Sequence record: PV467749.1
DNA: 64,000 nucleotides
Source of the DNA: a phage
Strand: one strand, 5' to 3'
In this document: positions 1-64,000 of the stretch, piece after piece
How the letters are laid out: each line of letters begins with the position of its first letter
Position numbering within the stretch: the stretch's first letter is position 1
The notes under the pieces: generated by a model
The model's input: only the letters and a program-made list of their open reading frames with translations
Database searches by the model: none
What the model was told of the DNA's origin: nothing
Program-made: the position numbers and the translations under genes

Positions 1-939
1 GAAGATAACAGTAGTGATTGTCAATTGTATGAAGAGAAAGGTACTGGAAAAGTTTTTATCACTGGTAACACGAAGGCATTCACTGGTGTAACTGATAGAA
101 AAACTTTGTGGACGGACTGTACTACGTGGATAACATCAAGTGGTATTAATGTTTCTGATATAAAATACATGAGTAGTTTTTATGATATGAAGGTGAATTT
201 GATAACAAACGATGGTACATTGTATTGTTGTGGAGCTAACAATATATCGAACATATCATCATTTGGTGATGGCACAAACATTAATTCTTTTAACACATTC
301 AAAAGAGTAGATACTATAACTTCGGTTAAAAAGGCTGTTGGTAACATTTATTTGCGAGAAGATAATACTTTATGGGGTTGTGGTTTTAACTATTACTACC
401 AGTTGGGCACGGGTAATCAAACTTCTATTACTGGGGTGACGATGATTTCTTCGGATGTTATAGATTTTAATGTAAGTTATCAGAGTACATTTTTTATCAA
501 ATCGGATAATAATTTGTACGCTTGTGGTAAACAGTTCGGTGCACAATATGGGAACGAATTTGGTACAGGTGGTACTTCCTCTTCTACTGATATACAATAT
601 AAAACTCCGACATTATTGAGTTCAGGAGTTTATACTCTATATACTTGTGTTGGTAACATGGCATCACATATTGTCAAAGCAGATGAAGTTCTATATGCTT
701 CTGGATCGAATAGGTTTGGGCAATTAGGTGTTGGTAATAATAATAATCAGTACTCCTATACTCCTTCATATACTTCGTTTAATACTTCGTGTAATTTGGT
801 ACGCACTCCATCTGGTTCACTTATACTTACTGACACTTCGAAGTTATATTATTCGGGTGCTTCATTTGTAGTAATGGGTGGTGGTGCTGGACAGAACGTT
901 CTTAATTATACCGAAGTCGATATGTCATTTGTGCAGTAA
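1..939 (+). CDS. RCC1-like beta-propeller repeat protein, array member 1 (5' end outside window)
   Basis: Frame is open from nt 1 (no stop upstream of ORF 25..939); RCC1-type blades YQLGTGNQ, RFGQLGVGNN. Confidence 0.8.
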   Translation, partial: EDNSSDCQLYEEKGTGKVFITGNTKAFTGVTDRKTLWTDCTTWITSSGINVSDIKYMSSFYDMKVNLITNDGTLYCCGANNISNISSFGDGTNINSFNTFKRVDTITSVKKAVGNIYLREDNTLWGCGFNYYYQLGTGNQTSITGVTMISSDVIDFNVSYQSTFFIKSDNNLYACGKQFGAQYGNEFGTGGTSSSTDIQYKTPTLLSSGVYTLYTCVGNMASHIVKADEVLYASGSNRFGQLGVGNNNNQYSYTPSYTSFNTSCNLVRTPSGSLILTDTSKLYYSGASFVVMGGGAGQNVLNYTEVDMSFVQ

Positions 940-1012
940 ATTAATATGCCAGTACTTGAGTACTGGCTTTTCTTTTTGTATTAAATATAGTATAATGAAT
1001 AAGGGAGGAAAT
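940..1012 (+). promoter_or_regulatory. array cassette: terminator hairpin + TAAATA-N3-TATAAT + SD
   Basis: gccagtac-ttga-gtactggc 948-967 then T-run; ttaaatatagtataat; aagggagg before ATG 1013. Confidence 0.7.
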
Positions 1013-2122
1013 ATGTTACCTTTTGTAAGAATGGTTAAGTACGGGAATATTGCACCAGTACCGAAAAAAATAAAGAAAGTTATAGCAGGATATGATAATT
1101 TATATGTACTATATGGTGATGGTTCGCTATATGGTTGTGGAATCAATAACTATCAACAGTTAAATATTGATGGAACTGCTACACAAAATAATTGGGTACT
1201 AATTACCAATGGTGTTAGTAATGCATGGGCTGGTGGATACAATATTTTATATTTGAAAGAAGATAAATTTATAATGCACGGAACTAATGTCTCATTAGGT
1301 TTAGGAAATACTACAATTCCATTAGGTGGAGTAGATGTAACTTCTTCATTCCCAGATATCTCTAATATTAAAATGATATCCATTGGTTTTGATTCAATGC
1401 ACTATGTTAGTGCTGATGGTACAACTGTATATGGAAGAGGTATGAACACAAATGGTTCTGTTGGTTCAGGTAGTACTTACTCACAGAGTACTTTCACTTC
1501 AGTACTGAATAATGGAACTAATCAGGTTATTGATATATTTGGTAACGTTAATAATACAGTGCTTCTAACATCGAATGGTGAGCTTCGAGCATGTGGGACA
1601 AGTGCTTATGGTTCTATAGGAAATGAAACTGGTAAGTGGACATCGTTTGGTTTAAAATTATCTGGCACTAAAATAATGGGTGGTAATGGGTATAGTACGC
1701 TTGCATATACAAATTCGGGAATGTACCACTCAGGGTGGCAGTTAAATGGGGAACTAGGAAATGGTTTAAATACTAACGTACAGGTATATCCATTTCAATT
1801 TAACTCTAAAACGATAGATAGCAAGATAGATAAAATTGCCAAATCATCATCTGGGTCATATGTTAACATGTACTCAACAACAGAAGGAAAGATATATACG
1901 ACAGGTTCGTTTGGTAAAAACGGGTCAACTACTGCATTGAATTTGTTCACCAATACATTAACACTTATAAATTACAATCCAGATACCGCCTCGTTGTATA
2001 CGTGCACAAACTTCAGTGTTGTGTATGATGGTAATGAAACTATTGCTGTAAGTGGTAGTCCTACATATGTACCAGGGGGCGTTGCCGCTAATAGATGGAC
2101 TACAATTCCATTACCCAAGTAA
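1013..2122 (+). CDS. RCC1-like repeat protein, array member 2 (VKYGN subtype)
   Basis: Starts MLPFVRMVKYGNIAPVP at ATG 1013 after SD. ORF-track start 878 reads through the cassette and was rejected. Motif WQLNGELGNG; C-term WTTIPLPK. Confidence 0.85.
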   Translation: MLPFVRMVKYGNIAPVPKKIKKVIAGYDNLYVLYGDGSLYGCGINNYQQLNIDGTATQNNWVLITNGVSNAWAGGYNILYLKEDKFIMHGTNVSLGLGNTTIPLGGVDVTSSFPDISNIKMISIGFDSMHYVSADGTTVYGRGMNTNGSVGSGSTYSQSTFTSVLNNGTNQVIDIFGNVNNTVLLTSNGELRACGTSAYGSIGNETGKWTSFGLKLSGTKIMGGNGYSTLAYTNSGMYHSGWQLNGELGNGLNTNVQVYPFQFNSKTIDSKIDKIAKSSSGSYVNMYSTTEGKIYTTGSFGKNGSTTALNLFTNTLTLINYNPDTASLYTCTNFSVVYDGNETIAVSGSPTYVPGGVAANRWTTIPLPK

Positions 2123-2190
2123 TACTATGCCAGTACTTGATACTGGCTTTTTTTTGATTAAATATAGTATAATGAATAAAGGAGGGAATT
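2123..2190 (+). promoter_or_regulatory. array cassette: terminator + promoter + SD
   Basis: gccagta-cttga-tactggc 2129-2147 + T8; TAAATA 2159-2164, TATAAT 2168-2173, aaaggaggg 2178-2186. Confidence 0.7.
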
Positions 2191-3318
2191 ATGTTACCTT
2201 TTGTTAGAATGTTTGATTATGGGAATATAATCGAAGTTAATAATATAAAGAAAAGTGTTGTTAGTTACACTCTTGAAATGTTTCTAATGCAAGATGGCAC
2301 TGTATATGCACACGGTGAAGATTCAAACTATAATGCGGGTTTAAGTACACAGTTTGTATCGTTAGGAGCAGTTCAACAAATCACAACTGAAGTTGATGAC
2401 TTATGGTTAGGATCGTTTTCCGTTGTTATTAAAGGTGATAAAATATATGGTTCAGGTTCAACATATGCATTCACGAATTCTAATACTTTCCAACAAGGAT
2501 ATACTGACTGGGCTGTGTATTTCACTGGTATAGATGTTACCCAAATTAAAAAAATGTTATGTGGTTATACAGCATTTATATTAATGAAAGACGGAACACT
2601 TTATGGAAGAGGATGGAATCGAAGTGGTGCATTAGGTTTAGGACATAAAAATTATGTTTCAGCGTGGACTGTACTTGACACTAATGTGGATAATATATTT
2701 GGCGGTTACCTTGGCGATACATTGTTTAAGATTAAAAACGATGGAACTGTATATGGTTCAGGTTCAAATAACAGCTTTCAAGTTAAAGCAACATCGGGTG
2801 ATGCAACCACATTTGTTCCATTGTTTGATGATATATCTTATGATATAAAATGCAGTTTTGTTTCTGGTGTTGGTTTTGTAATGATAACATCTGATAATAA
2901 AATATATACAACTGGAACTACTTTTGCTGGTAGTGGTGCACATAGTAAAGTTTTTGATGTTGGTTTTACTATAGGTGATATGAGTAATATATATCATCCT
3001 GATTCGTTGGACTATTCGACTAGTGTTGTATTTTTAATTAATGCAGATACAAACAAACTAATAGCAACTGGGCATACCCCATTTACGGGAAGTAGTTCAA
3101 GTTCCCTTCCATATTTTACAGCATTTCAAGAATTCAATTTTACATCGTTCAATTCGAATACACGATATAGTGGGTCTTTATACTGGAATACATTTTACGA
3201 AGGTAATAATGTATGGATGAATGGATATAATCCTGAAAATACGGGTGGAAAGAATTTCTCATTGTGTTCAATACCGTTAGATACTATTATTACTAAGCAA
3301 ATTGATTTACCTTTTTGA
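2191..3318 (+). CDS. RCC1-like repeat protein, array member 3 (FDYGN subtype)
   Basis: MLPFVRMFDYGN start; GWNRSGALGLGHKN; C-term QIDLPF. Confidence 0.85.
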   Translation: MLPFVRMFDYGNIIEVNNIKKSVVSYTLEMFLMQDGTVYAHGEDSNYNAGLSTQFVSLGAVQQITTEVDDLWLGSFSVVIKGDKIYGSGSTYAFTNSNTFQQGYTDWAVYFTGIDVTQIKKMLCGYTAFILMKDGTLYGRGWNRSGALGLGHKNYVSAWTVLDTNVDNIFGGYLGDTLFKIKNDGTVYGSGSNNSFQVKATSGDATTFVPLFDDISYDIKCSFVSGVGFVMITSDNKIYTTGTTFAGSGAHSKVFDVGFTIGDMSNIYHPDSLDYSTSVVFLINADTNKLIATGHTPFTGSSSSSLPYFTAFQEFNFTSFNSNTRYSGSLYWNTFYEGNNVWMNGYNPENTGGKNFSLCSIPLDTIITKQIDLPF

Positions 3319-3388
3319 ATACTATGCCAGTACTTGATACTGGCTTTTTTTTTGATTAAATATAGTATAATGAATAAAGGAGGGAATT
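3319..3388 (+). promoter_or_regulatory. array cassette: terminator + promoter + SD
   Basis: gccagtacttgatactggc 3326-3344 + T-run; gattaaatatagtataatgaataaaggaggg. Confidence 0.7.
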
Positions 3389-4510
3389 ATGTTACCTTTT
3401 GTTAGAATGTTTGATTATGGAAATGAAGTACCTGATCCTAGTTCGGGATTTCGAATAATAAGTACAGGAGACGCATTACTATTAATTACTAAGAGTGGTG
3501 ATTTGTGGGTGCGTGGTTATAACCGTTATGGTAAGTTAGGTATAGGTAATAACACCACTACCTATGTACTTGATTGGACGAAGGTTAGAAGTGATGTAAA
3601 GTTTGCGTGTGGTAGTGGATTGGTAACAGTTATCTTTACTAAGGATAATCGCATATTGTACTGTGGTGACAAATGGTTTGAAACGGGTGGTGTTGGTAGT
3701 GCACAGATTTTCACATGGACAGATGTTACGCATCAATTTGGGGTAGTAGATTTGAGTACTGTAAGGGATATGAAAATATCTTATTACGCGATTGGGTTAG
3801 TTACTACTAATAATCAATTATACGCTAAGGGATTTGATAATAACCTATCATTTGGTGGGGTTACTAATAAGGCGACTGCTGTGTTTATTGCGAATAATGT
3901 ACAAGAGTTGTATACGAGTTTAGTTAGTACTATCTACGTTGATACAAGTGGTATATTACATCGTTGTGGCATGAGTGATAACGGTTCGTTGGGTAATAAT
4001 GGTAGTTTAACTTCGTATCTAAGTTATTCACAGACTGGTATGACGATTAAGGACATTGGAATGATGACTACGAACACTGGGTTATTATATACTGATTCTA
4101 GTGCACGCACGAGATATTTTATTGCTGGACAGAACTTGAATAAACAGATGGGTAATGCGGCGGGTGCGAGTGCCATTACGAGTACTTACACAGAGCTTTC
4201 TGGTAGTGTTGATAAGTTTTCTTCTTTATGGGAGAATGATGGGATATTGATGACATTTGCTGTGGGTAAGAACACTAATCAGTTATTTTATGCTGGGATG
4301 AATACTTTTCATGCGAGTGGTGGTGAATCTTCATATGCGGATACATATGAGTTAGTCCCGATGGTGTTTAATGACATACAGGAAGTGTTATGTGCACAGC
4401 GTTTATCGGTGGTACATGATTCTACGAAGTGGTATTACTGTGGTGATGCTAATTCAATGTATGGTTTACCGGACGTAAGTACTTTTACTGAGTTACCGTT
4501 GCCCTTTTAA
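3389..4510 (+). CDS. RCC1-like repeat protein, array member 4
   Basis: MLPFVRMFDYGN start; GYNRYGKLGIGNNT; C-term FTELPLPF. Confidence 0.85.
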   Translation: MLPFVRMFDYGNEVPDPSSGFRIISTGDALLLITKSGDLWVRGYNRYGKLGIGNNTTTYVLDWTKVRSDVKFACGSGLVTVIFTKDNRILYCGDKWFETGGVGSAQIFTWTDVTHQFGVVDLSTVRDMKISYYAIGLVTTNNQLYAKGFDNNLSFGGVTNKATAVFIANNVQELYTSLVSTIYVDTSGILHRCGMSDNGSLGNNGSLTSYLSYSQTGMTIKDIGMMTTNTGLLYTDSSARTRYFIAGQNLNKQMGNAAGASAITSTYTELSGSVDKFSSLWENDGILMTFAVGKNTNQLFYAGMNTFHASGGESSYADTYELVPMVFNDIQEVLCAQRLSVVHDSTKWYYCGDANSMYGLPDVSTFTELPLPF

Positions 4511-4581
4511 TAATAGGTCAGTACTCAAGTACTGGCTTTTCTTTTTGATTAAATATAGTATAATGAATAAAGGAGGGAATT
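4511..4581 (+). promoter_or_regulatory. array cassette: terminator + promoter + SD
   Basis: gtcagtactcaagtactggc 4517-4536 + T-run; same promoter/SD string. Confidence 0.7.
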
Positions 4582-5763
4582 ATGTTACCTTTTGTTAGAA
4601 TGTTTGATTATGGGAACGTCGTTGAGCCACCTGTGGGTACACGTTATACCTGTAGTGACTATAGTGCGACTTATAGTTTAATAAAGGATGGTGTGTTATA
4701 TGTATCTGGGATGAATAACTATTATCAGTTAGGTAATAACACTAACGTAACACGTTACAACGAGTGGTTAAAAGTTCCAGAGACTGATAGTGTTAAGTTT
4801 TGTAGTACTGGTTATAGTCAGACAATGTATCTGACTAACAATGGTAGGATAATGATAGCAGGTGAAGATCCTACTTCCAGTGCGACTTCGGTAAGTGTAA
4901 AGGTTTGGACGGATATAACTTCTAGATTTCGTGCAGTTGATACTAAAAAGATTGTTTATATTTCAATAGAACGCTTTGGTGTAATGATGATCATGGAAGA
5001 TGGTTCAGTATGGGCGTGTGGTGTTGATAATACTGGTTGGAGTGGACAAGGGAGTAAGACTGTTGGTTTCTTTACTTTCAGACAAATATACACCGGAAGT
5101 GCAGGAAGTGCAGTTGCTTGTACTGCTGGTACTGGTACTGCGAGAATTCTGTTAGCTAATGGAACAATCTTGTCCTCTGGTACTAATACATATCATCAAT
5201 GTAATGCTAGTACTAATCCGGCTGTTCTAACATTCACTGAATCATTCCCTGGGGTTGATCCTTCATTGATATATCAAATCAAGATGTGTAATAACAACTG
5301 TATTATATTTTTGAGTGATAAGAGATATTACGGTACTGGCTGGGGAAGTTTTGGTGCATTGGGTGATGGTGATATTACGGGTTCGAATAATAAATTCTAT
5401 GCAGGTACATTGTCAGTTGCTCCTAAAAACATGCGTGCTTATATGTCGTATCTATGTAGTTCTTCTGGGGATTCTAGTATGTACATAGGCGATGATAATT
5501 TCATATACACCTGCGGTTATCGTGGGAGGAACTTAATAAATGCCACTACAGATATTGGTACGTTCACGAAATGCATTCAAAGTGCACAAGGATACAAGAA
5601 TGGACTTATATATAGTGGGAATTATTGTGCTGTAGTTTTTGATCCAGATTTGGGTTCAGGAATGTCATATGCGGTTTCATCACCAAAATTGAATTCTCCA
5701 GCACCACAGGCTAGTGTTCCAGCATTGGGTATGAGTTCGTTACAATCTATCATTTTACCATAA
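4582..5763 (+). CDS. RCC1-like repeat protein, array member 5
   Basis: MLPFVRMFDYGN start; MNNYYQLGNNTN, GWGSFGALGDGD. Confidence 0.85.
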   Translation: MLPFVRMFDYGNVVEPPVGTRYTCSDYSATYSLIKDGVLYVSGMNNYYQLGNNTNVTRYNEWLKVPETDSVKFCSTGYSQTMYLTNNGRIMIAGEDPTSSATSVSVKVWTDITSRFRAVDTKKIVYISIERFGVMMIMEDGSVWACGVDNTGWSGQGSKTVGFFTFRQIYTGSAGSAVACTAGTGTARILLANGTILSSGTNTYHQCNASTNPAVLTFTESFPGVDPSLIYQIKMCNNNCIIFLSDKRYYGTGWGSFGALGDGDITGSNNKFYAGTLSVAPKNMRAYMSYLCSSSGDSSMYIGDDNFIYTCGYRGRNLINATTDIGTFTKCIQSAQGYKNGLIYSGNYCAVVFDPDLGSGMSYAVSSPKLNSPAPQASVPALGMSSLQSIILP

Positions 5764-5837
5764 ATGATACCAGTACTGAAATACGTACTGGTATTTTTTT
5801 GTAAATACATTATAATTATTATATGGAGATTTTAGTT
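5764..5837 (+). promoter_or_regulatory. variant array cassette: terminator + promoter + SD
   Basis: accagtac-tgaaatac-gtactggt 5769-5792 + T7; gtaaatacattataat; ggag before ATG 5838. Confidence 0.65.
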
Positions 5838-6968
5838 ATGTTACCTTTTGTTAGAATGTTTGATTATGGGAATACAGTGGCTGCTCCCACTGGTATAAAG
5901 GATTTCCAAGCAAATGGAAGCCACTGTATGGCACTAACATATAGTGGTGAGATGTGGGCTTATGGTACAAGTACAAGTGGATCAATGGGAACCGGATTCA
6001 CGGTGGGTGCTGCTGATAAGGGTTGGTACAAGTCTAACATTAGTAATGTTAAATCATTCAGTTCTAATATGCAGACTAGCACAGTGGCTTTGACAAATGA
6101 TGATAGAGTGCTAGTTTGTGGCTCAACTAGATTTGACAAATTCAGTACTCCAGATATTGCATCATCTAACCTTGATTGGTTGGATGTTACTGATCATATT
6201 CCACAGGAAGTTATTGATGCTGGGATGAAGCAAGTTATTAACCACGCATATTATGTTGCCATTTTTACTGAAAACAATCTATTATATAGTGTGGCATTAT
6301 CTTTGGGTAATACTAGTACTATAATAGATAGAACATGGCGAAGAAATACATTTGGTGATATACAAGTTGAACGTGTTGTTTCGTTGACACAAACCCCAAG
6401 TGGTCCTTTGTGTATAGTTCAAGATGCTGCCGGATACCAGTATGGTATTGGATATAATGGTAATAAGATTATTGATAATACTTCCACTAATTCATATTCT
6501 GTATATACCAAAATGGGTACACTTCCTTACAATGAATTTGCCATATCGAATAGCGGGAAATTCAGTTCAGCGGTATTATCAGATGGGAGAAGTGTTTATA
6601 GTGGTACATTTCCAAAGTCATTCAATGATAGTTTTGGTTCATTTTTGAAAGTTGGTGCGGTATCAAATACTGTGTTTGGTTTAGATGCAAAAAATATGCG
6701 TGGTCAATATGGTCAAAATCAATTACCAATTGCGTCGGCTGATAACAATGCAAGTAATGGCGTTGTGAGCCTTCGTAATGTTCCAGCGGGAACACAAACG
6801 AAAGACATTCGATTTATATGCGGAAATGATGTAAAGAACGTTTATATCATATACACAAATGAAGACGGCATTAGTTCATTTTATGGATTGGGACCAAACT
6901 TTGATCAAAATTCCTCAGCATATGCACAATTCGTCAAAGTGGATTTGCCAGGGGCATTACTAAATTAA
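5838..6968 (+). CDS. divergent propeller-repeat protein, array member 6
   Basis: MLPFVRMFDYGN at internal Met of ORF 5823; weaker repeats (GTSTSGSMGTG); C-term FVKVDLPG. Confidence 0.8.
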   Translation: MLPFVRMFDYGNTVAAPTGIKDFQANGSHCMALTYSGEMWAYGTSTSGSMGTGFTVGAADKGWYKSNISNVKSFSSNMQTSTVALTNDDRVLVCGSTRFDKFSTPDIASSNLDWLDVTDHIPQEVIDAGMKQVINHAYYVAIFTENNLLYSVALSLGNTSTIIDRTWRRNTFGDIQVERVVSLTQTPSGPLCIVQDAAGYQYGIGYNGNKIIDNTSTNSYSVYTKMGTLPYNEFAISNSGKFSSAVLSDGRSVYSGTFPKSFNDSFGSFLKVGAVSNTVFGLDAKNMRGQYGQNQLPIASADNNASNGVVSLRNVPAGTQTKDIRFICGNDVKNVYIIYTNEDGISSFYGLGPNFDQNSSAYAQFVKVDLPGALLN

Positions 6969-6978
6969 GGAGAGAAAT

Positions 6979-8181
6979 ATGTTACCTTTTGCGAGGATGG
7001 TTAAGTTCGGGAATATTGCACCAGGGCCAGAACCAATAGAGTTCTCAAATGTTTTACAACAACATTATACAAACTGTATGTATCTACATAGCCCAACTAA
7101 TACTTTATATGGTTATGGTAGTAATAACTTTTATCAATTTGGTCTTGGGAATTCAGCAGCAGTTGCGTCATTTACAGTACTTGCAACGCGATGTGCAGCC
7201 TTTTGGCTTGGTGTTCAAGGTTCATTGATGATTGATTTGGATAATAAAATATACTACACTGGGTCGGTTGGTGCATTTTCTGATTATGGAGATGCAACAC
7301 CTGTTAATGGTTATTTGAGAACATGGACTGATGTTACTGCTTCATTTAATAAAATTGGTGTTATGGCTAATATGATCAAGAGTGTATATATAGGTGAAAG
7401 TACTAGAATATTATTAACCGATGGTAGAGTAATTGCGTGTGGAAGAAATACCAATGGTGAATGTGGGTCTGGTAATCGAAATTCCATACCTACACTAACA
7501 GTTATGACTAATATGGGTGAAGTTACACATATGGCATGTTCATTACAAGGAACGCACTATATTAAATCAAATAAAAAGGCATGGTTTTGTGGTAAGGATA
7601 ACTTCGGTGAAAGTGGTTGTGGTGCTAGTTCTATGATATATTTGAACAAATATGTGATGAGTGATGTCGAACATATTAGTACTACATACGATGTTACTTG
7701 GTGGTTTACTACTGGTGGGCCTGTATATTATAGCGGGGCTAACAGTACTGGACAAGCTGGTAATGGTACGACTACATCGGTAAATCAGCTAACACCAATT
7801 AGGAACACATCGGTCACGGTTGATGTAAGTAAGTACAGTACTTTTATTTGTCCAAGTAATATGGGAAATGCATCAATTGGTGCACCTATGGCACAATACG
7901 CACCATATGTTAGAAGTAGTGGTGCTAACGGATACGGTCAAGAAGGTAATGGAACTAATACATTAGTTAGGACTTGGAATATTTTTAATCTTAATGCAAT
8001 AAGTGGTGGTTATGACAATGTTCTTATGGCATCTAAAGATTGGAGCAGAACCATAATAATTACTAAAGATTATAAATTATATGCATGTGGTGGCTGGAAT
8101 GGTAATGGTGGTAGATTGCCTGATGGCACTTATAGTATTACTACACTAACATTAATGCCAACGCAGTTATGGCAACAATAG
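6979..8181 (+). CDS. RCC1-like repeat protein, array member 7 (VKFGN subtype)
   Basis: MLPFARMVKFGNIAPGP. SD aaggagag lies 10 nt after the stop of member 6, with no cassette. GSNNFYQFGLGN, GRNTNGECGSGN, GANGYGQEGNG. Confidence 0.85.
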   Translation: MLPFARMVKFGNIAPGPEPIEFSNVLQQHYTNCMYLHSPTNTLYGYGSNNFYQFGLGNSAAVASFTVLATRCAAFWLGVQGSLMIDLDNKIYYTGSVGAFSDYGDATPVNGYLRTWTDVTASFNKIGVMANMIKSVYIGESTRILLTDGRVIACGRNTNGECGSGNRNSIPTLTVMTNMGEVTHMACSLQGTHYIKSNKKAWFCGKDNFGESGCGASSMIYLNKYVMSDVEHISTTYDVTWWFTTGGPVYYSGANSTGQAGNGTTTSVNQLTPIRNTSVTVDVSKYSTFICPSNMGNASIGAPMAQYAPYVRSSGANGYGQEGNGTNTLVRTWNIFNLNAISGGYDNVLMASKDWSRTIIITKDYKLYACGGWNGNGGRLPDGTYSITTLTLMPTQLWQQ

Positions 8182-8189
8182 GAGGAATT

Positions 8190-9299
8190 ATGTTACCTTT
8201 TGTAAGACTATTTGATTATGGGAATATTACCTCTGGTCCTAAAAATATAATTAAAGTTGGTGCTTCTACTCAAGGTCAATTCGTATTGACTGATTCACAT
8301 GAATTGTATTACATAGGCAGAAATCAAGGTGGTGAATCTGGAAATGGTAATAAAAACACGGTATCTTCTTGGACATTAGTAAGTGCAGATGTTTCTAATT
8401 TTTTCACTGGAGGACGAACACTTGTTATTATTAAAAATGACAATACGATATGGACATCAGGTGAAACATTTTGGTTCACATCATCATCAACAACTTCTTA
8501 CAGTACTACATTAGTTGATAGAACGGAGTGGTTTACAAATACAATTCCTGTGAATCAAATTGCTAATATTGTATGCAATGGTGGTGTAATATTTGTACTC
8601 AGTTCAAGTTCAGTACTCTATGGTGCTGGGGCTAATGGATACCGTGGTGTATTGGGGATTGGTTCTTCATCAATATATACATTAACACTATGTGCTTCTA
8701 ATGTGCGTAAAGTTATGTCTACTCCTAATGATAGTATGTATATTAGCATAGATAATAAGTTATATAGTTCAGGGTGGAATGACCGTGGATTACATGGCAC
8801 AGGGAACAGAACACAAGTTAACATTTGGGGACTGCGTAGTTCTGGTGTAATAGATGCAGCTATTGGTGGACATACACTCAATTACTATAATGGTACATCA
8901 TATTTCACATGTGGTACAACTCCAAACTTTCTTAGTTCAGATTCAACTACATTCAAAGCAGTTCCTGTAAGTACTTTACCTAATAATTCACCTTTGTTTA
9001 TGACAAATTCAGAGGCAACAAGCACGGCTACGCAAATTATATTAACTAGTGCATATCAGAAAGGTATTGGGGGAAACCGTGGTTTGGGATTAAACAATTC
9101 TCAAACGGGTGCTATCTATAGTGCTGCTAATTTACAATTACCTGTAGAAGTTAGTGAGATTAGTGATGTTGCTTTTAGTGACGGATTAACATCATTATTA
9201 ACCAAAGACGGGAATGTATATAGTACTGGATCGTATTACGCCATTCCAGGTGCAAGTGCAGATGTTGCAGTCTTTACTAAAATTGATTTACCAAAATAA
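8190..9299 (+). CDS. RCC1-like repeat protein, array member 8
   Basis: MLPFVRLFDYGN at ATG 8190 after taggagg; no cassette upstream; GRNQGGESGNGNKN, GWNDRGLHGTGN; C-term FTKIDLPK. Confidence 0.85.
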   Translation: MLPFVRLFDYGNITSGPKNIIKVGASTQGQFVLTDSHELYYIGRNQGGESGNGNKNTVSSWTLVSADVSNFFTGGRTLVIIKNDNTIWTSGETFWFTSSSTTSYSTTLVDRTEWFTNTIPVNQIANIVCNGGVIFVLSSSSVLYGAGANGYRGVLGIGSSSIYTLTLCASNVRKVMSTPNDSMYISIDNKLYSSGWNDRGLHGTGNRTQVNIWGLRSSGVIDAAIGGHTLNYYNGTSYFTCGTTPNFLSSDSTTFKAVPVSTLPNNSPLFMTNSEATSTATQIILTSAYQKGIGGNRGLGLNNSQTGAIYSAANLQLPVEVSEISDVAFSDGLTSLLTKDGNVYSTGSYYAIPGASADVAVFTKIDLPK

Positions 9300-9369
9300 C
9301 ATAATGCCAGTACAGAGTACTGGCTTTTCTTTTTGGTTAAATATAGTATAATGAATAAAGGAGGGAATT
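9300..9369 (+). promoter_or_regulatory. array cassette: terminator + promoter + SD
   Basis: gccagtacagagtactggc 9306-9324 + T-run; ggttaaatatagtataatgaataaaggaggg. Confidence 0.7.
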
Positions 9370-10539
9370 ATGTTACCTTTTGCAAGAATGGTTAAGTACG
9401 GGAATATTGCACCTGTTCGCCCTGAAATAAAGAAATTGGATGGTAGTCAATCACATGTCGGATTACTATATAGTACTGGTAATATGTATATGCGTGGTTC
9501 TGGTTCGAACTACCAGTTAGGTACAGGTGATGCTAGTGATGTATTAGATGGTTGGGTACATGTACCCTATGAAGTTGATGATTTTTGGGCGTGTGTGTTC
9601 GGTACATTAATAAAGACTAAAGACAATAAGTTATATTGTGCAGGACTATCAATGGGTGGATATTTTGGTGCTAGTGGTTCATATGTTAACTGGACTGAAG
9701 TAACTTCATTATTTGTGGGTATTAACGTCTCACAAATAAAGAATATAGAATTTACATCAGCGAATACTTCCGGTAGTACACTAATATTGATGTTAGATGG
9801 TAGTTTATATGGGTTCGGCATGAACAGTAGATCAGAGTTAGGTGTTACAAACAAAGTCGTATCTCCTATTCTTATAGATACTGGGGTAAGTTCAATAGGA
9901 GCACATAAATTAGGTGGTTCATCGTTCCATTATATAAAAGACGGTAAGTACTACAGATGTGGAACATCGGTTGGTCGTAATATTGGGATTTCTTCTTTGA
10001 CTACTTTTACTGAATTGAGTATTCCTGATAACGTTATATCTATGCAAATATTATATGACAACGTACAGTTATTATGTTTAGGAAGTTCTGGATATAGTAT
10101 CTATATGGCTGGTTCGAATAATTATGGTGGAAGAGGTGTTGATGGTAGTACTATTTACTCTACATTCAGGAAAATAGATCTTACTGGATTTGGTGTTGTT
10201 CCCAGTGAAATACTATTTGAAAATGCAGGGAATGGTTATGTTAATATATCAACTGATAGTACTGGCATATATACATGTGGTGGTGGTGCTGGTGTTAATG
10301 GTTTAGGTAGACCGAGTAATGTGATATCAAGTTCACAGTTGGGTTTGATTGAGTTCAGTACAGGATTATACCCAGCAAATATAAGTCGTGTATTTTCACA
10401 GAGTTCATCTTCTGTTATATATTGTATAGTTAATAATGAATTGTACTGGGCTGGGAGTAATTCATATTTTACTGATCAAACTACAAATACTGGTACACAA
10501 TTTTCATTTATTAAGATGAAGGATATGCCTTCTGCTTAG
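9370..10539 (+). CDS. RCC1-like repeat protein, array member 9 (VKYGN subtype)
   Basis: MLPFARMVKYGNIAPVRP; GSGSNYQLGTGD, GMNSRSELGV. Confidence 0.85.
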   Translation: MLPFARMVKYGNIAPVRPEIKKLDGSQSHVGLLYSTGNMYMRGSGSNYQLGTGDASDVLDGWVHVPYEVDDFWACVFGTLIKTKDNKLYCAGLSMGGYFGASGSYVNWTEVTSLFVGINVSQIKNIEFTSANTSGSTLILMLDGSLYGFGMNSRSELGVTNKVVSPILIDTGVSSIGAHKLGGSSFHYIKDGKYYRCGTSVGRNIGISSLTTFTELSIPDNVISMQILYDNVQLLCLGSSGYSIYMAGSNNYGGRGVDGSTIYSTFRKIDLTGFGVVPSEILFENAGNGYVNISTDSTGIYTCGGGAGVNGLGRPSNVISSSQLGLIEFSTGLYPANISRVFSQSSSSVIYCIVNNELYWAGSNSYFTDQTTNTGTQFSFIKMKDMPSA

Positions 10540-10612
10540 ATTTTATGCCAGTACTTGATACTGGCTTTTCTTTTTTGTATTAAATATAGTATAATGAATA
10601 AAGGAGGGAATT
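10540..10612 (+). promoter_or_regulatory. array cassette: terminator + promoter + SD
   Basis: gccagtacttgatactggc 10547-10565 + T-run; canonical promoter/SD string. Confidence 0.7.
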
Positions 10613-11792
10613 ATGTTACCTTTTGTTAGATTATTTGATTATGGGAATATTGCCCCTGTCAAAGATACTGTTGTTAAAATTAATAGTGATGAAAATTCAA
10701 TAAGCGTATTATACAGTGATGGGTCATTATATATGCGTGGACGGAAACCAATCAGCAAAAATGGGAGTTACTGGTTCATCTTTTTTGGATAGATGGGTTT
10801 TATGTCCTTATAGTGTTGATGATTTCTGGAGTTCTCTATATTGTACTATAATTAGAACAAAACAAGGGGAATTGTACTATAGTGGGACTAACTCAGTTTT
10901 TGGTATATCATCTTCGGTTTCAACATGGACTCGTTGTGAATCATATTTTGGATCTATTTCTCCGAGTTCAATAAAAGATATAAAAATAACATCATCAACC
11001 GGAACTAACAATTCCATGTTAATACTAACAAGTGACGGGCAGTTATATGGTATAGGCATGAATGGTGCAAGTGAATTGGGTACAGCAACTGCACCAATTA
11101 CATCTCCACTCTTAATTGACACTAGTGTATCTGCAATTGCATCTAGTGAAATGAGCAGAAACTTTCACTATATAAAAGATGGTATATATTATCGTTGTGG
11201 TGAGAATACTTTTTATCAATTAGGAACCGGTGATAATAAGCCTATTACTAGTTTTACTGCATTGAATCTTGGTAGTTCTCATGTAATTGCAGTACAAGCT
11301 ACACGATGGGTAACACGTTTGATTGTTCAAAGTAGTACATCTGCTTTGTCTTTAATGGCGGCTGGTTGGAACACACAGTTGACTATAGGTGGTTCTGAAA
11401 ATACTGGTATAATAAGGTCATCATTTACTACCAATCCCTATACCGATATAACAGCAAATTCATTCGATAAACTTTCACCAGTATCCTATGTTAATGCAAT
11501 AAAATCCAGTACTAACATTATTAATACGAATGGTAAGGGATATAATTCTAATGGTGCTGGTTTAGGCCGCAACGCAGTCTCTGGGAATTATGGTTCAATA
11601 TTACCAATAGAATTCTTTGATGATAGTGTTGACTTATCACATGTTGAGTGGTTTGGTACGATTGGTAATGGTTCAGTATCGGTAGTTAGTATAGGTGAGG
11701 ATTTATACTGGACTGGAAACCCTGGGTATTTTACTGAACAAGGTGAGACTGGATATATATATAAATTCAAAAAGTGCGTTCCTTTTAGATAA
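10613..11792 (+). pseudogene. RCC1-like array member 10, frame disrupted near nt 10739-10743
   Basis: ATG 10613 gives MLPFVRLFDYGNIAPVKD...SLYMRG and then hits a stop at 10790. The homologous continuation (GNQSAKMGVTGSSFLDRWVLCPYSVDDFW, compare member 9) is in the +1 frame, i.e. ORF 10716..11792. Confidence 0.7.
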
Positions 11793-11863
11793 ACACAATG
11801 CCAGTACTTGAGTACTGGCATTCTTTTTGATTAAATATAGTATAATGAATAAAGGAGGGAAAT
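11793..11863 (+). promoter_or_regulatory. array cassette: terminator + promoter + SD
   Basis: gccagtacttgagtactggc 11800-11819 + T-run; canonical string. Confidence 0.7.
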
Positions 11864-13042
11864 ATGTTACCTTTTGTTAGAATGTTTGATTATGGAAATA
11901 TTACACCTGGTGTACCAACACCAAAAGATTTCTTTTTGGATGTATCATCTGGCAAACCTACTATGTTGATGCTTTTGGATAACGGCGAAGTATGGGGTTG
12001 TAGTAATGATGGACAACTATTAGGTTTAAACACTACCGCGTCAGCATACGGTAAGCCATACTTTGTTATGGAAAATGTTAAGTTAATGTTCGCGTCAGTG
12101 TGGGGGACATTACTTATCACTAACGATAATAAAGTGAAGTACACTGGCAGACAAACCATGTTTAATGGTTCATCAAATTATTGGAGTACTTTTCAAGATT
12201 TTACAACGAAGTACACTGCTGTTGGTATTGACATAAGTACTATAGAAAAAGTTGGATTCAATACTGGTACATTATTCCTACGCACAACTAATGGTGATTT
12301 ATGGGGTCATGGAAATAACGCTAATGGTTATTTCGGAAAAGGAAATACCGTGGCGAATTACACACCAACCAAGATCAAGACTAATACATTAGATTTTTGG
12401 TTAACTAATGGGAATGCAATTGTACAAACTGGCACTAAAGAATTCTATGCTACTGGTGATAATTATTATTATCAAATGGGTGTTACGACTACTGGTAATA
12501 TAACAACATGGACACAGATTTTTAAGGACGCTACTGATGATCCTGAGTTTGAATATAATGCAATGCGAACAAGTCAAGCAACATTAATACTTTACGGTAA
12601 AGGAACTACATTCTACGCAAGTGGGAGAAACTATATGAGTTCATGGGGTGTATCTGGAGCACCAGTGGATGTTAATACTACACTATATAAAGGTACGTTA
12701 CCATTTGTACCCGGTGATTTAACATATTTTTATGCTGGTCGAGAACAAGCATATTGGACTAACTTAATCATTGATACTAATGGAGTTCTGTACATATCTG
12801 GAACAAAAGATGGGGGTGGTGGTTCAAATGCACCTATATTTGAAGTATTACCGACCCCAAGTAGTGCAGTTGGGTTCAAATGTGGCACAGCAACACGTTC
12901 TTATGCTATAATGGATTGTACTGGCAATCAATTTATGTACGCACGTGGTACAGCTTTGTCAGACCCTGCTGGCTTTACACCAATGAGTACACCATTAAAT
13001 CATACATGGACACACATAACAGATTTTAAATTTAACCGATAA
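11864..13042 (+). CDS. RCC1-like repeat protein, array member 11
   Basis: MLPFVRMFDYGN; GNNANGYFGKGN, GDNYYYQMGV. Confidence 0.85.
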   Translation: MLPFVRMFDYGNITPGVPTPKDFFLDVSSGKPTMLMLLDNGEVWGCSNDGQLLGLNTTASAYGKPYFVMENVKLMFASVWGTLLITNDNKVKYTGRQTMFNGSSNYWSTFQDFTTKYTAVGIDISTIEKVGFNTGTLFLRTTNGDLWGHGNNANGYFGKGNTVANYTPTKIKTNTLDFWLTNGNAIVQTGTKEFYATGDNYYYQMGVTTTGNITTWTQIFKDATDDPEFEYNAMRTSQATLILYGKGTTFYASGRNYMSSWGVSGAPVDVNTTLYKGTLPFVPGDLTYFYAGREQAYWTNLIIDTNGVLYISGTKDGGGGSNAPIFEVLPTPSSAVGFKCGTATRSYAIMDCTGNQFMYARGTALSDPAGFTPMSTPLNHTWTHITDFKFNR

Positions 13043-13112
13043 TATTATGCCAGTACTTGATACTGGCATTTCTTTTTGTATTAAATATAGTATAATGAAT
13101 AAAGGAGGAAAT
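13043..13112 (+). promoter_or_regulatory. array cassette: terminator + promoter + SD
   Basis: gccagtacttgatactggc 13049-13067 + T-run; canonical string. Confidence 0.7.
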
Positions 13113-14288
13113 ATGTTACCTTTTGCAAGAATGGTTAAGTACGGAAACAGAGTTCCAGCACCTTCAGGTGTTATGAAGATAAGTACATCTCCATCACATA
13201 TGGGTATGTTATTTGATAGTGGTAACTTATATCTACGTGGAAATGGTGCACACTATATGCTAGGAAATAATAGCACTGCGTATGTGCAAAATGGGTGGGT
13301 ACAGTGTCCATATAAAGTTTCTAATGTTTGGTGCTTCTTTGCAGCAACAATTATACTTACGACTGACGGAGAATTTTACTTAGCTGGTCAAATGGGTTAT
13401 GTCGGTGTATCTGCATCACCAGTTCCTGGATGGACTAATATCACATCTTTATTGTCTACAATACCAGCACTTACTACAGTAGTAGATATAGCTGCTACTG
13501 AAACTACTGCATCAAATGGTGCGTTATTGATTTTGTTAAGTAATGGGGACTTATATGGGATTGGGCGTAATACAGGAGGTGCATTGGGTGTTACTGGTAG
13601 AAAAACAACGCCAATTCAGATTGCTACTGGGGTTACTATAATTGCGGGAACAACGGCTGGGGATGCTTTCCATTATGTTAAAAATAATCAATACTACAGA
13701 TGTGGGAATAACGCAAGTTACAACTTAGGATCAGGTTCTTCTAACCTTTCGACATTTACGGTAAGTACTGATATATCGGGAACAGTTATTGGTATTTCAT
13801 GTACTACATTAACGACTTCAGTACTTACATCTAATAGAAATAATATTAATGTATATACGGCTGGAAAAAACACTGATTATTGTTTAGGAATAGGGTATGG
13901 CGACACTACTAGTATCATGAGTCCATTTAGTGCCACTCCCGCAATTAGTGGTATTATACCAGATGCTGGGTCGATGAACAATCACAGTTTGAATTATTTT
14001 ATAATGGCAATGACACAGAATGGTAAACTTTATACATGTGGTAGTGGTGTTCCTCTTGGTTGGCCTGTTACTACTGCATCAGAAAGATCTTATTACCACC
14101 AGGTACAATATGAGGATATGGATGTTGCACCAGATGTTAATGCATTTTCAGTTCAAGGTGGTTCTGGTGTGTTATACGCGTTAGTGGGGACTAATGAGGT
14201 GTACTGGTGTGGTAACGGGTCTATGTTTCAGGAACAGAGTCCAGGTACACAACAAGTTAAAATGAAGAAAATGATTTTACCAGAATAA
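13113..14288 (+). CDS. RCC1-like repeat protein, array member 12 (VKYGN subtype)
   Basis: MLPFARMVKYGNRVPAP at Met23 of ORF 13047; GRNTGGALGV, GNNASYNLGSG; C-term KKMILPE. Confidence 0.85.
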   Translation: MLPFARMVKYGNRVPAPSGVMKISTSPSHMGMLFDSGNLYLRGNGAHYMLGNNSTAYVQNGWVQCPYKVSNVWCFFAATIILTTDGEFYLAGQMGYVGVSASPVPGWTNITSLLSTIPALTTVVDIAATETTASNGALLILLSNGDLYGIGRNTGGALGVTGRKTTPIQIATGVTIIAGTTAGDAFHYVKNNQYYRCGNNASYNLGSGSSNLSTFTVSTDISGTVIGISCTTLTTSVLTSNRNNINVYTAGKNTDYCLGIGYGDTTSIMSPFSATPAISGIIPDAGSMNNHSLNYFIMAMTQNGKLYTCGSGVPLGWPVTTASERSYYHQVQYEDMDVAPDVNAFSVQGGSGVLYALVGTNEVYWCGNGSMFQEQSPGTQQVKMKKMILPE

Positions 14289-14367
14289 AATGTGAAATAC
14301 AATGCATGTACTCAGTACTGGCTTTTCTTTTTTATTAAATATAGTATAATGAATAAAGGAGGGAAAT
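14289..14367 (+). promoter_or_regulatory. array cassette with degenerate hairpin
   Basis: gcatgtactcagtactggc 14303-14321 (two mismatches in the stem) + T-run; canonical promoter/SD. Confidence 0.55.
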
Positions 14368-15717
14368 ATGTTACCTTTTGTTAGAATGTTTGATTATGGG
14401 AATACAGTAGATGTTCCAACTGTAAAGAAATTCGACTCCATTGGTATGGGTCATGATAGGAATGGTGGTGGTAATTGGTTTGGTGCAATATTAGCATCAA
14501 ATGGAAATTTATATGGTATTGGTCAAACAAAATATGTTTCTTTTGGTATAACACCAACCAATGGTACAGGAATTGAATTAGTACGAAAAAATGTAAACAA
14601 TTTTTGGCTACTATCAAATGGAATAATAGTTAAAGATAATGATGGTTCATATCATTTTTGTGGTGTATATGCAAATGGAATATTCACACATTCAAGTATA
14701 ACTACAGCACCTTTTATAACAAATGGTTTTATAAATGTATCTTCTTATTTTTCTAACGTAGGTGAAGTTGTGGAAATGGTATTCTGTGGTGGATATGATA
14801 AAGGTCCAGCAACATCATTAACCCCAGCATACACTTCAAAATATAGTTGTATTTTGGCAGCATTGAACACTAATGGTGAAATCTGGTATATGGGTTTGTC
14901 GATACAAGGTTTAATAAACAACTCCACATCAGATTACTACTTTACTTCTTTTACTAAAGATAATCAATTGACACAAAAAGCAGTTTCATTAAGATGCACA
15001 ATAGACATGTCACATAATAATGTGTATTTTGTTGGTAATAGACCTGTACTTTATGCCAAATTAGAAGATGGTACAATCGTAGGCAAGGGATATAATATAC
15101 GATATGGTATACAAAAACCAGCTAGTACAAACCAAGTGATTAAAACGTGGACTACAGTGGCTGTAATCGGAACAGCAGATGATTTTGATGCAACAAACGA
15201 AGGCATGATGTACTGCTCAAATTCACAACTATATCGCTGTGGTAATGGTGGTGGTTTTTCTTTCTGGAATGGTACAAGTAGTGTGTATTATATGGGCTAC
15301 AACGTTGGTATGTTTCTAATCGGTGCGAATGACGTCAACCGTGTAGCGGGTGGTTTTAACGTCCTAACTACAGGGATTAAAGATGATGTAGGTATAAATG
15401 TACCAACTTCATCCAGTACCAAAATACGAATGAACTACTGTGGAACTGTAATTTTTGAACCCGGAACAACATCAATATATAAAGCACATGGTGTTTATAG
15501 TGATTACTATGCTAGTCCTTCATGGCAAGCGGGAGCAGTCGCTTCATTTACATATGAAGACATTGGTATTAAAATCAAAGATGCTATGTATGTTGGTGGT
15601 ACTCTTGGGTTTACAACATATGGATTATTAGTGGTTAGTACTGAAGGTAAGGTATATTGGAGAGGTGTGTACAACGGTGTAACATATAAAACACTCACAG
15701 AAATACATTTGTTGTAA
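14368..15717 (+). CDS. divergent propeller-like protein, array member 13 (449 aa)
   Basis: MLPFVRMFDYGN start. The body is poorly RCC1-like; membership rests on the N-terminus and the cassette. Confidence 0.75.
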   Translation: MLPFVRMFDYGNTVDVPTVKKFDSIGMGHDRNGGGNWFGAILASNGNLYGIGQTKYVSFGITPTNGTGIELVRKNVNNFWLLSNGIIVKDNDGSYHFCGVYANGIFTHSSITTAPFITNGFINVSSYFSNVGEVVEMVFCGGYDKGPATSLTPAYTSKYSCILAALNTNGEIWYMGLSIQGLINNSTSDYYFTSFTKDNQLTQKAVSLRCTIDMSHNNVYFVGNRPVLYAKLEDGTIVGKGYNIRYGIQKPASTNQVIKTWTTVAVIGTADDFDATNEGMMYCSNSQLYRCGNGGGFSFWNGTSSVYYMGYNVGMFLIGANDVNRVAGGFNVLTTGIKDDVGINVPTSSSTKIRMNYCGTVIFEPGTTSIYKAHGVYSDYYASPSWQAGAVASFTYEDIGIKIKDAMYVGGTLGFTTYGLLVVSTEGKVYWRGVYNGVTYKTLTEIHLL

Positions 15718-15787
15718 TATAGTGCCAGTACTCTGTACTGGCTTTTCTTTTTGTATTAAATATAGTATAATGAATAAAGGAGGAATT
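15718..15787 (+). promoter_or_regulatory. array cassette: terminator + promoter + SD
   Basis: gccagtactctgtactggc 15723-15741 + T-run; canonical string. Confidence 0.7.
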
Positions 15788-16939
15788 ATGTTACCTTTTG
15801 CAAGAATGGTTAAGTACGGGAATATTTCACCTGTTCCTGCAACACCAACTATAAAAGATTTTAAGATTGGTTTTACCCATGAAGTGTTATTGGACAGTGC
15901 AGGTGATGTGTGGGGTATTGGATATAATACCGCTGGACAGTTGGGATTTCTGGATGCTAACACAAATTCAATAGGAATGTGGTCTAAGATACATGAGAAT
16001 GTTAGATTAATTGGCGTTACTGCCAAATATACTGTAGTTGTTACAAATGATAATAGAATACTTTACGCCGGAAATAACTTAATTTCTAGTACTACAACGC
16101 TTGGGTGGAACGATATAACGTCCAGTATGGGAGAGGTTGCAGTGGATAGTATAGATACATTATATTGCACAGATGGAATGATGCATATTAAAACTGCTGA
16201 TGGCTCTTTATATGCATATGGACGTAATATGAACGCGAACGCTGGAGTTACAGGCGTTTCTGGCGTTATTAGTGTTGCAACTAAAGTTAATGGTTTACCA
16301 TCGGCAGTGAAGGATATACGATATACGTTTAGTTATGGTTCAGTACTATGCCAATTTGATACCACTTCGGTATATGGATGGGGAAGAAATGTCAATGGTG
16401 AATTAGGTCAGGGGAATGCAGCCGCAGTTCCTGCCCCATACCTATTGGCGGGAGCTTCTATTGTTATAGGTACTTCTTATAATGCTACTGCCATTGTTTC
16501 TGGTACTGGAACGTTAGTTACATGTGGTGGACAAAATAATGGTCAGTTAGGTAATGGTATTACTACTGCTGGTAATGTATACATATATGGTGCTAGGTCA
16601 TACCCTGGCGATCTTAATAATATAAGAAGTCCAGTAGATTGTAGTACAACTTATACTTCCGCATTTATGAGTACAGATGGTATATATTACACGGGTTCGA
16701 ACCGAAGTGTTTTTGGTGGTGCGAGTGGTTCTGCTACTGTTGCATTATATACTAAATGTAGTGATTTGCCAATATTATATTCCAATATAACTCAGTGGGG
16801 TAGTGGTACTATTGGTGGGGCGATATGTAGCAGAACTGAATTATATCAGTGTGGTACAGGTAGATACATTGCCGGAGATGGACAGAACGCAACTAGGTAT
16901 GGGTTTAGAAAGACACCATTACCTTGGGATGTTTATTGA
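15788..16939 (+). CDS. RCC1-like repeat protein, array member 14 (VKYGN subtype)
   Basis: MLPFARMVKYGNISPVP at ATG 15788; GRNVNGELGQGN, GQNNGQLGNG (best RCC1 match in the array). Confidence 0.9.
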   Translation: MLPFARMVKYGNISPVPATPTIKDFKIGFTHEVLLDSAGDVWGIGYNTAGQLGFLDANTNSIGMWSKIHENVRLIGVTAKYTVVVTNDNRILYAGNNLISSTTTLGWNDITSSMGEVAVDSIDTLYCTDGMMHIKTADGSLYAYGRNMNANAGVTGVSGVISVATKVNGLPSAVKDIRYTFSYGSVLCQFDTTSVYGWGRNVNGELGQGNAAAVPAPYLLAGASIVIGTSYNATAIVSGTGTLVTCGGQNNGQLGNGITTAGNVYIYGARSYPGDLNNIRSPVDCSTTYTSAFMSTDGIYYTGSNRSVFGGASGSATVALYTKCSDLPILYSNITQWGSGTIGGAICSRTELYQCGTGRYIAGDGQNATRYGFRKTPLPWDVY

Positions 16940-16945
16940 AATAAT

Positions 16946-16965
16946 GCCAGTACTCAAGTACTGGC
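16946..16965. terminator. bidirectional hairpin between convergent genes
   Basis: gccagtac-tcaa-gtactggc, A-rich before and T-run after. Confidence 0.7.
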
Positions 16966-16972
16966 ATTTCTT

Positions 16973-17623
16973 TTACATATTATATAATGTGAATGCAGTC
17001 ACTTTACCAGTTGTTGTTAGTTCATTATAAAGATACTCCAAGATTCTCGCACACTCTAAGTATATCTCGATATCATCATGAATAAGTGAGTACTGAAATA
17101 GCTGTTCTTCAGGTAATTTGTATTGACTTCCTTTTAATGAATTGAGAATATCTTTCACATCATCAAGTACTGGGTAAAGTACGAAATCTTCATCATATTT
17201 TGAAGCAATAAATTCAAATCCACCACCATCAGTACTAGATATACCAATCAGTACTTTATCAATCAAGTTAATGTTTATATAACGGTTGTGATTTGGGTGA
17301 ATTGAAATCTCAAACATACGAGTACTGTTACAATCAACATCAATATACAAATATACATCATTGAATTTATAAGTTAAACAACCGTACTCAAGAAAATCAG
17401 AACAAATAATTGATGAGTTTTTTCTTGTCTCTGCGTAATGCATCTTGATATTCTTTTCACGCATAAGTAATTCGAACTTTGCACTAAACTTGCCACCAGC
17501 AAGATAGTTAGTATTAGGACGTTTGTAACTTGCAACTGGTCGGTGGGATGATGTAAAGTATTTTTTTGTGAATCGTTTCTGTTTAGTGAAATATTCTTGA
17601 TAGAACTTACTTCTTTTATTCAT
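16973..17623 (-). CDS. hypothetical protein, EE-x-FQ family member inserted in the array on the opposite strand
   Basis: 216 aa ORF; C-terminal PEEQLFQYSLIHDD motif shared with 10 other ORFs in the window. Confidence 0.75.
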   Translation of the reverse strand: MNKRSKFYQEYFTKQKRFTKKYFTSSHRPVASYKRPNTNYLAGGKFSAKFELLMREKNIKMHYAETRKNSSIICSDFLEYGCLTYKFNDVYLYIDVDCNSTRMFEISIHPNHNRYININLIDKVLIGISSTDGGGFEFIASKYDEDFVLYPVLDDVKDILNSLKGSQYKLPEEQLFQYSLIHDDIEIYLECARILEYLYNELTTTGKVTAFTLYNM

Positions 17624-17700
17624 GAGTACCTCAATTAAATCGCTGTAAAATTGTACATTATAAAATGATTAAATAAAGTATAACACAAGGAGATTTTATC
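17624..17700. promoter_or_regulatory. divergent promoter region
   Basis: The + side has gattaaataaagtataac + aaggag before ATG 17701. The minus side has ttttataat upstream of ATG 17623. Confidence 0.5.
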
Positions 17701-18825
17701 ATGTTACCTTTCGTATTGTTATTTGATTATGGGAACGAAAAACAAGAAAGTTCTTATGATGTTAGTGTATATGGAAACAATAACTACATTTTAAATAAAC
17801 AAACTGGAAACCTTTTTGCATCCGGTGCTGCGGCATTCATGGGTGATAACACAGTTAAGTATTATATTACCCAAATAGAATCAAATGTTCATAGCTGTGA
17901 GATAGGTTTCCTATCATCATGGATAATTAAGAAGGACAAAACTGTTTTCATTTTAGGAAACAAAAGCAGTATAGGATTAACTGGTTCGACAACATCATGG
18001 TTCGAAATTACAAATTTATTTTCTGCTGTTCCTGAAATATGGGACAACCTATTTGAATGTAAAGTTCAATTGGGATATAACTGTATACGTGTTATGACAC
18101 CACTAGGATCAATCTATGCGATTGGTACAAACACTTATGGTGCATTGGGTACTGGTACTACATCCTCATCAACTTCGTTCGTTAAAAGTGGTGCTGTGGA
18201 TGCTGTACGCATGGAATCAACAGAACGTTCAGTGTTCTATCAAAACAGTTCTGGACAATGGTTTGGATGTGGTGATAACACATATGGTATACTAGGTCTA
18301 GGAACTACCGCGAGTCGTGTAAACTCATACACCGCACCAGTATGGACTAATGCAGAAGCTGTTAGCTTCTCTAACCGTGGGATCATATACAGCCTCAATG
18401 GTACTCTATACTCATGTGGTGACAAAGTTAATGGTCAGCTAGGGGATGGATATACACAAAGCATAGACGCTGCCAGGAGCACACCATACACCATAGGAAC
18501 CGCATTCCAAATTGGTAAGGCAATAACATCAGCTACACAAGCATCAGCCAACGTATTCATTGGTAAAGATAATAAGTTCTATGGTACTGGTAGTATTGCT
18601 GCTGGTATAAATGGTAGTACTAGTGCTGCATTAAGTAAAGTTACTGCGTTATCAGCAGCACTACCACCTGACATTACATACAATGATATTATAACATTTA
18701 ATACAGGGACCGTAACTTTTATTCAAGCAAAAGGACAACTATATTATGTTGGTAGAAGAACTTACATAGATAATAGTTCAGACGTTACCACACAGTTCAG
18801 TGTAATTGGTGGCTTAGATAATTAA
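17701..18825 (+). CDS. RCC1-like repeat protein, array member 15/16 (last)
   Basis: MLPFVLLFDYGN; GTNTYGALGTGT, GDNTYGILGLGT, GDKVNGQLGDG. Confidence 0.85.
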   Translation: MLPFVLLFDYGNEKQESSYDVSVYGNNNYILNKQTGNLFASGAAAFMGDNTVKYYITQIESNVHSCEIGFLSSWIIKKDKTVFILGNKSSIGLTGSTTSWFEITNLFSAVPEIWDNLFECKVQLGYNCIRVMTPLGSIYAIGTNTYGALGTGTTSSSTSFVKSGAVDAVRMESTERSVFYQNSSGQWFGCGDNTYGILGLGTTASRVNSYTAPVWTNAEAVSFSNRGIIYSLNGTLYSCGDKVNGQLGDGYTQSIDAARSTPYTIGTAFQIGKAITSATQASANVFIGKDNKFYGTGSIAAGINGSTSAALSKVTALSAALPPDITYNDIITFNTGTVTFIQAKGQLYYVGRRTYIDNSSDVTTQFSVIGGLDN

Positions 18826-18830
18826 AATTA

Positions 18831-18855
18831 ATCCAGTACTATTATAGTACTGGAT
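18831..18855. terminator. bidirectional hairpin between convergent genes
   Basis: atccagtact-attat-agtactggat followed by T6. Confidence 0.7.
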
Positions 18856-18861
18856 TTTTTA

Positions 18862-19233
18862 TTATAACATACGTTTTTTACGAATAGTATTGTGGATATT
18901 TTTTAAGTAGTTCACACCTTTACACAACCCATAAAATACACCAGCACATACACCAAATGCAGGTATCATACATGCAAACATCGTTATCAATTCCCACATC
19001 TCCATGCCATCTTGATTCGGTCCAAGGTCAAAGATAACAACCGAAACCAAACCTGTGATACTTAGCATATAATATGCCATGAAGATAATAAAAGAAACAA
19101 TACCAACATCAGAGCGAACTGAATTTAGCATATTATATACTGGGGTTACACAGAAGTAATACAATAACCAAATCAAAGAACCTAAACTAAACACAATAAT
19201 AGTAATGATCGAAAATATTTCACGATAACTCAT
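18862..19233 (-). CDS. small multi-TM protein, family A member
   Basis: 123 aa, 3-4 hydrophobic segments, basic tail IRKKRML; first (3'-most) of 7 abutting paralogs. Confidence 0.7.
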   Translation of the reverse strand: MSYREIFSIITIIVFSLGSLIWLLYYFCVTPVYNMLNSVRSDVGIVSFIIFMAYYMLSITGLVSVVIFDLGPNQDGMEMWELITMFACMIPAFGVCAGVFYGLCKGVNYLKNIHNTIRKKRML

Positions 19234-19234
19234 T

Positions 19235-19597
19235 TTAGTTCCTCTTACCTAAACGCTCATGGATTTCGGAAATCTTATTATACATCCATGCCAGCAACTC
19301 AACGGATGCACAGAGAATAACCACACACAGTGTTAGTGAACATACCATAATACCAAATGTTATAAAATTCGAACTCGATGTTAATAATGCAACCAGCATT
19401 AGAATAAAACCAAAATTGAATGCTGTACTCAACACAGTATATGCTGGACTATATCTCCTTTGTATTACATCATATATATTTGATAATGGTCGCTTATGGA
19501 AGTACTTCCCAATGCACACGAATGCATTCAGTGAGAAGATAAATGTATACGCCATTACCATTAATTGACCAATAAAAGATAATTCAATATTATTCAT
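19235..19597 (-). CDS. small multi-TM protein, family A member
   Basis: 120 aa; GKYFHKRPLSNIYD after TM1; tail RLGKRN; 1-nt gap to neighbours. Confidence 0.7.
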   Translation of the reverse strand: MNNIELSFIGQLMVMAYTFIFSLNAFVCIGKYFHKRPLSNIYDVIQRRYSPAYTVLSTAFNFGFILMLVALLTSSSNFITFGIMVCSLTLCVVILCASVELLAWMYNKISEIHERLGKRN

Positions 19598-19598
19598 G

Positions 19599-19970
19599 TT
19601 ATCCTCGTTTGCGGTATTTGATGCTTTGGTGCATTCTCTGAAAATGTGGAACTAATACATATTGTACGGTTTGCCAAATTACCATCAGATTATGGACAGC
19701 ACCACCGAGTAGACCAAACACTACACAGATAATTGCCAGTACTGGATCACCATCTACCATACCCCATTTGAATATATGTAAAATCCATACAGTGATAAGT
19801 AGTAATAAACTAATCCAATACGTAGTAAAAAATCCTGCATGTAATTCATAGTCATCAGCAATTTCATCGTATACGGTTTCCAAGAAGGATACACAGAAGA
19901 ACTTGCCAATAATAATAATTGTACTAATAAACAACATAGCAGTTAATATAATAAGTGCAATTTCCATCAC
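19599..19970 (-). CDS. small multi-TM protein, family A member
   Basis: 123 aa; GKFFCVSFLETVYDE; tail KYRKRG. Confidence 0.7.
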   Translation of the reverse strand: MMEIALIILTAMLFISTIIIIGKFFCVSFLETVYDEIADDYELHAGFFTTYWISLLLLITVWILHIFKWGMVDGDPVLAIICVVFGLLGGAVHNLMVIWQTVQYVLVPHFQRMHQSIKYRKRG

Positions 19971-20281
19971 ATCCCTCGTTTACGCTTTTGATTGCGTCTA
20001 AATTCGGTTAGCCCACGACTAATCGGTGGCATCAGACTACATAAAAAAATAACAGTTGTTGGTAATAACATGAAGTCAATCATTGCTGTATTAACAGGTG
20101 GATCACATACCAAATAATACAAACAAGTAATACTAATTATGGTTGACCCAATAAAAGGAATACAAAATTCTTTTATCTGTTTTTCAACATAATCAAACAT
20201 CTTCAATACAAATAAAAATCCAACCCAACACATAATAAAATAGAATGAATAAAGCGTGTAAATCAATGTTACGATATCCAT
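19967..20281 (-). CDS. small multi-TM protein, family A member
   Basis: 104 aa; ATGA overlap; tail NQKRKRGM. Confidence 0.7.
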   Translation of the reverse strand: MDIVTLIYTLYSFYFIMCWVGFLFVLKMFDYVEKQIKEFCIPFIGSTIISITCLYYLVCDPPVNTAMIDFMLLPTTVIFLCSLMPPISRGLTEFRRNQKRKRGM

Positions 20282-20619
20282 TAGTACCTCGCATCAGGAA
20301 CTTTAGCACGTAATTTATGAACGACTGGGAACAACAACAAACTTACATATGCAATAGTTGAACCCCAATAGAATACTAATATAATTGGTTCACCATTGGA
20401 ACGGAACCCTCTACTAATCATTGAGTAGTGAATAATAGGCATGAACATCGCCATACCAAACCATGCGTGTAATTTTAATTGCAGCATGTTATCAGAGATG
20501 AATACTGAAATTGGTCGTTTGAAGAACCACATCAGAAAGTAGAATCCAGCACTAAGGATATAGTACATAGTACTAACTTTCATATACCACGGCAGTAAGT
20601 GTAAAAAATATTCCATCAT
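20281..20619 (-). CDS. small multi-TM protein, family A member
   Basis: 112 aa; WFFKRPISVF; tail LRAKVPDARY. Confidence 0.7.
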   Translation of the reverse strand: MMEYFLHLLPWYMKVSTMYYILSAGFYFLMWFFKRPISVFISDNMLQLKLHAWFGMAMFMPIIHYSMISRGFRSNGEPIILVFYWGSTIAYVSLLLFPVVHKLRAKVPDARY

Positions 20620-20963
20620 TCCTCCGGTATCTTGTTTCGAAGTTCAATCATAACACAACAAAGTTTAATGGTCAAGTAAAAAACTACACATATCATACCC
20701 AATGTACCGTAAACTGCGGAGAATGCTGGCAGTACCTTTCCTGTGAGTGTTGCTACAATACATGCTATCAATGTTGATGCAAACAACGATTGATTAATGA
20801 AAGAATTCATAAAATCTTCACCATTACGCTTATAGAATTGTCGTTTAAAATACCATCCTAGAAACATAACTACCCAAAATGTTACATAACCTGTTAGAAT
20901 AATCCCTGCAATTGAATGTGCAACAGAACTACTCTTTAAAAACTCAAGATAAGATTCAAACAT
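20616..20963 (-). CDS. small multi-TM protein, family A member
   Basis: 115 aa; WYFKRQFYKRNG; tail LRNKIPEE. Confidence 0.7.
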   Translation of the reverse strand: MFESYLEFLKSSSVAHSIAGIILTGYVTFWVVMFLGWYFKRQFYKRNGEDFMNSFINQSLFASTLIACIVATLTGKVLPAFSAVYGTLGMICVVFYLTIKLCCVMIELRNKIPEE

Positions 20964-21301
20964 TAGAAGTCCCCACGAATTTTTGCTCTACCATTAATGA
21001 TGAGATTAAACAAGTATATCAGCACCCAAATTAGTAATCCAAGGAATACAATATATTGTGATATTGAGTTCAACTGTGGATTAGCACAATAAATTAAGTG
21101 TGCGATAAGACCAACAATTGCAAACATACCTTGGATAATAGTGAAAAGAAGTAGTGAAATGTTTCCATCTGGATACAGTTTGAAAACGATTTTCTTTTTA
21201 AAATACCATAGTACTACAACTAGTGCATGATAAAAGAAAAAACCAAACAGATAAATCAAAGTAATACTAAGCATTGTATCTGAATTAAAAAACTCAAGCA
21301 T
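20963..21301 (-). CDS. small multi-TM protein, family A member
   Basis: 112 aa; WYFKKKIVFKLYPDG; tail GRAKIRGDF. Confidence 0.7.
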   Translation of the reverse strand: MLEFFNSDTMLSITLIYLFGFFFYHALVVVLWYFKKKIVFKLYPDGNISLLLFTIIQGMFAIVGLIAHLIYCANPQLNSISQYIVFLGLLIWVLIYLFNLIINGRAKIRGDF

Positions 21302-21368
21302 ATCGTATCTCCGGTGGTGAATATTAAGTTATAGTACTACACTATGGTAGTACTGTCAATACATGTAA

Positions 21369-22142
21369 TTAAATTTTCTCAAGGAACATGTTTTCTGCCA
21401 TTGACTCCCAATCATATGGAAATTTATTATACAGACCAGCGATCAGTACTGGCATACGCAGAGAAGGTGAACGCAGCTTTTCTTCGTTGTTCAGCATCCA
21501 GTTTAAGATAGCTTTACAACCATTTTTATTAACCCCATTGTTCTCAAGAATATTAGTCTTGTTCATGATGTTCTCAATGTGAATCATAACTTCTTCGTTA
21601 GTGAACAGTTGAAGATCAACAAAGATACTACGAGTAATCAGTGCATCAATGTGTGGTGCTAAACTGCTTTTACCTTTAGCAATCTGTGACAGGTTTTTGT
21701 TCGTCAGGAAGATTACCTTCCCACGGAATTCAAACTGCTTAGGAATACCCTGCTGTTCCAGGTACTTCCCAGAAGTTGCATAAGATACAACCCGCTTCTC
21801 TGAAGTATCCAGTACTGCTTTGAGCAAGTCAATGTTGGTTTCATCGCTGAAGATATCAACGTCATCAAGTAACAGTACTGAAGCGGCATGACGTGAACGA
21901 TACAGTGCTTCGTACAAACCCATAGTGGTTACTTTACCGCTGATCTTTTTGTAGTCGATTTCAAAGTTATCATCAGCTTTCTGTAAACGCTGGTCAACGT
22001 TGTAAGTTTTACCAACACCACCTTTACCAGATACAATCAGGGAATTGATTGAATTAGCTTGGGTATCAAGTAAACATTCCAAAGCTGCCATCATGCTGTT
22101 GAAGTTCTTTTCGATTTGGATTGCTTTCTCTGTACGGGTCAT
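21369..22142 (-). CDS. P-loop / AAA-like ATPase
   Basis: Walker A SGKGGVGKT; Walker B LLLDDVD; FLTN sensor-like. Confidence 0.7.
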   Translation of the reverse strand: MTRTEKAIQIEKNFNSMMAALECLLDTQANSINSLIVSGKGGVGKTYNVDQRLQKADDNFEIDYKKISGKVTTMGLYEALYRSRHAASVLLLDDVDIFSDETNIDLLKAVLDTSEKRVVSYATSGKYLEQQGIPKQFEFRGKVIFLTNKNLSQIAKGKSSLAPHIDALITRSIFVDLQLFTNEEVMIHIENIMNKTNILENNGVNKNGCKAILNWMLNNEEKLRSPSLRMPVLIAGLYNKFPYDWESMAENMFLEKI

Positions 22143-22170
22143 GTATTCATCCTCTCGTCTTGATGAAATA

Positions 22171-22203
22171 ATTATAGCAAAAAGGGCTGACCGAAGTCAA
22201 CCC
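22171..22203 (-). terminator. fused terminator/promoter module copy 1
   Basis: gggctgaccgaagtcaaccc 22184-22203 (minus sense GGGTTGAC-UUCG-GTCAGCCC + T5). TTGACT lies in the stem, then an 18-nt spacer and TATAAT (22171-22176). Confidence 0.7.
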
Positions 22204-22610
22204 TTTTTTCTTTCAATCAAACATAGTCTACCAGAATGTACCATGCGATGGTGATTAGAACAAAGAATCATACACTTTCGAATTTCATCTTTGATAGCAT
22301 CTCGACTTTTACTGAACATAGAACTTGGTGTATGTTCTTTGGTATTAGGGTCAAGATGGTGAAAGTCTAAACATTCTGGATACTTCATCATACAAACACT
22401 ACAACCATAAAATGATTTAACTCTGGTCATGAAATCTTTATTTTTTCTTTTGATTTCTTCAAGTTTTTTGACATCAGTTTTTTTATTTCTGGTTTTCTTA
22501 CTGGTAATATTACTACAACCTTTGCATGTATTTCTATGTTTCCCAGTATCACTTCTTATACCAAATTCACTAATGTCTTTTTCAATATTACACGTGATAC
22601 ACTTCTTCAT
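22197..22610 (-). CDS. HNH endonuclease
   Basis: Cys-rich N-terminus; LDFHHLDPNTK...ILCSNHHRMVH. Confidence 0.75.
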   Translation of the reverse strand: MKKCITCNIEKDISEFGIRSDTGKHRNTCKGCSNITSKKTRNKKTDVKKLEEIKRKNKDFMTRVKSFYGCSVCMMKYPECLDFHHLDPNTKEHTPSSMFSKSRDAIKDEIRKCMILCSNHHRMVHSGRLCLIERKKG

Positions 22611-22894
22611 TGTTTAATCCATTTATTCAACAATGCACCCAACTTCACAATCTCATACCCATCCAGATAGCCATAGGAACACTCAGGTGTTTCATAAGTT
22701 GAACCATCATGGATACCTTGGCATTGGCTTTTGGAACGTTCAAGCAATCGTTGCAGTACTGATACGTCATCAAGAACGTAATACAAGTTAGCATATGGGT
22801 CCGTCACAATACAGTACTTAAACATACCAAATGTATCAATCGATTTTTCAACCTTAGCAAATTGTTTCTTTTCTTTATTATACAGTGCGTACAT
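22607..22894 (-). CDS. hypothetical protein
   Basis: Start moved to ATG 22894 (ggag SD; TAATATG junction with the upstream stop). Confidence 0.6.
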   Translation of the reverse strand: MYALYNKEKKQFAKVEKSIDTFGMFKYCIVTDPYANLYYVLDDVSVLQRLLERSKSQCQGIHDGSTYETPECSYGYLDGYEIVKLGALLNKWIKQ

Positions 22895-22895
22895 A

Positions 22896-23267
22896 TTAAT
22901 CTCCACAATCAAGTTTAACTAACTTACCACCCAGATACCCAAAGTTTTCTGGCTTCGCATCTGAATAGAAGAAGTCAGTACTCAACTCTGAATCCAATGC
23001 TAAAGCACACAACTCCACCCAAAATAAACCCCTATGTTGTACTGGCTTACAACGTTTCTGTACAGTTACTAGTCCAGTACATGATGACCACAACGTAGGG
23101 CAGATACCACTATCACTACGCTTGGAGTACTGCATCCAAGAACGTTCATTGAGGTTAGCTATCATCCCTGTTAAGAATAGCTTCCAACTTTTAAAGGTTG
23201 GAATCTTGATAGCATATTCCCCAATGAGTATGACAGTTCGGGTTGCACCTTTCAAATCTATATTCAT
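22896..23267 (-). CDS. minimal protein-kinase-like ORF (tentative)
   Basis: YAIKIP (beta3 Lys-like), SDAKPENFG (catalytic-loop-like D-x-K-x-x-N), C-terminal KLDCGD (DFG-like); only 123 aa. Confidence 0.35.
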   Translation of the reverse strand: MNIDLKGATRTVILIGEYAIKIPTFKSWKLFLTGMIANLNERSWMQYSKRSDSGICPTLWSSCTGLVTVQKRCKPVQHRGLFWVELCALALDSELSTDFFYSDAKPENFGYLGGKLVKLDCGD

Positions 23268-23276
23268 ATTTTTTAA

Positions 23277-23528
23277 TTAGAAGAACACAAACCAAGTCCA
23301 GAATAAATTCCACACTACAAATAAAGACATAGTGGTTTTATGTACAATATCAGCAGTACTGGTCCATCCTCCACCGTGTCCTATTCCATTTATGAATAGA
23401 ACTAAGAACAAGATACCATTTACTACAATAGTACATAGTAAGTACACAAACACATTCCATGCAAGTTCAGGGGATACTAACGTAAATGGTAAAACAATTA
23501 GTAGTATTAGAACTAATAAAATTTTCAT
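23277..23528 (-). CDS. small membrane protein
   Basis: 83 aa, three hydrophobic segments. Confidence 0.6.
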   Translation of the reverse strand: MKILLVLILLIVLPFTLVSPELAWNVFVYLLCTIVVNGILFLVLFINGIGHGGGWTSTADIVHKTTMSLFVVWNLFWTWFVFF

Positions 23529-23556
23529 TTATCGCCTCACTTAATTAACGTGACAA

Positions 23557-23733
23557 TTAGTACGAATCAGATTCCCAGTACTCGATTGCTTCTTTCAGCA
23601 ATTCTTTAGCACGTTGTTTTGCAATGCGAGCGGGTAACAGATATGTGTACATTAACTGACGCTTCACTTCATTCAGTGAAAGCTGTTCATGGTACAGTGC
23701 ATCCATCAGTCGATTACGAGTACGTAGTTTCAT
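23557..23733 (-). CDS. small hypothetical protein (58 aa, below ORF-track cutoff)
   Basis: Hand translation MKLRTRNRLMDALYHEQLSLNEVKRQL...EYWESDSY fills an otherwise empty 200-nt gap. Confidence 0.5.
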   Translation of the reverse strand: MKLRTRNRLMDALYHEQLSLNEVKRQLMYTYLLPARIAKQRAKELLKEAIEYWESDSY

Positions 23734-23744
23734 ATAAGTTATCC

Positions 23745-24299
23745 TTATTTCAAAGAATCATAGTAAGCAGTGTCAAAGATTGGAGTCATAATAACATAGT
23801 CAATACGGTCAATGTAAGTTGAACTCCACATTTCTGGTTTGTCATAAAATTGACGCTCGCGTTCATTCATACGAGTCAGTACTTCTTCCAATTTACTACG
23901 TGAAGCCATCAATGTATTACGCGATCCATAAGTGAAGTACTCAGTCCATTGATATTCATATTCAGTACTGATAGATTGAATAGTACCATCTTTGAAATGA
24001 GCTAAGGCATATCCTTTCTCTACAAAGTTATCAGGTGGAAGAACACTATCTGGATTAGTTTTCAATGCTTTGGTTAACTTTTCTTTAATTTCAGTTAACG
24101 TGCATACTGAACGAATGTTCTTCAGGTTTGATACTTGAAAATCACTGTACTTTCCAAAGAAAAATACACGCCAATCTTTAGGTTCATTATCAGATACGGT
24201 AATATTCGGATGATGGGCGAGTAAACGAAGAAGGCCAGCTTTGTGACCGTTAATGTAGATCTCATGGATGTGGTTAGCAGTTTTCTTAAAAGTAATCAT
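23745..24299 (-). CDS. hypothetical protein
   Basis: Start moved to MITFKK (ATG 24299, SD gaggaa), downstream of promoter 24346-24373. Confidence 0.65.
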   Translation of the reverse strand: MITFKKTANHIHEIYINGHKAGLLRLLAHHPNITVSDNEPKDWRVFFFGKYSDFQVSNLKNIRSVCTLTEIKEKLTKALKTNPDSVLPPDNFVEKGYALAHFKDGTIQSISTEYEYQWTEYFTYGSRNTLMASRSKLEEVLTRMNERERQFYDKPEMWSSTYIDRIDYVIMTPIFDTAYYDSLK

Positions 24300-24345
24300 G
24301 ACAATTCCTCGATTGTGGGATGAGAAGTTCATCCCCTTGATAAAC

Positions 24346-24373
24346 ATTATACAGTACTGAATGAGTTTGTCAA
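24346..24373 (-). promoter_or_regulatory. sigma70-type promoter
   Basis: Minus sense TTGACA-aactcattcagtactg-TATAAT (16-nt spacer). Confidence 0.7.
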
Positions 24374-24374
24374 C

Positions 24375-24755
24375 TCAAAATAAATTCATTTCATGTGCGT
24401 ATTGTGGTTCAAGATGCGATAAGTTTTTGAAGCTTTCTTTCAACTCAGCATCATCTACATACACCGTGCCTGGTACATTCCCCATAGTGAAACCTACCCA
24501 CACAGTCATGTCACCAGTCCCTAAGCGTGGCATTGATAGCGAACCATCAGGTGAAACATCAAACGCTACACTGAAGTCATCAGTAACAACGTCAGAACCA
24601 TTTTCGAGAATAATACATCCACTATCTTTAAGCTTCTGAATGTGGATAGCAGCCTCTACAGCACGTTTGAAGTTATAGTAAGACTCTTTATCCTCAAACA
24701 TTGATTGTTTAATCAGACGCTTGTTTAGCTCGGTTACTTTGTGCATTTGACGCAT
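24375..24755 (-). CDS. hypothetical protein
   Basis: 126 aa ORF on the minus coding strand. Confidence 0.6.
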   Translation of the reverse strand: MRQMHKVTELNKRLIKQSMFEDKESYYNFKRAVEAAIHIQKLKDSGCIILENGSDVVTDDFSVAFDVSPDGSLSMPRLGTGDMTVWVGFTMGNVPGTVYVDDAELKESFKNLSHLEPQYAHEMNLF

Positions 24756-25012
24756 TACTTATCCATCTCCCACAGTTGTAGAATTTCATAAGAGCCTGGT
24801 GGTGCTGGATTCCTGATCTCAGGGAATTGAGTACTTTTAGGATTTCCACCAGCATTAAATTCGTCAAGTAATGATTCCAGTTCGCGACGATCCTGAACAA
24901 CATAAACACAATCACCTGAACCTTCTTCGAGAATCATTTCACTTCCTGCACAATCCCATACTGTTGAGATACATAGAATCTCTTTTGTATTTTTATTACG
25001 CAATGCAAACAT
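24755..25012 (-). CDS. hypothetical protein
   Basis: 85 aa; 1-nt overlap with the downstream gene. Confidence 0.6.
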   Translation of the reverse strand: MFALRNKNTKEILCISTVWDCAGSEMILEEGSGDCVYVVQDRRELESLLDEFNAGGNPKSTQFPEIRNPAPPGSYEILQLWEMDK

Positions 25013-25020
25013 AGCACCCC

Positions 25021-25365
25021 CTATCGATTTGGCATTTTATCTCGTAATCTAATGAGATAATCAACCACAGACCATGTTGAAATGAAAGTGATATAAGTAC
25101 CGAAGAATCCTACCAGAATAAAGGCAACAAGTGTACTCCCATTTGGATCTTCAGCTTTAATACCGATGATACCATCAAATACAGTGAAAAATGTAGACAT
25201 ACACGTTAAACAGATGTACATCACCAATAAGAATTCATGTTTCAATGATGGATATAAACGGTCAAAGAGTTTATAAAATTTAAAGTACAGTAGGAGTATA
25301 CCAACAAAGACATAGAAAGTAAACAGTGTTGTTATGATATATGATATTAAATTTAAATTATACAT
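25021..25365 (-). CDS. small multi-TM protein, family A member
   Basis: LYFKFYKLFDRLYPSLK; tail RLRDKMPNR; start moved to ATG 25365 (ggag SD). Confidence 0.7.
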   Translation of the reverse strand: MYNLNLISYIITTLFTFYVFVGILLLYFKFYKLFDRLYPSLKHEFLLVMYICLTCMSTFFTVFDGIIGIKAEDPNGSTLVAFILVGFFGTYITFISTWSVVDYLIRLRDKMPNR

Positions 25366-25366
25366 C

Positions 25367-25708
25367 TCAACGCTCCGGTAGATTATCACGTAATGTTTTG
25401 ATTCGATTATACAATTTCATTGCTACATTTCCAAATAAACCAAAACCCATTACTAAAATGTATGCGATGATCATAGTAATAATTACAATAGTACCTAGAC
25501 TGTAATGTACTGCACTGATACCCATTATTGTTTCTACAATGATGTGAGCAACAGAAATAATCAAAAGTACTACTACAATTGGATGATTTGGATACATTCG
25601 GTTAAACAATGTTTTGTACTTAAAGAAGTACAGTACTCCACCAAATAAGAAGTACACAATGTAGATTGATGCAACTGCATAAGCAAACGCATTAGTGTAA
25701 AAAATCAT
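25367..25708 (-). CDS. small multi-TM protein, family A member
   Basis: LYFFKYKTLFNRMYPNH; tail LRDNLPER. Confidence 0.7.
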   Translation of the reverse strand: MIFYTNAFAYAVASIYIVYFLFGGVLYFFKYKTLFNRMYPNHPIVVVLLIISVAHIIVETIMGISAVHYSLGTIVIITMIIAYILVMGFGLFGNVAMKLYNRIKTLRDNLPER

Positions 25709-25717
25709 TATCAATCC

Positions 25718-26056
25718 TTACTTTTCAGGGATTTTATTACGCCACTCATCGATGCGATGAAGCAGTTTAAAGAGCAAAAATATCGGAACAGTAGCTATCA
25801 TAGTAGCAATTGTTAGTAATGTCAACACCGATACGAGATTTAATTCGTCAGTACTATATCCACATACCAGTGCTTCAATTATCCCCCACGTACATACACT
25901 GAACATCAAAAATGAAATTGGTGCATCGTAGTATATGCGTTGATACAAGGTCGTGTATCGGAAGAATGCAATAATGTAACAAAACATGTAATACACCCAA
26001 ATTAACGATACTACATAAAATGATACCTTATTAATTAATTCAAAATGATGTTCCAT
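25718..26056 (-). CDS. small multi-TM protein, family A member
   Basis: AFFRYTTLYQRIYYDAP; tail WRNKIPEK. Confidence 0.7.
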   Translation of the reverse strand: MEHHFELINKVSFYVVSLIWVYYMFCYIIAFFRYTTLYQRIYYDAPISFLMFSVCTWGIIEALVCGYSTDELNLVSVLTLLTIATMIATVPIFLLFKLLHRIDEWRNKIPEK

Positions 26057-26065
26057 TTTTACCCC

Positions 26066-26341
26066 CTACATATATTCTAAGAATAATGTATTAGCTTCGT
26101 CTATGTTCTTAAGATAATACATGTAATACAGATTTGGTTGTCCGTCTTTTGAACTCAAATCAAAGTACTTTAAACTATGCACCTTCATGACAAAAACAAA
26201 TAATGACTTAAAACCAATCTCACCGTACTTAATAAACAGTTCATCTAAATGAATGTAACTCTTAGTTTCAGATAATTCCTTCACATCATCTTCAATTTCT
26301 TGTAAGCGAAGTTTACCGATTAAGTTTTCAAATGAACGCAT
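26066..26341 (-). CDS. hypothetical protein
   Basis: Start moved to MRSFENL (aaggaac SD); avoids overlap with the upstream stop. Confidence 0.6.
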   Translation of the reverse strand: MRSFENLIGKLRLQEIEDDVKELSETKSYIHLDELFIKYGEIGFKSLFVFVMKVHSLKYFDLSSKDGQPNLYYMYYLKNIDEANTLFLEYM

Positions 26342-26352
26342 GATGTTGTTCC

Positions 26353-26766
26353 TTATGCTGGTACACAATTTTTTATAATGAATACACGTTTCATGAATGA
26401 ACTTTCATATACGTACTTCAGTTTACCATTTTCACGCATACGATGAAACACATCTTTACCGCTAGTACTCCATGTTGAACCAGTCTCTGCATCAACATTG
26501 TTCATTACACCAGATGTTACATTCACCCCGTACTTGAAGCTAAAGGTACTACCTTCTTCTACTAGAGGGATTGGTGTACTACGTTCATGTTCCAGTACAA
26601 GTTTACTGCCGATGATGTTGTACGAAGTTAGCTTGCATTTTAAAACACCCATCTCTTGTGCAGTTGGGTAATTCTTCTCAAATAAATCAGATACTTCATT
26701 TGCATAACAAACTGAACTAATCATAAGAAGTAATGAACTGATAGAACGGAAAATAACTTTTAACAT
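26353..26766 (-). CDS. secreted small protein (signal peptide, two-Cys family)
   Basis: N-terminus MLKVIFRSISSLLLMISSVCYA; Cys near the mature N-terminus region and at KNCVPA. Confidence 0.65.
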   Translation of the reverse strand: MLKVIFRSISSLLLMISSVCYANEVSDLFEKNYPTAQEMGVLKCKLTSYNIIGSKLVLEHERSTPIPLVEEGSTFSFKYGVNVTSGVMNNVDAETGSTWSTSGKDVFHRMRENGKLKYVYESSFMKRVFIIKNCVPA

Positions 26767-26792
26767 GTTTGCCTCCAGTAGTTGATGAAATG

Positions 26793-26825
26793 ATTATAGC
26801 AAAAAGGGCCGACCGAAGTCAACCC
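26793..26825 (-). terminator. fused terminator/promoter module copy 2
   Basis: gggccgaccgaagtcaaccc 26806-26825; gattatagc (TATAAT on the minus strand) 18 nt from the stem TTGACT. Confidence 0.7.
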
Positions 26826-26832
26826 TTTTCTT

Positions 26833-27207
26833 TTATATTTTACATGTCATGTCTGGTTTTGGCTTTTCATTCTTTGGCTTTTCAAATGGATTTGGCTTAG
26901 GGGACTTTTTATCTTTGTCATCTTTAGCTTTCTTTTTGTTTTCTTTTTTATCCGATTTGTCAGCTTTGTCTTTCTTATCTTTTGAATCTTTGTCAGCTTT
27001 AGATTGTGGTTCCTCACATACAGCAGTTTTTGGCTCCGGCATATCACATGAGTTATCCACTGGTTTAATGAACTCTTTACAGTTGTAGAAGTATAAACTT
27101 TCATTGGTAGTAAGATTGTGGAATCTAAAGGTATTTTCACCATTAGTATATACTTTCTTAGTACTCTCAATATCATTACACATTGCAACTGTGTCACCGG
27201 AATTCAT
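26833..27207 (-). CDS. hypothetical protein with K/D-rich low-complexity tail
   Basis: KADKDSKDKKDKADKSDKKENKKKAKDDKDKK... Two other ORFs in this stretch are alternative frames of the repeat. Confidence 0.55.
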   Translation of the reverse strand: MNSGDTVAMCNDIESTKKVYTNGENTFRFHNLTTNESLYFYNCKEFIKPVDNSCDMPEPKTAVCEEPQSKADKDSKDKKDKADKSDKKENKKKAKDDKDKKSPKPNPFEKPKNEKPKPDMTCKI

Positions 27208-27445
27208 GCTCGATACCTATTACATCCGACTTACGTTCAGATAGTATTCCAGACGTATATCGATCTTTGTTATCAAATGCATTGAACCCTATAGTTTTAT
27301 TATTGTCATGTACCAATCCTCTAGTGTAAGACTTGGTATAGAACTCACCGTTTCTAAACTCCTGTCTAGCAATGGAGCACTGGTATTCAGTACTATAAAC
27401 TATATCAGTAAACAATACAAGTGAAAATAAAACATATTTAAACAT
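27194..27445 (-). CDS. secreted small protein (signal peptide)
   Basis: MFKYVLFSLVLFTDIVYS then TEYQC. Confidence 0.6.
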   Translation of the reverse strand: MFKYVLFSLVLFTDIVYSTEYQCSIARQEFRNGEFYTKSYTRGLVHDNNKTIGFNAFDNKDRYTSGILSERKSDVIGIEHEFR

Positions 27446-27488
27446 TGCATTACCTCTTATAAAACCCTCTACAATATTTACAAAAAAA

Positions 27489-27506
27489 GGTTGACCGAAG
27501 TCAACC
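27489..27506 (-). terminator. fused terminator/promoter module copy 3
   Basis: ggttgaccgaagtcaacc flanked by A7 / T4. Confidence 0.65.
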
Positions 27507-27516
27507 TTTTAAATGT

Positions 27517-29028
27517 TTATTTTTTATCCTTTCCAACACCACGGTCGTACTCTTTGAATGAGTTATCAAGTGTAGTTAGTGCATACTCATATGCTTCTGG
27601 TGATTCAATGTCAACATCATCTGCACCATTTACTAAATCAGCCCAAGCCTTTTGAAGTTTACGAGCATTGTTACCAACATTATCTTTAATCCAACTAATA
27701 TTTTTGTTGATACTTTTACTATCAGCACCTGCTTTTTTACCAATCTCGGATATCCACATCATTAACTTTTGAAGTTCATGAATTGATTTATCAGTCATTT
27801 CAAGATGTTCTTCTTCCATACCGTCAGAATCAGATGAACCAACGTCAATTCCATGTTTAGCTAATAGTTTACCAAGTTCAAAGAATGCAGCTTCAGCAGG
27901 GAAGTCATAACCTTTGTCTTTGTAGTTATTCCATGCACTATCAAACTCGTCAACAAAACGGTTAGCATAATCTGGATTTTTAACTAATGCTTTATATACT
28001 GCCATTGCATGTTCAAAACCTTCTTTATCTGACCCAAACTCTTCCATCTCAGGACGATGAATATATCCATCCATATCAACGGTATCAGGTAGATCTTCTT
28101 GTTCAGGTTCTACATCTTTCTGTTCAACTGCACCTTCTTCATCTGCACGCTTTAGATAACCATCTGGTGTTACCTTCTCACCATGTTCTGCTTCATACTT
28201 TTTCATAGTGTTGAATGCAGCATCCATAGCTGTTACGAAGCGACTTTTCTCACCTTGTACATAAGATTTAAGTGCACTGTTAACTGCATCTGATACGAGC
28301 TTAACCTTATCGTCTTTACCTTCTAAACGGTTTTCAAGTTTAGCCAGTACATTCTTGATTTGCTGGGCATTAGCACGGTCTGCTTTACCAATACTATCAA
28401 AAGTTTTAAGAATACCATCAAGACTTGCTTCACCCTGTTCAGGTTCTTTCGAATCTTCTTTGTGTGTACCTTCAAGTGCACGCATGATAGTACTGAATAC
28501 TTCAGTGGGTTCAGTACTCTTATTACCTTTCATTGCATCAAGTACAGCTTGTGCTTTACCTTTGAGTTCTTCTTTAGGAACTGCCTGTAGTGCTTTGACA
28601 ATACCCTGAATCAACTGTGGTTTGTTAGCAAAGATCTTACCTAAGTTATCAGATAACTCTTTAACAGGGTTAGCTGCTTTAGGAGCTTCTGGTTTTGGTT
28701 CTTCTTTAGGAACTGCTTGTTCTTTCTCAGCACGTTCCATATCAGCAAGGCGTTGTTTCTGTGTTGCGTTAAGAAGACCTAATGAGTTAACATAACGTAG
28801 CTTTTCTAGCTCAGTCATGTTCTCAGTACTCTTAACTTCACCTGCTTCTGCGTTTGCCTTACCAGCTAAACCTGTCCCTTGATTACGTGAACCACGTGAC
28901 CCCTGTCCTGCTTGGTAGCTATTTTGACGACGATTGCGTTCACTCCATTTATCAGAGTGACCTGCCATGTTCCCGCCATTTTTATCAGTAAATTGACCTG
29001 GCATTTGATTTCTCTCCATAGATTTCAT
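27517..29028 (-). CDS. large acidic/K-E-rich hypothetical protein (503 aa)
   Basis: Longest ORF of the early block; segments LRYVNSLGLLNATQ and ...IVKALQAVPKEELKGKA are paralogous to ORF 29861-30259. Confidence 0.7.
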   Translation of the reverse strand: MKSMERNQMPGQFTDKNGGNMAGHSDKWSERNRRQNSYQAGQGSRGSRNQGTGLAGKANAEAGEVKSTENMTELEKLRYVNSLGLLNATQKQRLADMERAEKEQAVPKEEPKPEAPKAANPVKELSDNLGKIFANKPQLIQGIVKALQAVPKEELKGKAQAVLDAMKGNKSTEPTEVFSTIMRALEGTHKEDSKEPEQGEASLDGILKTFDSIGKADRANAQQIKNVLAKLENRLEGKDDKVKLVSDAVNSALKSYVQGEKSRFVTAMDAAFNTMKKYEAEHGEKVTPDGYLKRADEEGAVEQKDVEPEQEDLPDTVDMDGYIHRPEMEEFGSDKEGFEHAMAVYKALVKNPDYANRFVDEFDSAWNNYKDKGYDFPAEAAFFELGKLLAKHGIDVGSSDSDGMEEEHLEMTDKSIHELQKLMMWISEIGKKAGADSKSINKNISWIKDNVGNNARKLQKAWADLVNGADDVDIESPEAYEYALTTLDNSFKEYDRGVGKDKK

Positions 29029-29069
29029 ATTGTTTATTCTCTATGACTATATTTATAGTATAAAGAAAA

Positions 29070-29088
29070 GGTTGACCGAAGTCAACCC
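29070..29088 (-). terminator. fused terminator/promoter module copy 4
   Basis: ggttgaccgaagtcaaccc; tatact -10-like element 18 nt downstream in the minus sense. Confidence 0.65.
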
Positions 29089-29109
29089 TATTTTCACTGT
29101 ACTATACCA

Positions 29110-29406
29110 TTAGTAGTTACAGTCAGCTTTCGCTGTGAATGTTTTACTTTCACCTCGTTGTGTGGTGATTCGTCCGAGTAAAGTAGTTTTGTCAATAGTC
29201 ATTGTAGTTAGTACTGGAACATTACCTTCAAAGTCAATAGCTTTGAAATTGTAGGTGGTTTCATTCTCCACTACACTTGGACCAAAGAGTTCATATGTGT
29301 TGATTTCAAGTGTGTCACCATCTGAACGCAACAGTGTGCAGTCCAGATTAGGAGTAGCCAGTACTGGGAAAGCCAAACACATCATCATTACAATAATTAA
29401 TTTCAT
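29110..29406 (-). CDS. secreted small protein (two-Cys family)
   Basis: Start moved to MKLIIVMMMCLAFPVLA (aggag SD); mature form ATPNLDC...KADCNY. Confidence 0.65.
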   Translation of the reverse strand: MKLIIVMMMCLAFPVLATPNLDCTLLRSDGDTLEINTYELFGPSVVENETTYNFKAIDFEGNVPVLTTMTIDKTTLLGRITTQRGESKTFTAKADCNY

Positions 29407-29407
29407 T

Positions 29408-29665
29408 TCACTTCTCCTGTTTTTTCTTAGGATCAACCAATGACCAAATGAAGAATCCGAGAATTACAAGTACCCACAGAATCATGATAAAGAAAGCAAA
29501 CAGTACAATAGTATTTGTCAAAAAGAAATACAATAGAATGTTCGACCCAATACTACATACAATCAATGCAGCTTCATGTTTAACAACACGAATGGCTGTA
29601 ATGAGTGCGGGAAGAAATCCGACAAATAACAGTACTAATGCATATAGTGATAATGTTTCAGCCAT
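29408..29665 (-). CDS. small membrane protein
   Basis: 85 aa, three hydrophobic segments. Confidence 0.6.
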   Translation of the reverse strand: MAETLSLYALVLLFVGFLPALITAIRVVKHEAALIVCSIGSNILLYFFLTNTIVLFAFFIMILWVLVILGFFIWSLVDPKKKQEK

Positions 29666-29673
29666 GATATCCC

Positions 29674-29787
29674 TTATTTGGTTTGTTCAACACTAGGTGT
29701 ATTGATATAGGTGTCAATTGAATAACATACTGTACCCACTACAACAGCAGCGATTAGGGCAGTGATGATGAATTTAGTACCTTGCAT
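29674..29787 (-). CDS. 37-aa single-TM peptide (below ORF-track cutoff)
   Basis: Hand translation MQGTKFIITALIAAVVVGTVCYSIDTYINTPSVEQTK; gaggt SD. Confidence 0.45.
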   Translation of the reverse strand: MQGTKFIITALIAAVVVGTVCYSIDTYINTPSVEQTK

Positions 29788-29847
29788 AATTTAATACCTC
29801 ACGTTGTTTGTATTTTGTATCACTTGATGAAAATATTATACGACAAA

Positions 29848-29868
29848 GGGCTGACTGAAGTCAACCCC
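29848..29868 (-). terminator. fused terminator/promoter module copy 5 (variant loop)
   Basis: gggctgactgaagtcaacccc; cgtataat on the minus strand downstream. Confidence 0.6.
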
Positions 29869-30259
29869 TTTTAATTATTTTTTTAAACTTATGTTTTTCG
29901 CCTTCAATAGAGTTCACGATGTCATCATGAATCTTGCGAAGGTTATGAGTTTTCTTTAGTGCTTCATGTAGTGCACGGAATGCTGCGTGTACTGTTGCCT
30001 TGAAGTGCTCTTTAGGAGTCACTTTAAGTTTCTCAATGATATCACGTACATAAATTGGATGATCTTCAAATACACGATTCAATTCATGGCCTAGTGATTC
30101 TAGACTGAAAGCTTTTTCACGTGAAGGACGATCATGTGCAAGACTTTGGTCAGGCTTTAGTAGACCTAGTGAATCAAGATACTTATGCTTATGTGCATTA
30201 TCAATTCCAGAAATATCCACATCATGCGATGGATCTTTCTTATTCCATTTATCAACCAT
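29861..30259 (-). CDS. hypothetical protein, short paralog of ORF 27517-29028
   Basis: KYLDSLGLLKPDQ and IIEKLKVTPKEHFKATV align to the 503-aa protein; aaggag SD. Confidence 0.65.
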   Translation of the reverse strand: MVDKWNKKDPSHDVDISGIDNAHKHKYLDSLGLLKPDQSLAHDRPSREKAFSLESLGHELNRVFEDHPIYVRDIIEKLKVTPKEHFKATVHAAFRALHEALKKTHNLRKIHDDIVNSIEGEKHKFKKIIKRG

Positions 30260-30370
30260 TTCATACTCCTTAAAGAGATAAATTACTTTAATATTTATAC
30301 TTCATGTGCTGTTTATTTCAACAGACACTTAAGATTATATCACATATGAAATGGTTGTTCCAACGTCAAA

Positions 30371-30814
30371 TCAGTACTGTTTAAGTTCTGAACTGAAGAT
30401 AAAGGAATCCATATCTTCTAGTGTTAACTTCAAGTTCGGTGTGTACTTTAATATCACACATTCAGGTTTCTTAATGGCAGCTTGATAGGCAGCAATTGCC
30501 AACTGTTGAAGCTGCTCTGGTGTGTAGTTCATGCGTTCTGCATTGAATACGATGTTCTTAATATCACCACCTGGCAGCTTCTCAAACTCACGCATAACAG
30601 CAGCCATCACATCATCAGATGTATTCTTATAAGCCCAATGAGGTAGTTGCATAACGTCATAAATCTCGCCATTGTCGTTCATAAGAGAGATCCATTTTTT
30701 ACCGTCCGATGAACTAAACAGACGACCTTTAATAGCAATGTTCTCTACCAAATTAACAAAGGCAAATATGTCTTGCTCATTTAGCTCAATGCTATTAACG
30801 TTAATCCAACCCAT
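30371..30814 (-). CDS. hypothetical protein
   Basis: 147 aa; ggag SD. Confidence 0.6.
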   Translation of the reverse strand: MGWINVNSIELNEQDIFAFVNLVENIAIKGRLFSSSDGKKWISLMNDNGEIYDVMQLPHWAYKNTSDDVMAAVMREFEKLPGGDIKNIVFNAERMNYTPEQLQQLAIAAYQAAIKKPECVILKYTPNLKLTLEDMDSFIFSSELKQY

Positions 30815-30827
30815 ACTTCATCTCCAG

Positions 30828-31400
30828 TTATAAATCACGAACGACATTCATTAAACACAATTTGGGCTTTATCGCATTCAAAACCCATATGCATTCTTTG
30901 TAAGTTGCTATTATAGCATCTAAATGCTCAGTTACAATGCTTTCTTGAAAATATTCTTCTTCATTGAGCTTTGCTAAATTAGTTACATCACATGTAGGTA
31001 CTATAGGTCTGGATTGTACACCCATTCCATTATTGATATTGGTAAAATGTAAAAAATTGTACTTCACCACACCTTTATCTACATTTATGATACATGACAA
31101 ATGTTCCAACTCAGTTAGTTCTGTATTACAAGTGACATTAATGAATCCAGCATTATAGGCTCTATAATCATCTACTGATATCTCAAAATCATTACGTTCA
31201 AATATAAGTGAAATGAGTTTGTCTTGTGGTTTAACCTTCTGAAATTTTACCGAATTTACGTATGATACGTTAATCTTAGATGAAATTATCTTTTTACTAA
31301 GTGCAGTTAATTCTTCTTTAGCCTTAAAAGTTAAAGTTATAGGTCTAAATCTAGAACTTTTGTTCTTCTTTGATACTTTGAACTTACCTTTTCTATTCAT
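30828..31400 (-). CDS. hypothetical protein, EE-x-FQ family
   Basis: NEEEYFQESIV motif near the C-terminus. Confidence 0.65.
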   Translation of the reverse strand: MNRKGKFKVSKKNKSSRFRPITLTFKAKEELTALSKKIISSKINVSYVNSVKFQKVKPQDKLISLIFERNDFEISVDDYRAYNAGFINVTCNTELTELEHLSCIINVDKGVVKYNFLHFTNINNGMGVQSRPIVPTCDVTNLAKLNEEEYFQESIVTEHLDAIIATYKECIWVLNAIKPKLCLMNVVRDL

Positions 31401-31454
31401 TAATTAAACCCCACATAAAGTAAAAGGGATGGCATATTACCAACCCTATATCTT

Positions 31455-31691
31455 TTATTTTTTAATAGATTCATAAAGCAGAAACAACCAAATAAACATT
31501 GATGAACAAACTACTACTGGGATTAATGTAAATTCAGTAAAGAATAAAAGTATTCCATAAGTTAGTATGCAACATAAGTTTACGTACATAATTGCTTCTG
31601 CATTTTTATTTTTCATTTTATATGCAATGAATGTTGGTGACCACATTACCAAAAATGCAAACAACGCACATATGATGATTATAGTTTCCAT
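31455..31691 (-). CDS. small membrane protein
   Basis: 78 aa, two or three TM segments. Confidence 0.6.
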   Translation of the reverse strand: METIIIICALFAFLVMWSPTFIAYKMKNKNAEAIMYVNLCCILTYGILLFFTEFTLIPVVVCSSMFIWLFLLYESIKK

Positions 31692-31761
31692 ATTACACCT
31701 CCGTAAAATAATGTTCTGTACTGCTATTATTTACAGAGAATATCTGAAAAATTGATCTAGA

Positions 31762-31986
31762 TCAATTTTTAGTCACTTTACAATTTGAATCTTTTTTGTA
31801 CTGAACAATCACATTGTTCTTAAGGAAGATGATGGTCCCATAGGAACCTTGGGCTGCAACTTCAACAATATGGTTCTTATATGTTTCAGTATACCCTTCC
31901 ATCTCGTTGATACACACTACATGATACTTTGGTTTAGCACATACAACAGTACTCAAGAATAGCAGTACTAGTACTAGATATTTCAT
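31762..31986 (-). CDS. secreted small protein (two-Cys family)
   Basis: MKYLVLVLLFLSTVVCA; HVVC...SNCKVTKN. Confidence 0.65.
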   Translation of the reverse strand: MKYLVLVLLFLSTVVCAKPKYHVVCINEMEGYTETYKNHIVEVAAQGSYGTIIFLKNNVIVQYKKDSNCKVTKN

Positions 31987-32036
31987 TTTATTACCTTATA
32001 AACAAGAACAGGAATCCTTTTACGGATTCCTATAAT

Positions 32037-32330
32037 TTAGTCCTTTAATGTACCATTGTGTAAACGATTATACACATCATTGCGACGCAATTCAACAATA
32101 TCTTCAGCGTACTTCATTGTAAACGCCCATGCTTTTGGATGCACATTAAGCTTCATACGAATGCGATTCTTCATCAATTCACCGCTTAGGCGAACAAACT
32201 CATGAACACCACGACTTCCGTACTCTGAAATCAAATCATTGATGTACATGTTGCGAAGGGTTTCGTCTGTACATTCTTTAACCATTTCTACGTCTGCCAC
32301 GATGCTTGCATTTACTGAAGTACTGATCAT
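32037..32330 (-). CDS. hypothetical protein
   Basis: 97 aa; followed by hairpin ggaatcc-ttttac-ggattcc (32011-32030). Confidence 0.6.
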   Translation of the reverse strand: MISTSVNASIVADVEMVKECTDETLRNMYINDLISEYGSRGVHEFVRLSGELMKNRIRMKLNVHPKAWAFTMKYAEDIVELRRNDVYNRLHNGTLKD

Positions 32331-32341
32331 TTTAAGTTACC

Positions 32342-32608
32342 TTATTTGAATTGGACTGTAATTTTATCACCTTCAACTACGAACTTACAGTCGTAGCGAC
32401 GGGCCATATCCATATACATATGCTCAGAATACCACGGAACATCAATAACTGGATGCTCTGCGTATTGTAGCACTTCACGGTCACCAACAGTAGTGATGAC
32501 GAAAGGAATGTTCATCTCTCGCAAAAACAACTCAGCACCTGGTGAACGATTGACAAACTCAGTGTCGTTACGCAAAGTAAAACCATTGTATTGTAATTTA
32601 AGCTTCAT
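32342..32608 (-). CDS. hypothetical protein
   Basis: 88 aa ORF. Confidence 0.6.
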   Translation of the reverse strand: MKLKLQYNGFTLRNDTEFVNRSPGAELFLREMNIPFVITTVGDREVLQYAEHPVIDVPWYSEHMYMDMARRYDCKFVVEGDKITVQFK

Positions 32609-32622
32609 GATTATCCTCTAAG

Positions 32623-32967
32623 TTAATACCATTCTTTTAAACCATCAAGTTCGGCTATGTGAGTAATTATAACACAGATAACACTCAGGTCAAGCATTAT
32701 TTGCTCATAATTTAATTTTATTCTATCATCATTGTATGCTCGAAAAACAACATCAAAGTCAAAGTAGTTATCGTTTTCATCATTCATTGGAATGATTCTA
32801 TATCTACGTCTACCATCATCATTGAATACAGTCAAACACTGTTTGAATTTCTTCATTAACTGTGTAGTCAATGCATTGTAATATGCAACATCATATTGTG
32901 TACAACGTGGGTCATTGGGTAGATAAAACGATACAAATTTTTTTAATTCTATTTGAGTCTTATCCAT
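32623..32967 (-). CDS. hypothetical protein
   Basis: Start moved to MDKTQIEL (gagg SD; ATGGATAA overlap with the upstream stop). Confidence 0.6.
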   Translation of the reverse strand: MDKTQIELKKFVSFYLPNDPRCTQYDVAYYNALTTQLMKKFKQCLTVFNDDGRRRYRIIPMNDENDNYFDFDVVFRAYNDDRIKLNYEQIMLDLSVICVIITHIAELDGLKEWY

Positions 32968-33400
32968 ATACAGCCTCATGTATTACTCTTTTACTTTGGC
33001 GGTACTCATCCTTTGCTTCTCTCACTGACATGATACGAACCAGATTGGCACTACCACAATAGTACTGAACCTGACTACGACCAATGTCAACATGATTATC
33101 AGGAACTTCATATACTGATACAGCAAACCCTGCACGATGTAATTTACCCAAGTCCATAGTAAAGAACTTAAACAAATCATTCAAACTCTGACAGCCAAAT
33201 GCCCAGCCACGTTTGATTGAATAGATTCCATCTTCAGTTGGTTCTGGTTGGAATTGCGAAGGCGTGGTCATGCACAAACGGTCAAATCCATTTTTAGTAC
33301 TGTATCGTGAAGAGTACCGTGCGAACGGACCTACTGTTTTTGCTGGATCTAAGTTAGGTTCAATATAACTGAATTTAAGTTCAAAACGATATACGTACAT
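32960..33400 (-). CDS. hypothetical protein
   Basis: 146 aa ORF. Confidence 0.6.
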   Translation of the reverse strand: MYVYRFELKFSYIEPNLDPAKTVGPFARYSSRYSTKNGFDRLCMTTPSQFQPEPTEDGIYSIKRGWAFGCQSLNDLFKFFTMDLGKLHRAGFAVSVYEVPDNHVDIGRSQVQYYCGSANLVRIMSVREAKDEYRQSKRVIHEAVYG

Positions 33401-33427
33401 AATTAAAATCCCCAGTATTTGATGAAA

Positions 33428-33461
33428 TAATTATAACAAAAAAGGCTGACCGAAGTCAACC
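33428..33461 (-). terminator. fused terminator/promoter module copy 6
   Basis: ggctgaccgaagtcaacc 33444-33461; aattataac (TTATAAT on the minus strand). Confidence 0.65.
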
Positions 33462-33647
33462 TTTATTTTGAAGTTCTTGAACTAATTGTCGTACTTCTTT
33501 GATGTTATGACACTGCTTTACAGTGAAGTAATCATACTTACGACCATAGGTTCTTGGGTCATCACCTTCCATATACTGCTGCACATCAAAGATTTGTAAG
33601 TAGGGATGCTGCATAACACGAATGTTATCACATTGGTAAATCAACAT
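33456..33647 (-). CDS. hypothetical protein
   Basis: Start moved to MLIYQCDN (gagga SD). Confidence 0.55.
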   Translation of the reverse strand: MLIYQCDNIRVMQHPYLQIFDVQQYMEGDDPRTYGRKYDYFTVKQCHNIKEVRQLVQELQNKG

Positions 33648-33651
33648 ATGT

Positions 33652-34002
33652 TTAGTCCTCATATTTACACAAGCCACCGAATGTTGCCTGTTTTGCTGCC
33701 TTACGCATCATCACAAGTTTAACATACTGTTCACCATTACTTTCTTCATATACATCAACTTGAAGAAATGCAAGCATATTGGGATCAGTATCATTCGAGT
33801 ACTGCGTAAAACTAATGTCACCTACAGTATGTTCTTTAACAAAATTATACACTTCACCATCGATATAAACGATAGTATGGTCATCGCTATCACCTTGGTA
33901 AATGTGTTTAATATCACCTTCAGTACAGACTAGTCCAGGTAATGGTTCTGCATAAGACATACCACATATAATCATACAAACAAAAAACAAAATTACTTTC
34001 AT
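33652..34002 (-). CDS. secreted small protein (two-Cys family)
   Basis: MKVILFFVCMIICGMSYA; GLVC...GGLCKYED; IVYIDGEVYNFVKE aligns to ORF 34393. Confidence 0.65.
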   Translation of the reverse strand: MKVILFFVCMIICGMSYAEPLPGLVCTEGDIKHIYQGDSDDHTIVYIDGEVYNFVKEHTVGDISFTQYSNDTDPNMLAFLQVDVYEESNGEQYVKLVMMRKAAKQATFGGLCKYED

Positions 34003-34382
34003 GATTTGTTTCCTTTGGATAAAATGGATTTCTTCACTTTGTACTGCTTGTAGTTATTATACCAAACATCGATTACATAAATCAAGTACCAAAGTGATGG
34101 ATATAATGATAGACCAATAAAAACTGAAAAAATACTTGTATTAATAAAACCAATACAGTGCAGTGTAAATGCAACGATTAGAATACCAATCGTAATCATA
34201 CTAGCTGAATATGGTACACTATCAGATGCGAACCATGAATCAACCTTACTAATTAAAGTATACTTCCCAGTACTAACAGCATAAACAATTGCTACTATAC
34301 CAAATAATGCCATTGAAATAGTTATTACTGAGTTAATAAGAATCGGAGTAATTAATACATAAAGCATTACATCGTTTATCAT
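33999..34382 (-). CDS. membrane protein
   Basis: 127 aa, four hydrophobic segments. Confidence 0.6.
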   Translation of the reverse strand: MINDVMLYVLITPILINSVITISMALFGIVAIVYAVSTGKYTLISKVDSWFASDSVPYSASMITIGILIVAFTLHCIGFINTSIFSVFIGLSLYPSLWYLIYVIDVWYNNYKQYKVKKSILSKGNKS

Positions 34383-34392
34383 TTGTTATACC

Positions 34393-34758
34393 TTAAAGTT
34401 CACAATGAATATTCAATTTATCAATATCCTGATCTCGTTTGTTCGACGAATCTTGATAAATGACTATGTAAATATCCCCATCCTTTGTCTTGGGGTCCAC
34501 TATCAATATTACATTTGCTATTATACCAGCATCTGATTTATATGTCGATACCTTTTTATTCCCAATCAAACTCTCGGCCCTGAAACGGTAAACCTCATTA
34601 TCTACGACAATATTGTTTCCATTTTGTGGGTCATTAGAAAGTACATGCCATGTTCCATCGTTTCCCATACAATCAAGGTAAGCAGGTACGGCTGTACTGA
34701 ACCTTGAATAAAGCATGAATACTACAAACACCATTATCATTCTTATATATTTTTTCAT
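34393..34758 (-). CDS. secreted small protein (two-Cys family)
   Basis: Start moved to MKKYIRMIMVFVVFML (gaggt SD); YLDC...NIHCEL. Confidence 0.65.
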   Translation of the reverse strand: MKKYIRMIMVFVVFMLYSRFSTAVPAYLDCMGNDGTWHVLSNDPQNGNNIVVDNEVYRFRAESLIGNKKVSTYKSDAGIIANVILIVDPKTKDGDIYIVIYQDSSNKRDQDIDKLNIHCEL

Positions 34759-34836
34759 TATAACCTCTAACGAGCAATACTTCTGCACATATTATTTGTA
34801 CAGAAGTATTTAATACTATTAGAGACTTTTTGAACG

Positions 34837-35163
34837 TTACTTCTTACTAGTTAGTTTATCTTTCAAGATATCAAACCAAATGGAAACTTTACCAGCAAAC
34901 AATGCATTAGTAAACCACACAATACCAACAATATTCTCAACTAAATTCATAATTGAAACAAATGGTCCAATTGGTAATACAAAACTTACTAACCATGACA
35001 GTACTGAAATAAGTACTACAACGAAGAAGATTCGTGCAATGGGTGAGTCTAACATAAACAACTCACGAAACTCATCACGCTCGGTTTCGTCTTTAATGAA
35101 GAATTCGAAAACCATAACCCATAAAAGAATTAGAGCAGGAATTGAAATTAGAACTGATAACAT
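34837..35163 (-). CDS. membrane protein
   Basis: 108 aa, three TM segments. Confidence 0.6.
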   Translation of the reverse strand: MLSVLISIPALILLWVMVFEFFIKDETERDEFRELFMLDSPIARIFFVVVLISVLSWLVSFVLPIGPFVSIMNLVENIVGIVWFTNALFAGKVSIWFDILKDKLTSKK

Positions 35164-35210
35164 GTTTTATATCCTCAAGTTTAAGTATTAAGTTTCAGAC
35201 TACAAGAACC

Positions 35211-35238
35211 ATTATACAGTACTACAAACGTTTGTCAA
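35211..35238 (-). promoter_or_regulatory. sigma70-type promoter
   Basis: Minus sense TTGACA-aacgtttgtagtactg-TATAAT. Confidence 0.65.
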
Positions 35239-35464
35239 CAGGTTTTTCTTCAATAAGCATAAGATAACTGAAGACGAATAGTAATACAGATGCCATATCA
35301 ATAACCGTAAAGCTCACGGGAATGATAATAGACACTAGAACGAGTGCCACGTTTAGCAAGAATACAGTAGTGATATCCACCAGCTTTCGTTTAGTGGCTA
35401 CTGCTACTAGTGTAGGGTAGAACATAAACAATAATGCAACTACAAAACTCAATACTAGATACAT
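35222..35464 (-). CDS. small membrane protein
   Basis: 80 aa, two or three TM segments. Confidence 0.6.
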   Translation of the reverse strand: MYLVLSFVVALLFMFYPTLVAVATKRKLVDITTVFLLNVALVLVSIIIPVSFTVIDMASVLLFVFSYLMLIEEKPVDKRL

Positions 35465-36117
35465 TTCTTTTTCACCTTAAGAAAATTATAACATAAAACA
35501 ACCTCAACATCTGGCTCATCATACAAGTACTCAAAGCGTTCTTTACTACGCTTAGTACCGATGTACTCACCATTCTTATGCCAACGCCACCCACCACTCT
35601 CTGGTTGGTCAGACTTCAGTACTGGATGATAGCACATGACAATTTCTTCTGGACCTTCAATAAGGTTCTTGTACTTCGTCAAAATCTGTTCAAGCGTATC
35701 TGCTACACCATAAGACGGGTGCATAAGATAAGACTCAGGGCGTGGACGACCACTTGGTAGAATGTCATCAGTACTATTAAAGATAGCACGGAAGTCTTCT
35801 GACGTGTATAAACTTCCATCTTCATGGATCATTGGATACTCATCTACTACATCATAATCAGTGAAGTGTTCAATCGCATGTCCTGGTCTGTAACCTGCGA
35901 GGATACCTGTATGTTTCGTCTGTACAATAGTCATAACAGATGTACTATTGTTTACATTAGGATCATGAATTTCAGCCCAAAAAGGATGATGAGGATCAAA
36001 TTTAGCATTAACTAAAGTACAATCACCAATGTAGTCGAAATTAGTTTCTTTAAAGTTCAAAGAAACACCACGCAATGCCCAATCAGGAGAAGTGATGAAA
36101 TTAAGATTAACTAACAT
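35455..36117 (-). CDS. hypothetical protein
   Basis: 220 aa; gagga SD. Confidence 0.65.
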   Translation of the reverse strand: MLVNLNFITSPDWALRGVSLNFKETNFDYIGDCTLVNAKFDPHHPFWAEIHDPNVNNSTSVMTIVQTKHTGILAGYRPGHAIEHFTDYDVVDEYPMIHEDGSLYTSEDFRAIFNSTDDILPSGRPRPESYLMHPSYGVADTLEQILTKYKNLIEGPEEIVMCYHPVLKSDQPESGGWRWHKNGEYIGTKRSKERFEYLYDEPDVEVVLCYNFLKVKKKCI

Positions 36118-36150
36118 AGTATCCTCAGTTGCAGTTGTTTTTTGATGTAG

Positions 36151-36366
36151 TTATTGTATCAAAGACGTGTCAATTTGTACAACATTTATTGTAACTATTT
36201 CGTACATATATTCAATTGCATTGAACTCTGCATACCACTCTACAATCTCACAAGCAGCATCAACTTGGGTTTTCGCATTAACACGTCTGGCATAGGTACT
36301 GCTCATTTTGAATCTACCATATTCATAGACATTGTAGACACCATGACACCACCACATCTTAGTCAT
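36151..36366 (-). CDS. hypothetical protein
   Basis: Start moved to MTKMWWCHG (ATGACTAA overlap with the upstream stop). Confidence 0.5.
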   Translation of the reverse strand: MTKMWWCHGVYNVYEYGRFKMSSTYARRVNAKTQVDAACEIVEWYAEFNAIEYMYEIVTINVVQIDTSLIQ

Positions 36367-36577
36367 TAATGCTAGGCCATACAGTGAATTGTAAGTCTTG
36401 GTATTCAAATTTACCAATATCATTCTTCTTACGGAATGATTCTTCAACCTGAATTTCTGCGTCGTACTGACCATCGGCCTTTACTACGTACTTAAAATAT
36501 TCTACATGTGAAAAACGATACCCTTCTCCGTCTTGCTTGGATACTTGTACTGACCCTTCAACTAGATATAAATTCAT
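36359..36577 (-). CDS. hypothetical protein
   Basis: 72 aa. Confidence 0.55.
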   Translation of the reverse strand: MNLYLVEGSVQVSKQDGEGYRFSHVEYFKYVVKADGQYDAEIQVEESFRKKNDIGKFEYQDLQFTVWPSIND

Positions 36578-36580
36578 TTG

Positions 36581-36802
36581 TCATTCTCCATCATATTCAG
36601 TGAGTATTACACTATGTACGGTTTCAATATAGCGTTGTGTTTTTGATGTGTTGTACTTAGTTACTTCATCAAACAATTTAAATAGTGCATGTGTTGGACT
36701 TAATGCACGAACAAATACATCAATCTTCTGTACTTCTTTCTTATAACCACGTACATTATTAAACTCAGATACATGCTCATACACAATGTAGTAACGATTC
36801 AT
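36581..36802 (-). CDS. hypothetical protein
   Basis: 73 aa. Confidence 0.55.
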   Translation of the reverse strand: MNRYYIVYEHVSEFNNVRGYKKEVQKIDVFVRALSPTHALFKLFDEVTKYNTSKTQRYIETVHSVILTEYDGE

Positions 36803-37314
36803 ATATTAAGTAGTTCCATAAATTCATCGATCAAGGAAGTTCTAATGCACATAACAAATTCAAAATCAACATCGATAGTATCGAGTAGTTTGAACAACTT
36901 TGGTACATTTGGATCATTCAACTGGAAGTTATGAATCAAGCTCTGTTGAAACACACTTTCTTCAGTACTGTAATCAATAACAAAATATTCAGCTACACCT
37001 GGAGGTGAATAAACATCATATAATATCTGACGTTTATTGTGTGTTTCTGAACCAGGACAATATATAAGTTCTATTTCATATGAACCTGCCGAGGATCTAT
37101 CATAAAACACAATTTCAGTACTGATTATTTCACTACCATCACTTCGTTCATGAAAACATACATCGGCATATCGTTTGCCATTTGGCTTCAAAATCTCATG
37201 AGTTGTTTTACCATAACATTTATCAGTTTCAATGTGAATTTTGTCTTGATATTCAGAACGTCTTACATCATTTCCACGATTAAACAATAAGATCAACAAC
37301 TCATTAATATCCAT
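36799..37314 (-). CDS. hypothetical protein
   Basis: 171 aa; ATGA overlap. Confidence 0.6.
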   Translation of the reverse strand: MDINELLILLFNRGNDVRRSEYQDKIHIETDKCYGKTTHEILKPNGKRYADVCFHERSDGSEIISTEIVFYDRSSAGSYEIELIYCPGSETHNKRQILYDVYSPPGVAEYFVIDYSTEESVFQQSLIHNFQLNDPNVPKLFKLLDTIDVDFEFVMCIRTSLIDEFMELLNI

Positions 37315-37514
37315 TATTTCGCCTCGATAACCTTAAGGTTAACAAAATCACCTTTTACTTTCATGCATTTGAATTCAGTGCGAGTTTCATCCCCACTATC
37401 GCGAGGCCAATGAGTAGCAGAGTAGCACTGGTCTGGTGTTTTATATACACCTTCACCAATAGTACGAGTGATTTCACCATTGGTGAGAACTACTGCGAGA
37501 TATAAAGTAAACAT
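37314..37514 (-). CDS. hypothetical protein
   Basis: Start moved to MFTLYLAV so that it does not overlap the 50-aa ORF upstream. Confidence 0.5.
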   Translation of the reverse strand: MFTLYLAVVLTNGEITRTIGEGVYKTPDQCYSATHWPRDSGDETRTEFKCMKVKGDFVNLKVIEAK

Positions 37515-37518
37515 GATA

Positions 37519-37671
37519 TTCGCCTTAGAATAATTTATTAATAATAATAGCACCCAACGCAAGAACTGCAATAATTACAGATACCCACATTACTGCATTC
37601 ACTGTACCAGTTAGTTCTTTATCAAACTCCCTGCACTTCTTACGGTACTCTTCCCACTCTTTGTTATTCAC
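37519..37671 (-). CDS. 50-aa C-terminally anchored TM peptide (below cutoff)
   Basis: Hand translation (GTG)NNKEWEEYRKKCREFDKELTGTVNAVMWVSVIIAVLALGAIIINKLF; GTGA overlap with the upstream stop. Confidence 0.4.
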
Positions 37672-37883
37672 ACTGCCGCTCCTAATAGGTCGGTAGCTTT
37701 CTTCAGTACTACGTCAATTGTTTCCAGTACTGCACCTTTGTGTTCAATTGATACAATATTATTATAAGTATCAAGGTCCAAGTACTCCATGTATTCAGTT
37801 TTGAATACACGAACATCAGTACTAGTGATTTTAATATCACAACCTTTATCCCAAATAACCTGCATCATTTCATTGGTAGTCAT
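37668..37883 (-). CDS. hypothetical protein
   Basis: 71 aa. Confidence 0.55.
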   Translation of the reverse strand: MTTNEMMQVIWDKGCDIKITSTDVRVFKTEYMEYLDLDTYNNIVSIEHKGAVLETIDVVLKKATDLLGAAV

Positions 37884-38158
37884 TATTCAACCTTATCATA
37901 AACAAGTTTGTGTGTGCTTAGTACTTTGTTGAGATGTCCAGGGCATTCATATACATACAATCTCTCCTGACGTTTTTCCCAACCACCACAGATACGACCT
38001 GATTGTGTACATACCTCATACTCGTTAATAAAAGACTTACCTGTGAATGTACAATCCTGACGAACTAAGTCTTTTGCACTAAACCTGCCGTCATCATTAC
38101 ATGCTGTAAGAAACATTGTACAGAATACAAAGACAACTGTCAATAGTTTTTTAATCAT
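37883..38158 (-). CDS. putative lipoprotein
   Basis: MIKKLLTVVFVFCTMFLTAC: signal peptide plus lipobox L-T-A-C. Confidence 0.7.
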   Translation of the reverse strand: MIKKLLTVVFVFCTMFLTACNDDGRFSAKDLVRQDCTFTGKSFINEYEVCTQSGRICGGWEKRQERLYVYECPGHLNKVLSTHKLVYDKVE

Positions 38159-38523
38159 TGAACATCACCCCAACGGAAACCTTTCATATAATTCAAATTC
38201 ACCTCAACGAGTTCATGTGTTTTTGTGCACCAAATGGAGAGAGTTTTTGTAACATCACCAGGTTCAGATTCATAATTCACACAATAACCTTCAATGCGTA
38301 GAGTTTTGTTAGTCCAATGTTCCCACTCAATCCAAATTTCATTTGGATAATAAACCATATCTTCTTTGAACGTATGGAATTGATCCATTGGTAAATGACC
38401 TTTAACTTCAATTACTTCAGCACTTCGAGCCAGTTTTTCAAGCTTGTACTTTATTTCAGCAAGATATTCTTCATCATTCAGACGAGTTAATAAATCTGTT
38501 GCACGGGTTGTATCAAGGCTCAT
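38155..38523 (-). CDS. hypothetical protein
   Basis: 122 aa. Confidence 0.6.
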   Translation of the reverse strand: MSLDTTRATDLLTRLNDEEYLAEIKYKLEKLARSAEVIEVKGHLPMDQFHTFKEDMVYYPNEIWIEWEHWTNKTLRIEGYCVNYESEPGDVTKTLSIWCTKTHELVEVNLNYMKGFRWGDVQ

Positions 38524-38771
38524 TGTTGTACTCCATTAATCACTGAAGTATTGATTCGTGTTTTACCGCTGCTGTATCCAGTACTGGTATTTGCATTAGG
38601 GCAATAAACTGTATACAAGGTTACACCAGCACCGTCCTTTTGCATACGATAAATCTTACATCCTGCTTCTTGTAATTCAATAGGGAGAATAAAATCACTT
38701 GTGCGTTCTTTTGTTGAAGCGTCACATGCAGTGAGTAAAAATGCAACGAGTACTGCTACGATATATTTCAT
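38520..38771 (-). CDS. putative lipoprotein
   Basis: MKYIVAVLVAFLLTAC: lipobox L-T-A-C. Confidence 0.7.
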   Translation of the reverse strand: MKYIVAVLVAFLLTACDASTKERTSDFILPIELQEAGCKIYRMQKDGAGVTLYTVYCPNANTSTGYSSGKTRINTSVINGVQQ

Positions 38772-39079
38772 TAACGAACCTCCACTTCTTGAGAAAGAGC
38801 ATGAGTCAGTGCATTTGAATTCGAACTATTCATTTCACGCTGACATACAAACATAATGGCATCTTGTACTGAACCTGCGATTTCATACTCACGACCTTCT
38901 GGATCAGTTACCAGATGTTCAACGATACAACCACCACGCAGTACAGAAGCACCAGTACTTACACTAATCCTGTAACCTAAAAAATCAAACTGCATACATG
39001 CGTCAGTAGGTTTCATCCAATAACCGCTGTTTTGATTCAAATCGATGATTACAAAACCTTGAGTGTTAGTTTGAAACAT
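38771..39079 (-). CDS. hypothetical protein
   Basis: 102 aa. Confidence 0.6.
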   Translation of the reverse strand: MFQTNTQGFVIIDLNQNSGYWMKPTDACMQFDFLGYRISVSTGASVLRGGCIVEHLVTDPEGREYEIAGSVQDAIMFVCQREMNSSNSNALTHALSQEVEVR

Positions 39080-39172
39080 AGTTAATTCCTCATTTAATTT
39101 AAAAGGGTGGAAACGCAGTGACGAGTACGATTATGCTGTCTTTCCTTTCACTGCATTCCCTTTGATATAAAC

Positions 39173-39200
39173 ATTATACAGTACTGATATCTTATGTCAA
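39173..39200 (-). promoter_or_regulatory. sigma70-type promoter
   Basis: Minus sense TTGACA-taagatatcagtactg-TATAAT. Confidence 0.7.
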
Positions 39201-39203
39201 GTA

Positions 39204-39287
39204 TTAATCACCAAAAATCATCAGATACCCAAACCAACCCACACAGACGACTAAGCTAACAATACCAAAGACAATCTCTAAAGTCAT
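39204..39287 (-). CDS. 27-aa hydrophobic peptide (below cutoff)
   Basis: Hand translation MTLEIVFGIVSLVVCVGWFGYLMIFGD; aagga SD. Confidence 0.35.
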   Translation of the reverse strand: MTLEIVFGIVSLVVCVGWFGYLMIFGD

Positions 39288-39296
39288 GTTGCATCC

Positions 39297-39497
39297 TTAA
39301 TCAATGATTTTATATTCACGATGACCATAGAATCCAGCCTCAAGGATGCGATTACCATCAGCATCTTCCAAATCCCACCCACGGGATGTTTCGGCAATAA
39401 TAGTCATGATGTGACCTCTTGGGAAAATTCCACTCATGGTGGATACATCTTCAAGTAATTGAACCTTCTTACCAACATTTGTATTTGATTTAAACAT
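39297..39497 (-). CDS. hypothetical protein
   Basis: 66 aa. Confidence 0.55.
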   Translation of the reverse strand: MFKSNTNVGKKVQLLEDVSTMSGIFPRGHIMTIIAETSRGWDLEDADGNRILEAGFYGHREYKIID

Positions 39498-39506
39498 ACT
39501 TTACCC

Positions 39507-39689
39507 TTATTCGTTGATTACGTCAAGTACTTTGTCCAGTTTCTTACCAATACTATCCTTTGGTTTCTCACCATTCTGGAATACATTAGTACTGCAATAC
39601 TCAGGACGGGTATTAGGGAACTTCTCGTTCATCCAGGAGTGACCATATACACCAAGAATGATACCTACGATAAGAATGATGATTTGCAT
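39507..39689 (-). CDS. small N-terminally anchored membrane protein
   Basis: MQIIILIVGIILGVYG. Confidence 0.55.
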   Translation of the reverse strand: MQIIILIVGIILGVYGHSWMNEKFPNTRPEYCSTNVFQNGEKPKDSIGKKLDKVLDVINE

Positions 39690-39703
39690 GATATATCCTC
39701 TAA

Positions 39704-40498
39704 TTAAATTACATATGGTTTATAGTAATGAATCTCGTTTGATATTGCAGCGAAGACTTTGTTATTAAATCTTTCACCATAATCACGAAGAGATTCACCT
39801 TCTTCGCTTTCAATAAAGTAATTATATACTGGTAGACGTGCGGTGTCAACACCTATAAATGATTTCATGTAAATTTGTACTAAACGATTCATTCCTTCAT
39901 TTAAGCATTGCACCTCAAAGTGCTTGATACCTTTGTCTAAATGTTTGAATGCATTAATGATACCACGTTTAAAATCACGCTGCATAGTACTGAATAGATT
40001 CTCAGGGAACACTGTAATAGGTGACATTGATTTAAGAATGTATGTATCTTTAGCATTCTTAATATACTCAATGAAGCAGTAGTTAACGTCAGGCTCGATA
40101 GAACGATCAGCGTTATGATACCAGTACTTAAACTCACTGTACTCAGCAAACTTATGCTGGCGTAATGCGTTACAATCCTCACACAGTGCAGTCATGTTCT
40201 CTTTATCATTGCCACCCTGGAGACAGTCCAGTACATTATGGTCTAACGTCATGCGTACAAGGCGTTTACCTTTAAGTACATAAGGTCTGAATTTATAACG
40301 GTCTTTAGTACTGTGCTTATGTAAAGTGAATACCACATTGGATTCACCACAACAATCACATTTAAAGCCATCGCGTGACATTACATGAATGAGTTTTCGA
40401 GTATTTGGGCCGAACTCAGATTTAGTAATGTTGCCAACAATTTCTGATGGGTCGTAGTATTTTGAATTCCGGCGAATCAATTCATCTATAGTGCTCAT
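39704..40498 (-). CDS. HNH endonuclease
   Basis: CDCCGESN...TLDHNVLDCLQGGNDKENMTALCEDCNALRQHKF; start moved to MSTIDEL (ggag SD). Confidence 0.7.
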   Translation of the reverse strand: MSTIDELIRRNSKYYDPSEIVGNITKSEFGPNTRKLIHVMSRDGFKCDCCGESNVVFTLHKHSTKDRYKFRPYVLKGKRLVRMTLDHNVLDCLQGGNDKENMTALCEDCNALRQHKFAEYSEFKYWYHNADRSIEPDVNYCFIEYIKNAKDTYILKSMSPITVFPENLFSTMQRDFKRGIINAFKHLDKGIKHFEVQCLNEGMNRLVQIYMKSFIGVDTARLPVYNYFIESEEGESLRDYGERFNNKVFAAISNEIHYYKPYVI

Positions 40499-40499
40499 T

Positions 40500-40727
40500 T
40501 TATATTTCTCCAGCAAGACACTCAAAAGTGACTTTTTTAACTTCGATAACTCGTACCAAATAGTATCCATGAAAGAAATTAAAACCAATCATTTGTGATA
40601 ATGCATCTGCTTCAGATTTTGCACGGATACATGATAGATATAGTTCTCGTATATCGCCATCCAACGATGCTTGTTTCTCGTCATTGATAACAATAGAACG
40701 AATCTCAAAACGAACACCATAACTCAT
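40500..40727 (-). CDS. hypothetical protein
   Basis: 75 aa. Confidence 0.55.
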   Translation of the reverse strand: MSYGVRFEIRSIVINDEKQASLDGDIRELYLSCIRAKSEADALSQMIGFNFFHGYYLVRVIEVKKVTFECLAGEI

Positions 40728-40933
40728 TCTGTTTGTCCAACAATTAGTTTCTCTTTAGTATTACTATTATAACACCACATTAATTCTTCACCAACTGTTC
40801 TAAGTGAAACGCTGTTTACTTGTTCATATGTACTGTCACGTACTGCAATACATTGATTCATTGAATTCATTGGGGTGATTTGTACACCAGATTGTGGTGA
40901 AAGAGCAATAATTAAAAAGATTACTGAATTCAT
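40724..40933 (-). CDS. small secreted/membrane protein
   Basis: Hydrophobic N-terminus MNSVIFLIIALSP. Confidence 0.55.
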   Translation of the reverse strand: MNSVIFLIIALSPQSGVQITPMNSMNQCIAVRDSTYEQVNSVSLRTVGEELMWCYNSNTKEKLIVGQTE

Positions 40934-41566
40934 TAGATATTCCTCGATGGTTAATCATCCATCTCTTCGAGATGTCTGTTCGCTTCTAATACTACGTATT
41001 CTACGCGAATGAATCATAACTGTCAAGGACTTTTAATATTGACGGGATTTGAGGAAGGGATTTTTCTTCCCCCCGCACGGAGGGAAATTTGACGCTGATG
41101 GTATCAGAGCTATTGCATTGAAGATTACTCATAACGAGTGCGAAAGCGGGTCATCCTGTTTCTCTCTACTTCAGTTTCATATGACGGTCTACACTTTTAA
41201 ACATAGTGTATCTTCATTAAGTATCTATGCAATCAAATACTTAATGTGAGTACTCAAATTTTGGACGCAACTTTCCTGTACAAAATTCGATAACTCTCCC
41301 TTAGATAATTCGTAAGGTGTTATCCTTATATGTCTATCGAGGAACCACCAGCTATCCTAACGTGGTTCTTTATACAGCCGCATTGCCGTGAGGGGTTCAA
41401 ACTATGCCCACATCTAACGGGTTTCTTTTGCTGTTCGCTACAATGAAAAGCTCATCTATCCTTTACATTTTCAAGTGAAGTAGGGGAAGATTGTCAGTAC
41501 CAGTACTGTCATTGTGATTGTACATAGATCATTGTATCACCATTAATAAATTTGTCCCATAAAAAA
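40934..41566. other. long non-coding, hairpin-rich region (candidate structured RNA or cis element)
   Basis: About 630 nt with no credible ORF on either strand and local GC enrichment. Stems include cattaagtat/atacttaatg (10 bp), gaaccac/gtggttc, tacac/gtgta and a GAAA-loop hairpin. Confidence 0.4.
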
Positions 41567-41567
41567 A

Positions 41568-41586
41568 GGCTGACCGAAGTCAACCC
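41568..41586 (-). terminator. fused terminator module copy 7
   Basis: ggctgaccgaagtcaaccc flanked by A7 / T3, directly after the sigma gene stop. Confidence 0.7.
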
Positions 41587-41593
41587 TTTAATC

Positions 41594-42559
41594 TTAAAAA
41601 TCTTCGAACTCATAACCTTTTGTCTTAACCATCTTACGCAGTCGTTCCATTGCTTCAGAGTACTTACGGTGCAATGAAGAACGAGCAGTCATGACCTTAC
41701 CCTTCTCATCTTCAAAACCACTCTCAATGATTTCTCGTAGCGTTTCTGGTTCAGAATAAGAACCAATACCATGTACACGTTCAATCAATTCACGGTCTTT
41801 GGCAGATAGGTTACTCATCATTTCTGCAATACTTTGTACCAGTGGGGTACTGACAGTTTCTACGCCTAAGTTGTAATCAGGTTCAACTGAAGTAACAATG
41901 TCAGATAATGTACTTTCTGAATCATTACTCATTTTCATATTCAATGCTACATAAGTGTTATTGTAAGTTAGACAATTCTTAACGTGTTGAATCTCAATAC
42001 CAGTCTCTTTTGACACCATCTCAGGAGTTGGGTATTTACCATGTTTCCTTTGATACTCTTCTACACAACGTTTCACATAAATGTTATTAACACTCATATA
42101 ACGTGGGAAATGCACTAGATAATTAGCATCCGCACTTTCGTTATAGATTGTCATGTACACAGTTGTTGTTGCATATGTAATGAACTTAACATTTTTGGTA
42201 GTGTCGAACGTATGAATTGCTCGCATTAAACCTTCAACACCATAAGAAATCTTATCTTCAAATGGGATAAAACATGTACACTTACGTGCAACACTTACTA
42301 CCATTGGATAGTTGTAGCGAACCAAAAGGTCAATGTTCTTTTCAACGTCAATACCATCACGCACTGCTTGGATGAGCATTTCATTCGTTATCCCTTTAGG
42401 GCGAGTTAAGCTGATACCTGTTTTTGGTTTCTCAAACTTGTGACCGTCATGTTCTTCTTCTTCGACGGAATCAAGAGCCTCTAATACGTTGACTTCTTCA
42501 CTAGCAAAACACTCATCCAGTACTTCTTCAGAAATTGCATTTAAATCAAGCTTTTTCAC
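41594..42559 (-). CDS. sigma70-family RNA polymerase sigma factor
   Basis: Region 2-like YGVEGLMRAIHTFDTTKNVKFITYATTTVYMTIYN; region 4-like LSAKDRELIERVHGIG...TLREI...ARSSLHRKYSEAMERLRKM; GTG start with ggag SD. Confidence 0.75.
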   Translation of the reverse strand: MKKLDLNAISEEVLDECFASEEVNVLEALDSVEEEEHDGHKFEKPKTGISLTRPKGITNEMLIQAVRDGIDVEKNIDLLVRYNYPMVVSVARKCTCFIPFEDKISYGVEGLMRAIHTFDTTKNVKFITYATTTVYMTIYNESADANYLVHFPRYMSVNNIYVKRCVEEYQRKHGKYPTPEMVSKETGIEIQHVKNCLTYNNTYVALNMKMSNDSESTLSDIVTSVEPDYNLGVETVSTPLVQSIAEMMSNLSAKDRELIERVHGIGSYSEPETLREIIESGFEDEKGKVMTARSSLHRKYSEAMERLRKMVKTKGYEFEDF

Positions 42560-42581
42560 TTACTTCTCCTAATGAATGAAA

Positions 42582-43079
42582 TCAAAAACGGTATACATTA
42601 ATATTATCATCGGTATAGATATCATGGTTATGAACATCCATGAAGGTATCAAATACCTTATCAAGAAGAGTATTATACTCTTCATGTACTGCTGCATCAA
42701 GCATGTATTCACCACCACTACCCATAAAGAATGTATAATCATTATGGAGATAATCAATCTTCTTGGTAAACTTACCCTTATTAACGATTAAGTGAATGAT
42801 GTAATCTTTTGACACAAGAACACAGTGACAACTCGCCTTGCGGTCTGGTATCACAGTCTCTTGTGAAATCAAGTATCTCAGTACTTTGTTAATTTCACTA
42901 ACTTCACCGCAAGCACTAAACAGTCGGTCGTGTACATACAATGTTTTTTGTGAAACTACACCATAACTAAGTTTTGGTTTCAACGGGAATAGGTTCAAAA
43001 ATGAACGTTGCTCAGTTGATGTCACTTTTGAATCAGTAAGTAATACTCCCAAGCGTTTATCAATATAAACAGTCGTCAT
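42582..43079 (-). CDS. HslV/proteasome-beta-like Ntn peptidase candidate
   Basis: MTTVYIDKRLGVLLTDS (compare HslV MTTIVSV...GDG), FMGSGGEYMLDAAV (compare HslV IGSGG.YA.AAA), 165 aa. Confidence 0.5.
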   Translation of the reverse strand: MTTVYIDKRLGVLLTDSKVTSTEQRSFLNLFPLKPKLSYGVVSQKTLYVHDRLFSACGEVSEINKVLRYLISQETVIPDRKASCHCVLVSKDYIIHLIVNKGKFTKKIDYLHNDYTFFMGSGGEYMLDAAVHEEYNTLLDKVFDTFMDVHNHDIYTDDNINVYRF

Positions 43080-43080
43080 A

Positions 43081-43500
43081 TTAAACCTTATCTAAAAATT
43101 TATCATAGATATAAAATTCTTTATCGTTGAATACATTAATTCTAGTATCGAAGCGTTGTAGTGTATTCATGTATAATGTTCTTTTTAAATAAAAATACAA
43201 TGCAACAAATTCAGATATATGCATATTCTTTTTATTATTACATAAATTCTTTAGCATTTCAATGCTATCAAAATCATCTTTATCATACCTATACTGGTAA
43301 AAATTATATCTATTGAACTGACACTCATAGATACGAAGTGCCATTATGTCAATACATGCTTTAGATTTACAGTACTTATTCAATACGTCATAATCACCCA
43401 CACATAATGCTACGAAGATTTTATGTGCAAGTGTTGCTTTGCCTTCAATCGTATAATAGCCAAAAAATTTAATGATTAAGTAATGTATAAATCTAAGCAT
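43081..43500 (-). CDS. hypothetical protein
   Basis: 139 aa. Confidence 0.6.
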   Translation of the reverse strand: MLRFIHYLIIKFFGYYTIEGKATLAHKIFVALCVGDYDVLNKYCKSKACIDIMALRIYECQFNRYNFYQYRYDKDDFDSIEMLKNLCNNKKNMHISEFVALYFYLKRTLYMNTLQRFDTRINVFNDKEFYIYDKFLDKV

Positions 43501-43505
43501 TGGAT

Positions 43506-43766
43506 TTAGAATTTCTCCGAAATTACAAGTGTATCATCATAGTCATCAGCAACGGAGTTCAGTACTTCCAAATTACTTTCACCAGAAATACTTTGTACTT
43601 CGTTCAAAAGATAGTTTAGATCAACTTTAGTTACTTTTTCTGAATCAAACACACAGAAAGTCAATTCAGCGTTTGGACAGATCTTCTTCAGATTATCAGC
43701 AACAACTTGTTTGAAGTTAAAAGATGGGGAAGCAACCAGGTTAACTGCAACGAGAATAGATTTCAT
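43506..43766 (-). CDS. hypothetical protein
   Basis: 86 aa. Confidence 0.6.
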   Translation of the reverse strand: MKSILVAVNLVASPSFNFKQVVADNLKKICPNAELTFCVFDSEKVTKVDLNYLLNEVQSISGESNLEVLNSVADDYDDTLVISEKF

Positions 43767-43840
43767 AATGTTTTCCTTTTTAGCTGATAATTAAATTAGG
43801 AGCACATTGTACTCCATGTTATTGGTTAAGTCAAATACTT

Positions 43841-44092
43841 TTAGATACCGAGTACTGAATTCAATTCTTTACGCTTGTTATATGAATCAGATTCAAACTT
43901 ACTTTTCTTATTGAAAAGGGATTCGATATCCTTATAGATAGCTTCGATGGATTTAGTTACAACCCATTCGGATTCCTGAAGCATAGCTTGAAGACGTGCG
44001 TACTCAACTTTGATAGTACTGCGAAGTTCTTCACAAGCTTCTTCGTTCTTAATTAGTGCTTCACTAAGTTCTTTGACCTTATCGATGTTCAT
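43841..44092 (-). CDS. hypothetical coiled-coil-like protein
   Basis: 83 aa, E/K-rich heptad-like. Confidence 0.55.
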   Translation of the reverse strand: MNIDKVKELSEALIKNEEACEELRSTIKVEYARLQAMLQESEWVVTKSIEAIYKDIESLFNKKSKFESDSYNKRKELNSVLGI

Positions 44093-44151
44093 AAGTTCCT
44101 TACCATTTCCCAGTTTTGATGTAATAATTATATATGACTCAATAACTCACG

Positions 44152-44577
44152 TCAACTGTTTTCCGTACCTTTCTCTGCCATTTTGGTGATGTGCCATTTG
44201 AGTACTGATTTGTGTACCATAAAAAATGTGAATGCAAAGACTGTAATGGCTGCTGAAGTAACACTATTAGATAAAGACCCAAGTTGGATGTTAGTACCTA
44301 AAATAACAATAAATGGATACAACACAATCAATCTACTGTAAGGTTCGTCTCCAGTATCACGGATAAATCCCAGCCTTTCATGATCAGTATCCATAGTGAC
44401 AATTGGACAGAACATAAGTGCAGACATAACAGCAATACCAATTTGTGCTACATTGGCAATTGTAAACCACAAAGGATTTAAACCATATGAAATGTTGTTT
44501 TCAGTACAGTAATATCCAAATGTATTGATTGCACAAACTAAAAATACAAAAATACAAATCTTATTGTATCCCCTCAT
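44152..44577 (-). CDS. membrane protein
   Basis: 141 aa, four TM segments. Confidence 0.6.
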   Translation of the reverse strand: MRGYNKICIFVFLVCAINTFGYYCTENNISYGLNPLWFTIANVAQIGIAVMSALMFCPIVTMDTDHERLGFIRDTGDEPYSRLIVLYPFIVILGTNIQLGSLSNSVTSAAITVFAFTFFMVHKSVLKWHITKMAEKGTENS

Positions 44578-44996
44578 TTGTTTAGCTCCGTTAATTTTCG
44601 TTTAACTTCAAGATCATAATACTCATCAGCATATGAGTTTTGAACAGTTCTTGTATATTCCAACATAACAAACATAGAACCACACACCCACAGATAAGTA
44701 TAGTAATCAAATACAAAAGCATAGATAATACATGGTATTAAAATAAATGTAAACACAAAACTATATCTCTTAGTACCGAATACTTTAACAAAAAGCTGAC
44801 GGCGGCAATCACGTGCAAATGTATGAATACATATAGAAAATATAATCAATGAATACCATGAAATGCCCTGGATTACACCTGAAACATTTACAAGTTTATG
44901 TCCGTCTGGAAACCCCAGTGCATTAAGCACTGGAGCCATCACCCAACCAATAATAGCAATAAGAAATAGATACTTTGCATTGCTAAGTGTGAACAT
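44574..44996 (-). CDS. membrane protein
   Basis: Start moved to MFTLSNAKY (TAATG junction). Confidence 0.6.
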   Translation of the reverse strand: MFTLSNAKYLFLIAIIGWVMAPVLNALGFPDGHKLVNVSGVIQGISWYSLIIFSICIHTFARDCRRQLFVKVFGTKRYSFVFTFILIPCIIYAFVFDYYTYLWVCGSMFVMLEYTRTVQNSYADEYYDLEVKRKLTELNK

Positions 44997-45454
44997 TATT
45001 TCAGTCCCCATGCCTTTTTAATAGCATCCACTGCGTTCTGGTCTACGACTTCCTGTTTAGTAGCACTGGTTTGTAGTTTATCAATTACATAGTTCTTAGC
45101 ATCTTTTTCAATCATAAACTTACCATCAACTAAACACCCAAATACTTTAGAGTTACGTGCTGGGTATGTCCCGATTTCATCAAGAGTACGAACTTTCTTA
45201 TCAACTACAATTGCTTTGATGTAACCAGTTTCCAGTACTGTAGTGATGACAGTCATTTCGATTGCAATTGGTGACTCTTCCCAGAATGCAATCCACTTGG
45301 TGAAGCTGCGGTCCGGTGAATCTTTTGTTGGCTTCAGTTTAATTGCACTGTTGAAAATGTACTGCTTGAATCCATCTTCAACCACTTCACTGATACTTAG
45401 GTAACCTTCGCGTTCTTCTGCGTTGCGTTTGAATTGAGTAGCTAATACGTCCAT
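44996..45454 (-). CDS. hypothetical protein
   Basis: 152 aa. Confidence 0.6.
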   Translation of the reverse strand: MDVLATQFKRNAEEREGYLSISEVVEDGFKQYIFNSAIKLKPTKDSPDRSFTKWIAFWEESPIAIEMTVITTVLETGYIKAIVVDKKVRTLDEIGTYPARNSKVFGCLVDGKFMIEKDAKNYVIDKLQTSATKQEVVDQNAVDAIKKAWGLK

Positions 45455-45507
45455 CGTTAATTCCTCTTGTCAGTTATTGCGGTACGAAGCTATTATACTG
45501 CCATTTA

Positions 45508-45951
45508 CTATTTGGAGTCAACACATTTCAACAAGTATTTTTCTATGTATCTTATATGTGATGGTGGTAACAGTAAGTTTTCGTATCTAACCCTGTACAC
45601 ACTACAATCGCCTAGATGAAAGTGACTGGTAGGATACAAGTCAGTTCTAATACTAACACGTTTACGATTATCAGTAAAGTTAATTAATGATTTTGGATTG
45701 TTATTAGCATGAGTTCTTACAAAGTATTCAATTTCATTGAGTGCTTTTTCGTCGTATACATACTTGTCAAACACACCTAGTGTAAAGTACCTTGGATGGT
45801 ACATATATGAGAATAACAATGCAGGAATATACTTCTTTATCCCTTCGTGTTTTGCAATAGCTGAAGCATATGCAAAATGTGATGCATCAGAGAAGATGTT
45901 AAGAAAAATGAAATATGACACTAATAAACCTAGAATCAGCAAAAGTGTCAT
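45508..45951 (-). CDS. hypothetical protein with N-terminal TM
   Basis: 147 aa. Confidence 0.6.
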   Translation of the reverse strand: MTLLLILGLLVSYFIFLNIFSDASHFAYASAIAKHEGIKKYIPALLFSYMYHPRYFTLGVFDKYVYDEKALNEIEYFVRTHANNNPKSLINFTDNRKRVSIRTDLYPTSHFHLGDCSVYRVRYENLLLPPSHIRYIEKYLLKCVDSK

Positions 45952-46406
45952 TCAAAACCTCTGTATTTTTCATATACTTCAACACATTCCATGATCTTGT
46001 CATCATCGGTCATGTCATAACCCTGAAGAAATTCTTCTTTATCAACCTTAGCAGCCATCATGTCATCATCCGAGATCCTCGAATCATAGAATGTGTACAT
46101 ATCTTTATAGTACTGCTTGTTGTGCTGTTCATCCTTAACCTTAGCATACCCAGCACAAAACGATGGCGATTTGACTACATTCCATTTATGCTTTTTGATA
46201 GGCTTATCATTAGCATGTTTTTCACGGTATTGCTGGCGGTAACGTTCACGCATCTCAGGCATGTATTCTTCAGCAGTACGTTTTGGTTGGGCTTTCCCTG
46301 TTCCAATCGTCTTGATTGTTTGACGCTGGTCTTCCGCATGTACTGGTGCAACAAAGCAGGAAGTACTGAATACAACAGCAGTGATTACTAGAAAGTGTTT
46401 AAACAT
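45948..46406 (-). CDS. secreted protein (signal peptide)
   Basis: MFKHFLVITAVVFSTSCFVAPVHA-ED. Confidence 0.6.
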   Translation of the reverse strand: MFKHFLVITAVVFSTSCFVAPVHAEDQRQTIKTIGTGKAQPKRTAEEYMPEMRERYRQQYREKHANDKPIKKHKWNVVKSPSFCAGYAKVKDEQHNKQYYKDMYTFYDSRISDDDMMAAKVDKEEFLQGYDMTDDDKIMECVEVYEKYRGFE

Positions 46407-46408
46407 AA

Positions 46409-46636
46409 TCAAACCTCTTTTACAATAATGTCGATTTGCACAGGAATAGCAATCTCACTGTTGCATGAATAAACATCTGCACAGTACTCAATATCTAGTA
46501 CTTCATAGTATTTTTCAAAGCCACAGATTGTAAGATTCAACGTAGCACCAATAGCTGGCAATACGGGAAAGGATAAAAATGCAATTTTAGAATTAAATTC
46601 TTCATTAATATCTTGATATACAGTGGCAGTAATCAT
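46409..46636 (-). CDS. hypothetical protein
   Basis: 75 aa. Confidence 0.55.
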   Translation of the reverse strand: MITATVYQDINEEFNSKIAFLSFPVLPAIGATLNLTICGFEKYYEVLDIEYCADVYSCNSEIAIPVQIDIIVKEV

Positions 46637-47217
46637 AATGGTAACTCCTGAAGTGGTTTAATAATACTCAGTACTGGGTGATTTTCAATCATTGGTCGCC
46701 CTGGTACACCTGTTAGCACAACTGGAATCGAACTAATGTCTTTTACATAGTTGAATCCCTCAAATGTGAATTCTTGCTTTTTCTCATTATACAATACCCA
46801 CAGAATAACGTCAGCTTTTTTCTGTATATTTTTTAACTGTCGAGTACTAACACATGGACCAAAGTCTGTCCACGATTTGTACTTGATGCCTTTCACTTCA
46901 ATTCTTAAGTTGTTTACTTTGATATCACATTCACCATCACGACCATCACTTTGGAACGCTGGATCGATGTTAAGTGCAATACCTGAATAGTTTTCAATTT
47001 CATTAAAAAGTACAAATGAAGCATGTTCACATACCATACCAACAAAATGACTGTGAGCGTGATTAAACCCATACGGCGATTTACTTGCAGGTGCAAGAAT
47101 TTTATATCGTTCGGATTTCTCAATTGCTTTAGCCATAAAAGAATCAGCTTCATCTTTGTATAGCTTAACAGTCATTTTACCATTTTTCAGTACTAAACGT
47201 TTTTCTACAACACTCAT
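46633..47217 (-). CDS. PD-(D/E)XK nuclease-fold candidate
   Basis: GECDIKVNNLRIEVKG = D-x10-E-x-K spacing. Confidence 0.45.
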   Translation of the reverse strand: MSVVEKRLVLKNGKMTVKLYKDEADSFMAKAIEKSERYKILAPASKSPYGFNHAHSHFVGMVCEHASFVLFNEIENYSGIALNIDPAFQSDGRDGECDIKVNNLRIEVKGIKYKSWTDFGPCVSTRQLKNIQKKADVILWVLYNEKKQEFTFEGFNYVKDISSIPVVLTGVPGRPMIENHPVLSIIKPLQELPL

Positions 47218-47333
47218 AAAATCCCCTTATTGATATTCCATTTAAGTATACGTCAAAAACACAACTCAGTCAAGGTGCTTTTTTACCTATCTAGAATAAA
47301 TACGTTATAATAATTATACCAATGGAGGGATGA

Positions 47334-48491
47334 ATGTCAAGATCGATTGCTGCTGCTGGACAATATAAGTTCGGTGAATGTGGATATGTAGTCGATGGTG
47401 CAATTCTCAACGATGGGACTAAACTCAAAAATGTTCGAATCTATCGTCAGAGAAGCCATAGATTATATGATTTACTTGATCCTGTAAGTAATGTAATTTA
47501 TCGTAAAGTACAAATTACAACAAAGGATATACAAGGATATCAATTAAACTACAACAAAACTAATGACCAAATCCTAAGTGAAATAAGAAAGAACTCTTTT
47601 TTCGTAAGAGGATACTCAGATGCTAAACTTGAATCAGATCCTACTGGGTTTGTTTATAAGTTTCTTTTGCACAAAACAATTCTAGGTAGTTCACAAACAC
47701 TATATAATATGTACACCCCTGAATGCGGGATTATAGATAGAGATATAGACAACATCCTTATGTTCCCAACGTTCGTAGGTGATGATTTGGTAGGTGGTCG
47801 CCTATTCAACGCAGGTTCAGCCATTGATACAACTGGAATGCGTATTACCGTTATACTTCCTGACGGAACCGAGTACTTCACAACTGAAATAATTGATGAT
47901 GTTTTTAGTATTCCAGTTGATCCAATTACTCAATCCGGTAAAGGAGCCATCATACTCACATCTGACATATATAATACCAAAACTATTGAATTTGATATAC
48001 TAGAAAGCGGCGAAGATATTGACTTCGTTACTTCAGTACTTCTATCTCAGTTTGAGTACACGTCCGATGGTATGTACATGGCAACTGTACCAGCTACTGT
48101 GCATGAGCGTGGTGAGTATCTTGCTCTACAAGCATACAGTGGTGATTTATTCCAAATTGGAGTAGACCTCATTGTAGATCCTAGCGGTAATATTACTGTG
48201 TACCAAACTGATGATGCTCCAATCTCATTGAGTATTATTGGTAAAACCTTACACACCACTCCATATCACAACACGTATACTGATAGTGATTGGGTAGATG
48301 ATGGTGATTCTATGTACACACTGTCCATTCCTGCCAGTGAACATGGTAAAATCCTCCCACAAGTTCAAGTCTATGCTGAAGACAATCACGTTGTACTAAG
48401 TGAAGTTGAACTCGATGCAGATGATAATGTTGTATTAAAAGTTGTTGAACCATTTGGCTGTACTGTAGTCATTGTTGGTTATAACGCATAA
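47334..48491 (+). CDS. hypothetical protein with internal duplicated beta-rich module (possible virion protein)
   Basis: The only + strand gene outside the array. Upstream aataaatacgttataat + ggaggg resembles the array promoter. DGMYMATVPATVHERGEYLALQAY and DSMYTLSIPASEHGKILPQVQVY form an internal repeat. Confidence 0.7.
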   Translation: MSRSIAAAGQYKFGECGYVVDGAILNDGTKLKNVRIYRQRSHRLYDLLDPVSNVIYRKVQITTKDIQGYQLNYNKTNDQILSEIRKNSFFVRGYSDAKLESDPTGFVYKFLLHKTILGSSQTLYNMYTPECGIIDRDIDNILMFPTFVGDDLVGGRLFNAGSAIDTTGMRITVILPDGTEYFTTEIIDDVFSIPVDPITQSGKGAIILTSDIYNTKTIEFDILESGEDIDFVTSVLLSQFEYTSDGMYMATVPATVHERGEYLALQAYSGDLFQIGVDLIVDPSGNITVYQTDDAPISLSIIGKTLHTTPYHNTYTDSDWVDDGDSMYTLSIPASEHGKILPQVQVYAEDNHVVLSEVELDADDNVVLKVVEPFGCTVVIVGYNA

Positions 48492-48498
48492 CAAAAAA

Positions 48499-48517
48499 GC
48501 CACTACATTGTAGTGGC
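48499..48517. terminator. bidirectional terminator
   Basis: gccactac-att-gtagtggc flanked by A6 / T-run between convergent genes. Confidence 0.75.
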
Positions 48518-48535
48518 TTTTCTTTTATCTATATC

Positions 48536-49351
48536 TTATTTGAAGTTTTTACGTAGAACTTCTTCCAGTGTTTGTTCTGGATTAGCAATTGCAACAGTGT
48601 AAATCAAATCTTTGAATGCCTGTACTGCTTGCTCAGTTGCTTCTTTGCCGAAGTTTGCTGAAATACTGCTAAACATATTTTCAGCACGTTCAGAACTAAT
48701 TAGTTCATTAACAAAGGTATCAATCTCTTTTTTGAGTTGACCAGTGGTCATGTCACCAATTAGCATTTCATCAACTTCTGGCTTTTCATCAGTACTAACA
48801 CGTACATTTGTAAAACCAAATACATCATCCAGTGAACCAAAACTATGTTTAACTTTAGTAACAATAGATGGCTTGGTGCGTTCTACTGGTTCTTCTTGTT
48901 TCTCTTCAGAATCAGTACTTGATTCATATGGCTTGGTGAACATATGAGTGAGAACGTCATCAATGTTTTTAATCATACCTTCAACACGTTCTTCAGTTTT
49001 CTTAGTAACTTCTTTGAATGCTTGCTCAAGTAGACGATCTTGAACTGTAGTGCGTACATCACCAACAACACCACGTAATTTTTCATTACACTGGTCTAGA
49101 ATTGATAATAGTTCACCACTTTTAATTTTGTCAACCAATAAATCAAGGTCAGATTTAACTTCAGGTTTCTTCTCAATACCATTTAGTAAGCTGTTAAGCT
49201 CTTGAGCACCCTCAATCGCTTCTTGATGACTGGTAAATTGAACAGGCACATCAACACCATCTAGAACGATATTGAGTACTTTACCATCTACATAAGCGTA
49301 AGAGTAAGATTCTTTTTTGAAGGAAATGGTTTTGAAGAAAATGTTGCTCAT
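48536..49351 (-). CDS. hypothetical acidic protein
   Basis: 271 aa. Confidence 0.65.
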   Translation of the reverse strand: MSNIFFKTISFKKESYSYAYVDGKVLNIVLDGVDVPVQFTSHQEAIEGAQELNSLLNGIEKKPEVKSDLDLLVDKIKSGELLSILDQCNEKLRGVVGDVRTTVQDRLLEQAFKEVTKKTEERVEGMIKNIDDVLTHMFTKPYESSTDSEEKQEEPVERTKPSIVTKVKHSFGSLDDVFGFTNVRVSTDEKPEVDEMLIGDMTTGQLKKEIDTFVNELISSERAENMFSSISANFGKEATEQAVQAFKDLIYTVAIANPEQTLEEVLRKNFK

Positions 49352-49362
49352 ATTGTTACTCC

Positions 49363-49704
49363 TTATTTCCCAGATGCTGGGTATGTTTTAAACATATAGT
49401 GACATTGTACTAAATCATTGAATTTCAATCCAAAATCTTTAGTACCCATCAGTGTGTGATAAAAATAATGTGAAATCTCATTGGTTTCTGCATCTTTAAT
49501 ATAGATACCGAACTCGGTACAGCAGAACTGAACGACTTCATTATAACCTACTAATTTCGAAACAACAAGTACTTGATCATAAGAATTTGCATCAAAACGA
49601 ATGATATACATATCTTCAGTTTCAGGATGCACAATCATACCACCACGTGAAATGATTTTGACAAAATTCTCGCTCAAGTACTGAATTGTTGAACTCATGT
49701 CCAT
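49363..49704 (-). CDS. hypothetical protein
   Basis: 113 aa. Confidence 0.6.
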   Translation of the reverse strand: MDMSSTIQYLSENFVKIISRGGMIVHPETEDMYIIRFDANSYDQVLVVSKLVGYNEVVQFCCTEFGIYIKDAETNEISHYFYHTLMGTKDFGLKFNDLVQCHYMFKTYPASGK

Positions 49705-49914
49705 CTACGACTCCTTGCGTATAACACGTCCTGTTAAGTGCTCGTCTGCACAGAACTTCATTATAAATGCCTTAAGATAGAAGTTGTCTAAGATGCGATA
49801 TGCTTGCTTCTTCATAACAACTTCCTTCTTTTCTACATCTATAATTATATCATGTTCTTCATGAAGTTCCTGGATCATTTTGTAAGTTTGGAAATTTAGT
49901 ACGCTCATAACCAC
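49705..49914 (-). CDS. hypothetical protein
   Basis: GTG start 7 nt after ggagg. Confidence 0.5.
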   Translation of the reverse strand: MVMSVLNFQTYKMIQELHEEHDIIIDVEKKEVVMKKQAYRILDNFYLKAFIMKFCADEHLTGRVIRKES

Positions 49915-50224
49915 CTATATCCTCCATTTCCCATAAAATTCCAATCGCAACTGAAAGATCATAGTGAATTTGAAAATAGCCATTTGCAGCAGTGTGGATA
50001 TAACCATGCTTGGTTATTGCATAACCCCACTTCTTACTCACCGAATGCATCTCACGCTTCAATGCATATGGTGAGCGGGGTAGCTTCTCTGGCTCTGGCT
50101 CACGGTTTTCGTTGTAAATCTCTTGTTCGATTCTCAACGCTTTATGATATGAGTATACATGAATTAGACGACAAAGTACAATAGTAATGCAACAAATAAT
50201 TGTAAAATATATCAGATTAATCAT
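49859..50224 (-). CDS. hypothetical protein with N-terminal TM
   Basis: 121 aa. Confidence 0.6.
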   Translation of the reverse strand: MINLIYFTIICCITIVLCRLIHVYSYHKALRIEQEIYNENREPEPEKLPRSPYALKREMHSVSKKWGYAITKHGYIHTAANGYFQIHYDLSVAIGILWEMEDIGGYERTKFPNLQNDPGTS

Positions 50225-50640
50225 TTCAACCTCTGCATAGAAACGTACTCGTTGATTGCATCAACTAAATCATATCCAGACATCACCGTATCATTGATGG
50301 TCACATTGTACTTTTTACTAACTTGTGTACCATCTGTTTTACTGTATAGTGATCCATCTGGTTGAATTGCTAAAGTATTGTTTAGAATAAAATCAAACAT
50401 TTCTTCTTTTGATAGATTTACAGTACAGGTGTCAATATGATCAGTACTTACCAATTCACGAGTATGTTTAACACCGTACTCGGTGTGTTCACCTACACTA
50501 CGATGCAATACCTTTAACTGCTCCGCTGCTGTCTCTTCGTCATAGACATGAATAGTTTCAGTACTGTATAAAATATCTTGAATATTACCAGTACTTACTT
50601 CTGTCCACGTGTCTTTGAAATGTGTTTTGATTGTTTTCAT
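50221..50640 (-). CDS. hypothetical protein
   Basis: 139 aa. Confidence 0.6.
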   Translation of the reverse strand: MKTIKTHFKDTWTEVSTGNIQDILYSTETIHVYDEETAAEQLKVLHRSVGEHTEYGVKHTRELVSTDHIDTCTVNLSKEEMFDFILNNTLAIQPDGSLYSKTDGTQVSKKYNVTINDTVMSGYDLVDAINEYVSMQRLK

Positions 50641-50651
50641 AGAAGCTCGTA

Positions 50652-51098
50652 TTAGTTATATGAAGTGAATAGATCGATACTTTCATCATCTACACTGATT
50701 AATTTACCAGTTGAACTAACAAACACAATATTACCACCAGGGGTGAGTTGAACACGCTGATTTACTGAATATTGATCACTAAGGTTATAATTAGCCCATT
50801 CAACTACATAACGCTGTTCAACACCATTAGTATCATAAAGATAAACGTGTGTAACATCACGCATTTTTAAACGTTCTAGCAGTGTTGAGTTATCCATGAA
50901 ATCAGATGGTGTGTCACTACGTAATGCGATACCAAACTCACCAATACCAGTACTAATAGTTAGACCGTTGGAAAAACGACTACAAAGAGTTTTCTCGTCA
51001 GCAATATGCATCCATAAAACATTCTTTACATCAATCTCAATGAACTCACAATTTTCAAACACTAACCCTACTTTAGAAACCTTACCATTAAATTGCAT
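50652..51098 (-). CDS. hypothetical protein
   Basis: Several possible starts (ttg atg atg) after ggag. Confidence 0.6.
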   Translation of the reverse strand: MQFNGKVSKVGLVFENCEFIEIDVKNVLWMHIADEKTLCSRFSNGLTISTGIGEFGIALRSDTPSDFMDNSTLLERLKMRDVTHVYLYDTNGVEQRYVVEWANYNLSDQYSVNQRVQLTPGGNIVFVSSTGKLISVDDESIDLFTSYN

Positions 51099-51495
51099 CA
51101 TCAACTCCTATTTTTTTGTATTTTAAAATAAAATCTCTTGCTGCTTTCATAAGTTTAAATGGAATAGCTAATTCTTTGACAGTACTATCCATGAAATGTT
51201 CTTCTTCTGTATCATAGAATGTTGACGTGTAGTGTTCACAATCATCAATTCTATCCCAGATACTTGGCGTGTCAGCAATAACAGTGATTTGTTTATCAGT
51301 TTTGGTATGTGCCGCATGGACCGTAAATCCAATATCACCCGTTTCAACACGAATTACAAACGATTTATCAGATATATAGCTCAACCAGCAATCTTTACCG
51401 AAGTATACAGTACTGTGTTTCTTCTCAAATGTATTACTGTTTTCAAGTACATCAATGACAATATCAACCTCATTATCACTTAAAATTTTATTCAT
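51088..51495 (-). CDS. hypothetical protein
   Basis: Start moved to MNKILSDNE (gaggaag SD). Confidence 0.6.
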   Translation of the reverse strand: MNKILSDNEVDIVIDVLENSNTFEKKHSTVYFGKDCWLSYISDKSFVIRVETGDIGFTVHAAHTKTDKQITVIADTPSIWDRIDDCEHYTSTFYDTEEEHFMDSTVKELAIPFKLMKAARDFILKYKKIGVDDAI

Positions 51496-51496
51496 A

Positions 51497-51901
51497 TCAT
51501 CTTCCTCGTAGGTTTCTGGCAATTTCAAAGATACCATTTATGTTGTCAACTGACAATCCACACATATCGTATAATGTAGATAGCTGAAAGAACATATCTT
51601 CATCTATAGTAACATGTTCAATCTGCATTTGCAAGAGCACTTCACCAAGAAAATGATCGTATGTTTGTATCTTAAAAGAATCATAATATATATCAATGAA
51701 GAATTTTGGCACACCATAGAACGAAACGACAAGTACAATGTTGTCAGAAGCTTCACATGGAACACTCAATGTATTTTTAAATGAACGGTATTCAAATGTG
51801 TACGGGTCTACGTCACATGTATAGAATGAACTACACCCTTCAGAAAATATTACACCATTTTCAATTAGCATAGATAGTGTATGTGGTGGAATTTTCAACA
51901 T
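51497..51901 (-). CDS. hypothetical protein, EE-x-FQ family
   Basis: DEDMFFQLSTLYD. Confidence 0.65.
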   Translation of the reverse strand: MLKIPPHTLSMLIENGVIFSEGCSSFYTCDVDPYTFEYRSFKNTLSVPCEASDNIVLVVSFYGVPKFFIDIYYDSFKIQTYDHFLGEVLLQMQIEHVTIDEDMFFQLSTLYDMCGLSVDNINGIFEIARNLRGR

Positions 51902-51909
51902 TTAAATGT

Positions 51910-52326
51910 TTATCCTTTATTTTGTTGTACGTTTTTATGTAGTACACCACAAATATAAAATAATTTACTTAGATTAGAATAACTTATGTTAGTTAGATCG
52001 TATACGAAATTTAGTTGCATGTACATATCTTCAGTTAAATCATACAACGATTCATCCACATCAATTACGATTTTGTGCGTGGTATCAATCTCTACTTTAT
52101 TAGGCCACATATCAATAACATAATCATTACCATGTTTTTCAGATATGGAAATGAACACATTATCGCTTTGTTCTAAAAACTCCATGTATCCGTTAAGAAA
52201 TGATCCAGTTATTATCTCATATTCACCAGAATAATACGTTGTTCTGGACTCAAATGCATTAAAAAATATAAAACGATATGTTTGGTTGATATACTCATCC
52301 ATTAAACTAATAACTTCTTTATTCAT
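51910..52326 (-). CDS. hypothetical protein, EE-x-FQ family (diverged)
   Basis: TEDMYMQLNFVYD. Start moved to MNKEVISL because the 5' extension reads through a terminator hairpin (aggctgattca-taa-tgaatcggcct + T6). Confidence 0.6.
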   Translation of the reverse strand: MNKEVISLMDEYINQTYRFIFFNAFESRTTYYSGEYEIITGSFLNGYMEFLEQSDNVFISISEKHGNDYVIDMWPNKVEIDTTHKIVIDVDESLYDLTEDMYMQLNFVYDLTNISYSNLSKLFYICGVLHKNVQQNKG

Positions 52327-52566
52327 TACATTAATCCCCACAAGAAAAAAGGCCGATTCATTATGAATCAGCCTTAAGTATAACACAGTAGAAGTAAAAA
52401 TGTCAACTTCTAAAATACAGTATCAAAGAGGAATAAAAAAGATACTGTTAGAGGGTAACGAATATAATGAACCATGAGGGTGATATCATTATACTTTAAA
52501 AGAGTGATAGCTTCTAGACAAAAGGAGGAATTCAGTACCGACTAGAAGCTATCCGGTTAAACGATT

Positions 52567-52851
52567 TCAGTACTGAATGTTTAGTTTAGGATGAGTATGT
52601 CCATCTTCGATTTGCTTTAGAATCGAGTCGCGGATCTCCACTGCACCCTGATAACTGTATTTATCGTTCGGAACTACCCATGTATATTCACCATCAGTGG
52701 TTTTAAAATCAATACATGGATTGTCTCTGTATTCAGATGCAATGATTGAAATAACATGCAATGAATTCAATGAATGATTTATATAAGGATAATTGTTATT
52801 GTCTCGGAACGTGAATGTTTTTAGTTCATCAGGTGCAACAATAAATTCCAT
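52567..52851 (-). CDS. hypothetical protein
   Basis: 94 aa. Confidence 0.6.
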   Translation of the reverse strand: MEFIVAPDELKTFTFRDNNNYPYINHSLNSLHVISIIASEYRDNPCIDFKTTDGEYTWVVPNDKYSYQGAVEIRDSILKQIEDGHTHPKLNIQY

Positions 52852-53042
52852 TATTCATCCTCGTACTTCTTGAATGGTTGAACATCTCCATTGAAGTCTT
52901 TGCACATCTTAGTTACACGAACTTCAGTGTTGTTGTGGTAATTTTTCTTAAATTCATAAGAAACATAATTACGAATACCAGGTGTATGAATAATAGCAAG
53001 AACCAATGTACGACCAAATAAGCATAACAAATTCAAAAACAT
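52851..53042 (-). CDS. hypothetical protein
   Basis: 63 aa. Confidence 0.5.
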   Translation of the reverse strand: MFLNLLCLFGRTLVLAIIHTPGIRNYVSYEFKKNYHNNTEVRVTKMCKDFNGDVQPFKKYEDE

Positions 53043-53055
53043 ATTAAGCTCCGAG

Positions 53056-53415
53056 TTATGGATTAATCAAACGACACATACCAACTATAACATTTATCTC
53101 TTCTAATGTCAAGTCACCAATGTCATTTATCATTGAGTACTGGAATAATGACTCTTCTGTGTACTCAAAATCATGTACTGCTATAAAAAATGGCTCCTTA
53201 GAAACATCTAATGTTATCTTAGCCATTGTACTATATAAATCAAATTGATACAAAATATTAGGAGAAGTATATGCTATGTATATATTATTAGATTCTGATG
53301 GGTGTACCAGTGTGAATACATCATAACATAATATTTTTATGTTAGGATCATCAAAATTACCAGTATAAAGATTCTTACGAACATCTTGCATTATACGAGT
53401 TATTAAACTAGTCAT
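53056..53415 (-). CDS. hypothetical protein, EE-x-FQ family
   Basis: TEESLFQYSMINDIGDLTLEEI. Confidence 0.65.
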   Translation of the reverse strand: MTSLITRIMQDVRKNLYTGNFDDPNIKILCYDVFTLVHPSESNNIYIAYTSPNILYQFDLYSTMAKITLDVSKEPFFIAVHDFEYTEESLFQYSMINDIGDLTLEEINVIVGMCRLINP

Positions 53416-53824
53416 TAAACGGATTTGTAACCTCTTCTGGAATCAATCTTTTAACTTTAAGGATAGCACTAATGTCCTCAAATGTCAATCCATTTAGATC
53501 GTTTACGAGACAGTACTGAAAGAATTTTTCTTCAGTATCAATATCGTCAAAATTCAATTCAATCCTAGTGTCATAATAATCACTATTTACATTAGCAATT
53601 CTGATTTTAACTCGTTCAAAATACACATCAAATGAATAAAAATGATTATTGATTTCATAACCAAGAAAAATATTAAAACATTTACTCAAATCAGTGGTTT
53701 CGTTCAAATCGTCATCATAGCAAAAAACTCTAACTTCACCAATATCTTCTAATTGTACATCATGCAGTGACCATGCGTTGTTTTTTAATACGTAGTTCAC
53801 CATTTTAACAATGTTGTATGTCAT
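53408..53824 (-). CDS. hypothetical protein, EE-x-FQ family
   Basis: TEEKFFQYCLVNDLNGLTFEDI. Confidence 0.65.
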   Translation of the reverse strand: MTYNIVKMVNYVLKNNAWSLHDVQLEDIGEVRVFCYDDDLNETTDLSKCFNIFLGYEINNHFYSFDVYFERVKIRIANVNSDYYDTRIELNFDDIDTEEKFFQYCLVNDLNGLTFEDISAILKVKRLIPEEVTNPFND

Positions 53825-53840
53825 ATTGTACCTTAAAAAA

Positions 53841-54236
53841 TTATTTACGATTCCTTGCGGAGTTCTTGTTCCTTGCTCTGAATGTTGGTGTCATCGAATG
53901 ACAATTAGGGCAAAGGATTTTTAAATTTGGTAGGTCATTATTTGTAGCATCACCATCAATGTGCTCAACTTCTGTCAGTACTGCACCATCTATTGGATGA
54001 CGTTTATCCCATCCACACTCTTCACATGCAGTTCCGCGTGTTTCATGTAGATATCTTCTCACAAATGGACATAACTGTATAGTAATACCTTTATATCCTG
54101 GATGTTCACCGTTAAGCCATTTATCAACTTTCTGTTGATATTGTAGCTCTTGTTGACATGCAACACTACAATATTTTGTTTGACCCTTTCGAACCAATTC
54201 AATTTTACAACATGCACAATAACGTTTTTCTTTCAT
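53841..54236 (-). CDS. HNH endonuclease
   Basis: EVEHIDGDATNNDLPNLKILCPNCHS; start moved to MKEKRY (ggag SD) because ORF-track start 54308 overlaps tRNA-Thr. Confidence 0.75.
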   Translation of the reverse strand: MKEKRYCACCKIELVRKGQTKYCSVACQQELQYQQKVDKWLNGEHPGYKGITIQLCPFVRRYLHETRGTACEECGWDKRHPIDGAVLTEVEHIDGDATNNDLPNLKILCPNCHSMTPTFRARNKNSARNRK

Positions 54237-54301
54237 ATAGTTCTCCATATAGTATGGAGTATTTATTTTCAAGAAAAATGTTATTTCTAAGAATATATTT
54301 G

Positions 54302-54372
54302 TGGTCAATATTAGAATCGAACTAATGACTCAGACTTACAAGATCCGTGTTATACCATTTAACTAATCAACC
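54302..54372 (-). tRNA. tRNA-Thr (UGU)
   Basis: Hand-folded 71-nt cloverleaf: GGTTGAT/ATTGACC acceptor, GTTA/TAAC D stem, CGGAT-CTTGTAA-GTCTG, ATTAG-TTCGATT-CTAAT. Confidence 0.85.
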
Positions 54373-54376
54373 AGAT

Positions 54377-54424
<48 letters not shown>

Positions 54425-54425
54425 C

Positions 54426-54756
<331 letters not shown>

Positions 54757-54775
54757 GCATACTCGAAGTACCTCT

Positions 54776-54813
<38 letters not shown>

Positions 54814-54832
54814 AACTGAATACTTACATCCC

Positions 54833-54867
<35 letters not shown>

Positions 54868-54912
54868 ATAGGCACACACGGAACTGCTTTATAAGCTACT
54901 GAATCGGGAATC

Positions 54913-55180
<268 letters not shown>

Positions 55181-55189
55181 TAATACCCG

Positions 55190-55591
55190 CTAGTAGTTTA
55201 AGTCTGCGGCGTTGAAGACACCAAGTGAAGTCTTACCACGTAGTTTAGGTGAAATGACATATTTTGTCAATTTCTTTTTACCGTACCAGTGATTGAATTC
55301 GTCTTCAGTAACATGTGGGTTCTGGAAATCGTATTCACGTTTCTTATGAAGTTTTTTAGCTTGTTCTGCAATCTTAGTTCGTTGATCTTCTGGAATGTCG
55401 AATGTATTGTTACGTTTGCACCATTCGTGCACTAATGCTTCCAGAAGGAACTGTTCAGTTTCTTTGACTAGAGTGATTTTAGTCAAGCCTTTTTCGATGT
55501 TCATATAATCATCGACATATCCATTCCAAATAACAATCTCTGGATTGCCGTCAATCTCTTGAAGCATTTTGATCAAGTCATTCTTTTTCAT
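55190..55591 (-). CDS. hypothetical protein
   Basis: 133 aa. Confidence 0.6.
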   Translation of the reverse strand: MKKNDLIKMLQEIDGNPEIVIWNGYVDDYMNIEKGLTKITLVKETEQFLLEALVHEWCKRNNTFDIPEDQRTKIAEQAKKLHKKREYDFQNPHVTEDEFNHWYGKKKLTKYVISPKLRGKTSLGVFNAADLNY

Positions 55592-55599
55592 TTAAATTC

Positions 55600-55857
<258 letters not shown>

Positions 55858-55866
55858 ATTTGTTTC

Positions 55867-56052
55867 CTATGAAATGAATGTAGCGTCAATTCCCATTATA
55901 AATGCAAATATACCAAACAATATCAACCCGATTGGTACAAAGATCATAGATCTATTTCCATGTTTCGATAAAAATCGCTCAACTGTAATTAAACGTATTG
56001 ATATCGGAACCATTATGATAATATACAATATTGAAAGAATTAAAAGTTGCAT
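55867..56052 (-). CDS. small membrane protein
   Basis: 61 aa, two TM segments. Confidence 0.55.
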   Translation of the reverse strand: MQLLILSILYIIIMVPISIRLITVERFLSKHGNRSMIFVPIGLILFGIFAFIMGIDATFIS

Positions 56053-56080
56053 TTTAATTTCCTATTGTAATTTCGTTTTG

Positions 56081-56153
56081 CGACTCTGGAGGAACTCGAA
56101 TCCCCAACCAATTAATTAACAGTTAATCGCACCACCTATTGTGCTACAGAGTC
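56081..56153 (-). tRNA. tRNA-Asn (GUU)
   Basis: 73-nt cloverleaf: GACTCTG/CAGAGTC, GCAC/GTGC, ATTAA-CTGTTAA-TTAAT, GGGGA-TTCGAGT-TCCTC. Confidence 0.85.
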
Positions 56154-56161
56154 ATAATTAT

Positions 56162-56368
56162 TTATAAGCCATGTCTTTTCAAAAATCTAGCAAACACATT
56201 TTTGGAAGCACCATAACTTTCATATATACTAACTTTTTTCTCACCATTATTCAAACGTTTTTTGATATCTTCTATGTTATCTTCTAAACGTTTTACGTTT
56301 GCAAATTTCTTAGATGGTATATTATTTTTGGTTCTATAATTCAGTACTGAACCTGAACTAATATTCAT
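56162..56368 (-). CDS. small basic protein, possible HTH DNA-binding
   Basis: 68 aa; VSIYESYGASKNVFARFLKRHGL helix-turn-helix-like; sits between tRNA genes. Confidence 0.45.
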   Translation of the reverse strand: MNISSGSVLNYRTKNNIPSKKFANVKRLEDNIEDIKKRLNNGEKKVSIYESYGASKNVFARFLKRHGL

Positions 56369-56386
56369 TATTTTATTTCAAAGTTT

Positions 56387-56691
56387 GTGAGCCATCTGTG
56401 AGTCGAACACAGTACCTAACGATTCGTATAATCTATAGTTTTCACTATAGTACGGACTATATCATCATCCCATAGGGATGCCGGACGCTAATGATGTATT
56501 ACACAGTAAGATCGTACTGTACCATCTAGTCTCTGCACCTTCCCAATACGCTTATTGGGCTTGGCTCAGGATTGTCATCACCATTACGTGTTAAGATTTC
56601 CCTGAATTCATCCAGTTTTTCAATCACCATTACTGATGAAAGTCACCATTGTCGATGAGTCGTTTGCTCTAACCACCGTGAGCTAATGGCC
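56387..56691 (-). tRNA. tRNA (anticodon CAU; Met or Ile2) interrupted by a group I intron
   Basis: 5' exon 56654-56691 GGGCCATTAGCTCACGGTGGTTAGAGCAAACGACTCAT. 3' exon 56387-56423 AATCGTTAGGTACTGTGTTCGACTCACAGATGGCTCA. The joined 75-nt sequence folds as a canonical cloverleaf. Confidence 0.85.
56424..56653 (-). ncRNA. group I intron (IC3-like, no ORF) in the tRNA anticodon loop
   Basis: 230 nt inserted after CAU. The 5' exon ends in U and the intron ends in G. Core elements GGTGCAGAGACTAGATGG (R) and GATGATATAGTCCG (S), plus GAGCCAAGC, as in bacterial tRNA introns. Confidence 0.8.
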
Positions 56692-56699
56692 CGATTTAG

Positions 56700-56936
<237 letters not shown>

Positions 56937-56961
56937 AAATTAATTATATCAGTACTTAATC

Positions 56962-57339
<378 letters not shown>

Positions 57340-57701
57340 ATCACCAACTTTAATTAAAAAAATGGATGGTGACGCTTTTAAACGCCGCTGTTAATTCAGC
57401 TTTATAACCACCCGTTTTAACTTGCCTTTCGGCTACCTTGACGTGGGGCGTACAGGCTACTAAAAGCAACTACTGTAAACATATTTCCACGCCTTACCCT
57501 TTTAAATAAAAGTCCATCCGGTTTTCCAGTTTGGTGAAGGATAGTCACCTCTAGTTTAAACCTGCTAGTCAAGTAATAATTGCCTATCGTCCAATTATCA
57601 AACCCGTCTAGGTTAACATTCACCACTTCCTAGAGTACCAGAGATCTTGTTCTGGATTGCATCGACGTAGCTTACACCATATACGTCTGATTGTGGAATT
57701 C
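57340..57701. other. non-coding GC-enriched region (candidate structured RNA)
   Basis: About 360 nt between two family genes. The only ORF (57417-57626) has an atypical composition. GNRA hairpin agcc-gaaa-ggca; ends accatccattttttt in the minus sense. Confidence 0.35.
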
Positions 57702-57726
57702 ATTATATCAGTACTGAACTATTTAG

Positions 57727-57730
<4 letters not shown>
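57702..57730 (-). promoter_or_regulatory. sigma70-type promoter
   Basis: Minus sense TTGACT-aaatagttcagtactga-TATAAT; near-identical copy at 58124-58151. Confidence 0.7.
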
Positions 57731-58152
<422 letters not shown>

Positions 58153-58160
58153 CTTTTTAT

Positions 58161-58321
<161 letters not shown>

Positions 58322-58325
<4 letters not shown>

Positions 58326-58482
58326 ATTCGTACCAGTAGTTCAATTAAGTACATTTCATATGCTGGATCGTTGATAAGTTTATCATACAGATGTGGCTCT
58401 GAAATGAATTCCCAATGATACTTTAGCCATTTACCGATACCCGAATATCTAAAATTAATATCATTCATCCATTCTTCATGTG

Positions 58483-58486
<4 letters not shown>
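58322..58486 (-). CDS. 54-aa MTHEEW-family protein
   Basis: MTHEEWMNDINFRYSGIGKWLKYHWEFISEPHLYDKLINDPAYEMYLIELLVRI; ATGA overlaps at both ends. Confidence 0.6.
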
Positions 58487-58647
<161 letters not shown>

Positions 58648-58649
58648 GG

Positions 58650-58750
<101 letters not shown>

Positions 58751-58754
58751 ATTT

Positions 58755-58870
<116 letters not shown>

Positions 58871-58887
58871 ATAGTCTGTTCCAATAT

Positions 58888-59160
58888 TTATGATTCGGTT
58901 TCGGGATTAAATTTTATAAATTCATCTTTATGTTCATCTTCAATTGCAATATCTTCTACGTCTTCAGGCCAGATTGTGGTGTCCCCTTGGTAGAAGCGAT
59001 AGTTATCGAATTCTGCACTACGTGTTCTTCCCTGTTCCCAACCAATAGTACAGTCATGATATACATCACCACTACGTGTACGAATGCTTATTGAGTCTTG
59101 TGTTTCATAAAGAACGTCAATGCGTGTGTTACGATTTGTATTGAATTTTTCAAAATGCAT
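58888..59160 (-). CDS. hypothetical protein
   Basis: Start moved to MHFEKFNT (gggga SD). Confidence 0.6.
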   Translation of the reverse strand: MHFEKFNTNRNTRIDVLYETQDSISIRTRSGDVYHDCTIGWEQGRTRSAEFDNYRFYQGDTTIWPEDVEDIAIEDEHKDEFIKFNPETES

Positions 59161-59181
59161 AGTAATCCCCAATAACAATTG

Positions 59182-59400
59182 TTATTCTTGTGGTTTAGTT
59201 ACACCAACACCAATAATACTTTTAATATCAATATGGATATTAGCAAGTTCATTACTGTCAAACGGGTTAGTTTCAGTTACAACAACAGTGGTGTCATTAA
59301 CTAAAACTACTGAACCTTTTACACGGTATCCCTGAAGGAGTACTTGTACATTGTCACCAGCGTTTAATGAGTTAATAACTTCTAATAGAGTAGATTCCAT
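59182..59400 (-). CDS. hypothetical protein
   Basis: 72 aa. Confidence 0.55.
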   Translation of the reverse strand: MESTLLEVINSLNAGDNVQVLLQGYRVKGSVVLVNDTTVVVTETNPFDSNELANIHIDIKSIIGVGVTKPQE

Positions 59401-59410
59401 TTTATTTTCC

Positions 59411-59608
59411 TTACGGTTTACTATTTTTACGTTTTTCTGATTCGGGTACAGTTTTCATTTCACCAATACATAGTTCCATGATGAGTACACCTTTGTCATT
59501 ATAACGTACTACATCTTCAATGTCAAAATGTCTCGCACTATGAACAACTTCAATACATGCATCATCGGGATATGATTCCAATAATGCTACAAGTTCTGCT
59601 TTAGTCAC
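59411..59608 (-). CDS. hypothetical protein
   Basis: GTG start after gaggaa; 65 aa. Confidence 0.55.
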   Translation of the reverse strand: MTKAELVALLESYPDDACIEVVHSARHFDIEDVVRYNDKGVLIMELCIGEMKTVPESEKRKNSKP

Positions 59609-59621
59609 TTTGGATTCCTCG

Positions 59622-59970
<349 letters not shown>

Positions 59971-59980
59971 ACTATATCTT

Positions 59981-60151
59981 CTATTTCCTAATTGCAAGCT
60001 CATAGATGAACCAGTGATTACTATCCTCATCAAGTACAAATGATTTGAAAAGTTGTTTATCTTTTAACACATCATAATGACCTTGGCGTATACCAAAACC
60101 AAAAGGATTATGTTTAAATTTTAGTTCATCTAACCATTCTTTGTGTGTCAT
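59981..60151 (-). CDS. 56-aa MTHEEW-family protein (below cutoff)
   Basis: MTHKEWLDELKFKHNPFGFGIRQGHYDVLKDKQLFKSFVLDEDSNHWFIYELAIRK; ATGA overlap with the upstream stop. Confidence 0.55.
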   Translation of the reverse strand: MTHKEWLDELKFKHNPFGFGIRQGHYDVLKDKQLFKSFVLDEDSNHWFIYELAIRK

Positions 60152-60333
60152 CTTATTTTGTCCATGACTGCTATACTAAAATATGTACCAAAATCATCAC
60201 AATTGATGATGTTGTTATAGTACTCGATTGGGTTACGCAATGATATATACAATTCAAGCTTAAAATAGTATATATCTGCTGCATTTATATTATAGTGTAG
60301 ATTAAACCACTCATCAAATGTCTTAGGCTGCAT
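60148..60333 (-). CDS. hypothetical small protein (possibly a distant MTHEEW relative)
   Basis: MQPKTFDEWFNLHYN... Confidence 0.5.
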   Translation of the reverse strand: MQPKTFDEWFNLHYNINAADIYYFKLELYISLRNPIEYYNNIINCDDFGTYFSIAVMDKIR

Positions 60334-60727
60334 TATATTTATCTTTATAAAAATCCATGATTTTAGTCAACAGTACTGCAATCGTATAATCTAAATCAGG
60401 ATAAAGTAAATTGTACTGAAATTCTTCCTCTACACTATAGTTTGTGGTGCAGTACTGATAGTCTTTATAACCAATGGAAAAATGGTTAGGATACAATGTA
60501 CAACGAAAACGATATGCTTCATCTGTCATATAATCATTGTATTCAACACAGAAGTATAGTGATTTGGCATTTAATTCAATAAGCTCAACGAAACCATCAG
60601 GTAATGAATGGTTATAAATTACTGAATCTTCATTAAACCATTCATAGTATTTTTCCAAAAAATCACTAATGGATACATCCAGACTTTGTATAGGTGGAGT
60701 AATGACAATTTGAACTTCGTTATTCAT
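60323..60727 (-). CDS. hypothetical protein, EE-x-FQ family
   Basis: SVEEEFQYNLLYPD. Confidence 0.65.
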   Translation of the reverse strand: MNNEVQIVITPPIQSLDVSISDFLEKYYEWFNEDSVIYNHSLPDGFVELIELNAKSLYFCVEYNDYMTDEAYRFRCTLYPNHFSIGYKDYQYCTTNYSVEEEFQYNLLYPDLDYTIAVLLTKIMDFYKDKYNAA

Positions 60728-61212
60728 TTCGACCCCTTACTATATTTCACGTATGGGCTATCATACAGATCATAACTTTTTTGTGCACGTTCTTTTCGGC
60801 GTTCATACATGATTCTATCATACTCTTTAGCTTTCTGATTTGCTTCATTATACAATTTTAAAATTAGCAAAAATGCATCAAGATCGGGATAGTTTGCTGG
60901 ATTGATAGTACTCAGCATAAATCGTTCTTCTTCAGTTCTAGCTAAGTCAAATTCATACTTAATAGTTTTATACCCACTCCATTTATATATATGCGTTACT
61001 TTATTAGTAAGTACATTATATTCAACGAAGTCAGTACTACCATCAAGTACACGAGTAATCTTAATAGATGTACCAATGACAATCTGTACAGAACTCATTT
61101 CTGAAGTTTTAAAGTAAAAAATGTTATTACGGCGAAGATTAACTTCTCGATCTCCAATGCGAACATGCTTAATAACTTCCATTAATGGTTCTGGGACACC
61201 ACGAATCGGCAT
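60724..61212 (-). CDS. hypothetical protein, EE-x-FQ family
   Basis: RTEEERFMLSTINP; start moved to MPIRGVP (gagga SD). Confidence 0.6.
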   Translation of the reverse strand: MPIRGVPEPLMEVIKHVRIGDREVNLRRNNIFYFKTSEMSSVQIVIGTSIKITRVLDGSTDFVEYNVLTNKVTHIYKWSGYKTIKYEFDLARTEEERFMLSTINPANYPDLDAFLLILKLYNEANQKAKEYDRIMYERRKERAQKSYDLYDSPYVKYSKGSK

Positions 61213-61213
61213 G

Positions 61214-61783
61214 TTAGTATTCCTCAACAACGGTTAGGAATCTATCCCAACCAGTATAAGTGAAATGATCAAAGTATTGTTTTTCGCCACCTACCATATA
61301 TACTTCAATTAAACCGTGGTCGAAATAATTTTTTGGTTTTTTAACTTCAGTTACAATTGCTTTATGTCTGAAACCATTATAATCAGTATATGTTACAATA
61401 TCGTGAATTTTGATATTATCAGGTGTATAAGTGTTGGCGTTATTATTGAGAACATGAAGATGATGGTCTACGATTTCTTTACTGGAAATTACCCCAAATA
61501 TGTTACCAGAAAATACTTTATTACCATTACAGGTCAATGCCCAGCCATCACCAACTTCAATAGATTCAAATACATAATGTGTGCAAATTTTAGATACATC
61601 TGACGTATCCCAGTAATCACCATCAAGATTGGTGAATTTATAAACAGTTTTGAGTTTTTCGCCATCAAATGAAAGCAATGATACTCCGATAACAACCGTT
61701 CCGTCTTTAAGAATAATATTAAATTTATTATTTGTATTAAAGTATGCTTCTGACTCAGATGAGTTGAATTTAATAAAGTTCAT
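61214..61783 (-). CDS. hypothetical protein
   Basis: 189 aa. Confidence 0.65.
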   Translation of the reverse strand: MNFIKFNSSESEAYFNTNNKFNIILKDGTVVIGVSLLSFDGEKLKTVYKFTNLDGDYWDTSDVSKICTHYVFESIEVGDGWALTCNGNKVFSGNIFGVISSKEIVDHHLHVLNNNANTYTPDNIKIHDIVTYTDYNGFRHKAIVTEVKKPKNYFDHGLIEVYMVGGEKQYFDHFTYTGWDRFLTVVEEY

Positions 61784-61830
61784 ATGTTCTCCTTAGTAAG
61801 TCATAGTATTATATCAGAGTTTCATTGCAC

Positions 61831-62223
61831 TTACCAGCATGTTTTCATAACTTCTGTGATGTAAATCATTTTATCTTTTAGTTCATAAGGGATGCAAATT
61901 TCACCTGGGCTTAACGTTGTGTTCTTTTGAAACTCATCCTCTTCGGAATCAGCCAGGTAAAATGGGTGCGTCACAAAGTTATCATCAACTGGACGATTAT
62001 GTGGTTTCATTAATGCATCATGATTGACAAAATAATAAGCATCAATATCAGGACGGAAATACAAACAATCAACCTTAATGCACGGGTGTAACCATAAGGA
62101 CAAAGAATATGTTATTTGGTTACCAATTTGTCTTGGACCAGATGCAATTGTATTGATGTTATTTTTATCTTGTACCATTTCATAAATGAAATCTATCATT
62201 TTACGTAGTTCAGATTCAGTCAT
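61831..62223 (-). CDS. hypothetical protein, EE-x-FQ family
   Basis: DSEEDEFQKNTTLSP. Confidence 0.65.
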   Translation of the reverse strand: MTESELRKMIDFIYEMVQDKNNINTIASGPRQIGNQITYSLSLWLHPCIKVDCLYFRPDIDAYYFVNHDALMKPHNRPVDDNFVTHPFYLADSEEDEFQKNTTLSPGEICIPYELKDKMIYITEVMKTCW

Positions 62224-62273
62224 TTTATTTCCTTAAAAAAATACCCAGTACTAGACTGGGTATAAAGTAATGT

Positions 62274-62423
62274 TCAATCAGATTTCTTTTCGTAATCTGC
62301 AAAAACAGTCAGGATTGTTGCACACAGTGAATCAACTGCTGCTGCACGTTTTTCATCAAGGGATTTCGCTAGTTCTTGAATCTCTTGAAGTTTTACTACT
62401 AAGTCAATTTTTTGATTACTCAT
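62274..62423 (-). CDS. small hypothetical protein
   Basis: Start moved to MSNQKIDL (aggag SD); followed by terminator acccagt-actag-actgggt (62244-62262). Confidence 0.5.
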   Translation of the reverse strand: MSNQKIDLVVKLQEIQELAKSLDEKRAAAVDSLCATILTVFADYEKKSD

Positions 62424-62445
62424 TACTTCTCCTATTGAATGTATT

Positions 62446-62751
62446 TTAGATGTTAATTTTGATACCAGATAGATCCAGTACTTTACGTATAGTAGGTTCT
62501 GGTTCAGGCTGAACAACCTCTTCAGGCTCTTGTACTGGAATCTTTGTGTTAATATTTAGACCATCTTGAAGAATTTCAGGGATAATTCCATGCTGCACAT
62601 CATTGTACATAGACACAACAGTTTCTGCACAAGATAACATTTCACGAACTTTAAACTGATATCCTTGTGGTAAATCTTTGATGATTTCCATAACATCTAA
62701 TAACTTCGTTTGTACATCAATAAGAATACTGTTTGATTTATCTGCGTCCAT
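62446..62751 (-). CDS. hypothetical protein
   Basis: 101 aa. Confidence 0.6.
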   Translation of the reverse strand: MDADKSNSILIDVQTKLLDVMEIIKDLPQGYQFKVREMLSCAETVVSMYNDVQHGIIPEILQDGLNINTKIPVQEPEEVVQPEPEPTIRKVLDLSGIKINI

Positions 62752-63257
62752 TAATCCAACTCCACTACGTTATTTTTTTTCTTTGTATTTACTACAGTGG
62801 GTGAATCATTTTTTGTCACATCACCTCGTAATTTCTTTTCTAGTGCGATGATACGCTTTAATGTCTTAATTGACGGTCGTTTCTTTGTTAGCTCGGCTTT
62901 TGCTTCAGTATAATACTTTCGGATATATCCATATGCATAATACTTAGAACCAATAAAAATTTCAGCAACGGCTGGCTGGTTACTCATTTCGGCCCCATCA
63001 AGATCCACTGGTGATGCATAAAATACAATATTTGTATTACACGAAGAAATTTTAGCAACCAGTAAGTTAGCTTCAAGTTTATTCAAAATCAACGTAGTGG
63101 TTTCTTCTGCCTCGTCACTGTACTGCATTGCTGACATTAGAAGTTGAAATGACTTGAAGTAATTACTACCACTGATTACCGTATTGAAGATTAAGCCCAA
63201 TGTAATCAGTACTAGTGTACCAAGACATATAAACAAAAACCAATATTCAACACTCAT
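62751..63257 (-). CDS. hypothetical protein with N-terminal TM anchor
   Basis: 168 aa; WFLFICLGTLVLITLGLIF. Confidence 0.6.
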   Translation of the reverse strand: MSVEYWFLFICLGTLVLITLGLIFNTVISGSNYFKSFQLLMSAMQYSDEAEETTTLILNKLEANLLVAKISSCNTNIVFYASPVDLDGAEMSNQPAVAEIFIGSKYYAYGYIRKYYTEAKAELTKKRPSIKTLKRIIALEKKLRGDVTKNDSPTVVNTKKKNNVVELD

Positions 63258-63322
63258 TAATATATCCTCAGTTTGTATTTTATTAAAAAAGCCCCATCAA
63301 CATTGATGAGGCGGGAAATCAA

Positions 63323-63532
63323 TTACTTACGGTTTGCTTTACGCAGTTCAGAAAGTTCTTCTTGTAGACTTTTCTTCCATGCAATTAGATGAGCAAAACG
63401 GATTGGCCTTGCACCAGTACCGTGGAATACTGCGAGAGCTTCTTCAGCTTGATGAATCTGGAACTGAATGTAGTTCACAGTGCGGTCGAAGTCGGTGATA
63501 TCTAGTACTTGTGCGTTAGTTTCTTTAGCCAT
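63323..63532 (-). CDS. hypothetical protein
   Basis: 69 aa; downstream hairpin cctcatca-atgt-tgatgggg + T6 (minus sense). Confidence 0.6.
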   Translation of the reverse strand: MAKETNAQVLDITDFDRTVNYIQFQIHQAEEALAVFHGTGARPIRFAHLIAWKKSLQEELSELRKANRK

Positions 63533-63649
63533 TTTTAATACCCTTTTATTTCTTTTTTATGAAAAACCCTCATCATTGAGGAATGGTTTGCATTTTTACA
63601 TCTGCCGATAATATACATTATATCATGCTTTTCAGCGTTGTCCCAAAAA

Positions 63650-63946
63650 TTAATTATTTTTTAGAACAAATTTCACAACTGGTAACTCTGTTTCGTTTGA
63701 TTCGGATTCATTATATCCGTTCTTCGTGAGAACGTCAATAACTTTTTTAGAATCGATTGTAAATTTATCAAGTTCAGTATAACGATAATAACCAATGGTC
63801 TGACTGAACTCATACTCACCTGGACGCTGACGGCAACATGTTTGTGTTTCTGACATAATTGCATTGATTAGATAATAAGATTCAGTACTATCATTGTTTG
63901 GTACATAAATCTTACCATCAAAATGAATCACTTCATGCTTATTCAT
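63650..63946 (-). CDS. hypothetical protein
   Basis: 98 aa; downstream hairpin cctca-atga-tgagg + T5 (minus sense). Confidence 0.6.
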   Translation of the reverse strand: MNKHEVIHFDGKIYVPNNDSTESYYLINAIMSETQTCCRQRPGEYEFSQTIGYYRYTELDKFTIDSKKVIDVLTKNGYNESESNETELPVVKFVLKNN

Positions 63947-64000
63947 ACAGTGAGTTAATCTCCGATTGAAGAATTGAAATAATTTCCTTTTGAAGACCTG

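Follow-up and report, generated by a model that had tools for sequence, protein, structure and literature searches.

The phage DNA analysed here (sequence record PV467749.1; the window is the whole stretch of 64,000 nucleotides) encodes a 165-aa protein that is almost certainly a homologue of the proteasome β/HslV fold with an intact catalytic set. It is most likely an active N-terminal-threonine peptidase, and its most likely use is in host takeover. Proteins of this kind are already known in phages: the phage proteasome homologues PPH, AAH and CPH have been catalogued (PMC8665760), PHROG 1040 groups further ones, and automatic annotation has given two phage records an HslV label. What is new is that the RaK2-like clade of PHROG 24804 (annotated as 'unknown function') joins the phage proteasome homologues with the full set of active-site residues, that a long hairpin distinguishes this clade, and that throughout this clade the peptidase gene is linked to the gene of a phage sigma factor.

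42582-43079, minus strand: peptidase gene, an open reading frame with ATG start encoding the 165-aa proteasome-β/HslV-fold protein (PHROG 24804)

The protein starts with MTTVYIDKRLGVLLTDS, its residues 118-131 read FMGSGGEYMLDAAV, and the gene ends with a TGA stop codon. The original prediction had described this reading frame by its start, its GSGG segment and its sigma factor neighbour; the description is correct, and the strand is minus.

Occurrence, fold and active-site residues

The window region is 97-99% identical to the E. coli jumbo phages WPEC5, fEgEco12, Ecwhy_1 and others (350-385 kb) and ~85% identical to 121Q, PBECO4 and phAPEC6. Orthologues of the peptidase gene are present in 52 phage records, one copy per genome. 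Protein identity is 68-100% in E. coli phages (33 Escherichia records carry the gene), 47-49% in the Klebsiella RaK2/K64-1 phages (RaK2, 48%), 42% in Erwinia phage Hallingskeid, and 29% in the Salmonella phages Munch/7t3 and in Klebsiella phage fENko-Kae01. Across the family, the isolated phages have Escherichia, Klebsiella, Salmonella, Erwinia or Vibrio as hosts, and the clade of the 165-aa protein is restricted to RaK2/121Q-like jumbo phages plus a small number of phages from metagenomes. The family is tiny: a profile search among 1.84 billion representative proteins returned 17 representatives at E<=1e-3, and word-indexed searches added few further sequences. The protein is labelled 'ATP-dependent protease subunit HslV' in the record of fEgEco12 and 'ATP-dependent protease' in that of Turkey3, and is hypothetical in the other records. 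The gene goes unmentioned in the genome paper of fEgEco12, the PADLOC defence models gave no meaningful match, and our literature search found no experimental work on any phage HslV-like or proteasome-homologue protein.

Neither Pfam (including PF00227) nor the NCBIfam models match the 165-aa protein, and nothing relevant was returned from the PDB sequences by phmmer with the single sequence or by an 11-sequence profile. PF00227 matches two of 23 relatives (E 0.0013); the family is too divergent for this sequence model. We aligned 23 family sequences, which are 20-84% identical to the window protein. The profile built from them matched PDB sequences at sub-threshold E-values (0.045-2), with proteasome β5, β6 and β8 making up 31 of the 34 chains listed. 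Against the single E. coli HslV sequence, hhalign gave 8-17% probability and a local match at GSGG. AF2 returned a poor model from 11 close sequences (pLDDT 54) and a confident one from the 23-sequence alignment (pLDDT 94.7, pTM 0.85). In a Foldseek search of the latter model against PDB, HslV chains took ranks 1-11 (E 1.9e-6 to 3.4e-5). The modelled protein is an Ntn αββα sandwich nearest to proteasome subunits, and BFVD has similar folds from many other large phages, among them CcrBL9 (named there 'Proteasome subunit beta'), RisingSun, Noxifer, PhiPA3 and RP12. The HslV/proteasome-β-like identity that had been proposed from the letters of the DNA is thus supported by a proteasome-fold match, HslV being the nearest solved fold by two methods.

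The active-site residues are encoded as follows.

43071-43076, minus strand: codons T2-T3, T2 being the predicted N-terminal nucleophile (M1-T2-T3 invariant in 23 of 23 sequences and in E. coli HslV)
43032-43034, minus strand: codon D16, equivalent of Asp17 (invariant; aligned with β5 and with HslV Asp17)
42945-42947, minus strand: codon K45, equivalent of Lys33 (MAFFT and global hhalign against HslV Lys33)
42906-42908, minus strand: codon G58, equivalent of the oxyanion-hole Gly47 (invariant, HslV included)
42714-42722, minus strand: codons G120-S121-G122, equivalent of Gly128-Ser129-Gly130 (Ser124 in HslV; family-invariant)
42612-42623, minus strand: codons D153-I-Y-T156, equivalent of proteasome Asp166-x-x-Ser169 (aligned with R-D-A-Y-S-G-G of β5)

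HMMER places TT on Thr1-Thr2 of proteasome β5, the D16 motif T-D-S-R-x-T pairs with A-D-S-R-A-T of β5, and the profile stretch 38-68 matches residues 26-57 of β6. G58 pairs with a Gly of the HslV A-G-G motif, and G120-S121-G122 with GSGS of β5 and GSGG of HslV. In the comparison of the profile with PDB, the motifs TT, DSRxT, GSG and DxY[ST] are in register with proteasome β chains; T, D, K, G and GSG also stay aligned when E. coli HslV is compared by MAFFT or by global hhalign. Among the 23 sequences, M1, T2, T3, D16, G58, G120, S121, G122 and D153 are invariant, and T15, T20, K45 and D51 nearly so, K45 being present in no less than 90% of the family; residue 156 is always Ser or Thr. All residues that align with Thr1, Asp17, Lys33, Gly47, Ser129, Asp166 and Ser169 are conserved. 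The Thr/Lys/Asp triad is therefore present in the alignments, with T2, K45 and D16 aligned to Thr1, Lys33 and Asp17 and invariant or nearly invariant in the 23 homologues. The MTT start and the GSGG segment do mirror HslV, as originally read, and the register of Thr1 and Ser124 holds in both MAFFT and global hhalign.

In this superfamily, Thr1, with its free α-amine and its hydroxyl, carries out catalysis jointly with Lys33 and Asp17. The Thr of the phage protein stands directly after the start Met, and there is no propeptide. A start Met that precedes Thr is cleaved off by methionine aminopeptidase; this is the case in E. coli HslV, whose start is likewise MTT. The protein can with good confidence be regarded as a catalytically active hydrolase.

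Relation to HslV and to other proteasome homologues

The 165-aa protein is only ~15-19% identical to HslV (ClpQ; MEROPS T1B; TIGR03692/NF003964). None of the 21 phage proteins compared with the HslV equivalogs TIGR03692/NF003964 matches these models, E. coli HslV as control giving 3.3e-91. Two elements are remodelled in comparison with HslV.

42957-43028, minus strand: extended β-hairpin, residues 18-41, between the triad Asp and Lys (strands E18-27 and E31-41)
42831-42863, minus strand: short loop, residues 73-83, at the position of helix H2 (AF2 model and alignment gap)

The hairpin is modelled with a pLDDT of 90-95, is ~13 residues longer than the short Asp17-Lys33 hairpin of HslV and is unrelated to it in sequence; the span from Asp to Lys is 29 residues here and 16 in HslV. 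Furthermore, HslV and the proteasome have a pair of helices H1/H2, whereas only one helix (H60-72) is present in the AF2 model, with coil and then a strand (E84-89) after it, and MAFFT leaves a gap of ~20 residues against HslV at H2. The overall length and the position of GSGG are nevertheless HslV-like, because the loss of H2 and the longer hairpin roughly cancel. The C-terminal motif of the phage protein is D-x-Y-T, with proteasome-type spacing, and that of HslV is D-x-x-x-Y-T. Note that the Asp17-Lys33 hairpin of HslV forms an intermeshing inter-subunit contact and a groove for HslU's C-terminal motif (PMC7468587). With this hairpin remodelled and H2 lost, canonical HslU docking is unlikely, and the geometry of the ring may differ.

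No ATPase partner was detected. Pfam searches with the 28 larger open reading frames of the window revealed no unfoldase; the matches were to RCC1-repeat families, apart from a single sub-threshold P-loop match (AAA_16, in a 257-aa open reading frame). This agrees with the original statement that no cognate HslU-like ATPase is adjacent: none was found within the 64 kb. A tblastn search with HslU against 50,697 phage records matched 164 of them, mostly chimallin-type Erwinia phages. Only four Escherichia records were among these matches, compared with the 33 Escherichia records that carry the peptidase gene; at the sensitivity of tblastn, the clade is therefore without an HslU/ClpX-like gene. 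In the Vibrio phages, and likewise in the two longest metagenomic contigs that we examined, the gene has no AAA+ unfoldase beside it. The peptidase activity of HslV is poor when HslU is missing, so the orphan enzyme might need an activator.

The original reading was thus right in calling the protein HslV-like, and it does not extend to HslV proper, which we reject: the curated models fail, H2 is missing, the hairpin with the HslU groove is lengthened and remodelled, and no cognate hslU was found. The label 'ATP-dependent protease subunit HslV' is an over-annotation, since neither membership in the HslV models nor an ATPase partner is supported.

The protein could still serve as a functional replacement of HslV that docks on host HslU or co-assembles with host HslV, resulting in a hybrid ATP-dependent protease of altered specificity or in a redirected host HslU. 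The closest solved structure is that of HslV, and the MTT N-terminus and the GSGG motif are HslV-like. The hosts of all isolated phages in the family are proteobacteria, which carry HslUV, so that for a phage without HslU of its own the host HslU is the obvious candidate partner; moreover, other clades of jumbo phages encode HslU homologues. However, the curated HslV models do not match, helix H2 is absent, the C-terminal DxY[ST] is of the proteasome type and not of the HslV type, and the hairpin that corresponds to the HslU groove is ~13 residues longer, with a sequence of its own (PMC7468587). We regard such a replacement as rather unlikely.

The homology to other phage peptidases is solid. 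In PHROGs, the protein belongs to PHROG 24804 (E 1.8e-86), and a second, weaker match over residues 1-130 is to PHROG 1040, 'peptidase HslV family' (E 2.8e-6). PHROG 1040 matches 15 of the 23 family members (best E 7.8e-18), and hhalign of the core clade with seven PHROG-1040-like proteins gave 99.2% probability over the full length (E 7.7e-20). A bridging protein, P0026, shows 28.5% identity to the window protein (E 7e-5) and 24-31% to the proteins of the Vibrio phages helene, eugene, VnaP and CoeS_P1. The PHROG 1040 proteins of the Vibrio phages (e.g. helene 12B3, eugene 12A10, VnaP, vB_CoeS_P1) share MTT, DS, K, GSG and D-x-Y-[ST] with the 165-aa protein, and their genes are likewise orphans amid small, probably early genes. 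They differ in an extra insertion in the region of the central sheet and in having no adjoining sigma factor gene.

Fuchs, Alva and Lupas (2021) described PPH as a phage-borne group of ~140 aa from Caudovirales and from their proteobacterial hosts; PPH and RPC are the sole groups without helix H2, and PPH belongs to the compact 'group I', which has no C-terminal elements (S12/H5) (PMC8665760). By this published description, the 165-aa protein resembles PPH: it is phage-encoded, with proteobacterial hosts, compact as in group I, without H2 and H5, and has the triad but no known partner ATPase. Its greater length (165 residues here, ~140 in PPH) is due to the extended hairpin. We infer that PHROG 1040 corresponds to PPH. 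The bacterial orphan proteasome homologues BPH and Anbu are, in contrast, cellular proteins of 185-230 aa that retain both H1 and H2, and Anbu has in addition a long H5.

Connectase, an archaeal protein ligase homologous to the proteasome, possesses neither H1 nor H2. Its lid of two helices, located at the S3/S4 site, selects the substrate (PMC8665760), and the hairpin of the phage protein is an insertion at the same site. A connectase-like transpeptidase/ligase or a processing enzyme with one defined target, e.g. the neighbouring sigma factor, might be considered, but the phage protein retains H1, its insertion is a β-hairpin rather than a two-helix lid, and HslV and β subunits outscore connectase in the structural comparison. 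Moreover, the distant members have no sigma factor gene nearby. Such an activity appears improbable to us.

The sigma factor gene and the putative operon

The peptidase gene stands in a putative four-gene unit, which includes the sigma factor gene and is preceded by promoter-like sequences.

41594-42559, minus strand: gene of a phage sigma-70-family sigma factor, GTG start (Sigma70_r2 2.6e-9, Sigma70_r3 1.3e-11; PHROG 351)
42566-42570, minus strand: AGGAG, Shine-Dalgarno sequence for the sigma factor gene, within the 22-nt spacer (read from the sequence)
43081-43766, minus strand: two small upstream genes, encoding 139 aa (PHROG 37211) and 86 aa (PHROG 26969), putatively in the same operon
43806-43834, minus strand: candidate sigma-70-like promoter TTGACT-17-TACAAT (10 of 12 consensus matches)
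44155-44127, 45521-45492 and 47340-47313, minus strand: stronger sigma-70-like sites farther upstream, intergenic (consensus match)

The sigma factor gene lies downstream of the peptidase gene, and its GTG is separated from the peptidase stop by 22 nt. The adjacency of the two genes, part of the original description, is thereby confirmed, together with the Sigma70_r2/r3 matches that identify the neighbour. A terminator scan revealed no terminator-like site between them. In fEgEco12, phAPEC6, RaK2, Munch and Hallingskeid, the peptidase gene likewise precedes the sigma factor gene; in Hallingskeid two small open reading frames lie between the two genes, and in Munch a terminator is annotated there. 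No sigma factor gene was found near the genes of the distant family members and of the Vibrio phage homologues examined. A general synteny among RaK2-like phages might by itself account for the adjacency.

The translationally coupled 139-aa gene (43081-43500) has its TAA stop 1 nt before the peptidase ATG. Its product resembles none of those encoded upstream in RaK2, Munch, Hallingskeid and the metagenomic contigs. We rejected the gene as a conserved partner and regard it as context, because it does not precede the orthologues there.

The candidate promoter at 43806-43834 is located in a 74-nt gap upstream of the four-gene unit. Note that, in total, sigma-70-like consensus matches are not in excess over shuffled sequence. 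The peptidase and sigma factor genes probably share a transcript, and the peptidase gene lies inside a block of ~100 small, co-oriented and mostly unannotated genes. For CBB, a related phage, the early host-takeover genes were proposed to lie in the corresponding region, which has RpoD-like promoters and the sigma factor gene (PMC5259590).

Proposed function

Host methionine aminopeptidase would remove the start Met and expose Thr2, and the subunits with the exposed Thr would assemble into an oligomer. At an early stage of infection, the enzyme would then act in the cytoplasm and cleave certain proteins or peptides of the host or the phage. Early action is suggested by the block of small co-oriented genes, by the sigma-70-like promoters and by the probable co-transcription with the sigma factor. 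The enzyme probably acts without a canonical partner of the HslU type, as no HslU/ClpX homologue was found in the clade and the elements linked to HslU docking or ring contact (H2 and the hairpin) differ. The longer hairpin may set the substrate specificity or the geometry of the oligomer; a role in substrate selection is conceivable because the insertion is at the S3/S4 site of the connectase lid. Taken as a whole, this scenario of an early, HslU-independent peptidase seems to us slightly better than an even guess. If the enzyme is indeed active without an unfoldase, this would bear on the gating of minimal proteasome-like peptidases and on the remodelling of the host proteome by jumbo phages.

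The conserved sigma factor neighbour suggests concrete experiments and a more specific version of the early peptidase, in which the gene pair forms a host-takeover module and an ATPase-independent threonine protease or connectase-like ligase acts on its target early. The remodelled hairpin and the absence of H2 would here lead to a non-canonical oligomer and to a narrow specificity, and the enzyme would process the phage sigma factor or remove a host sigma factor, an anti-sigma factor or a defence protein. The original prediction had suggested the remodelling of anti-sigma or defence factors as a possible role, and the one observation that bears on it is the adjacency to the sigma factor gene across the clade. 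We consider the version with the module unlikely; were it true, it would provide, as far as the searched literature shows, the first function for any viral proteasome homologue.

Phages often encode inactive mimics, and the orphan status of the gene would be compatible with a catalytically dead decoy that binds and blocks a factor of the host, be it HslU, HslV or a different one. Conservation of seven residues aligned with the active site, at 20-30% identity, is unexpected for a pure binder and makes a decoy very unlikely.

Large phages also need maturation proteases. According to Iyer et al. (PMC7824862), most conserved peptidases of jumbo phages track the virion type, which would speak for a virion or prohead protease. 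However, the gene lies amid small non-structural genes beside the sigma factor gene, and in phAPEC6 a separate 'prohead core scaffold and protease' exists (gp227c), while the orthologue of the 165-aa protein, gp067c, is absent from the mass-spectrometry table of the virion. We therefore rejected the identity with the prohead protease and hold a role in maturation to be highly improbable. A chance resemblance of motifs without proteasome homology, for which the lack of a significant E-value for the protein itself in the Pfam, NCBIfam and PDB sequence searches could be cited, deserves hardly any credence.

For experiments on the early peptidase, the clade offers a tractable case, with hosts of the E. 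coli K-12 type, a small protein, a confident model and intact active-site residues. Indeed, one phage of the clade, Sharanji, was isolated on MG1655.

The sigma factor and the nearby HNH gene

The phage sigma factor encoded directly downstream of the peptidase gene (window 41594-42559, minus strand) matches Pfam regions 2 and 3 and carries an acidic N-terminal extension of ~75 residues (EEVLDECFASEEVNVLEALDSVEEEEHD); for region 4, Pfam gave no match at E<=1. According to the fEgEco12 paper, the sigma factor Gp519 of this E. coli jumbo phage is "completely absent" in the related phage Ecwhy_1. As the Ecwhy_1 DNA is 99% identical at this locus and has a gene annotated as "similar to RNA polymerase sigma factor", this reported absence looks like an annotation artefact.

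Further downstream, ~1 kb from the sigma gene, lies an HNH endonuclease gene:

39704-40588, minus strand: HNH endonuclease gene (PHROG 35175, E 3.7e-148; Pfam HNH match sub-threshold only)

This gene may be a mobile homing-endonuclease insertion, since the HNH genes Gp520 and Gp570 are listed in the fEgEco12 paper as variable among close relatives.

Candidate promoters of the minus-strand block

Three near-perfect sigma-70 promoter candidates were found in the minus-strand gene block, all of them in intergenic gaps:

47313-47340, minus strand: sigma-70 consensus promoter candidate, 12/12 positions (TTGACA-16-TATAAT, extended -10 TG)
45492-45521, minus strand: sigma-70 consensus promoter candidate, 11/12 positions
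44127-44155, minus strand: sigma-70 consensus promoter candidate, 11/12 positions

These putative promoters are consistent with early transcription by the host RNA polymerase.

Homologues of the peptidase and the search for an unfoldase

In Escherichia phage CMSTMSU (MH494197.1, 185609-185996), the peptidase orthologue is present in two pieces annotated as two hypothetical proteins (76% coverage, 89.7% identity). The split, in this one phage, could mean a frameshifted gene, a pseudogene or an error in the sequencing; a real split would make the peptidase gene dispensable for one lineage or more. A distant member of the family, P0021, is encoded on a metagenomic phage-like contig (L007, 75 kb, Logan SRR28800614; positions 1950-4391), with genes for a UvrD-type helicase and a SIR2-domain protein a few genes upstream. 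Near P0021, the contig has no gene for a sigma factor or for an ATPase unfoldase.

Within the window, a candidate P-loop ORF is located 20 kb away from the peptidase gene:

21369-22142, minus strand: 257-aa ORF; its AAA_16 P-loop match is below threshold (E 5.2e-4; score 21 bits, cut-off 32.6) and confined to residues 19-61

Its product is too small to serve as an unfoldase.

The RCC1-like paralogue array

Another part of the window is occupied by paralogous genes:

169-18825, plus strand: ~16 tandem paralogous genes, 256-449 aa each

When the larger ORFs were scanned, 14 of them matched the RCC1-like domain PF25390 (best E 7.2e-33) and RCC1 repeats; the fEgEco12 and phAPEC6 papers note the array genes as "chromosome condensation regulator". 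The size of this paralogue expansion is striking.

Follow-up and report, generated by a model that had tools for sequence, protein, structure and literature searches.

Small group I introns of class IC3, of the Azoarcus type, have reportedly been known in the bacterial tRNA-Ile(CAU) gene since the work of Reinhold-Hurek and Shub in 1992. According to the standard generalisation, the group I introns of bacteria reside in tRNA and rRNA genes and those of phages in protein-coding genes only, the sole context known so far for phage introns (PMC3984707). The elements P7.1 and P7.2 discriminate between intron classes (PMC3984707), and IA2 is the subgroup traditionally tied to phages (PMC11878797). 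Class IA introns have also been described in bacterial tRNA genes, chiefly those for tRNA-Asn and tRNA-Asp in Patescibacteria (Nakagawa et al. 2026, PMC13011429), and this class of bacterial tRNA introns self-splices in vitro (PMC13011429). The tRNAs of Lak megaphages and of alternative-code jumbo phages are said to "contain introns" (PMC8346664, PMC13037316). Collaborative (trans) homing has been described for the cyanophage psbA intron (Zeng, Bonocora and Shub 2009, to the extent summarised in PMC3984707). In a literature search, itself of incomplete coverage, no phage tRNA gene turned up that was reported to contain a group I intron.

The gene described here lies in a stretch of 64,000 nucleotides (sequence record PV467749.1, hereafter the window) from an Asteriusvirus-like jumbo coliphage of the 121Q/PBECO4 group, with a genome of ~350 kb. 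It is encoded on the minus strand within a phage tRNA cluster and, as a sequence-only reading of the window had proposed, a group I intron splits this tRNA(CAU) gene directly 3' of the anticodon, according to the Rfam score, the ARAGORN cloverleaf and the existence of intron-less alleles. Very probably, an Asteriusvirus-like phage tRNA(CAU), most likely tRNA-Ile2, is interrupted between positions 36 and 37 by an ORF-less, self-splicing intron of class IA. The features of the locus are listed in Table 1.

Table 1. Positions of the split tRNA(CAU) gene, its intron elements and the adjoining ORF in the window.
Feature	Window position	Strand	Intron nt	Description	Basis
tRNA exon 1	56692-56655	-		GGGCCATTAGCTCACGGTGGTTAGAGCAAACGACTCAT	ARAGORN cloverleaf of joined exons
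Group I intron	56654-56425	-		230 nt; starts CGACAAUGGUGAC, ends ...UAUACG
tRNA exon 2	56424-56388	-		AATCGTTAGG...GGCTCA	ARAGORN and intron-less alleles
Internal guide sequence	56643-56647	-	8-12	GGUGA	Read from sequence
P2 hairpin	56624-56639	-	16-31	6 bp, GUAA (GNRA) tetraloop	MFE fold
P3 5' strand	56609-56615	-	40-46	CUGGAUG	Rfam alignment
P4-P5-P6/P6a domain	56537-56605	-	50-118		Rfam alignment and MFE fold
P4			50-55/84-89
J4/5				AAA
P5 outer pairs			59-80, 60-79
P6			90-91/117-118
P6a			96-102/107-113
J6/7 and P7 5' strand	56527-56536	-	119-128	GCAGA and GACUA	Rfam alignment
Extra hairpin, P7 to P3'	56493-56526	-	129-162	34 nt; 4 bp + 7 bp, internal loop
P3 3' strand	56481-56487	-	168-174	CGUCCGG	Rfam alignment
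P8 hairpin	56467-56479	-	176-188	AUCCC-UAU-GGGAU	Rfam alignment and MFE fold
J8/7 and P7 3' strand	56455-56466	-	189-200	GAUGAUA and UAGUC	Rfam alignment
P9 hairpin	56433-56450	-	205-222	7 bp, GAAA tetraloop	Rfam alignment and MFE fold
68-aa ORF	56162-56368	-		Starts 19 nt past tRNA 3' end; C-terminal HNH remnant

The limits of the intron and its insertion site at 36/37 are fixed, because intron-less sister alleles read across the junction. In phages WPEC5 and EJP2, exon 1 ends identically (...ACTCAT) and the junction reads CTCAT-AATCGTT, which leaves no sliding ambiguity; about seven more coliphages are intron-less, as judged by matches that stop at the end of exon 1. Exon 1 comprises the 5' strand of the acceptor stem, the D arm, the 5' strand of the anticodon stem and the loop up to C34-A35-U36, so that its last base is U36, the third anticodon base (56655). 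Exon 2 comprises A37, A38, the 3' strand of the anticodon stem, the variable loop, the T arm, the 3' strand of the acceptor stem and the discriminator A73, and does not encode CCA. Once joined, the exons give a canonical 76-nt cloverleaf with the anticodon CAU (ARAGORN). The terminal U described for the 5' exon and the terminal G described for the insert are both present on the minus strand, and the insert is exactly 230 nt long, as had been read from the sequence; the proposed span of 56387–56691 located the gene correctly but placed the 5' end of the tRNA one nucleotide off, as G1 is 56692 (ARAGORN span, 56692–56387).

Two automated placements were rejected. The limits of the Rfam hit (56747–56433) reflect P1/P2 of the model being forced onto upstream sequence and exon 1, with the hit stopping at P9, and in the tRNA-Arg(ACG) reported by ARAGORN -i, the intron is shifted by 2 nt in the 5' direction, whereas the intron-less alleles give CAU. 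In GenBank, the intron-bearing tRNA is absent from the annotation of every record examined, and intron-less tRNA(CAU) copies carry the label tRNA-Met. An annotation gap is thereby exposed, made up of the GenBank omission, the intron-mode miscall and the tRNA-Met labels.

The phage tRNA is most likely tRNA-Ile2, judging from its similarity to ileX and from TilS determinants. Its anticodon is CAU, among E. coli tRNAs it is closest to the tRNA-Ile with that anticodon (ileX/ileY type, 59/77 identical), and, like the latter, it has C4-G69 and C5-G68, which are determinants for TilS; G1-C72 and the anticodon stem AACGA/UCGUU mean that it is not an initiator tRNA, and the preference for Ile2 over elongator tRNA-Met (metT) draws on this similarity and these determinants. 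Host TilS turns C34 of tRNA-Ile2 into lysidine, and AUA is then read. In the long ORFs of the window, AUA accounts for 33% of Ile codons, or 22.5 per 1000 codons, and this high usage implies that the tRNA is needed.

The Infernal search proposed earlier with the Rfam Intron_gpI model (RF00028) gives the insert a significant score of 99.1 bits (E = 1.9e-24), against a gathering score of 50, which places it among the group I introns. The core strings that the sequence-only reading had quoted all occur in the intron, GGTGCAGAGACTAGATGG at nt 116-133, GATGATATAGTCCG at nt 189-202 and GAGCCAAGC at nt 88-96; they correspond to P6, J6/7-P7 and J8/7-P7', general group I elements that are common to several classes. 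The suggested P1 between exon UCAU and intron GUGA is likewise borne out, with GUGA at nt 9-12, after 8 nt of intron, and complementary to the exon: G9 forms a wobble with U36 at the 5' splice site, followed by U10-A35, G11-C34 and A12-U33, and G8 pairs with intron C1. The U36-G9 wobble in P1 and G230 as the final intron nucleotide (the omega-G, 56425) are the ends of a group I intron. As had been stated, the intron carries no endonuclease gene, the ORF search finding no overlapping ORF of more than 38 aa.

The insert has a conserved and covarying P2–P9 fold. In an alignment of six sequences, 90.9% of cells are paired, compared with 30-45% in slid controls, and 32 of 64 pairs have changed on both sides; in an alignment of 12 sequences, the values are 87.6%, 33-40% and 45 of 63, and none of 500 shuffles reached as many such changes in either alignment. 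Changes on both sides are found in 5/6 pairs of P2 and in 9/11 pairs of the extra hairpin, and covariation is found in 4 pairs of P3 (98.8% paired), 4 pairs of P4 (97% paired), 7/7 pairs of P6a (95% paired), 4/4 outer pairs of P8 (100% paired) and 6/7 pairs of P9. For P5, the pairs 59-80 and 60-79 covary (UA to CG) and were preferred to a register with the pair 61-80. P7, the guanosine-binding helix, is unchanged across all 12 aligned relatives, as are J8/7 and J6/7. Unconstrained MFE folding finds P2, P3, P4, P6, P8 and P9, and the 12-sequence alignment gives weak support to P9.0, P10 and inner P5.

The intron belongs to class IA and not to class IC3. In the window intron, P3' starts at a distance of 39 nt from P7, compared with a median of 2 nt among 96 bacterial tRNA introns (2 nt in 83 of them), and the Rfam alignment shows a 37-nt insertion between the two strands; the paired element at the P7.1/P7.2 position, a 34-nt hairpin, is characteristic of class IA, and the same P7-P3' insertion is found in Vibrio terminase and cyanophage psbA introns. 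The J8/7-P7' sequence is GAUGAUAUAGUCC, of the phage/IA type, and not the IC3 sequence GAAGGGAUAGUCCAGACC. Two covariance models were built in this analysis with short calibration, one for IC3 (R1) and one for IA (R2), the latter from three published Patescibacteria introns (IA according to PMC13011429) and four similar bacterial ones, and from no phage sequence at all. On R2, the window intron scores 124.0 bits over the full length of the model (positions 1-217, at 56425-56617), whereas on R1 it reaches 63.9 bits, with a match confined to model positions 10-92, which cover the P4-P6 core; held-out IC3 introns score 98.6-123.3 bits over the full length of R1 and 46-72 bits on R2. Even so, the common core scores 64 bits on R1, and the classes are therefore related rather than disjoint. 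The blastn ranking agrees, with phage protein-gene introns at the top (151, 131, 101 and 85 bits, near full length), bacterial tRNA introns at no more than 78 bits, mostly over the core only, and tRNA-Ile2 IC3 introns at no more than 47 bits over nt 47-136 only. Similarity of 70-75% to Twort-like introns over nt 9-130 makes IA2 a candidate subgroup. The likeness to the Azoarcus intron noted at the outset extends to the host gene, the anticodon-loop site (36/37), which is the location known for IC3, and the CAU/GUG core of P1, but not to the class, on which the P7-P3' insert, J8/7-P7', the relatives and the model scores are against it: P3' does not follow directly on P7, and the IC3 model is not matched over its full length.

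Intron-plus and intron-minus alleles coexist among sister phages. The intron is 100% identical in coliphage TH47, 99% identical in coliphage Turkey5 and ~91% identical in five Klebsiella Alcyoneusvirus records, and the copies from E. coli phages differ from those of Klebsiella phages largely by compensatory substitutions. Between Asteriusvirus and Alcyoneusvirus, conservation of the intron equals or exceeds that of the exons, and the flanks are unalignable. The statement that such introns are uncommon in phages is true of the literature searched but not of IMG/VR, in which a core-motif scan of viral contigs placed 69 of the 120 matches listed in split tRNA genes; split tRNAs thus seem to be frequent in the tRNA arrays of the uncultivated phages represented among those matches.

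The small ORF next to the tRNA, which had been taken for an HTH protein, is present, but it is itself what remains of a free-standing HNH homing endonuclease, namely the C-terminal, DNA-binding part, with the nuclease domain deleted. It shares 78% identity with residues 167-234 of the HNH protein found at the same position in Turkey5, in which PHROG 14913 HNH covers residues 1-149, and a 12-nt direct repeat, TAAAATAATGAA, borders in Turkey5 the ~500 nt that are missing from the window. In TH47 and Turkey5, a full-length HNH gene (protein XMR01971.1) lies 19 nt after the tRNA, and among E. coli phage records the same two carry the intron and this gene. In RaK2 and K64-1, an HNH gene of the same family follows an intron-less tRNA(CAU) at a distance of 19 nt, and in Muenster the intron is present without this HNH gene; these three phages weaken the rule that the HNH gene always accompanies the intron and that the intron confers immunity. 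The three free-standing HNH genes previously listed are confirmed only in part: the window contains one intact HNH ORF at 53841-54308 and, near 22236-22370, one HNH-like stretch. Pfam and PHROG scans of ~30 neighbouring ORFs revealed no further tie to the intron.

The sequence and its covariation suggest that the intron splices itself in vivo along the standard group I pathway. The loop bases U33-C34-A35-U36 of the pre-tRNA would pair with the guide GUGA to form P1 with its U36-G9 wobble, and an external guanosine bound in P7 would attack after U36. The omega-G230 would then take the place of the guanosine, and the freed 3'-OH of U36 would attack after G230, leading to the ligation of U36 to A37 and the release of a normal 76-nt tRNA. 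The anticodon stem need not open in this process, because P1 uses loop bases only.

At the DNA level, the intron may move by homing, aided by the neighbouring free-standing HNH gene. It is possible, although doubtful, that the ORF-less intron and the HNH gene abutting the 3' end of the tRNA form a collaborative-homing cassette that targets phage tRNA-Ile2 genes. In a mixed infection, the endonuclease would cut the intron-less tRNA(CAU) alleles of rival jumbo phages, repair would copy in the intron together with the endonuclease gene, and the intron would protect its carrier by breaking up the recognition site. Such a cassette would be the first known homing system acting on a phage tRNA gene and, together with the split tRNAs among the IMG/VR matches listed, would make phage tRNA arrays a major overlooked niche for mobile ribozymes.

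A recent jump from a phage protein gene, such as the terminase gene, by reverse splicing or illegitimate homing, in place of an old tRNA lineage, is an unlikely origin for the intron. Its closest relatives outside the jumbo phages are indeed the terminase introns of Vibrio phages R16F and VnaP (77-80% over 170-196 nt), and only the guide differs in the manner that retargeting requires, as their GGUCG fits their own exon, CGAU, and the GGUGA of the window fits UCAU. However, orthologous introns occupy the same 36/37 site of tRNA(CAU) in three unrelated IMG/VR contigs (L253-L255), with the same guide (GGUGAC, as kept in L254 and L255) and only 64-69% identity, which speaks for a long association with tRNA(CAU), and the intron is common to two phage genera, Asteriusvirus and Alcyoneusvirus.

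It is highly improbable that the intron is a decayed relic that no longer splices and the split tRNA a disused pseudogene. Splicing is so far predicted from sequence, many sister phages get by with an uninterrupted copy, and the homing endonuclease next to the tRNA has decayed in the window, as expected late in the life cycle of a mobile element. Against this stand the intact core helices, the mostly compensatory differences between E. coli and Klebsiella phages, the invariant P7, J8/7 and J6/7 in 12 relatives, the perfect cloverleaf that the exons still give, the conservation of the intron (~91%) at or above that of the exons amid unalignable flanks between two genera, and the need for the tRNA that high AUA usage implies.

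Capture of a small IC3 intron of the Azoarcus tRNA-Ile type along with a host-like tRNA gene is largely refuted and scarcely credible, since the tRNA species, the 36/37 site and the CAU/GUG P1 core shared with betaproteobacterial introns, the common P6-J6/7-P7 strings, whose motif AGCCAAG...GAAGGTGNAGAGACTNGA lies within a split tRNA gene for 102 of the 121 bacterial matches listed, and the residual score on the IC3 model are set against the P7-P3' distance, the phage/IA-type J8/7-P7', the model scores, the short blastn matches to tRNA-Ile2 IC3 introns and a search of 5,426 complete E. coli genomes, in which the intron had no match and which gives no support to a host origin.

The class IA intron in phage tRNA(CAU) clearly contradicts the rule of protein-coding genes only, and it is carried by cultured, available phages (TH47, Turkey5 and the Muenster-type Klebsiella phages). 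The natural intron-minus alleles and the adjacent endonuclease at several stages of decay make splicing and homing directly testable. As IC3 introns sit at the same tRNA-Ile2 site, two ribozyme lineages have come to one site, a phage-type IA and a bacterial-type IC3 ribozyme having settled independently in one and the same tRNA at exactly the same nucleotide.

Among the described systems, psbA collaborative homing resembles the arrangement in TH47 and Turkey5, in which the intron is ORF-less and a free-standing HNH gene adjoins the interrupted gene. It differs from the present case in that RaK2 and K64-1 carry the HNH gene beside an intron-less tRNA(CAU), Muenster has the intron without it, and the window retains the remnant only.

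With the Azoarcus-type IC3 introns, for which tRNA-Ile(CAU) examples were fetched (L016 from Polynucleobacter, L054 from Comamonadaceae, L097, L119 and L128), the window intron shares the tRNA species, the insertion at 36/37, the pairing of the exon-end CAU with a GUG guide, the lack of an ORF, a length of 200-230 nt and nearly identical P4-P6 and J6/7-P7 core strings. In contrast, P3' follows P7 after 2 nt in the IC3 introns and their J8/7-P7' reads GAAGGNAUAGUCCAG, in place of the 34-nt hairpin and the corresponding window sequence; the covariance model scores lie ~60 bits apart in both directions, and the host is a bacterium there and a virulent phage here.

The Patescibacteria IA introns share with it the IA architecture, including the insert at the P7.1 position, the 3' core strings AGCGYCC...GGAUGAUGAUAUAGUCC...GAAA, the anticodon-loop location and the mostly ORF-less state, and the model built from such introns matches the window intron over its full length. 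They are inserted at 35/36 in bacterial tRNA-Asn/Asp, whereas the window intron is at 36/37 in a phage tRNA(CAU), and sequence identity is just 63-70%. The IA2-type introns of phage protein genes, found in the Vibrio terminase large subunit, cyanophage psbA, Staphylococcus Twort/K-like genes and a Ralstonia phage DNA polymerase gene, are similarly small and ORF-less and carry the same P7-P3' insert with compensatory changes; they reside in protein-coding genes and their guides fit their own exons, in contrast to the window intron, whose guide fits the anticodon loop of a tRNA.

The phage tRNA(CAU) gene is interrupted by a 230-nt intron, and the joined exons form a canonical 76-nt cloverleaf with the anticodon CAU, as folded by ARAGORN. 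The intron matches the Rfam family Intron_gpI at 99.1 bits (E = 1.9e-24), well past the gathering score of 50, and is the sole group I match of the 64-kb window; any ORF that overlaps it is 38 aa long or shorter. A group I intron in this gene had been proposed in the sequence-only reading, together with group I core strings and a GUGA segment near the intron start, and all of this is confirmed: every core string is found in the intron, and GUGA occupies intron nt 9-12. The placement of the gene at 56387-56691 identified the correct locus, with the tRNA 5' end off by one base. The split gene is unreported by ARAGORN in normal mode; in intron mode it is found and called tRNA-Arg(ACG), a call that was rejected because the program sets the intron 2 nt 5' of its true position.

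Features of the split tRNA(CAU) gene and related loci (window coordinates unless an accession is named; helices in intron numbering, from a manual secondary structure model guided by the Rfam alignment)
Feature	Position	Strand	Detail
tRNA exon 1	56692-56655	-	GGGCCATTAGCTCACGGTGGTTAGAGCAAACGACTCAT
Intron, 230 nt	56654-56425	-	begins CGACAATGGTGAC, last bases TATACG
tRNA exon 2	56424-56388	-	AATCGTTAGGTACTGTGTTCGACTCACAGATGGCTCA
P1	exon U33-U36 + intron C1 / G8-A12	-	U36-G9 wobble
P2	intron nt 16-31	-	GUAA loop
P3	intron nt 40-46 / 168-174	-	
P4	intron nt 50-55 / 84-89	-	
P5 outer pairs	intron nt 59-80, 60-79	-	
P6/P6a	intron nt 90-118	-	
P7	intron nt 124-128 / 196-200	-	
Extra hairpin	intron nt 129-162	-	
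P8	intron nt 176-188	-	
P9	intron nt 205-222	-	GAAA loop
Omega-G	intron nt 230	-	
68-aa ORF	56162-56368	-	start codon as for the Turkey5/TH47 HNH gene
IC3-type tRNA query matches	MF403008 113074-113244; LR756501 190286-190526		unannotated

The window matches the 121Q/PBECO4 (Asteriusvirus) jumbo coliphages; its best match, TH47, is 95% identical across 91% of a 4.5-kb stretch, and the window is therefore identical to no deposited phage. The intron is present in coliphages TH47 (100% identical) and Turkey5 (99%), and in five Klebsiella Alcyoneusvirus records (Muenster, KP13-7, RCIP0023, phiKp_21, and OU509535; ~91%). The TH47 and OU509535 records have no annotation whatever, and the match region is unannotated in all four intron-bearing records having annotation. 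In nine other coliphages, the match ends at, or shortly before, the final base of exon 1, and several of these have 'tRNA-Met' annotated at that spot. The two intron-less alleles aligned, from WPEC5 and EJP2, read ...ACTCAT/AATCGTT... across the junction (slash). As the first base of the intron (C) differs from that of exon 2 (A), and its last base (G) from that of exon 1 (T), the junction is unable to slide, and the intron is inserted between tRNA positions 36 and 37. An intron-less tRNA(CAU) gene in Klebsiella phage RaK2 (L251:1404-1481, corresponding to about 178885-178962 of NC_019526) is unannotated in RefSeq.

The structure model is supported by covariation, and an unconstrained MFE fold independently recovers P2, P3, P4, P6, P8, and P9. 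In a six-sequence alignment of the window intron with relatives from Klebsiella and Vibrio phages, paired cells amount to 90.9%, compared with 30-45% with slid partners, and two-sided changes occur in 32 of 64 pairs, compared with 4-11 in slid controls, with 0 of 500 shuffles reaching the observed values. With 12 sequences, the paired cells are 87.6% (33-40% in controls), and two-sided changes in 45/63 pairs are again reached by 0/500 shuffles. P7 is without variation across the aligned relatives, and P9.0, P10, and the inner P5 are weak parts of the model. From conservation and covariation, we infer that the intron would self-splice. The 11-mer GTAATGGTGAT occurs twice in the intron (56623-56633 and 56577-56587, minus strand; intron nt 22-32 and 68-78), once in the P2 loop/3' strand and once in the P5 region, a repeat that is not retained in the Klebsiella phage copy.

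An assignment of the intron to the IC3 class of bacterial tRNA introns is rejected on similarity, P7-P3' architecture, J8/7-P7', and reciprocal covariance models. In a sensitive blastn search of 50,697 phage records with the intron alone, the matches beyond the jumbo phages are introns of protein-coding genes: the Vibrio phage terminase large subunit (80% over 170 nt), Staphylococcus Twort/K-like phage introns (75% over nt 9-128), cyanophage psbA, Aeromonas terminase, and Ralstonia phage DNA polymerase. Bacterial references were obtained by scanning 185,579 species genomes for the core motif AGCCAAG...GAAGGTGNAGAGACTNGA, giving at least 120 loci; 102 of the 121 matches listed lie in split tRNA genes. 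The window intron scores at most 78 bits against the bacterial references listed, chiefly within the universal core (nt 47-133), and 151 and 131 bits against Vibrio terminase introns over nt 3-201. P3' begins 2 nt past P7 in 83 of the 96 bacterial tRNA introns listed, with J8/7-P7' reading GAAGGGAUAGUCCAGACC; in the window intron it begins 39 nt past P7, and J8/7-P7' reads GAUGAUAUAGUCCG. All Vibrio terminase and psbA introns shown have a P7-P3' insertion of 29-60 nt. The P7.1/P7.2 elements between P7 and P3' are among the class-separating features (PMC3984707), and IA2 is the group I subgroup traditionally tied to phages (PMC11878797).

Two covariance models were built by one identical procedure: R1 from 16 bacterial tRNA introns of IC3 architecture, and R2 from seven insertion-bearing bacterial tRNA introns and zero phage sequences. 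Three of the seven are published Patescibacteria introns, belonging to a class that Nakagawa et al. assigned to IA and found to splice in vitro (PMC13011429). R1 gives the window 63.9 bits over model positions 10-92 only, compared with 99-123 bits for held-out IC3 introns, while R2 gives 124.0 bits full-length (56425-56617), compared with 46-72 bits for IC3 references. IC3 membership is rejected on these scores and on the 39-nt gap, and the similarity, bacterial references, architecture, and covariance models together assign the intron to class IA, phage type. The element is thus a genuine group I intron of class IA, intact in structure and inserted at phage tRNA 36/37; the earlier interpretation was right on the intron, its site, and P1, and wrong on the subgroup. 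Two cyanobacterial tRNA-Arg(CCU) introns (L012 and L069) combine an IC3-type J8/7-P7' (GAAGGGAUAGUCCAG) with a ~34-nt P7-P3' insertion, and the insertion by itself is therefore an imperfect class marker. The terminase large-subunit gene of Vibrio phage vB_VpaM_R16F contains four group I introns, leaving five annotated CDS pieces, and Vibrio phage 1.187.O has three Rfam intron matches, a gene for a GIY-YIG nuclease lying immediately upstream.

The G1-C72 pair and an anticodon stem without a G-C run indicate that the tRNA(CAU) is not an initiator. Compared with all 5,426 E. coli genomes, it comes closest to the tRNA-Ile genes with anticodon CAU, at 59/77 identical positions, and has the C4-G69 and C5-G68 pairs in common with them; these pairs we take to be TilS determinants. 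AUA, a rare codon in E. coli, accounts for 33% of the Ile codons in window ORFs of at least 150 aa (22.5 per 1000 codons). Together, the non-initiator features, tRNA-Ile likeness, TilS pairs, and AUA usage make tRNA-Ile2(CAU) the most likely identity. The intron-less alleles labelled tRNA-Met in WPEC5 (L003:3109-3184), EJP2 (L004:3110-3183), and similar records are nearer E. coli ileX (tRNA-Ile2, CAU) than elongator tRNA-Met, and the label is probably a systematic misannotation across jumbo coliphage records.

Turkey5 and TH47 encode an HNH homing endonuclease of 234 aa (PHROG 14913) that begins 19 nt past the tRNA. The 68-aa ORF of the window matches residues 167-234 of this protein at 78% identity and represents its C-terminal tail. 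The Turkey5 gene (L001:3432-4136) contains the 12-nt direct repeat TAAAATAATGAA at its start codon and at codons 165-167; the ~500 nt that the repeats bracket are missing from the window, where a single copy is kept at the same ATG. Two copies in Turkey5 versus one in the window indicate that the nuclease domain was lost (or gained) through recombination between the repeats. The tRNA-adjacent HNH is found in none of the intron-less coliphages (E < 1e-10), and Muenster has the intron with this HNH absent. RaK2 and K64-1 encode a 69% HNH homologue (ORF219 in RaK2) 19 nt past an intron-less, GenBank-unannotated tRNA(CAU). The endonuclease is thus linked to the sequence that follows the tRNA(CAU) gene on its 3' side. 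It may target the intron insertion site, as happens in collaborative homing (PMC3984707).

Elsewhere in the window, an intact HNH ORF (53841-54308, minus strand) abuts or overlaps tRNA-Thr (54301-54372), and another stretch resembling HNH is located about 34 kb away (about 22236-22370, minus strand). HNH genes beside tRNA genes recur throughout the phage group, and in phage CBB too (PMC5259590). A strong sigma-70-like promoter match (56943-56971, minus strand; TGGACA, 17 nt, TATAAT, upstream TG; 11/12) sits just upstream of tRNA-Ser(GCU) and could drive the run of tRNA-Ser, tRNA(CAU), and tRNA-Asn; the stretch 56050-57000 yielded no terminator-like site. A borderline Rfam tRNA match (58672-58750, minus strand; 29.3 bits, threshold 29), uncalled by ARAGORN, immediately adjoins tRNA-Ser(UGA) (58755-58844) and could be a tRNA of degenerate or unusual form.

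According to a 2014 review, all phage introns seen up to then lay in protein-coding genes (PMC3984707), and the literature searched yielded no subsequent account of a phage tRNA with a group I intron, so that the present case is the first clearly documented one there; tRNAs of Lak megaphages and alternative-code jumbo phages have been remarked to contain introns (PMC8346664, PMC13037316). The description of such introns as uncommon thus agrees with the literature but not with sequence data, as 69 of the 120 IMG/VR core-motif matches listed (L131-L250, e.g., L184, L230, L232, and L248) lie in split tRNA genes. At least five additional tRNAs accompany 22 of these 69, one locus having 25 on a 297-kb contig, and tRNA density at the split-tRNA loci listed is 0.40 per kb, versus 0.02 per kb near bacterial intron-tRNAs. 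An IC3-type intron-containing tRNA query also has matches in Agrobacterium phage Atu_ph07, a cultured phage of 490 kb, and in uncultured phages of 735 kb, which are candidates for such a split gene. Phage tRNA introns appear to be under-reported, not rare, which makes the window finding less singular, yet broader in reach. It offers a ready system for homing studies in phage tRNA arrays, with splicing directly testable in cultured phages.

A scan of IMG/VR with the pattern GACTCAT, 170-200 nt, GATGATATAGTCC leads to three further viral contigs (L253-L255; 40-97 kb), and in all three an orthologous intron interrupts a tRNA(CAU) at 36/37. Those of L254 and L255 are 67-69% identical to the window intron over nearly the full length and have the same GGUGAC guide, GNRA-capped P2, and P7-P3' hairpin. 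The three orthologues favour an intron lineage long associated with tRNA(CAU) genes of phages and speak against a recent transfer of the intron into the tRNA out of a terminase gene. In the terminase introns, the guide is GGUCG for exon CGAU, exactly the change that their exons need.

In a published survey, 36/37 is a classical intron site for tRNA-Arg, and IA introns occur mainly at 35/36, in Patescibacteria (PMC13011429), whereas the window IA intron lies at 36/37. Among the matches listed, a betaproteobacterial IC3 set in tRNA(CAU) genes (L016 Polynucleobacter, L054 Comamonadaceae, L097, L119, L128, L106, and the viral contig L186) has exon 1 ending in GGACTCAT, a GUG guide in the intron, and exon 2 starting with AATCC. 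The suggested likeness to Azoarcus-type tRNA-Ile(CAU) introns therefore holds for the tRNA species, the 36/37 site, and the GUG guide, but not for the ribozyme class: the betaproteobacterial introns are of IC3 architecture and the window intron is assigned to IA, so that two different ribozyme lineages are inserted at exactly the same nucleotide of tRNA(CAU).
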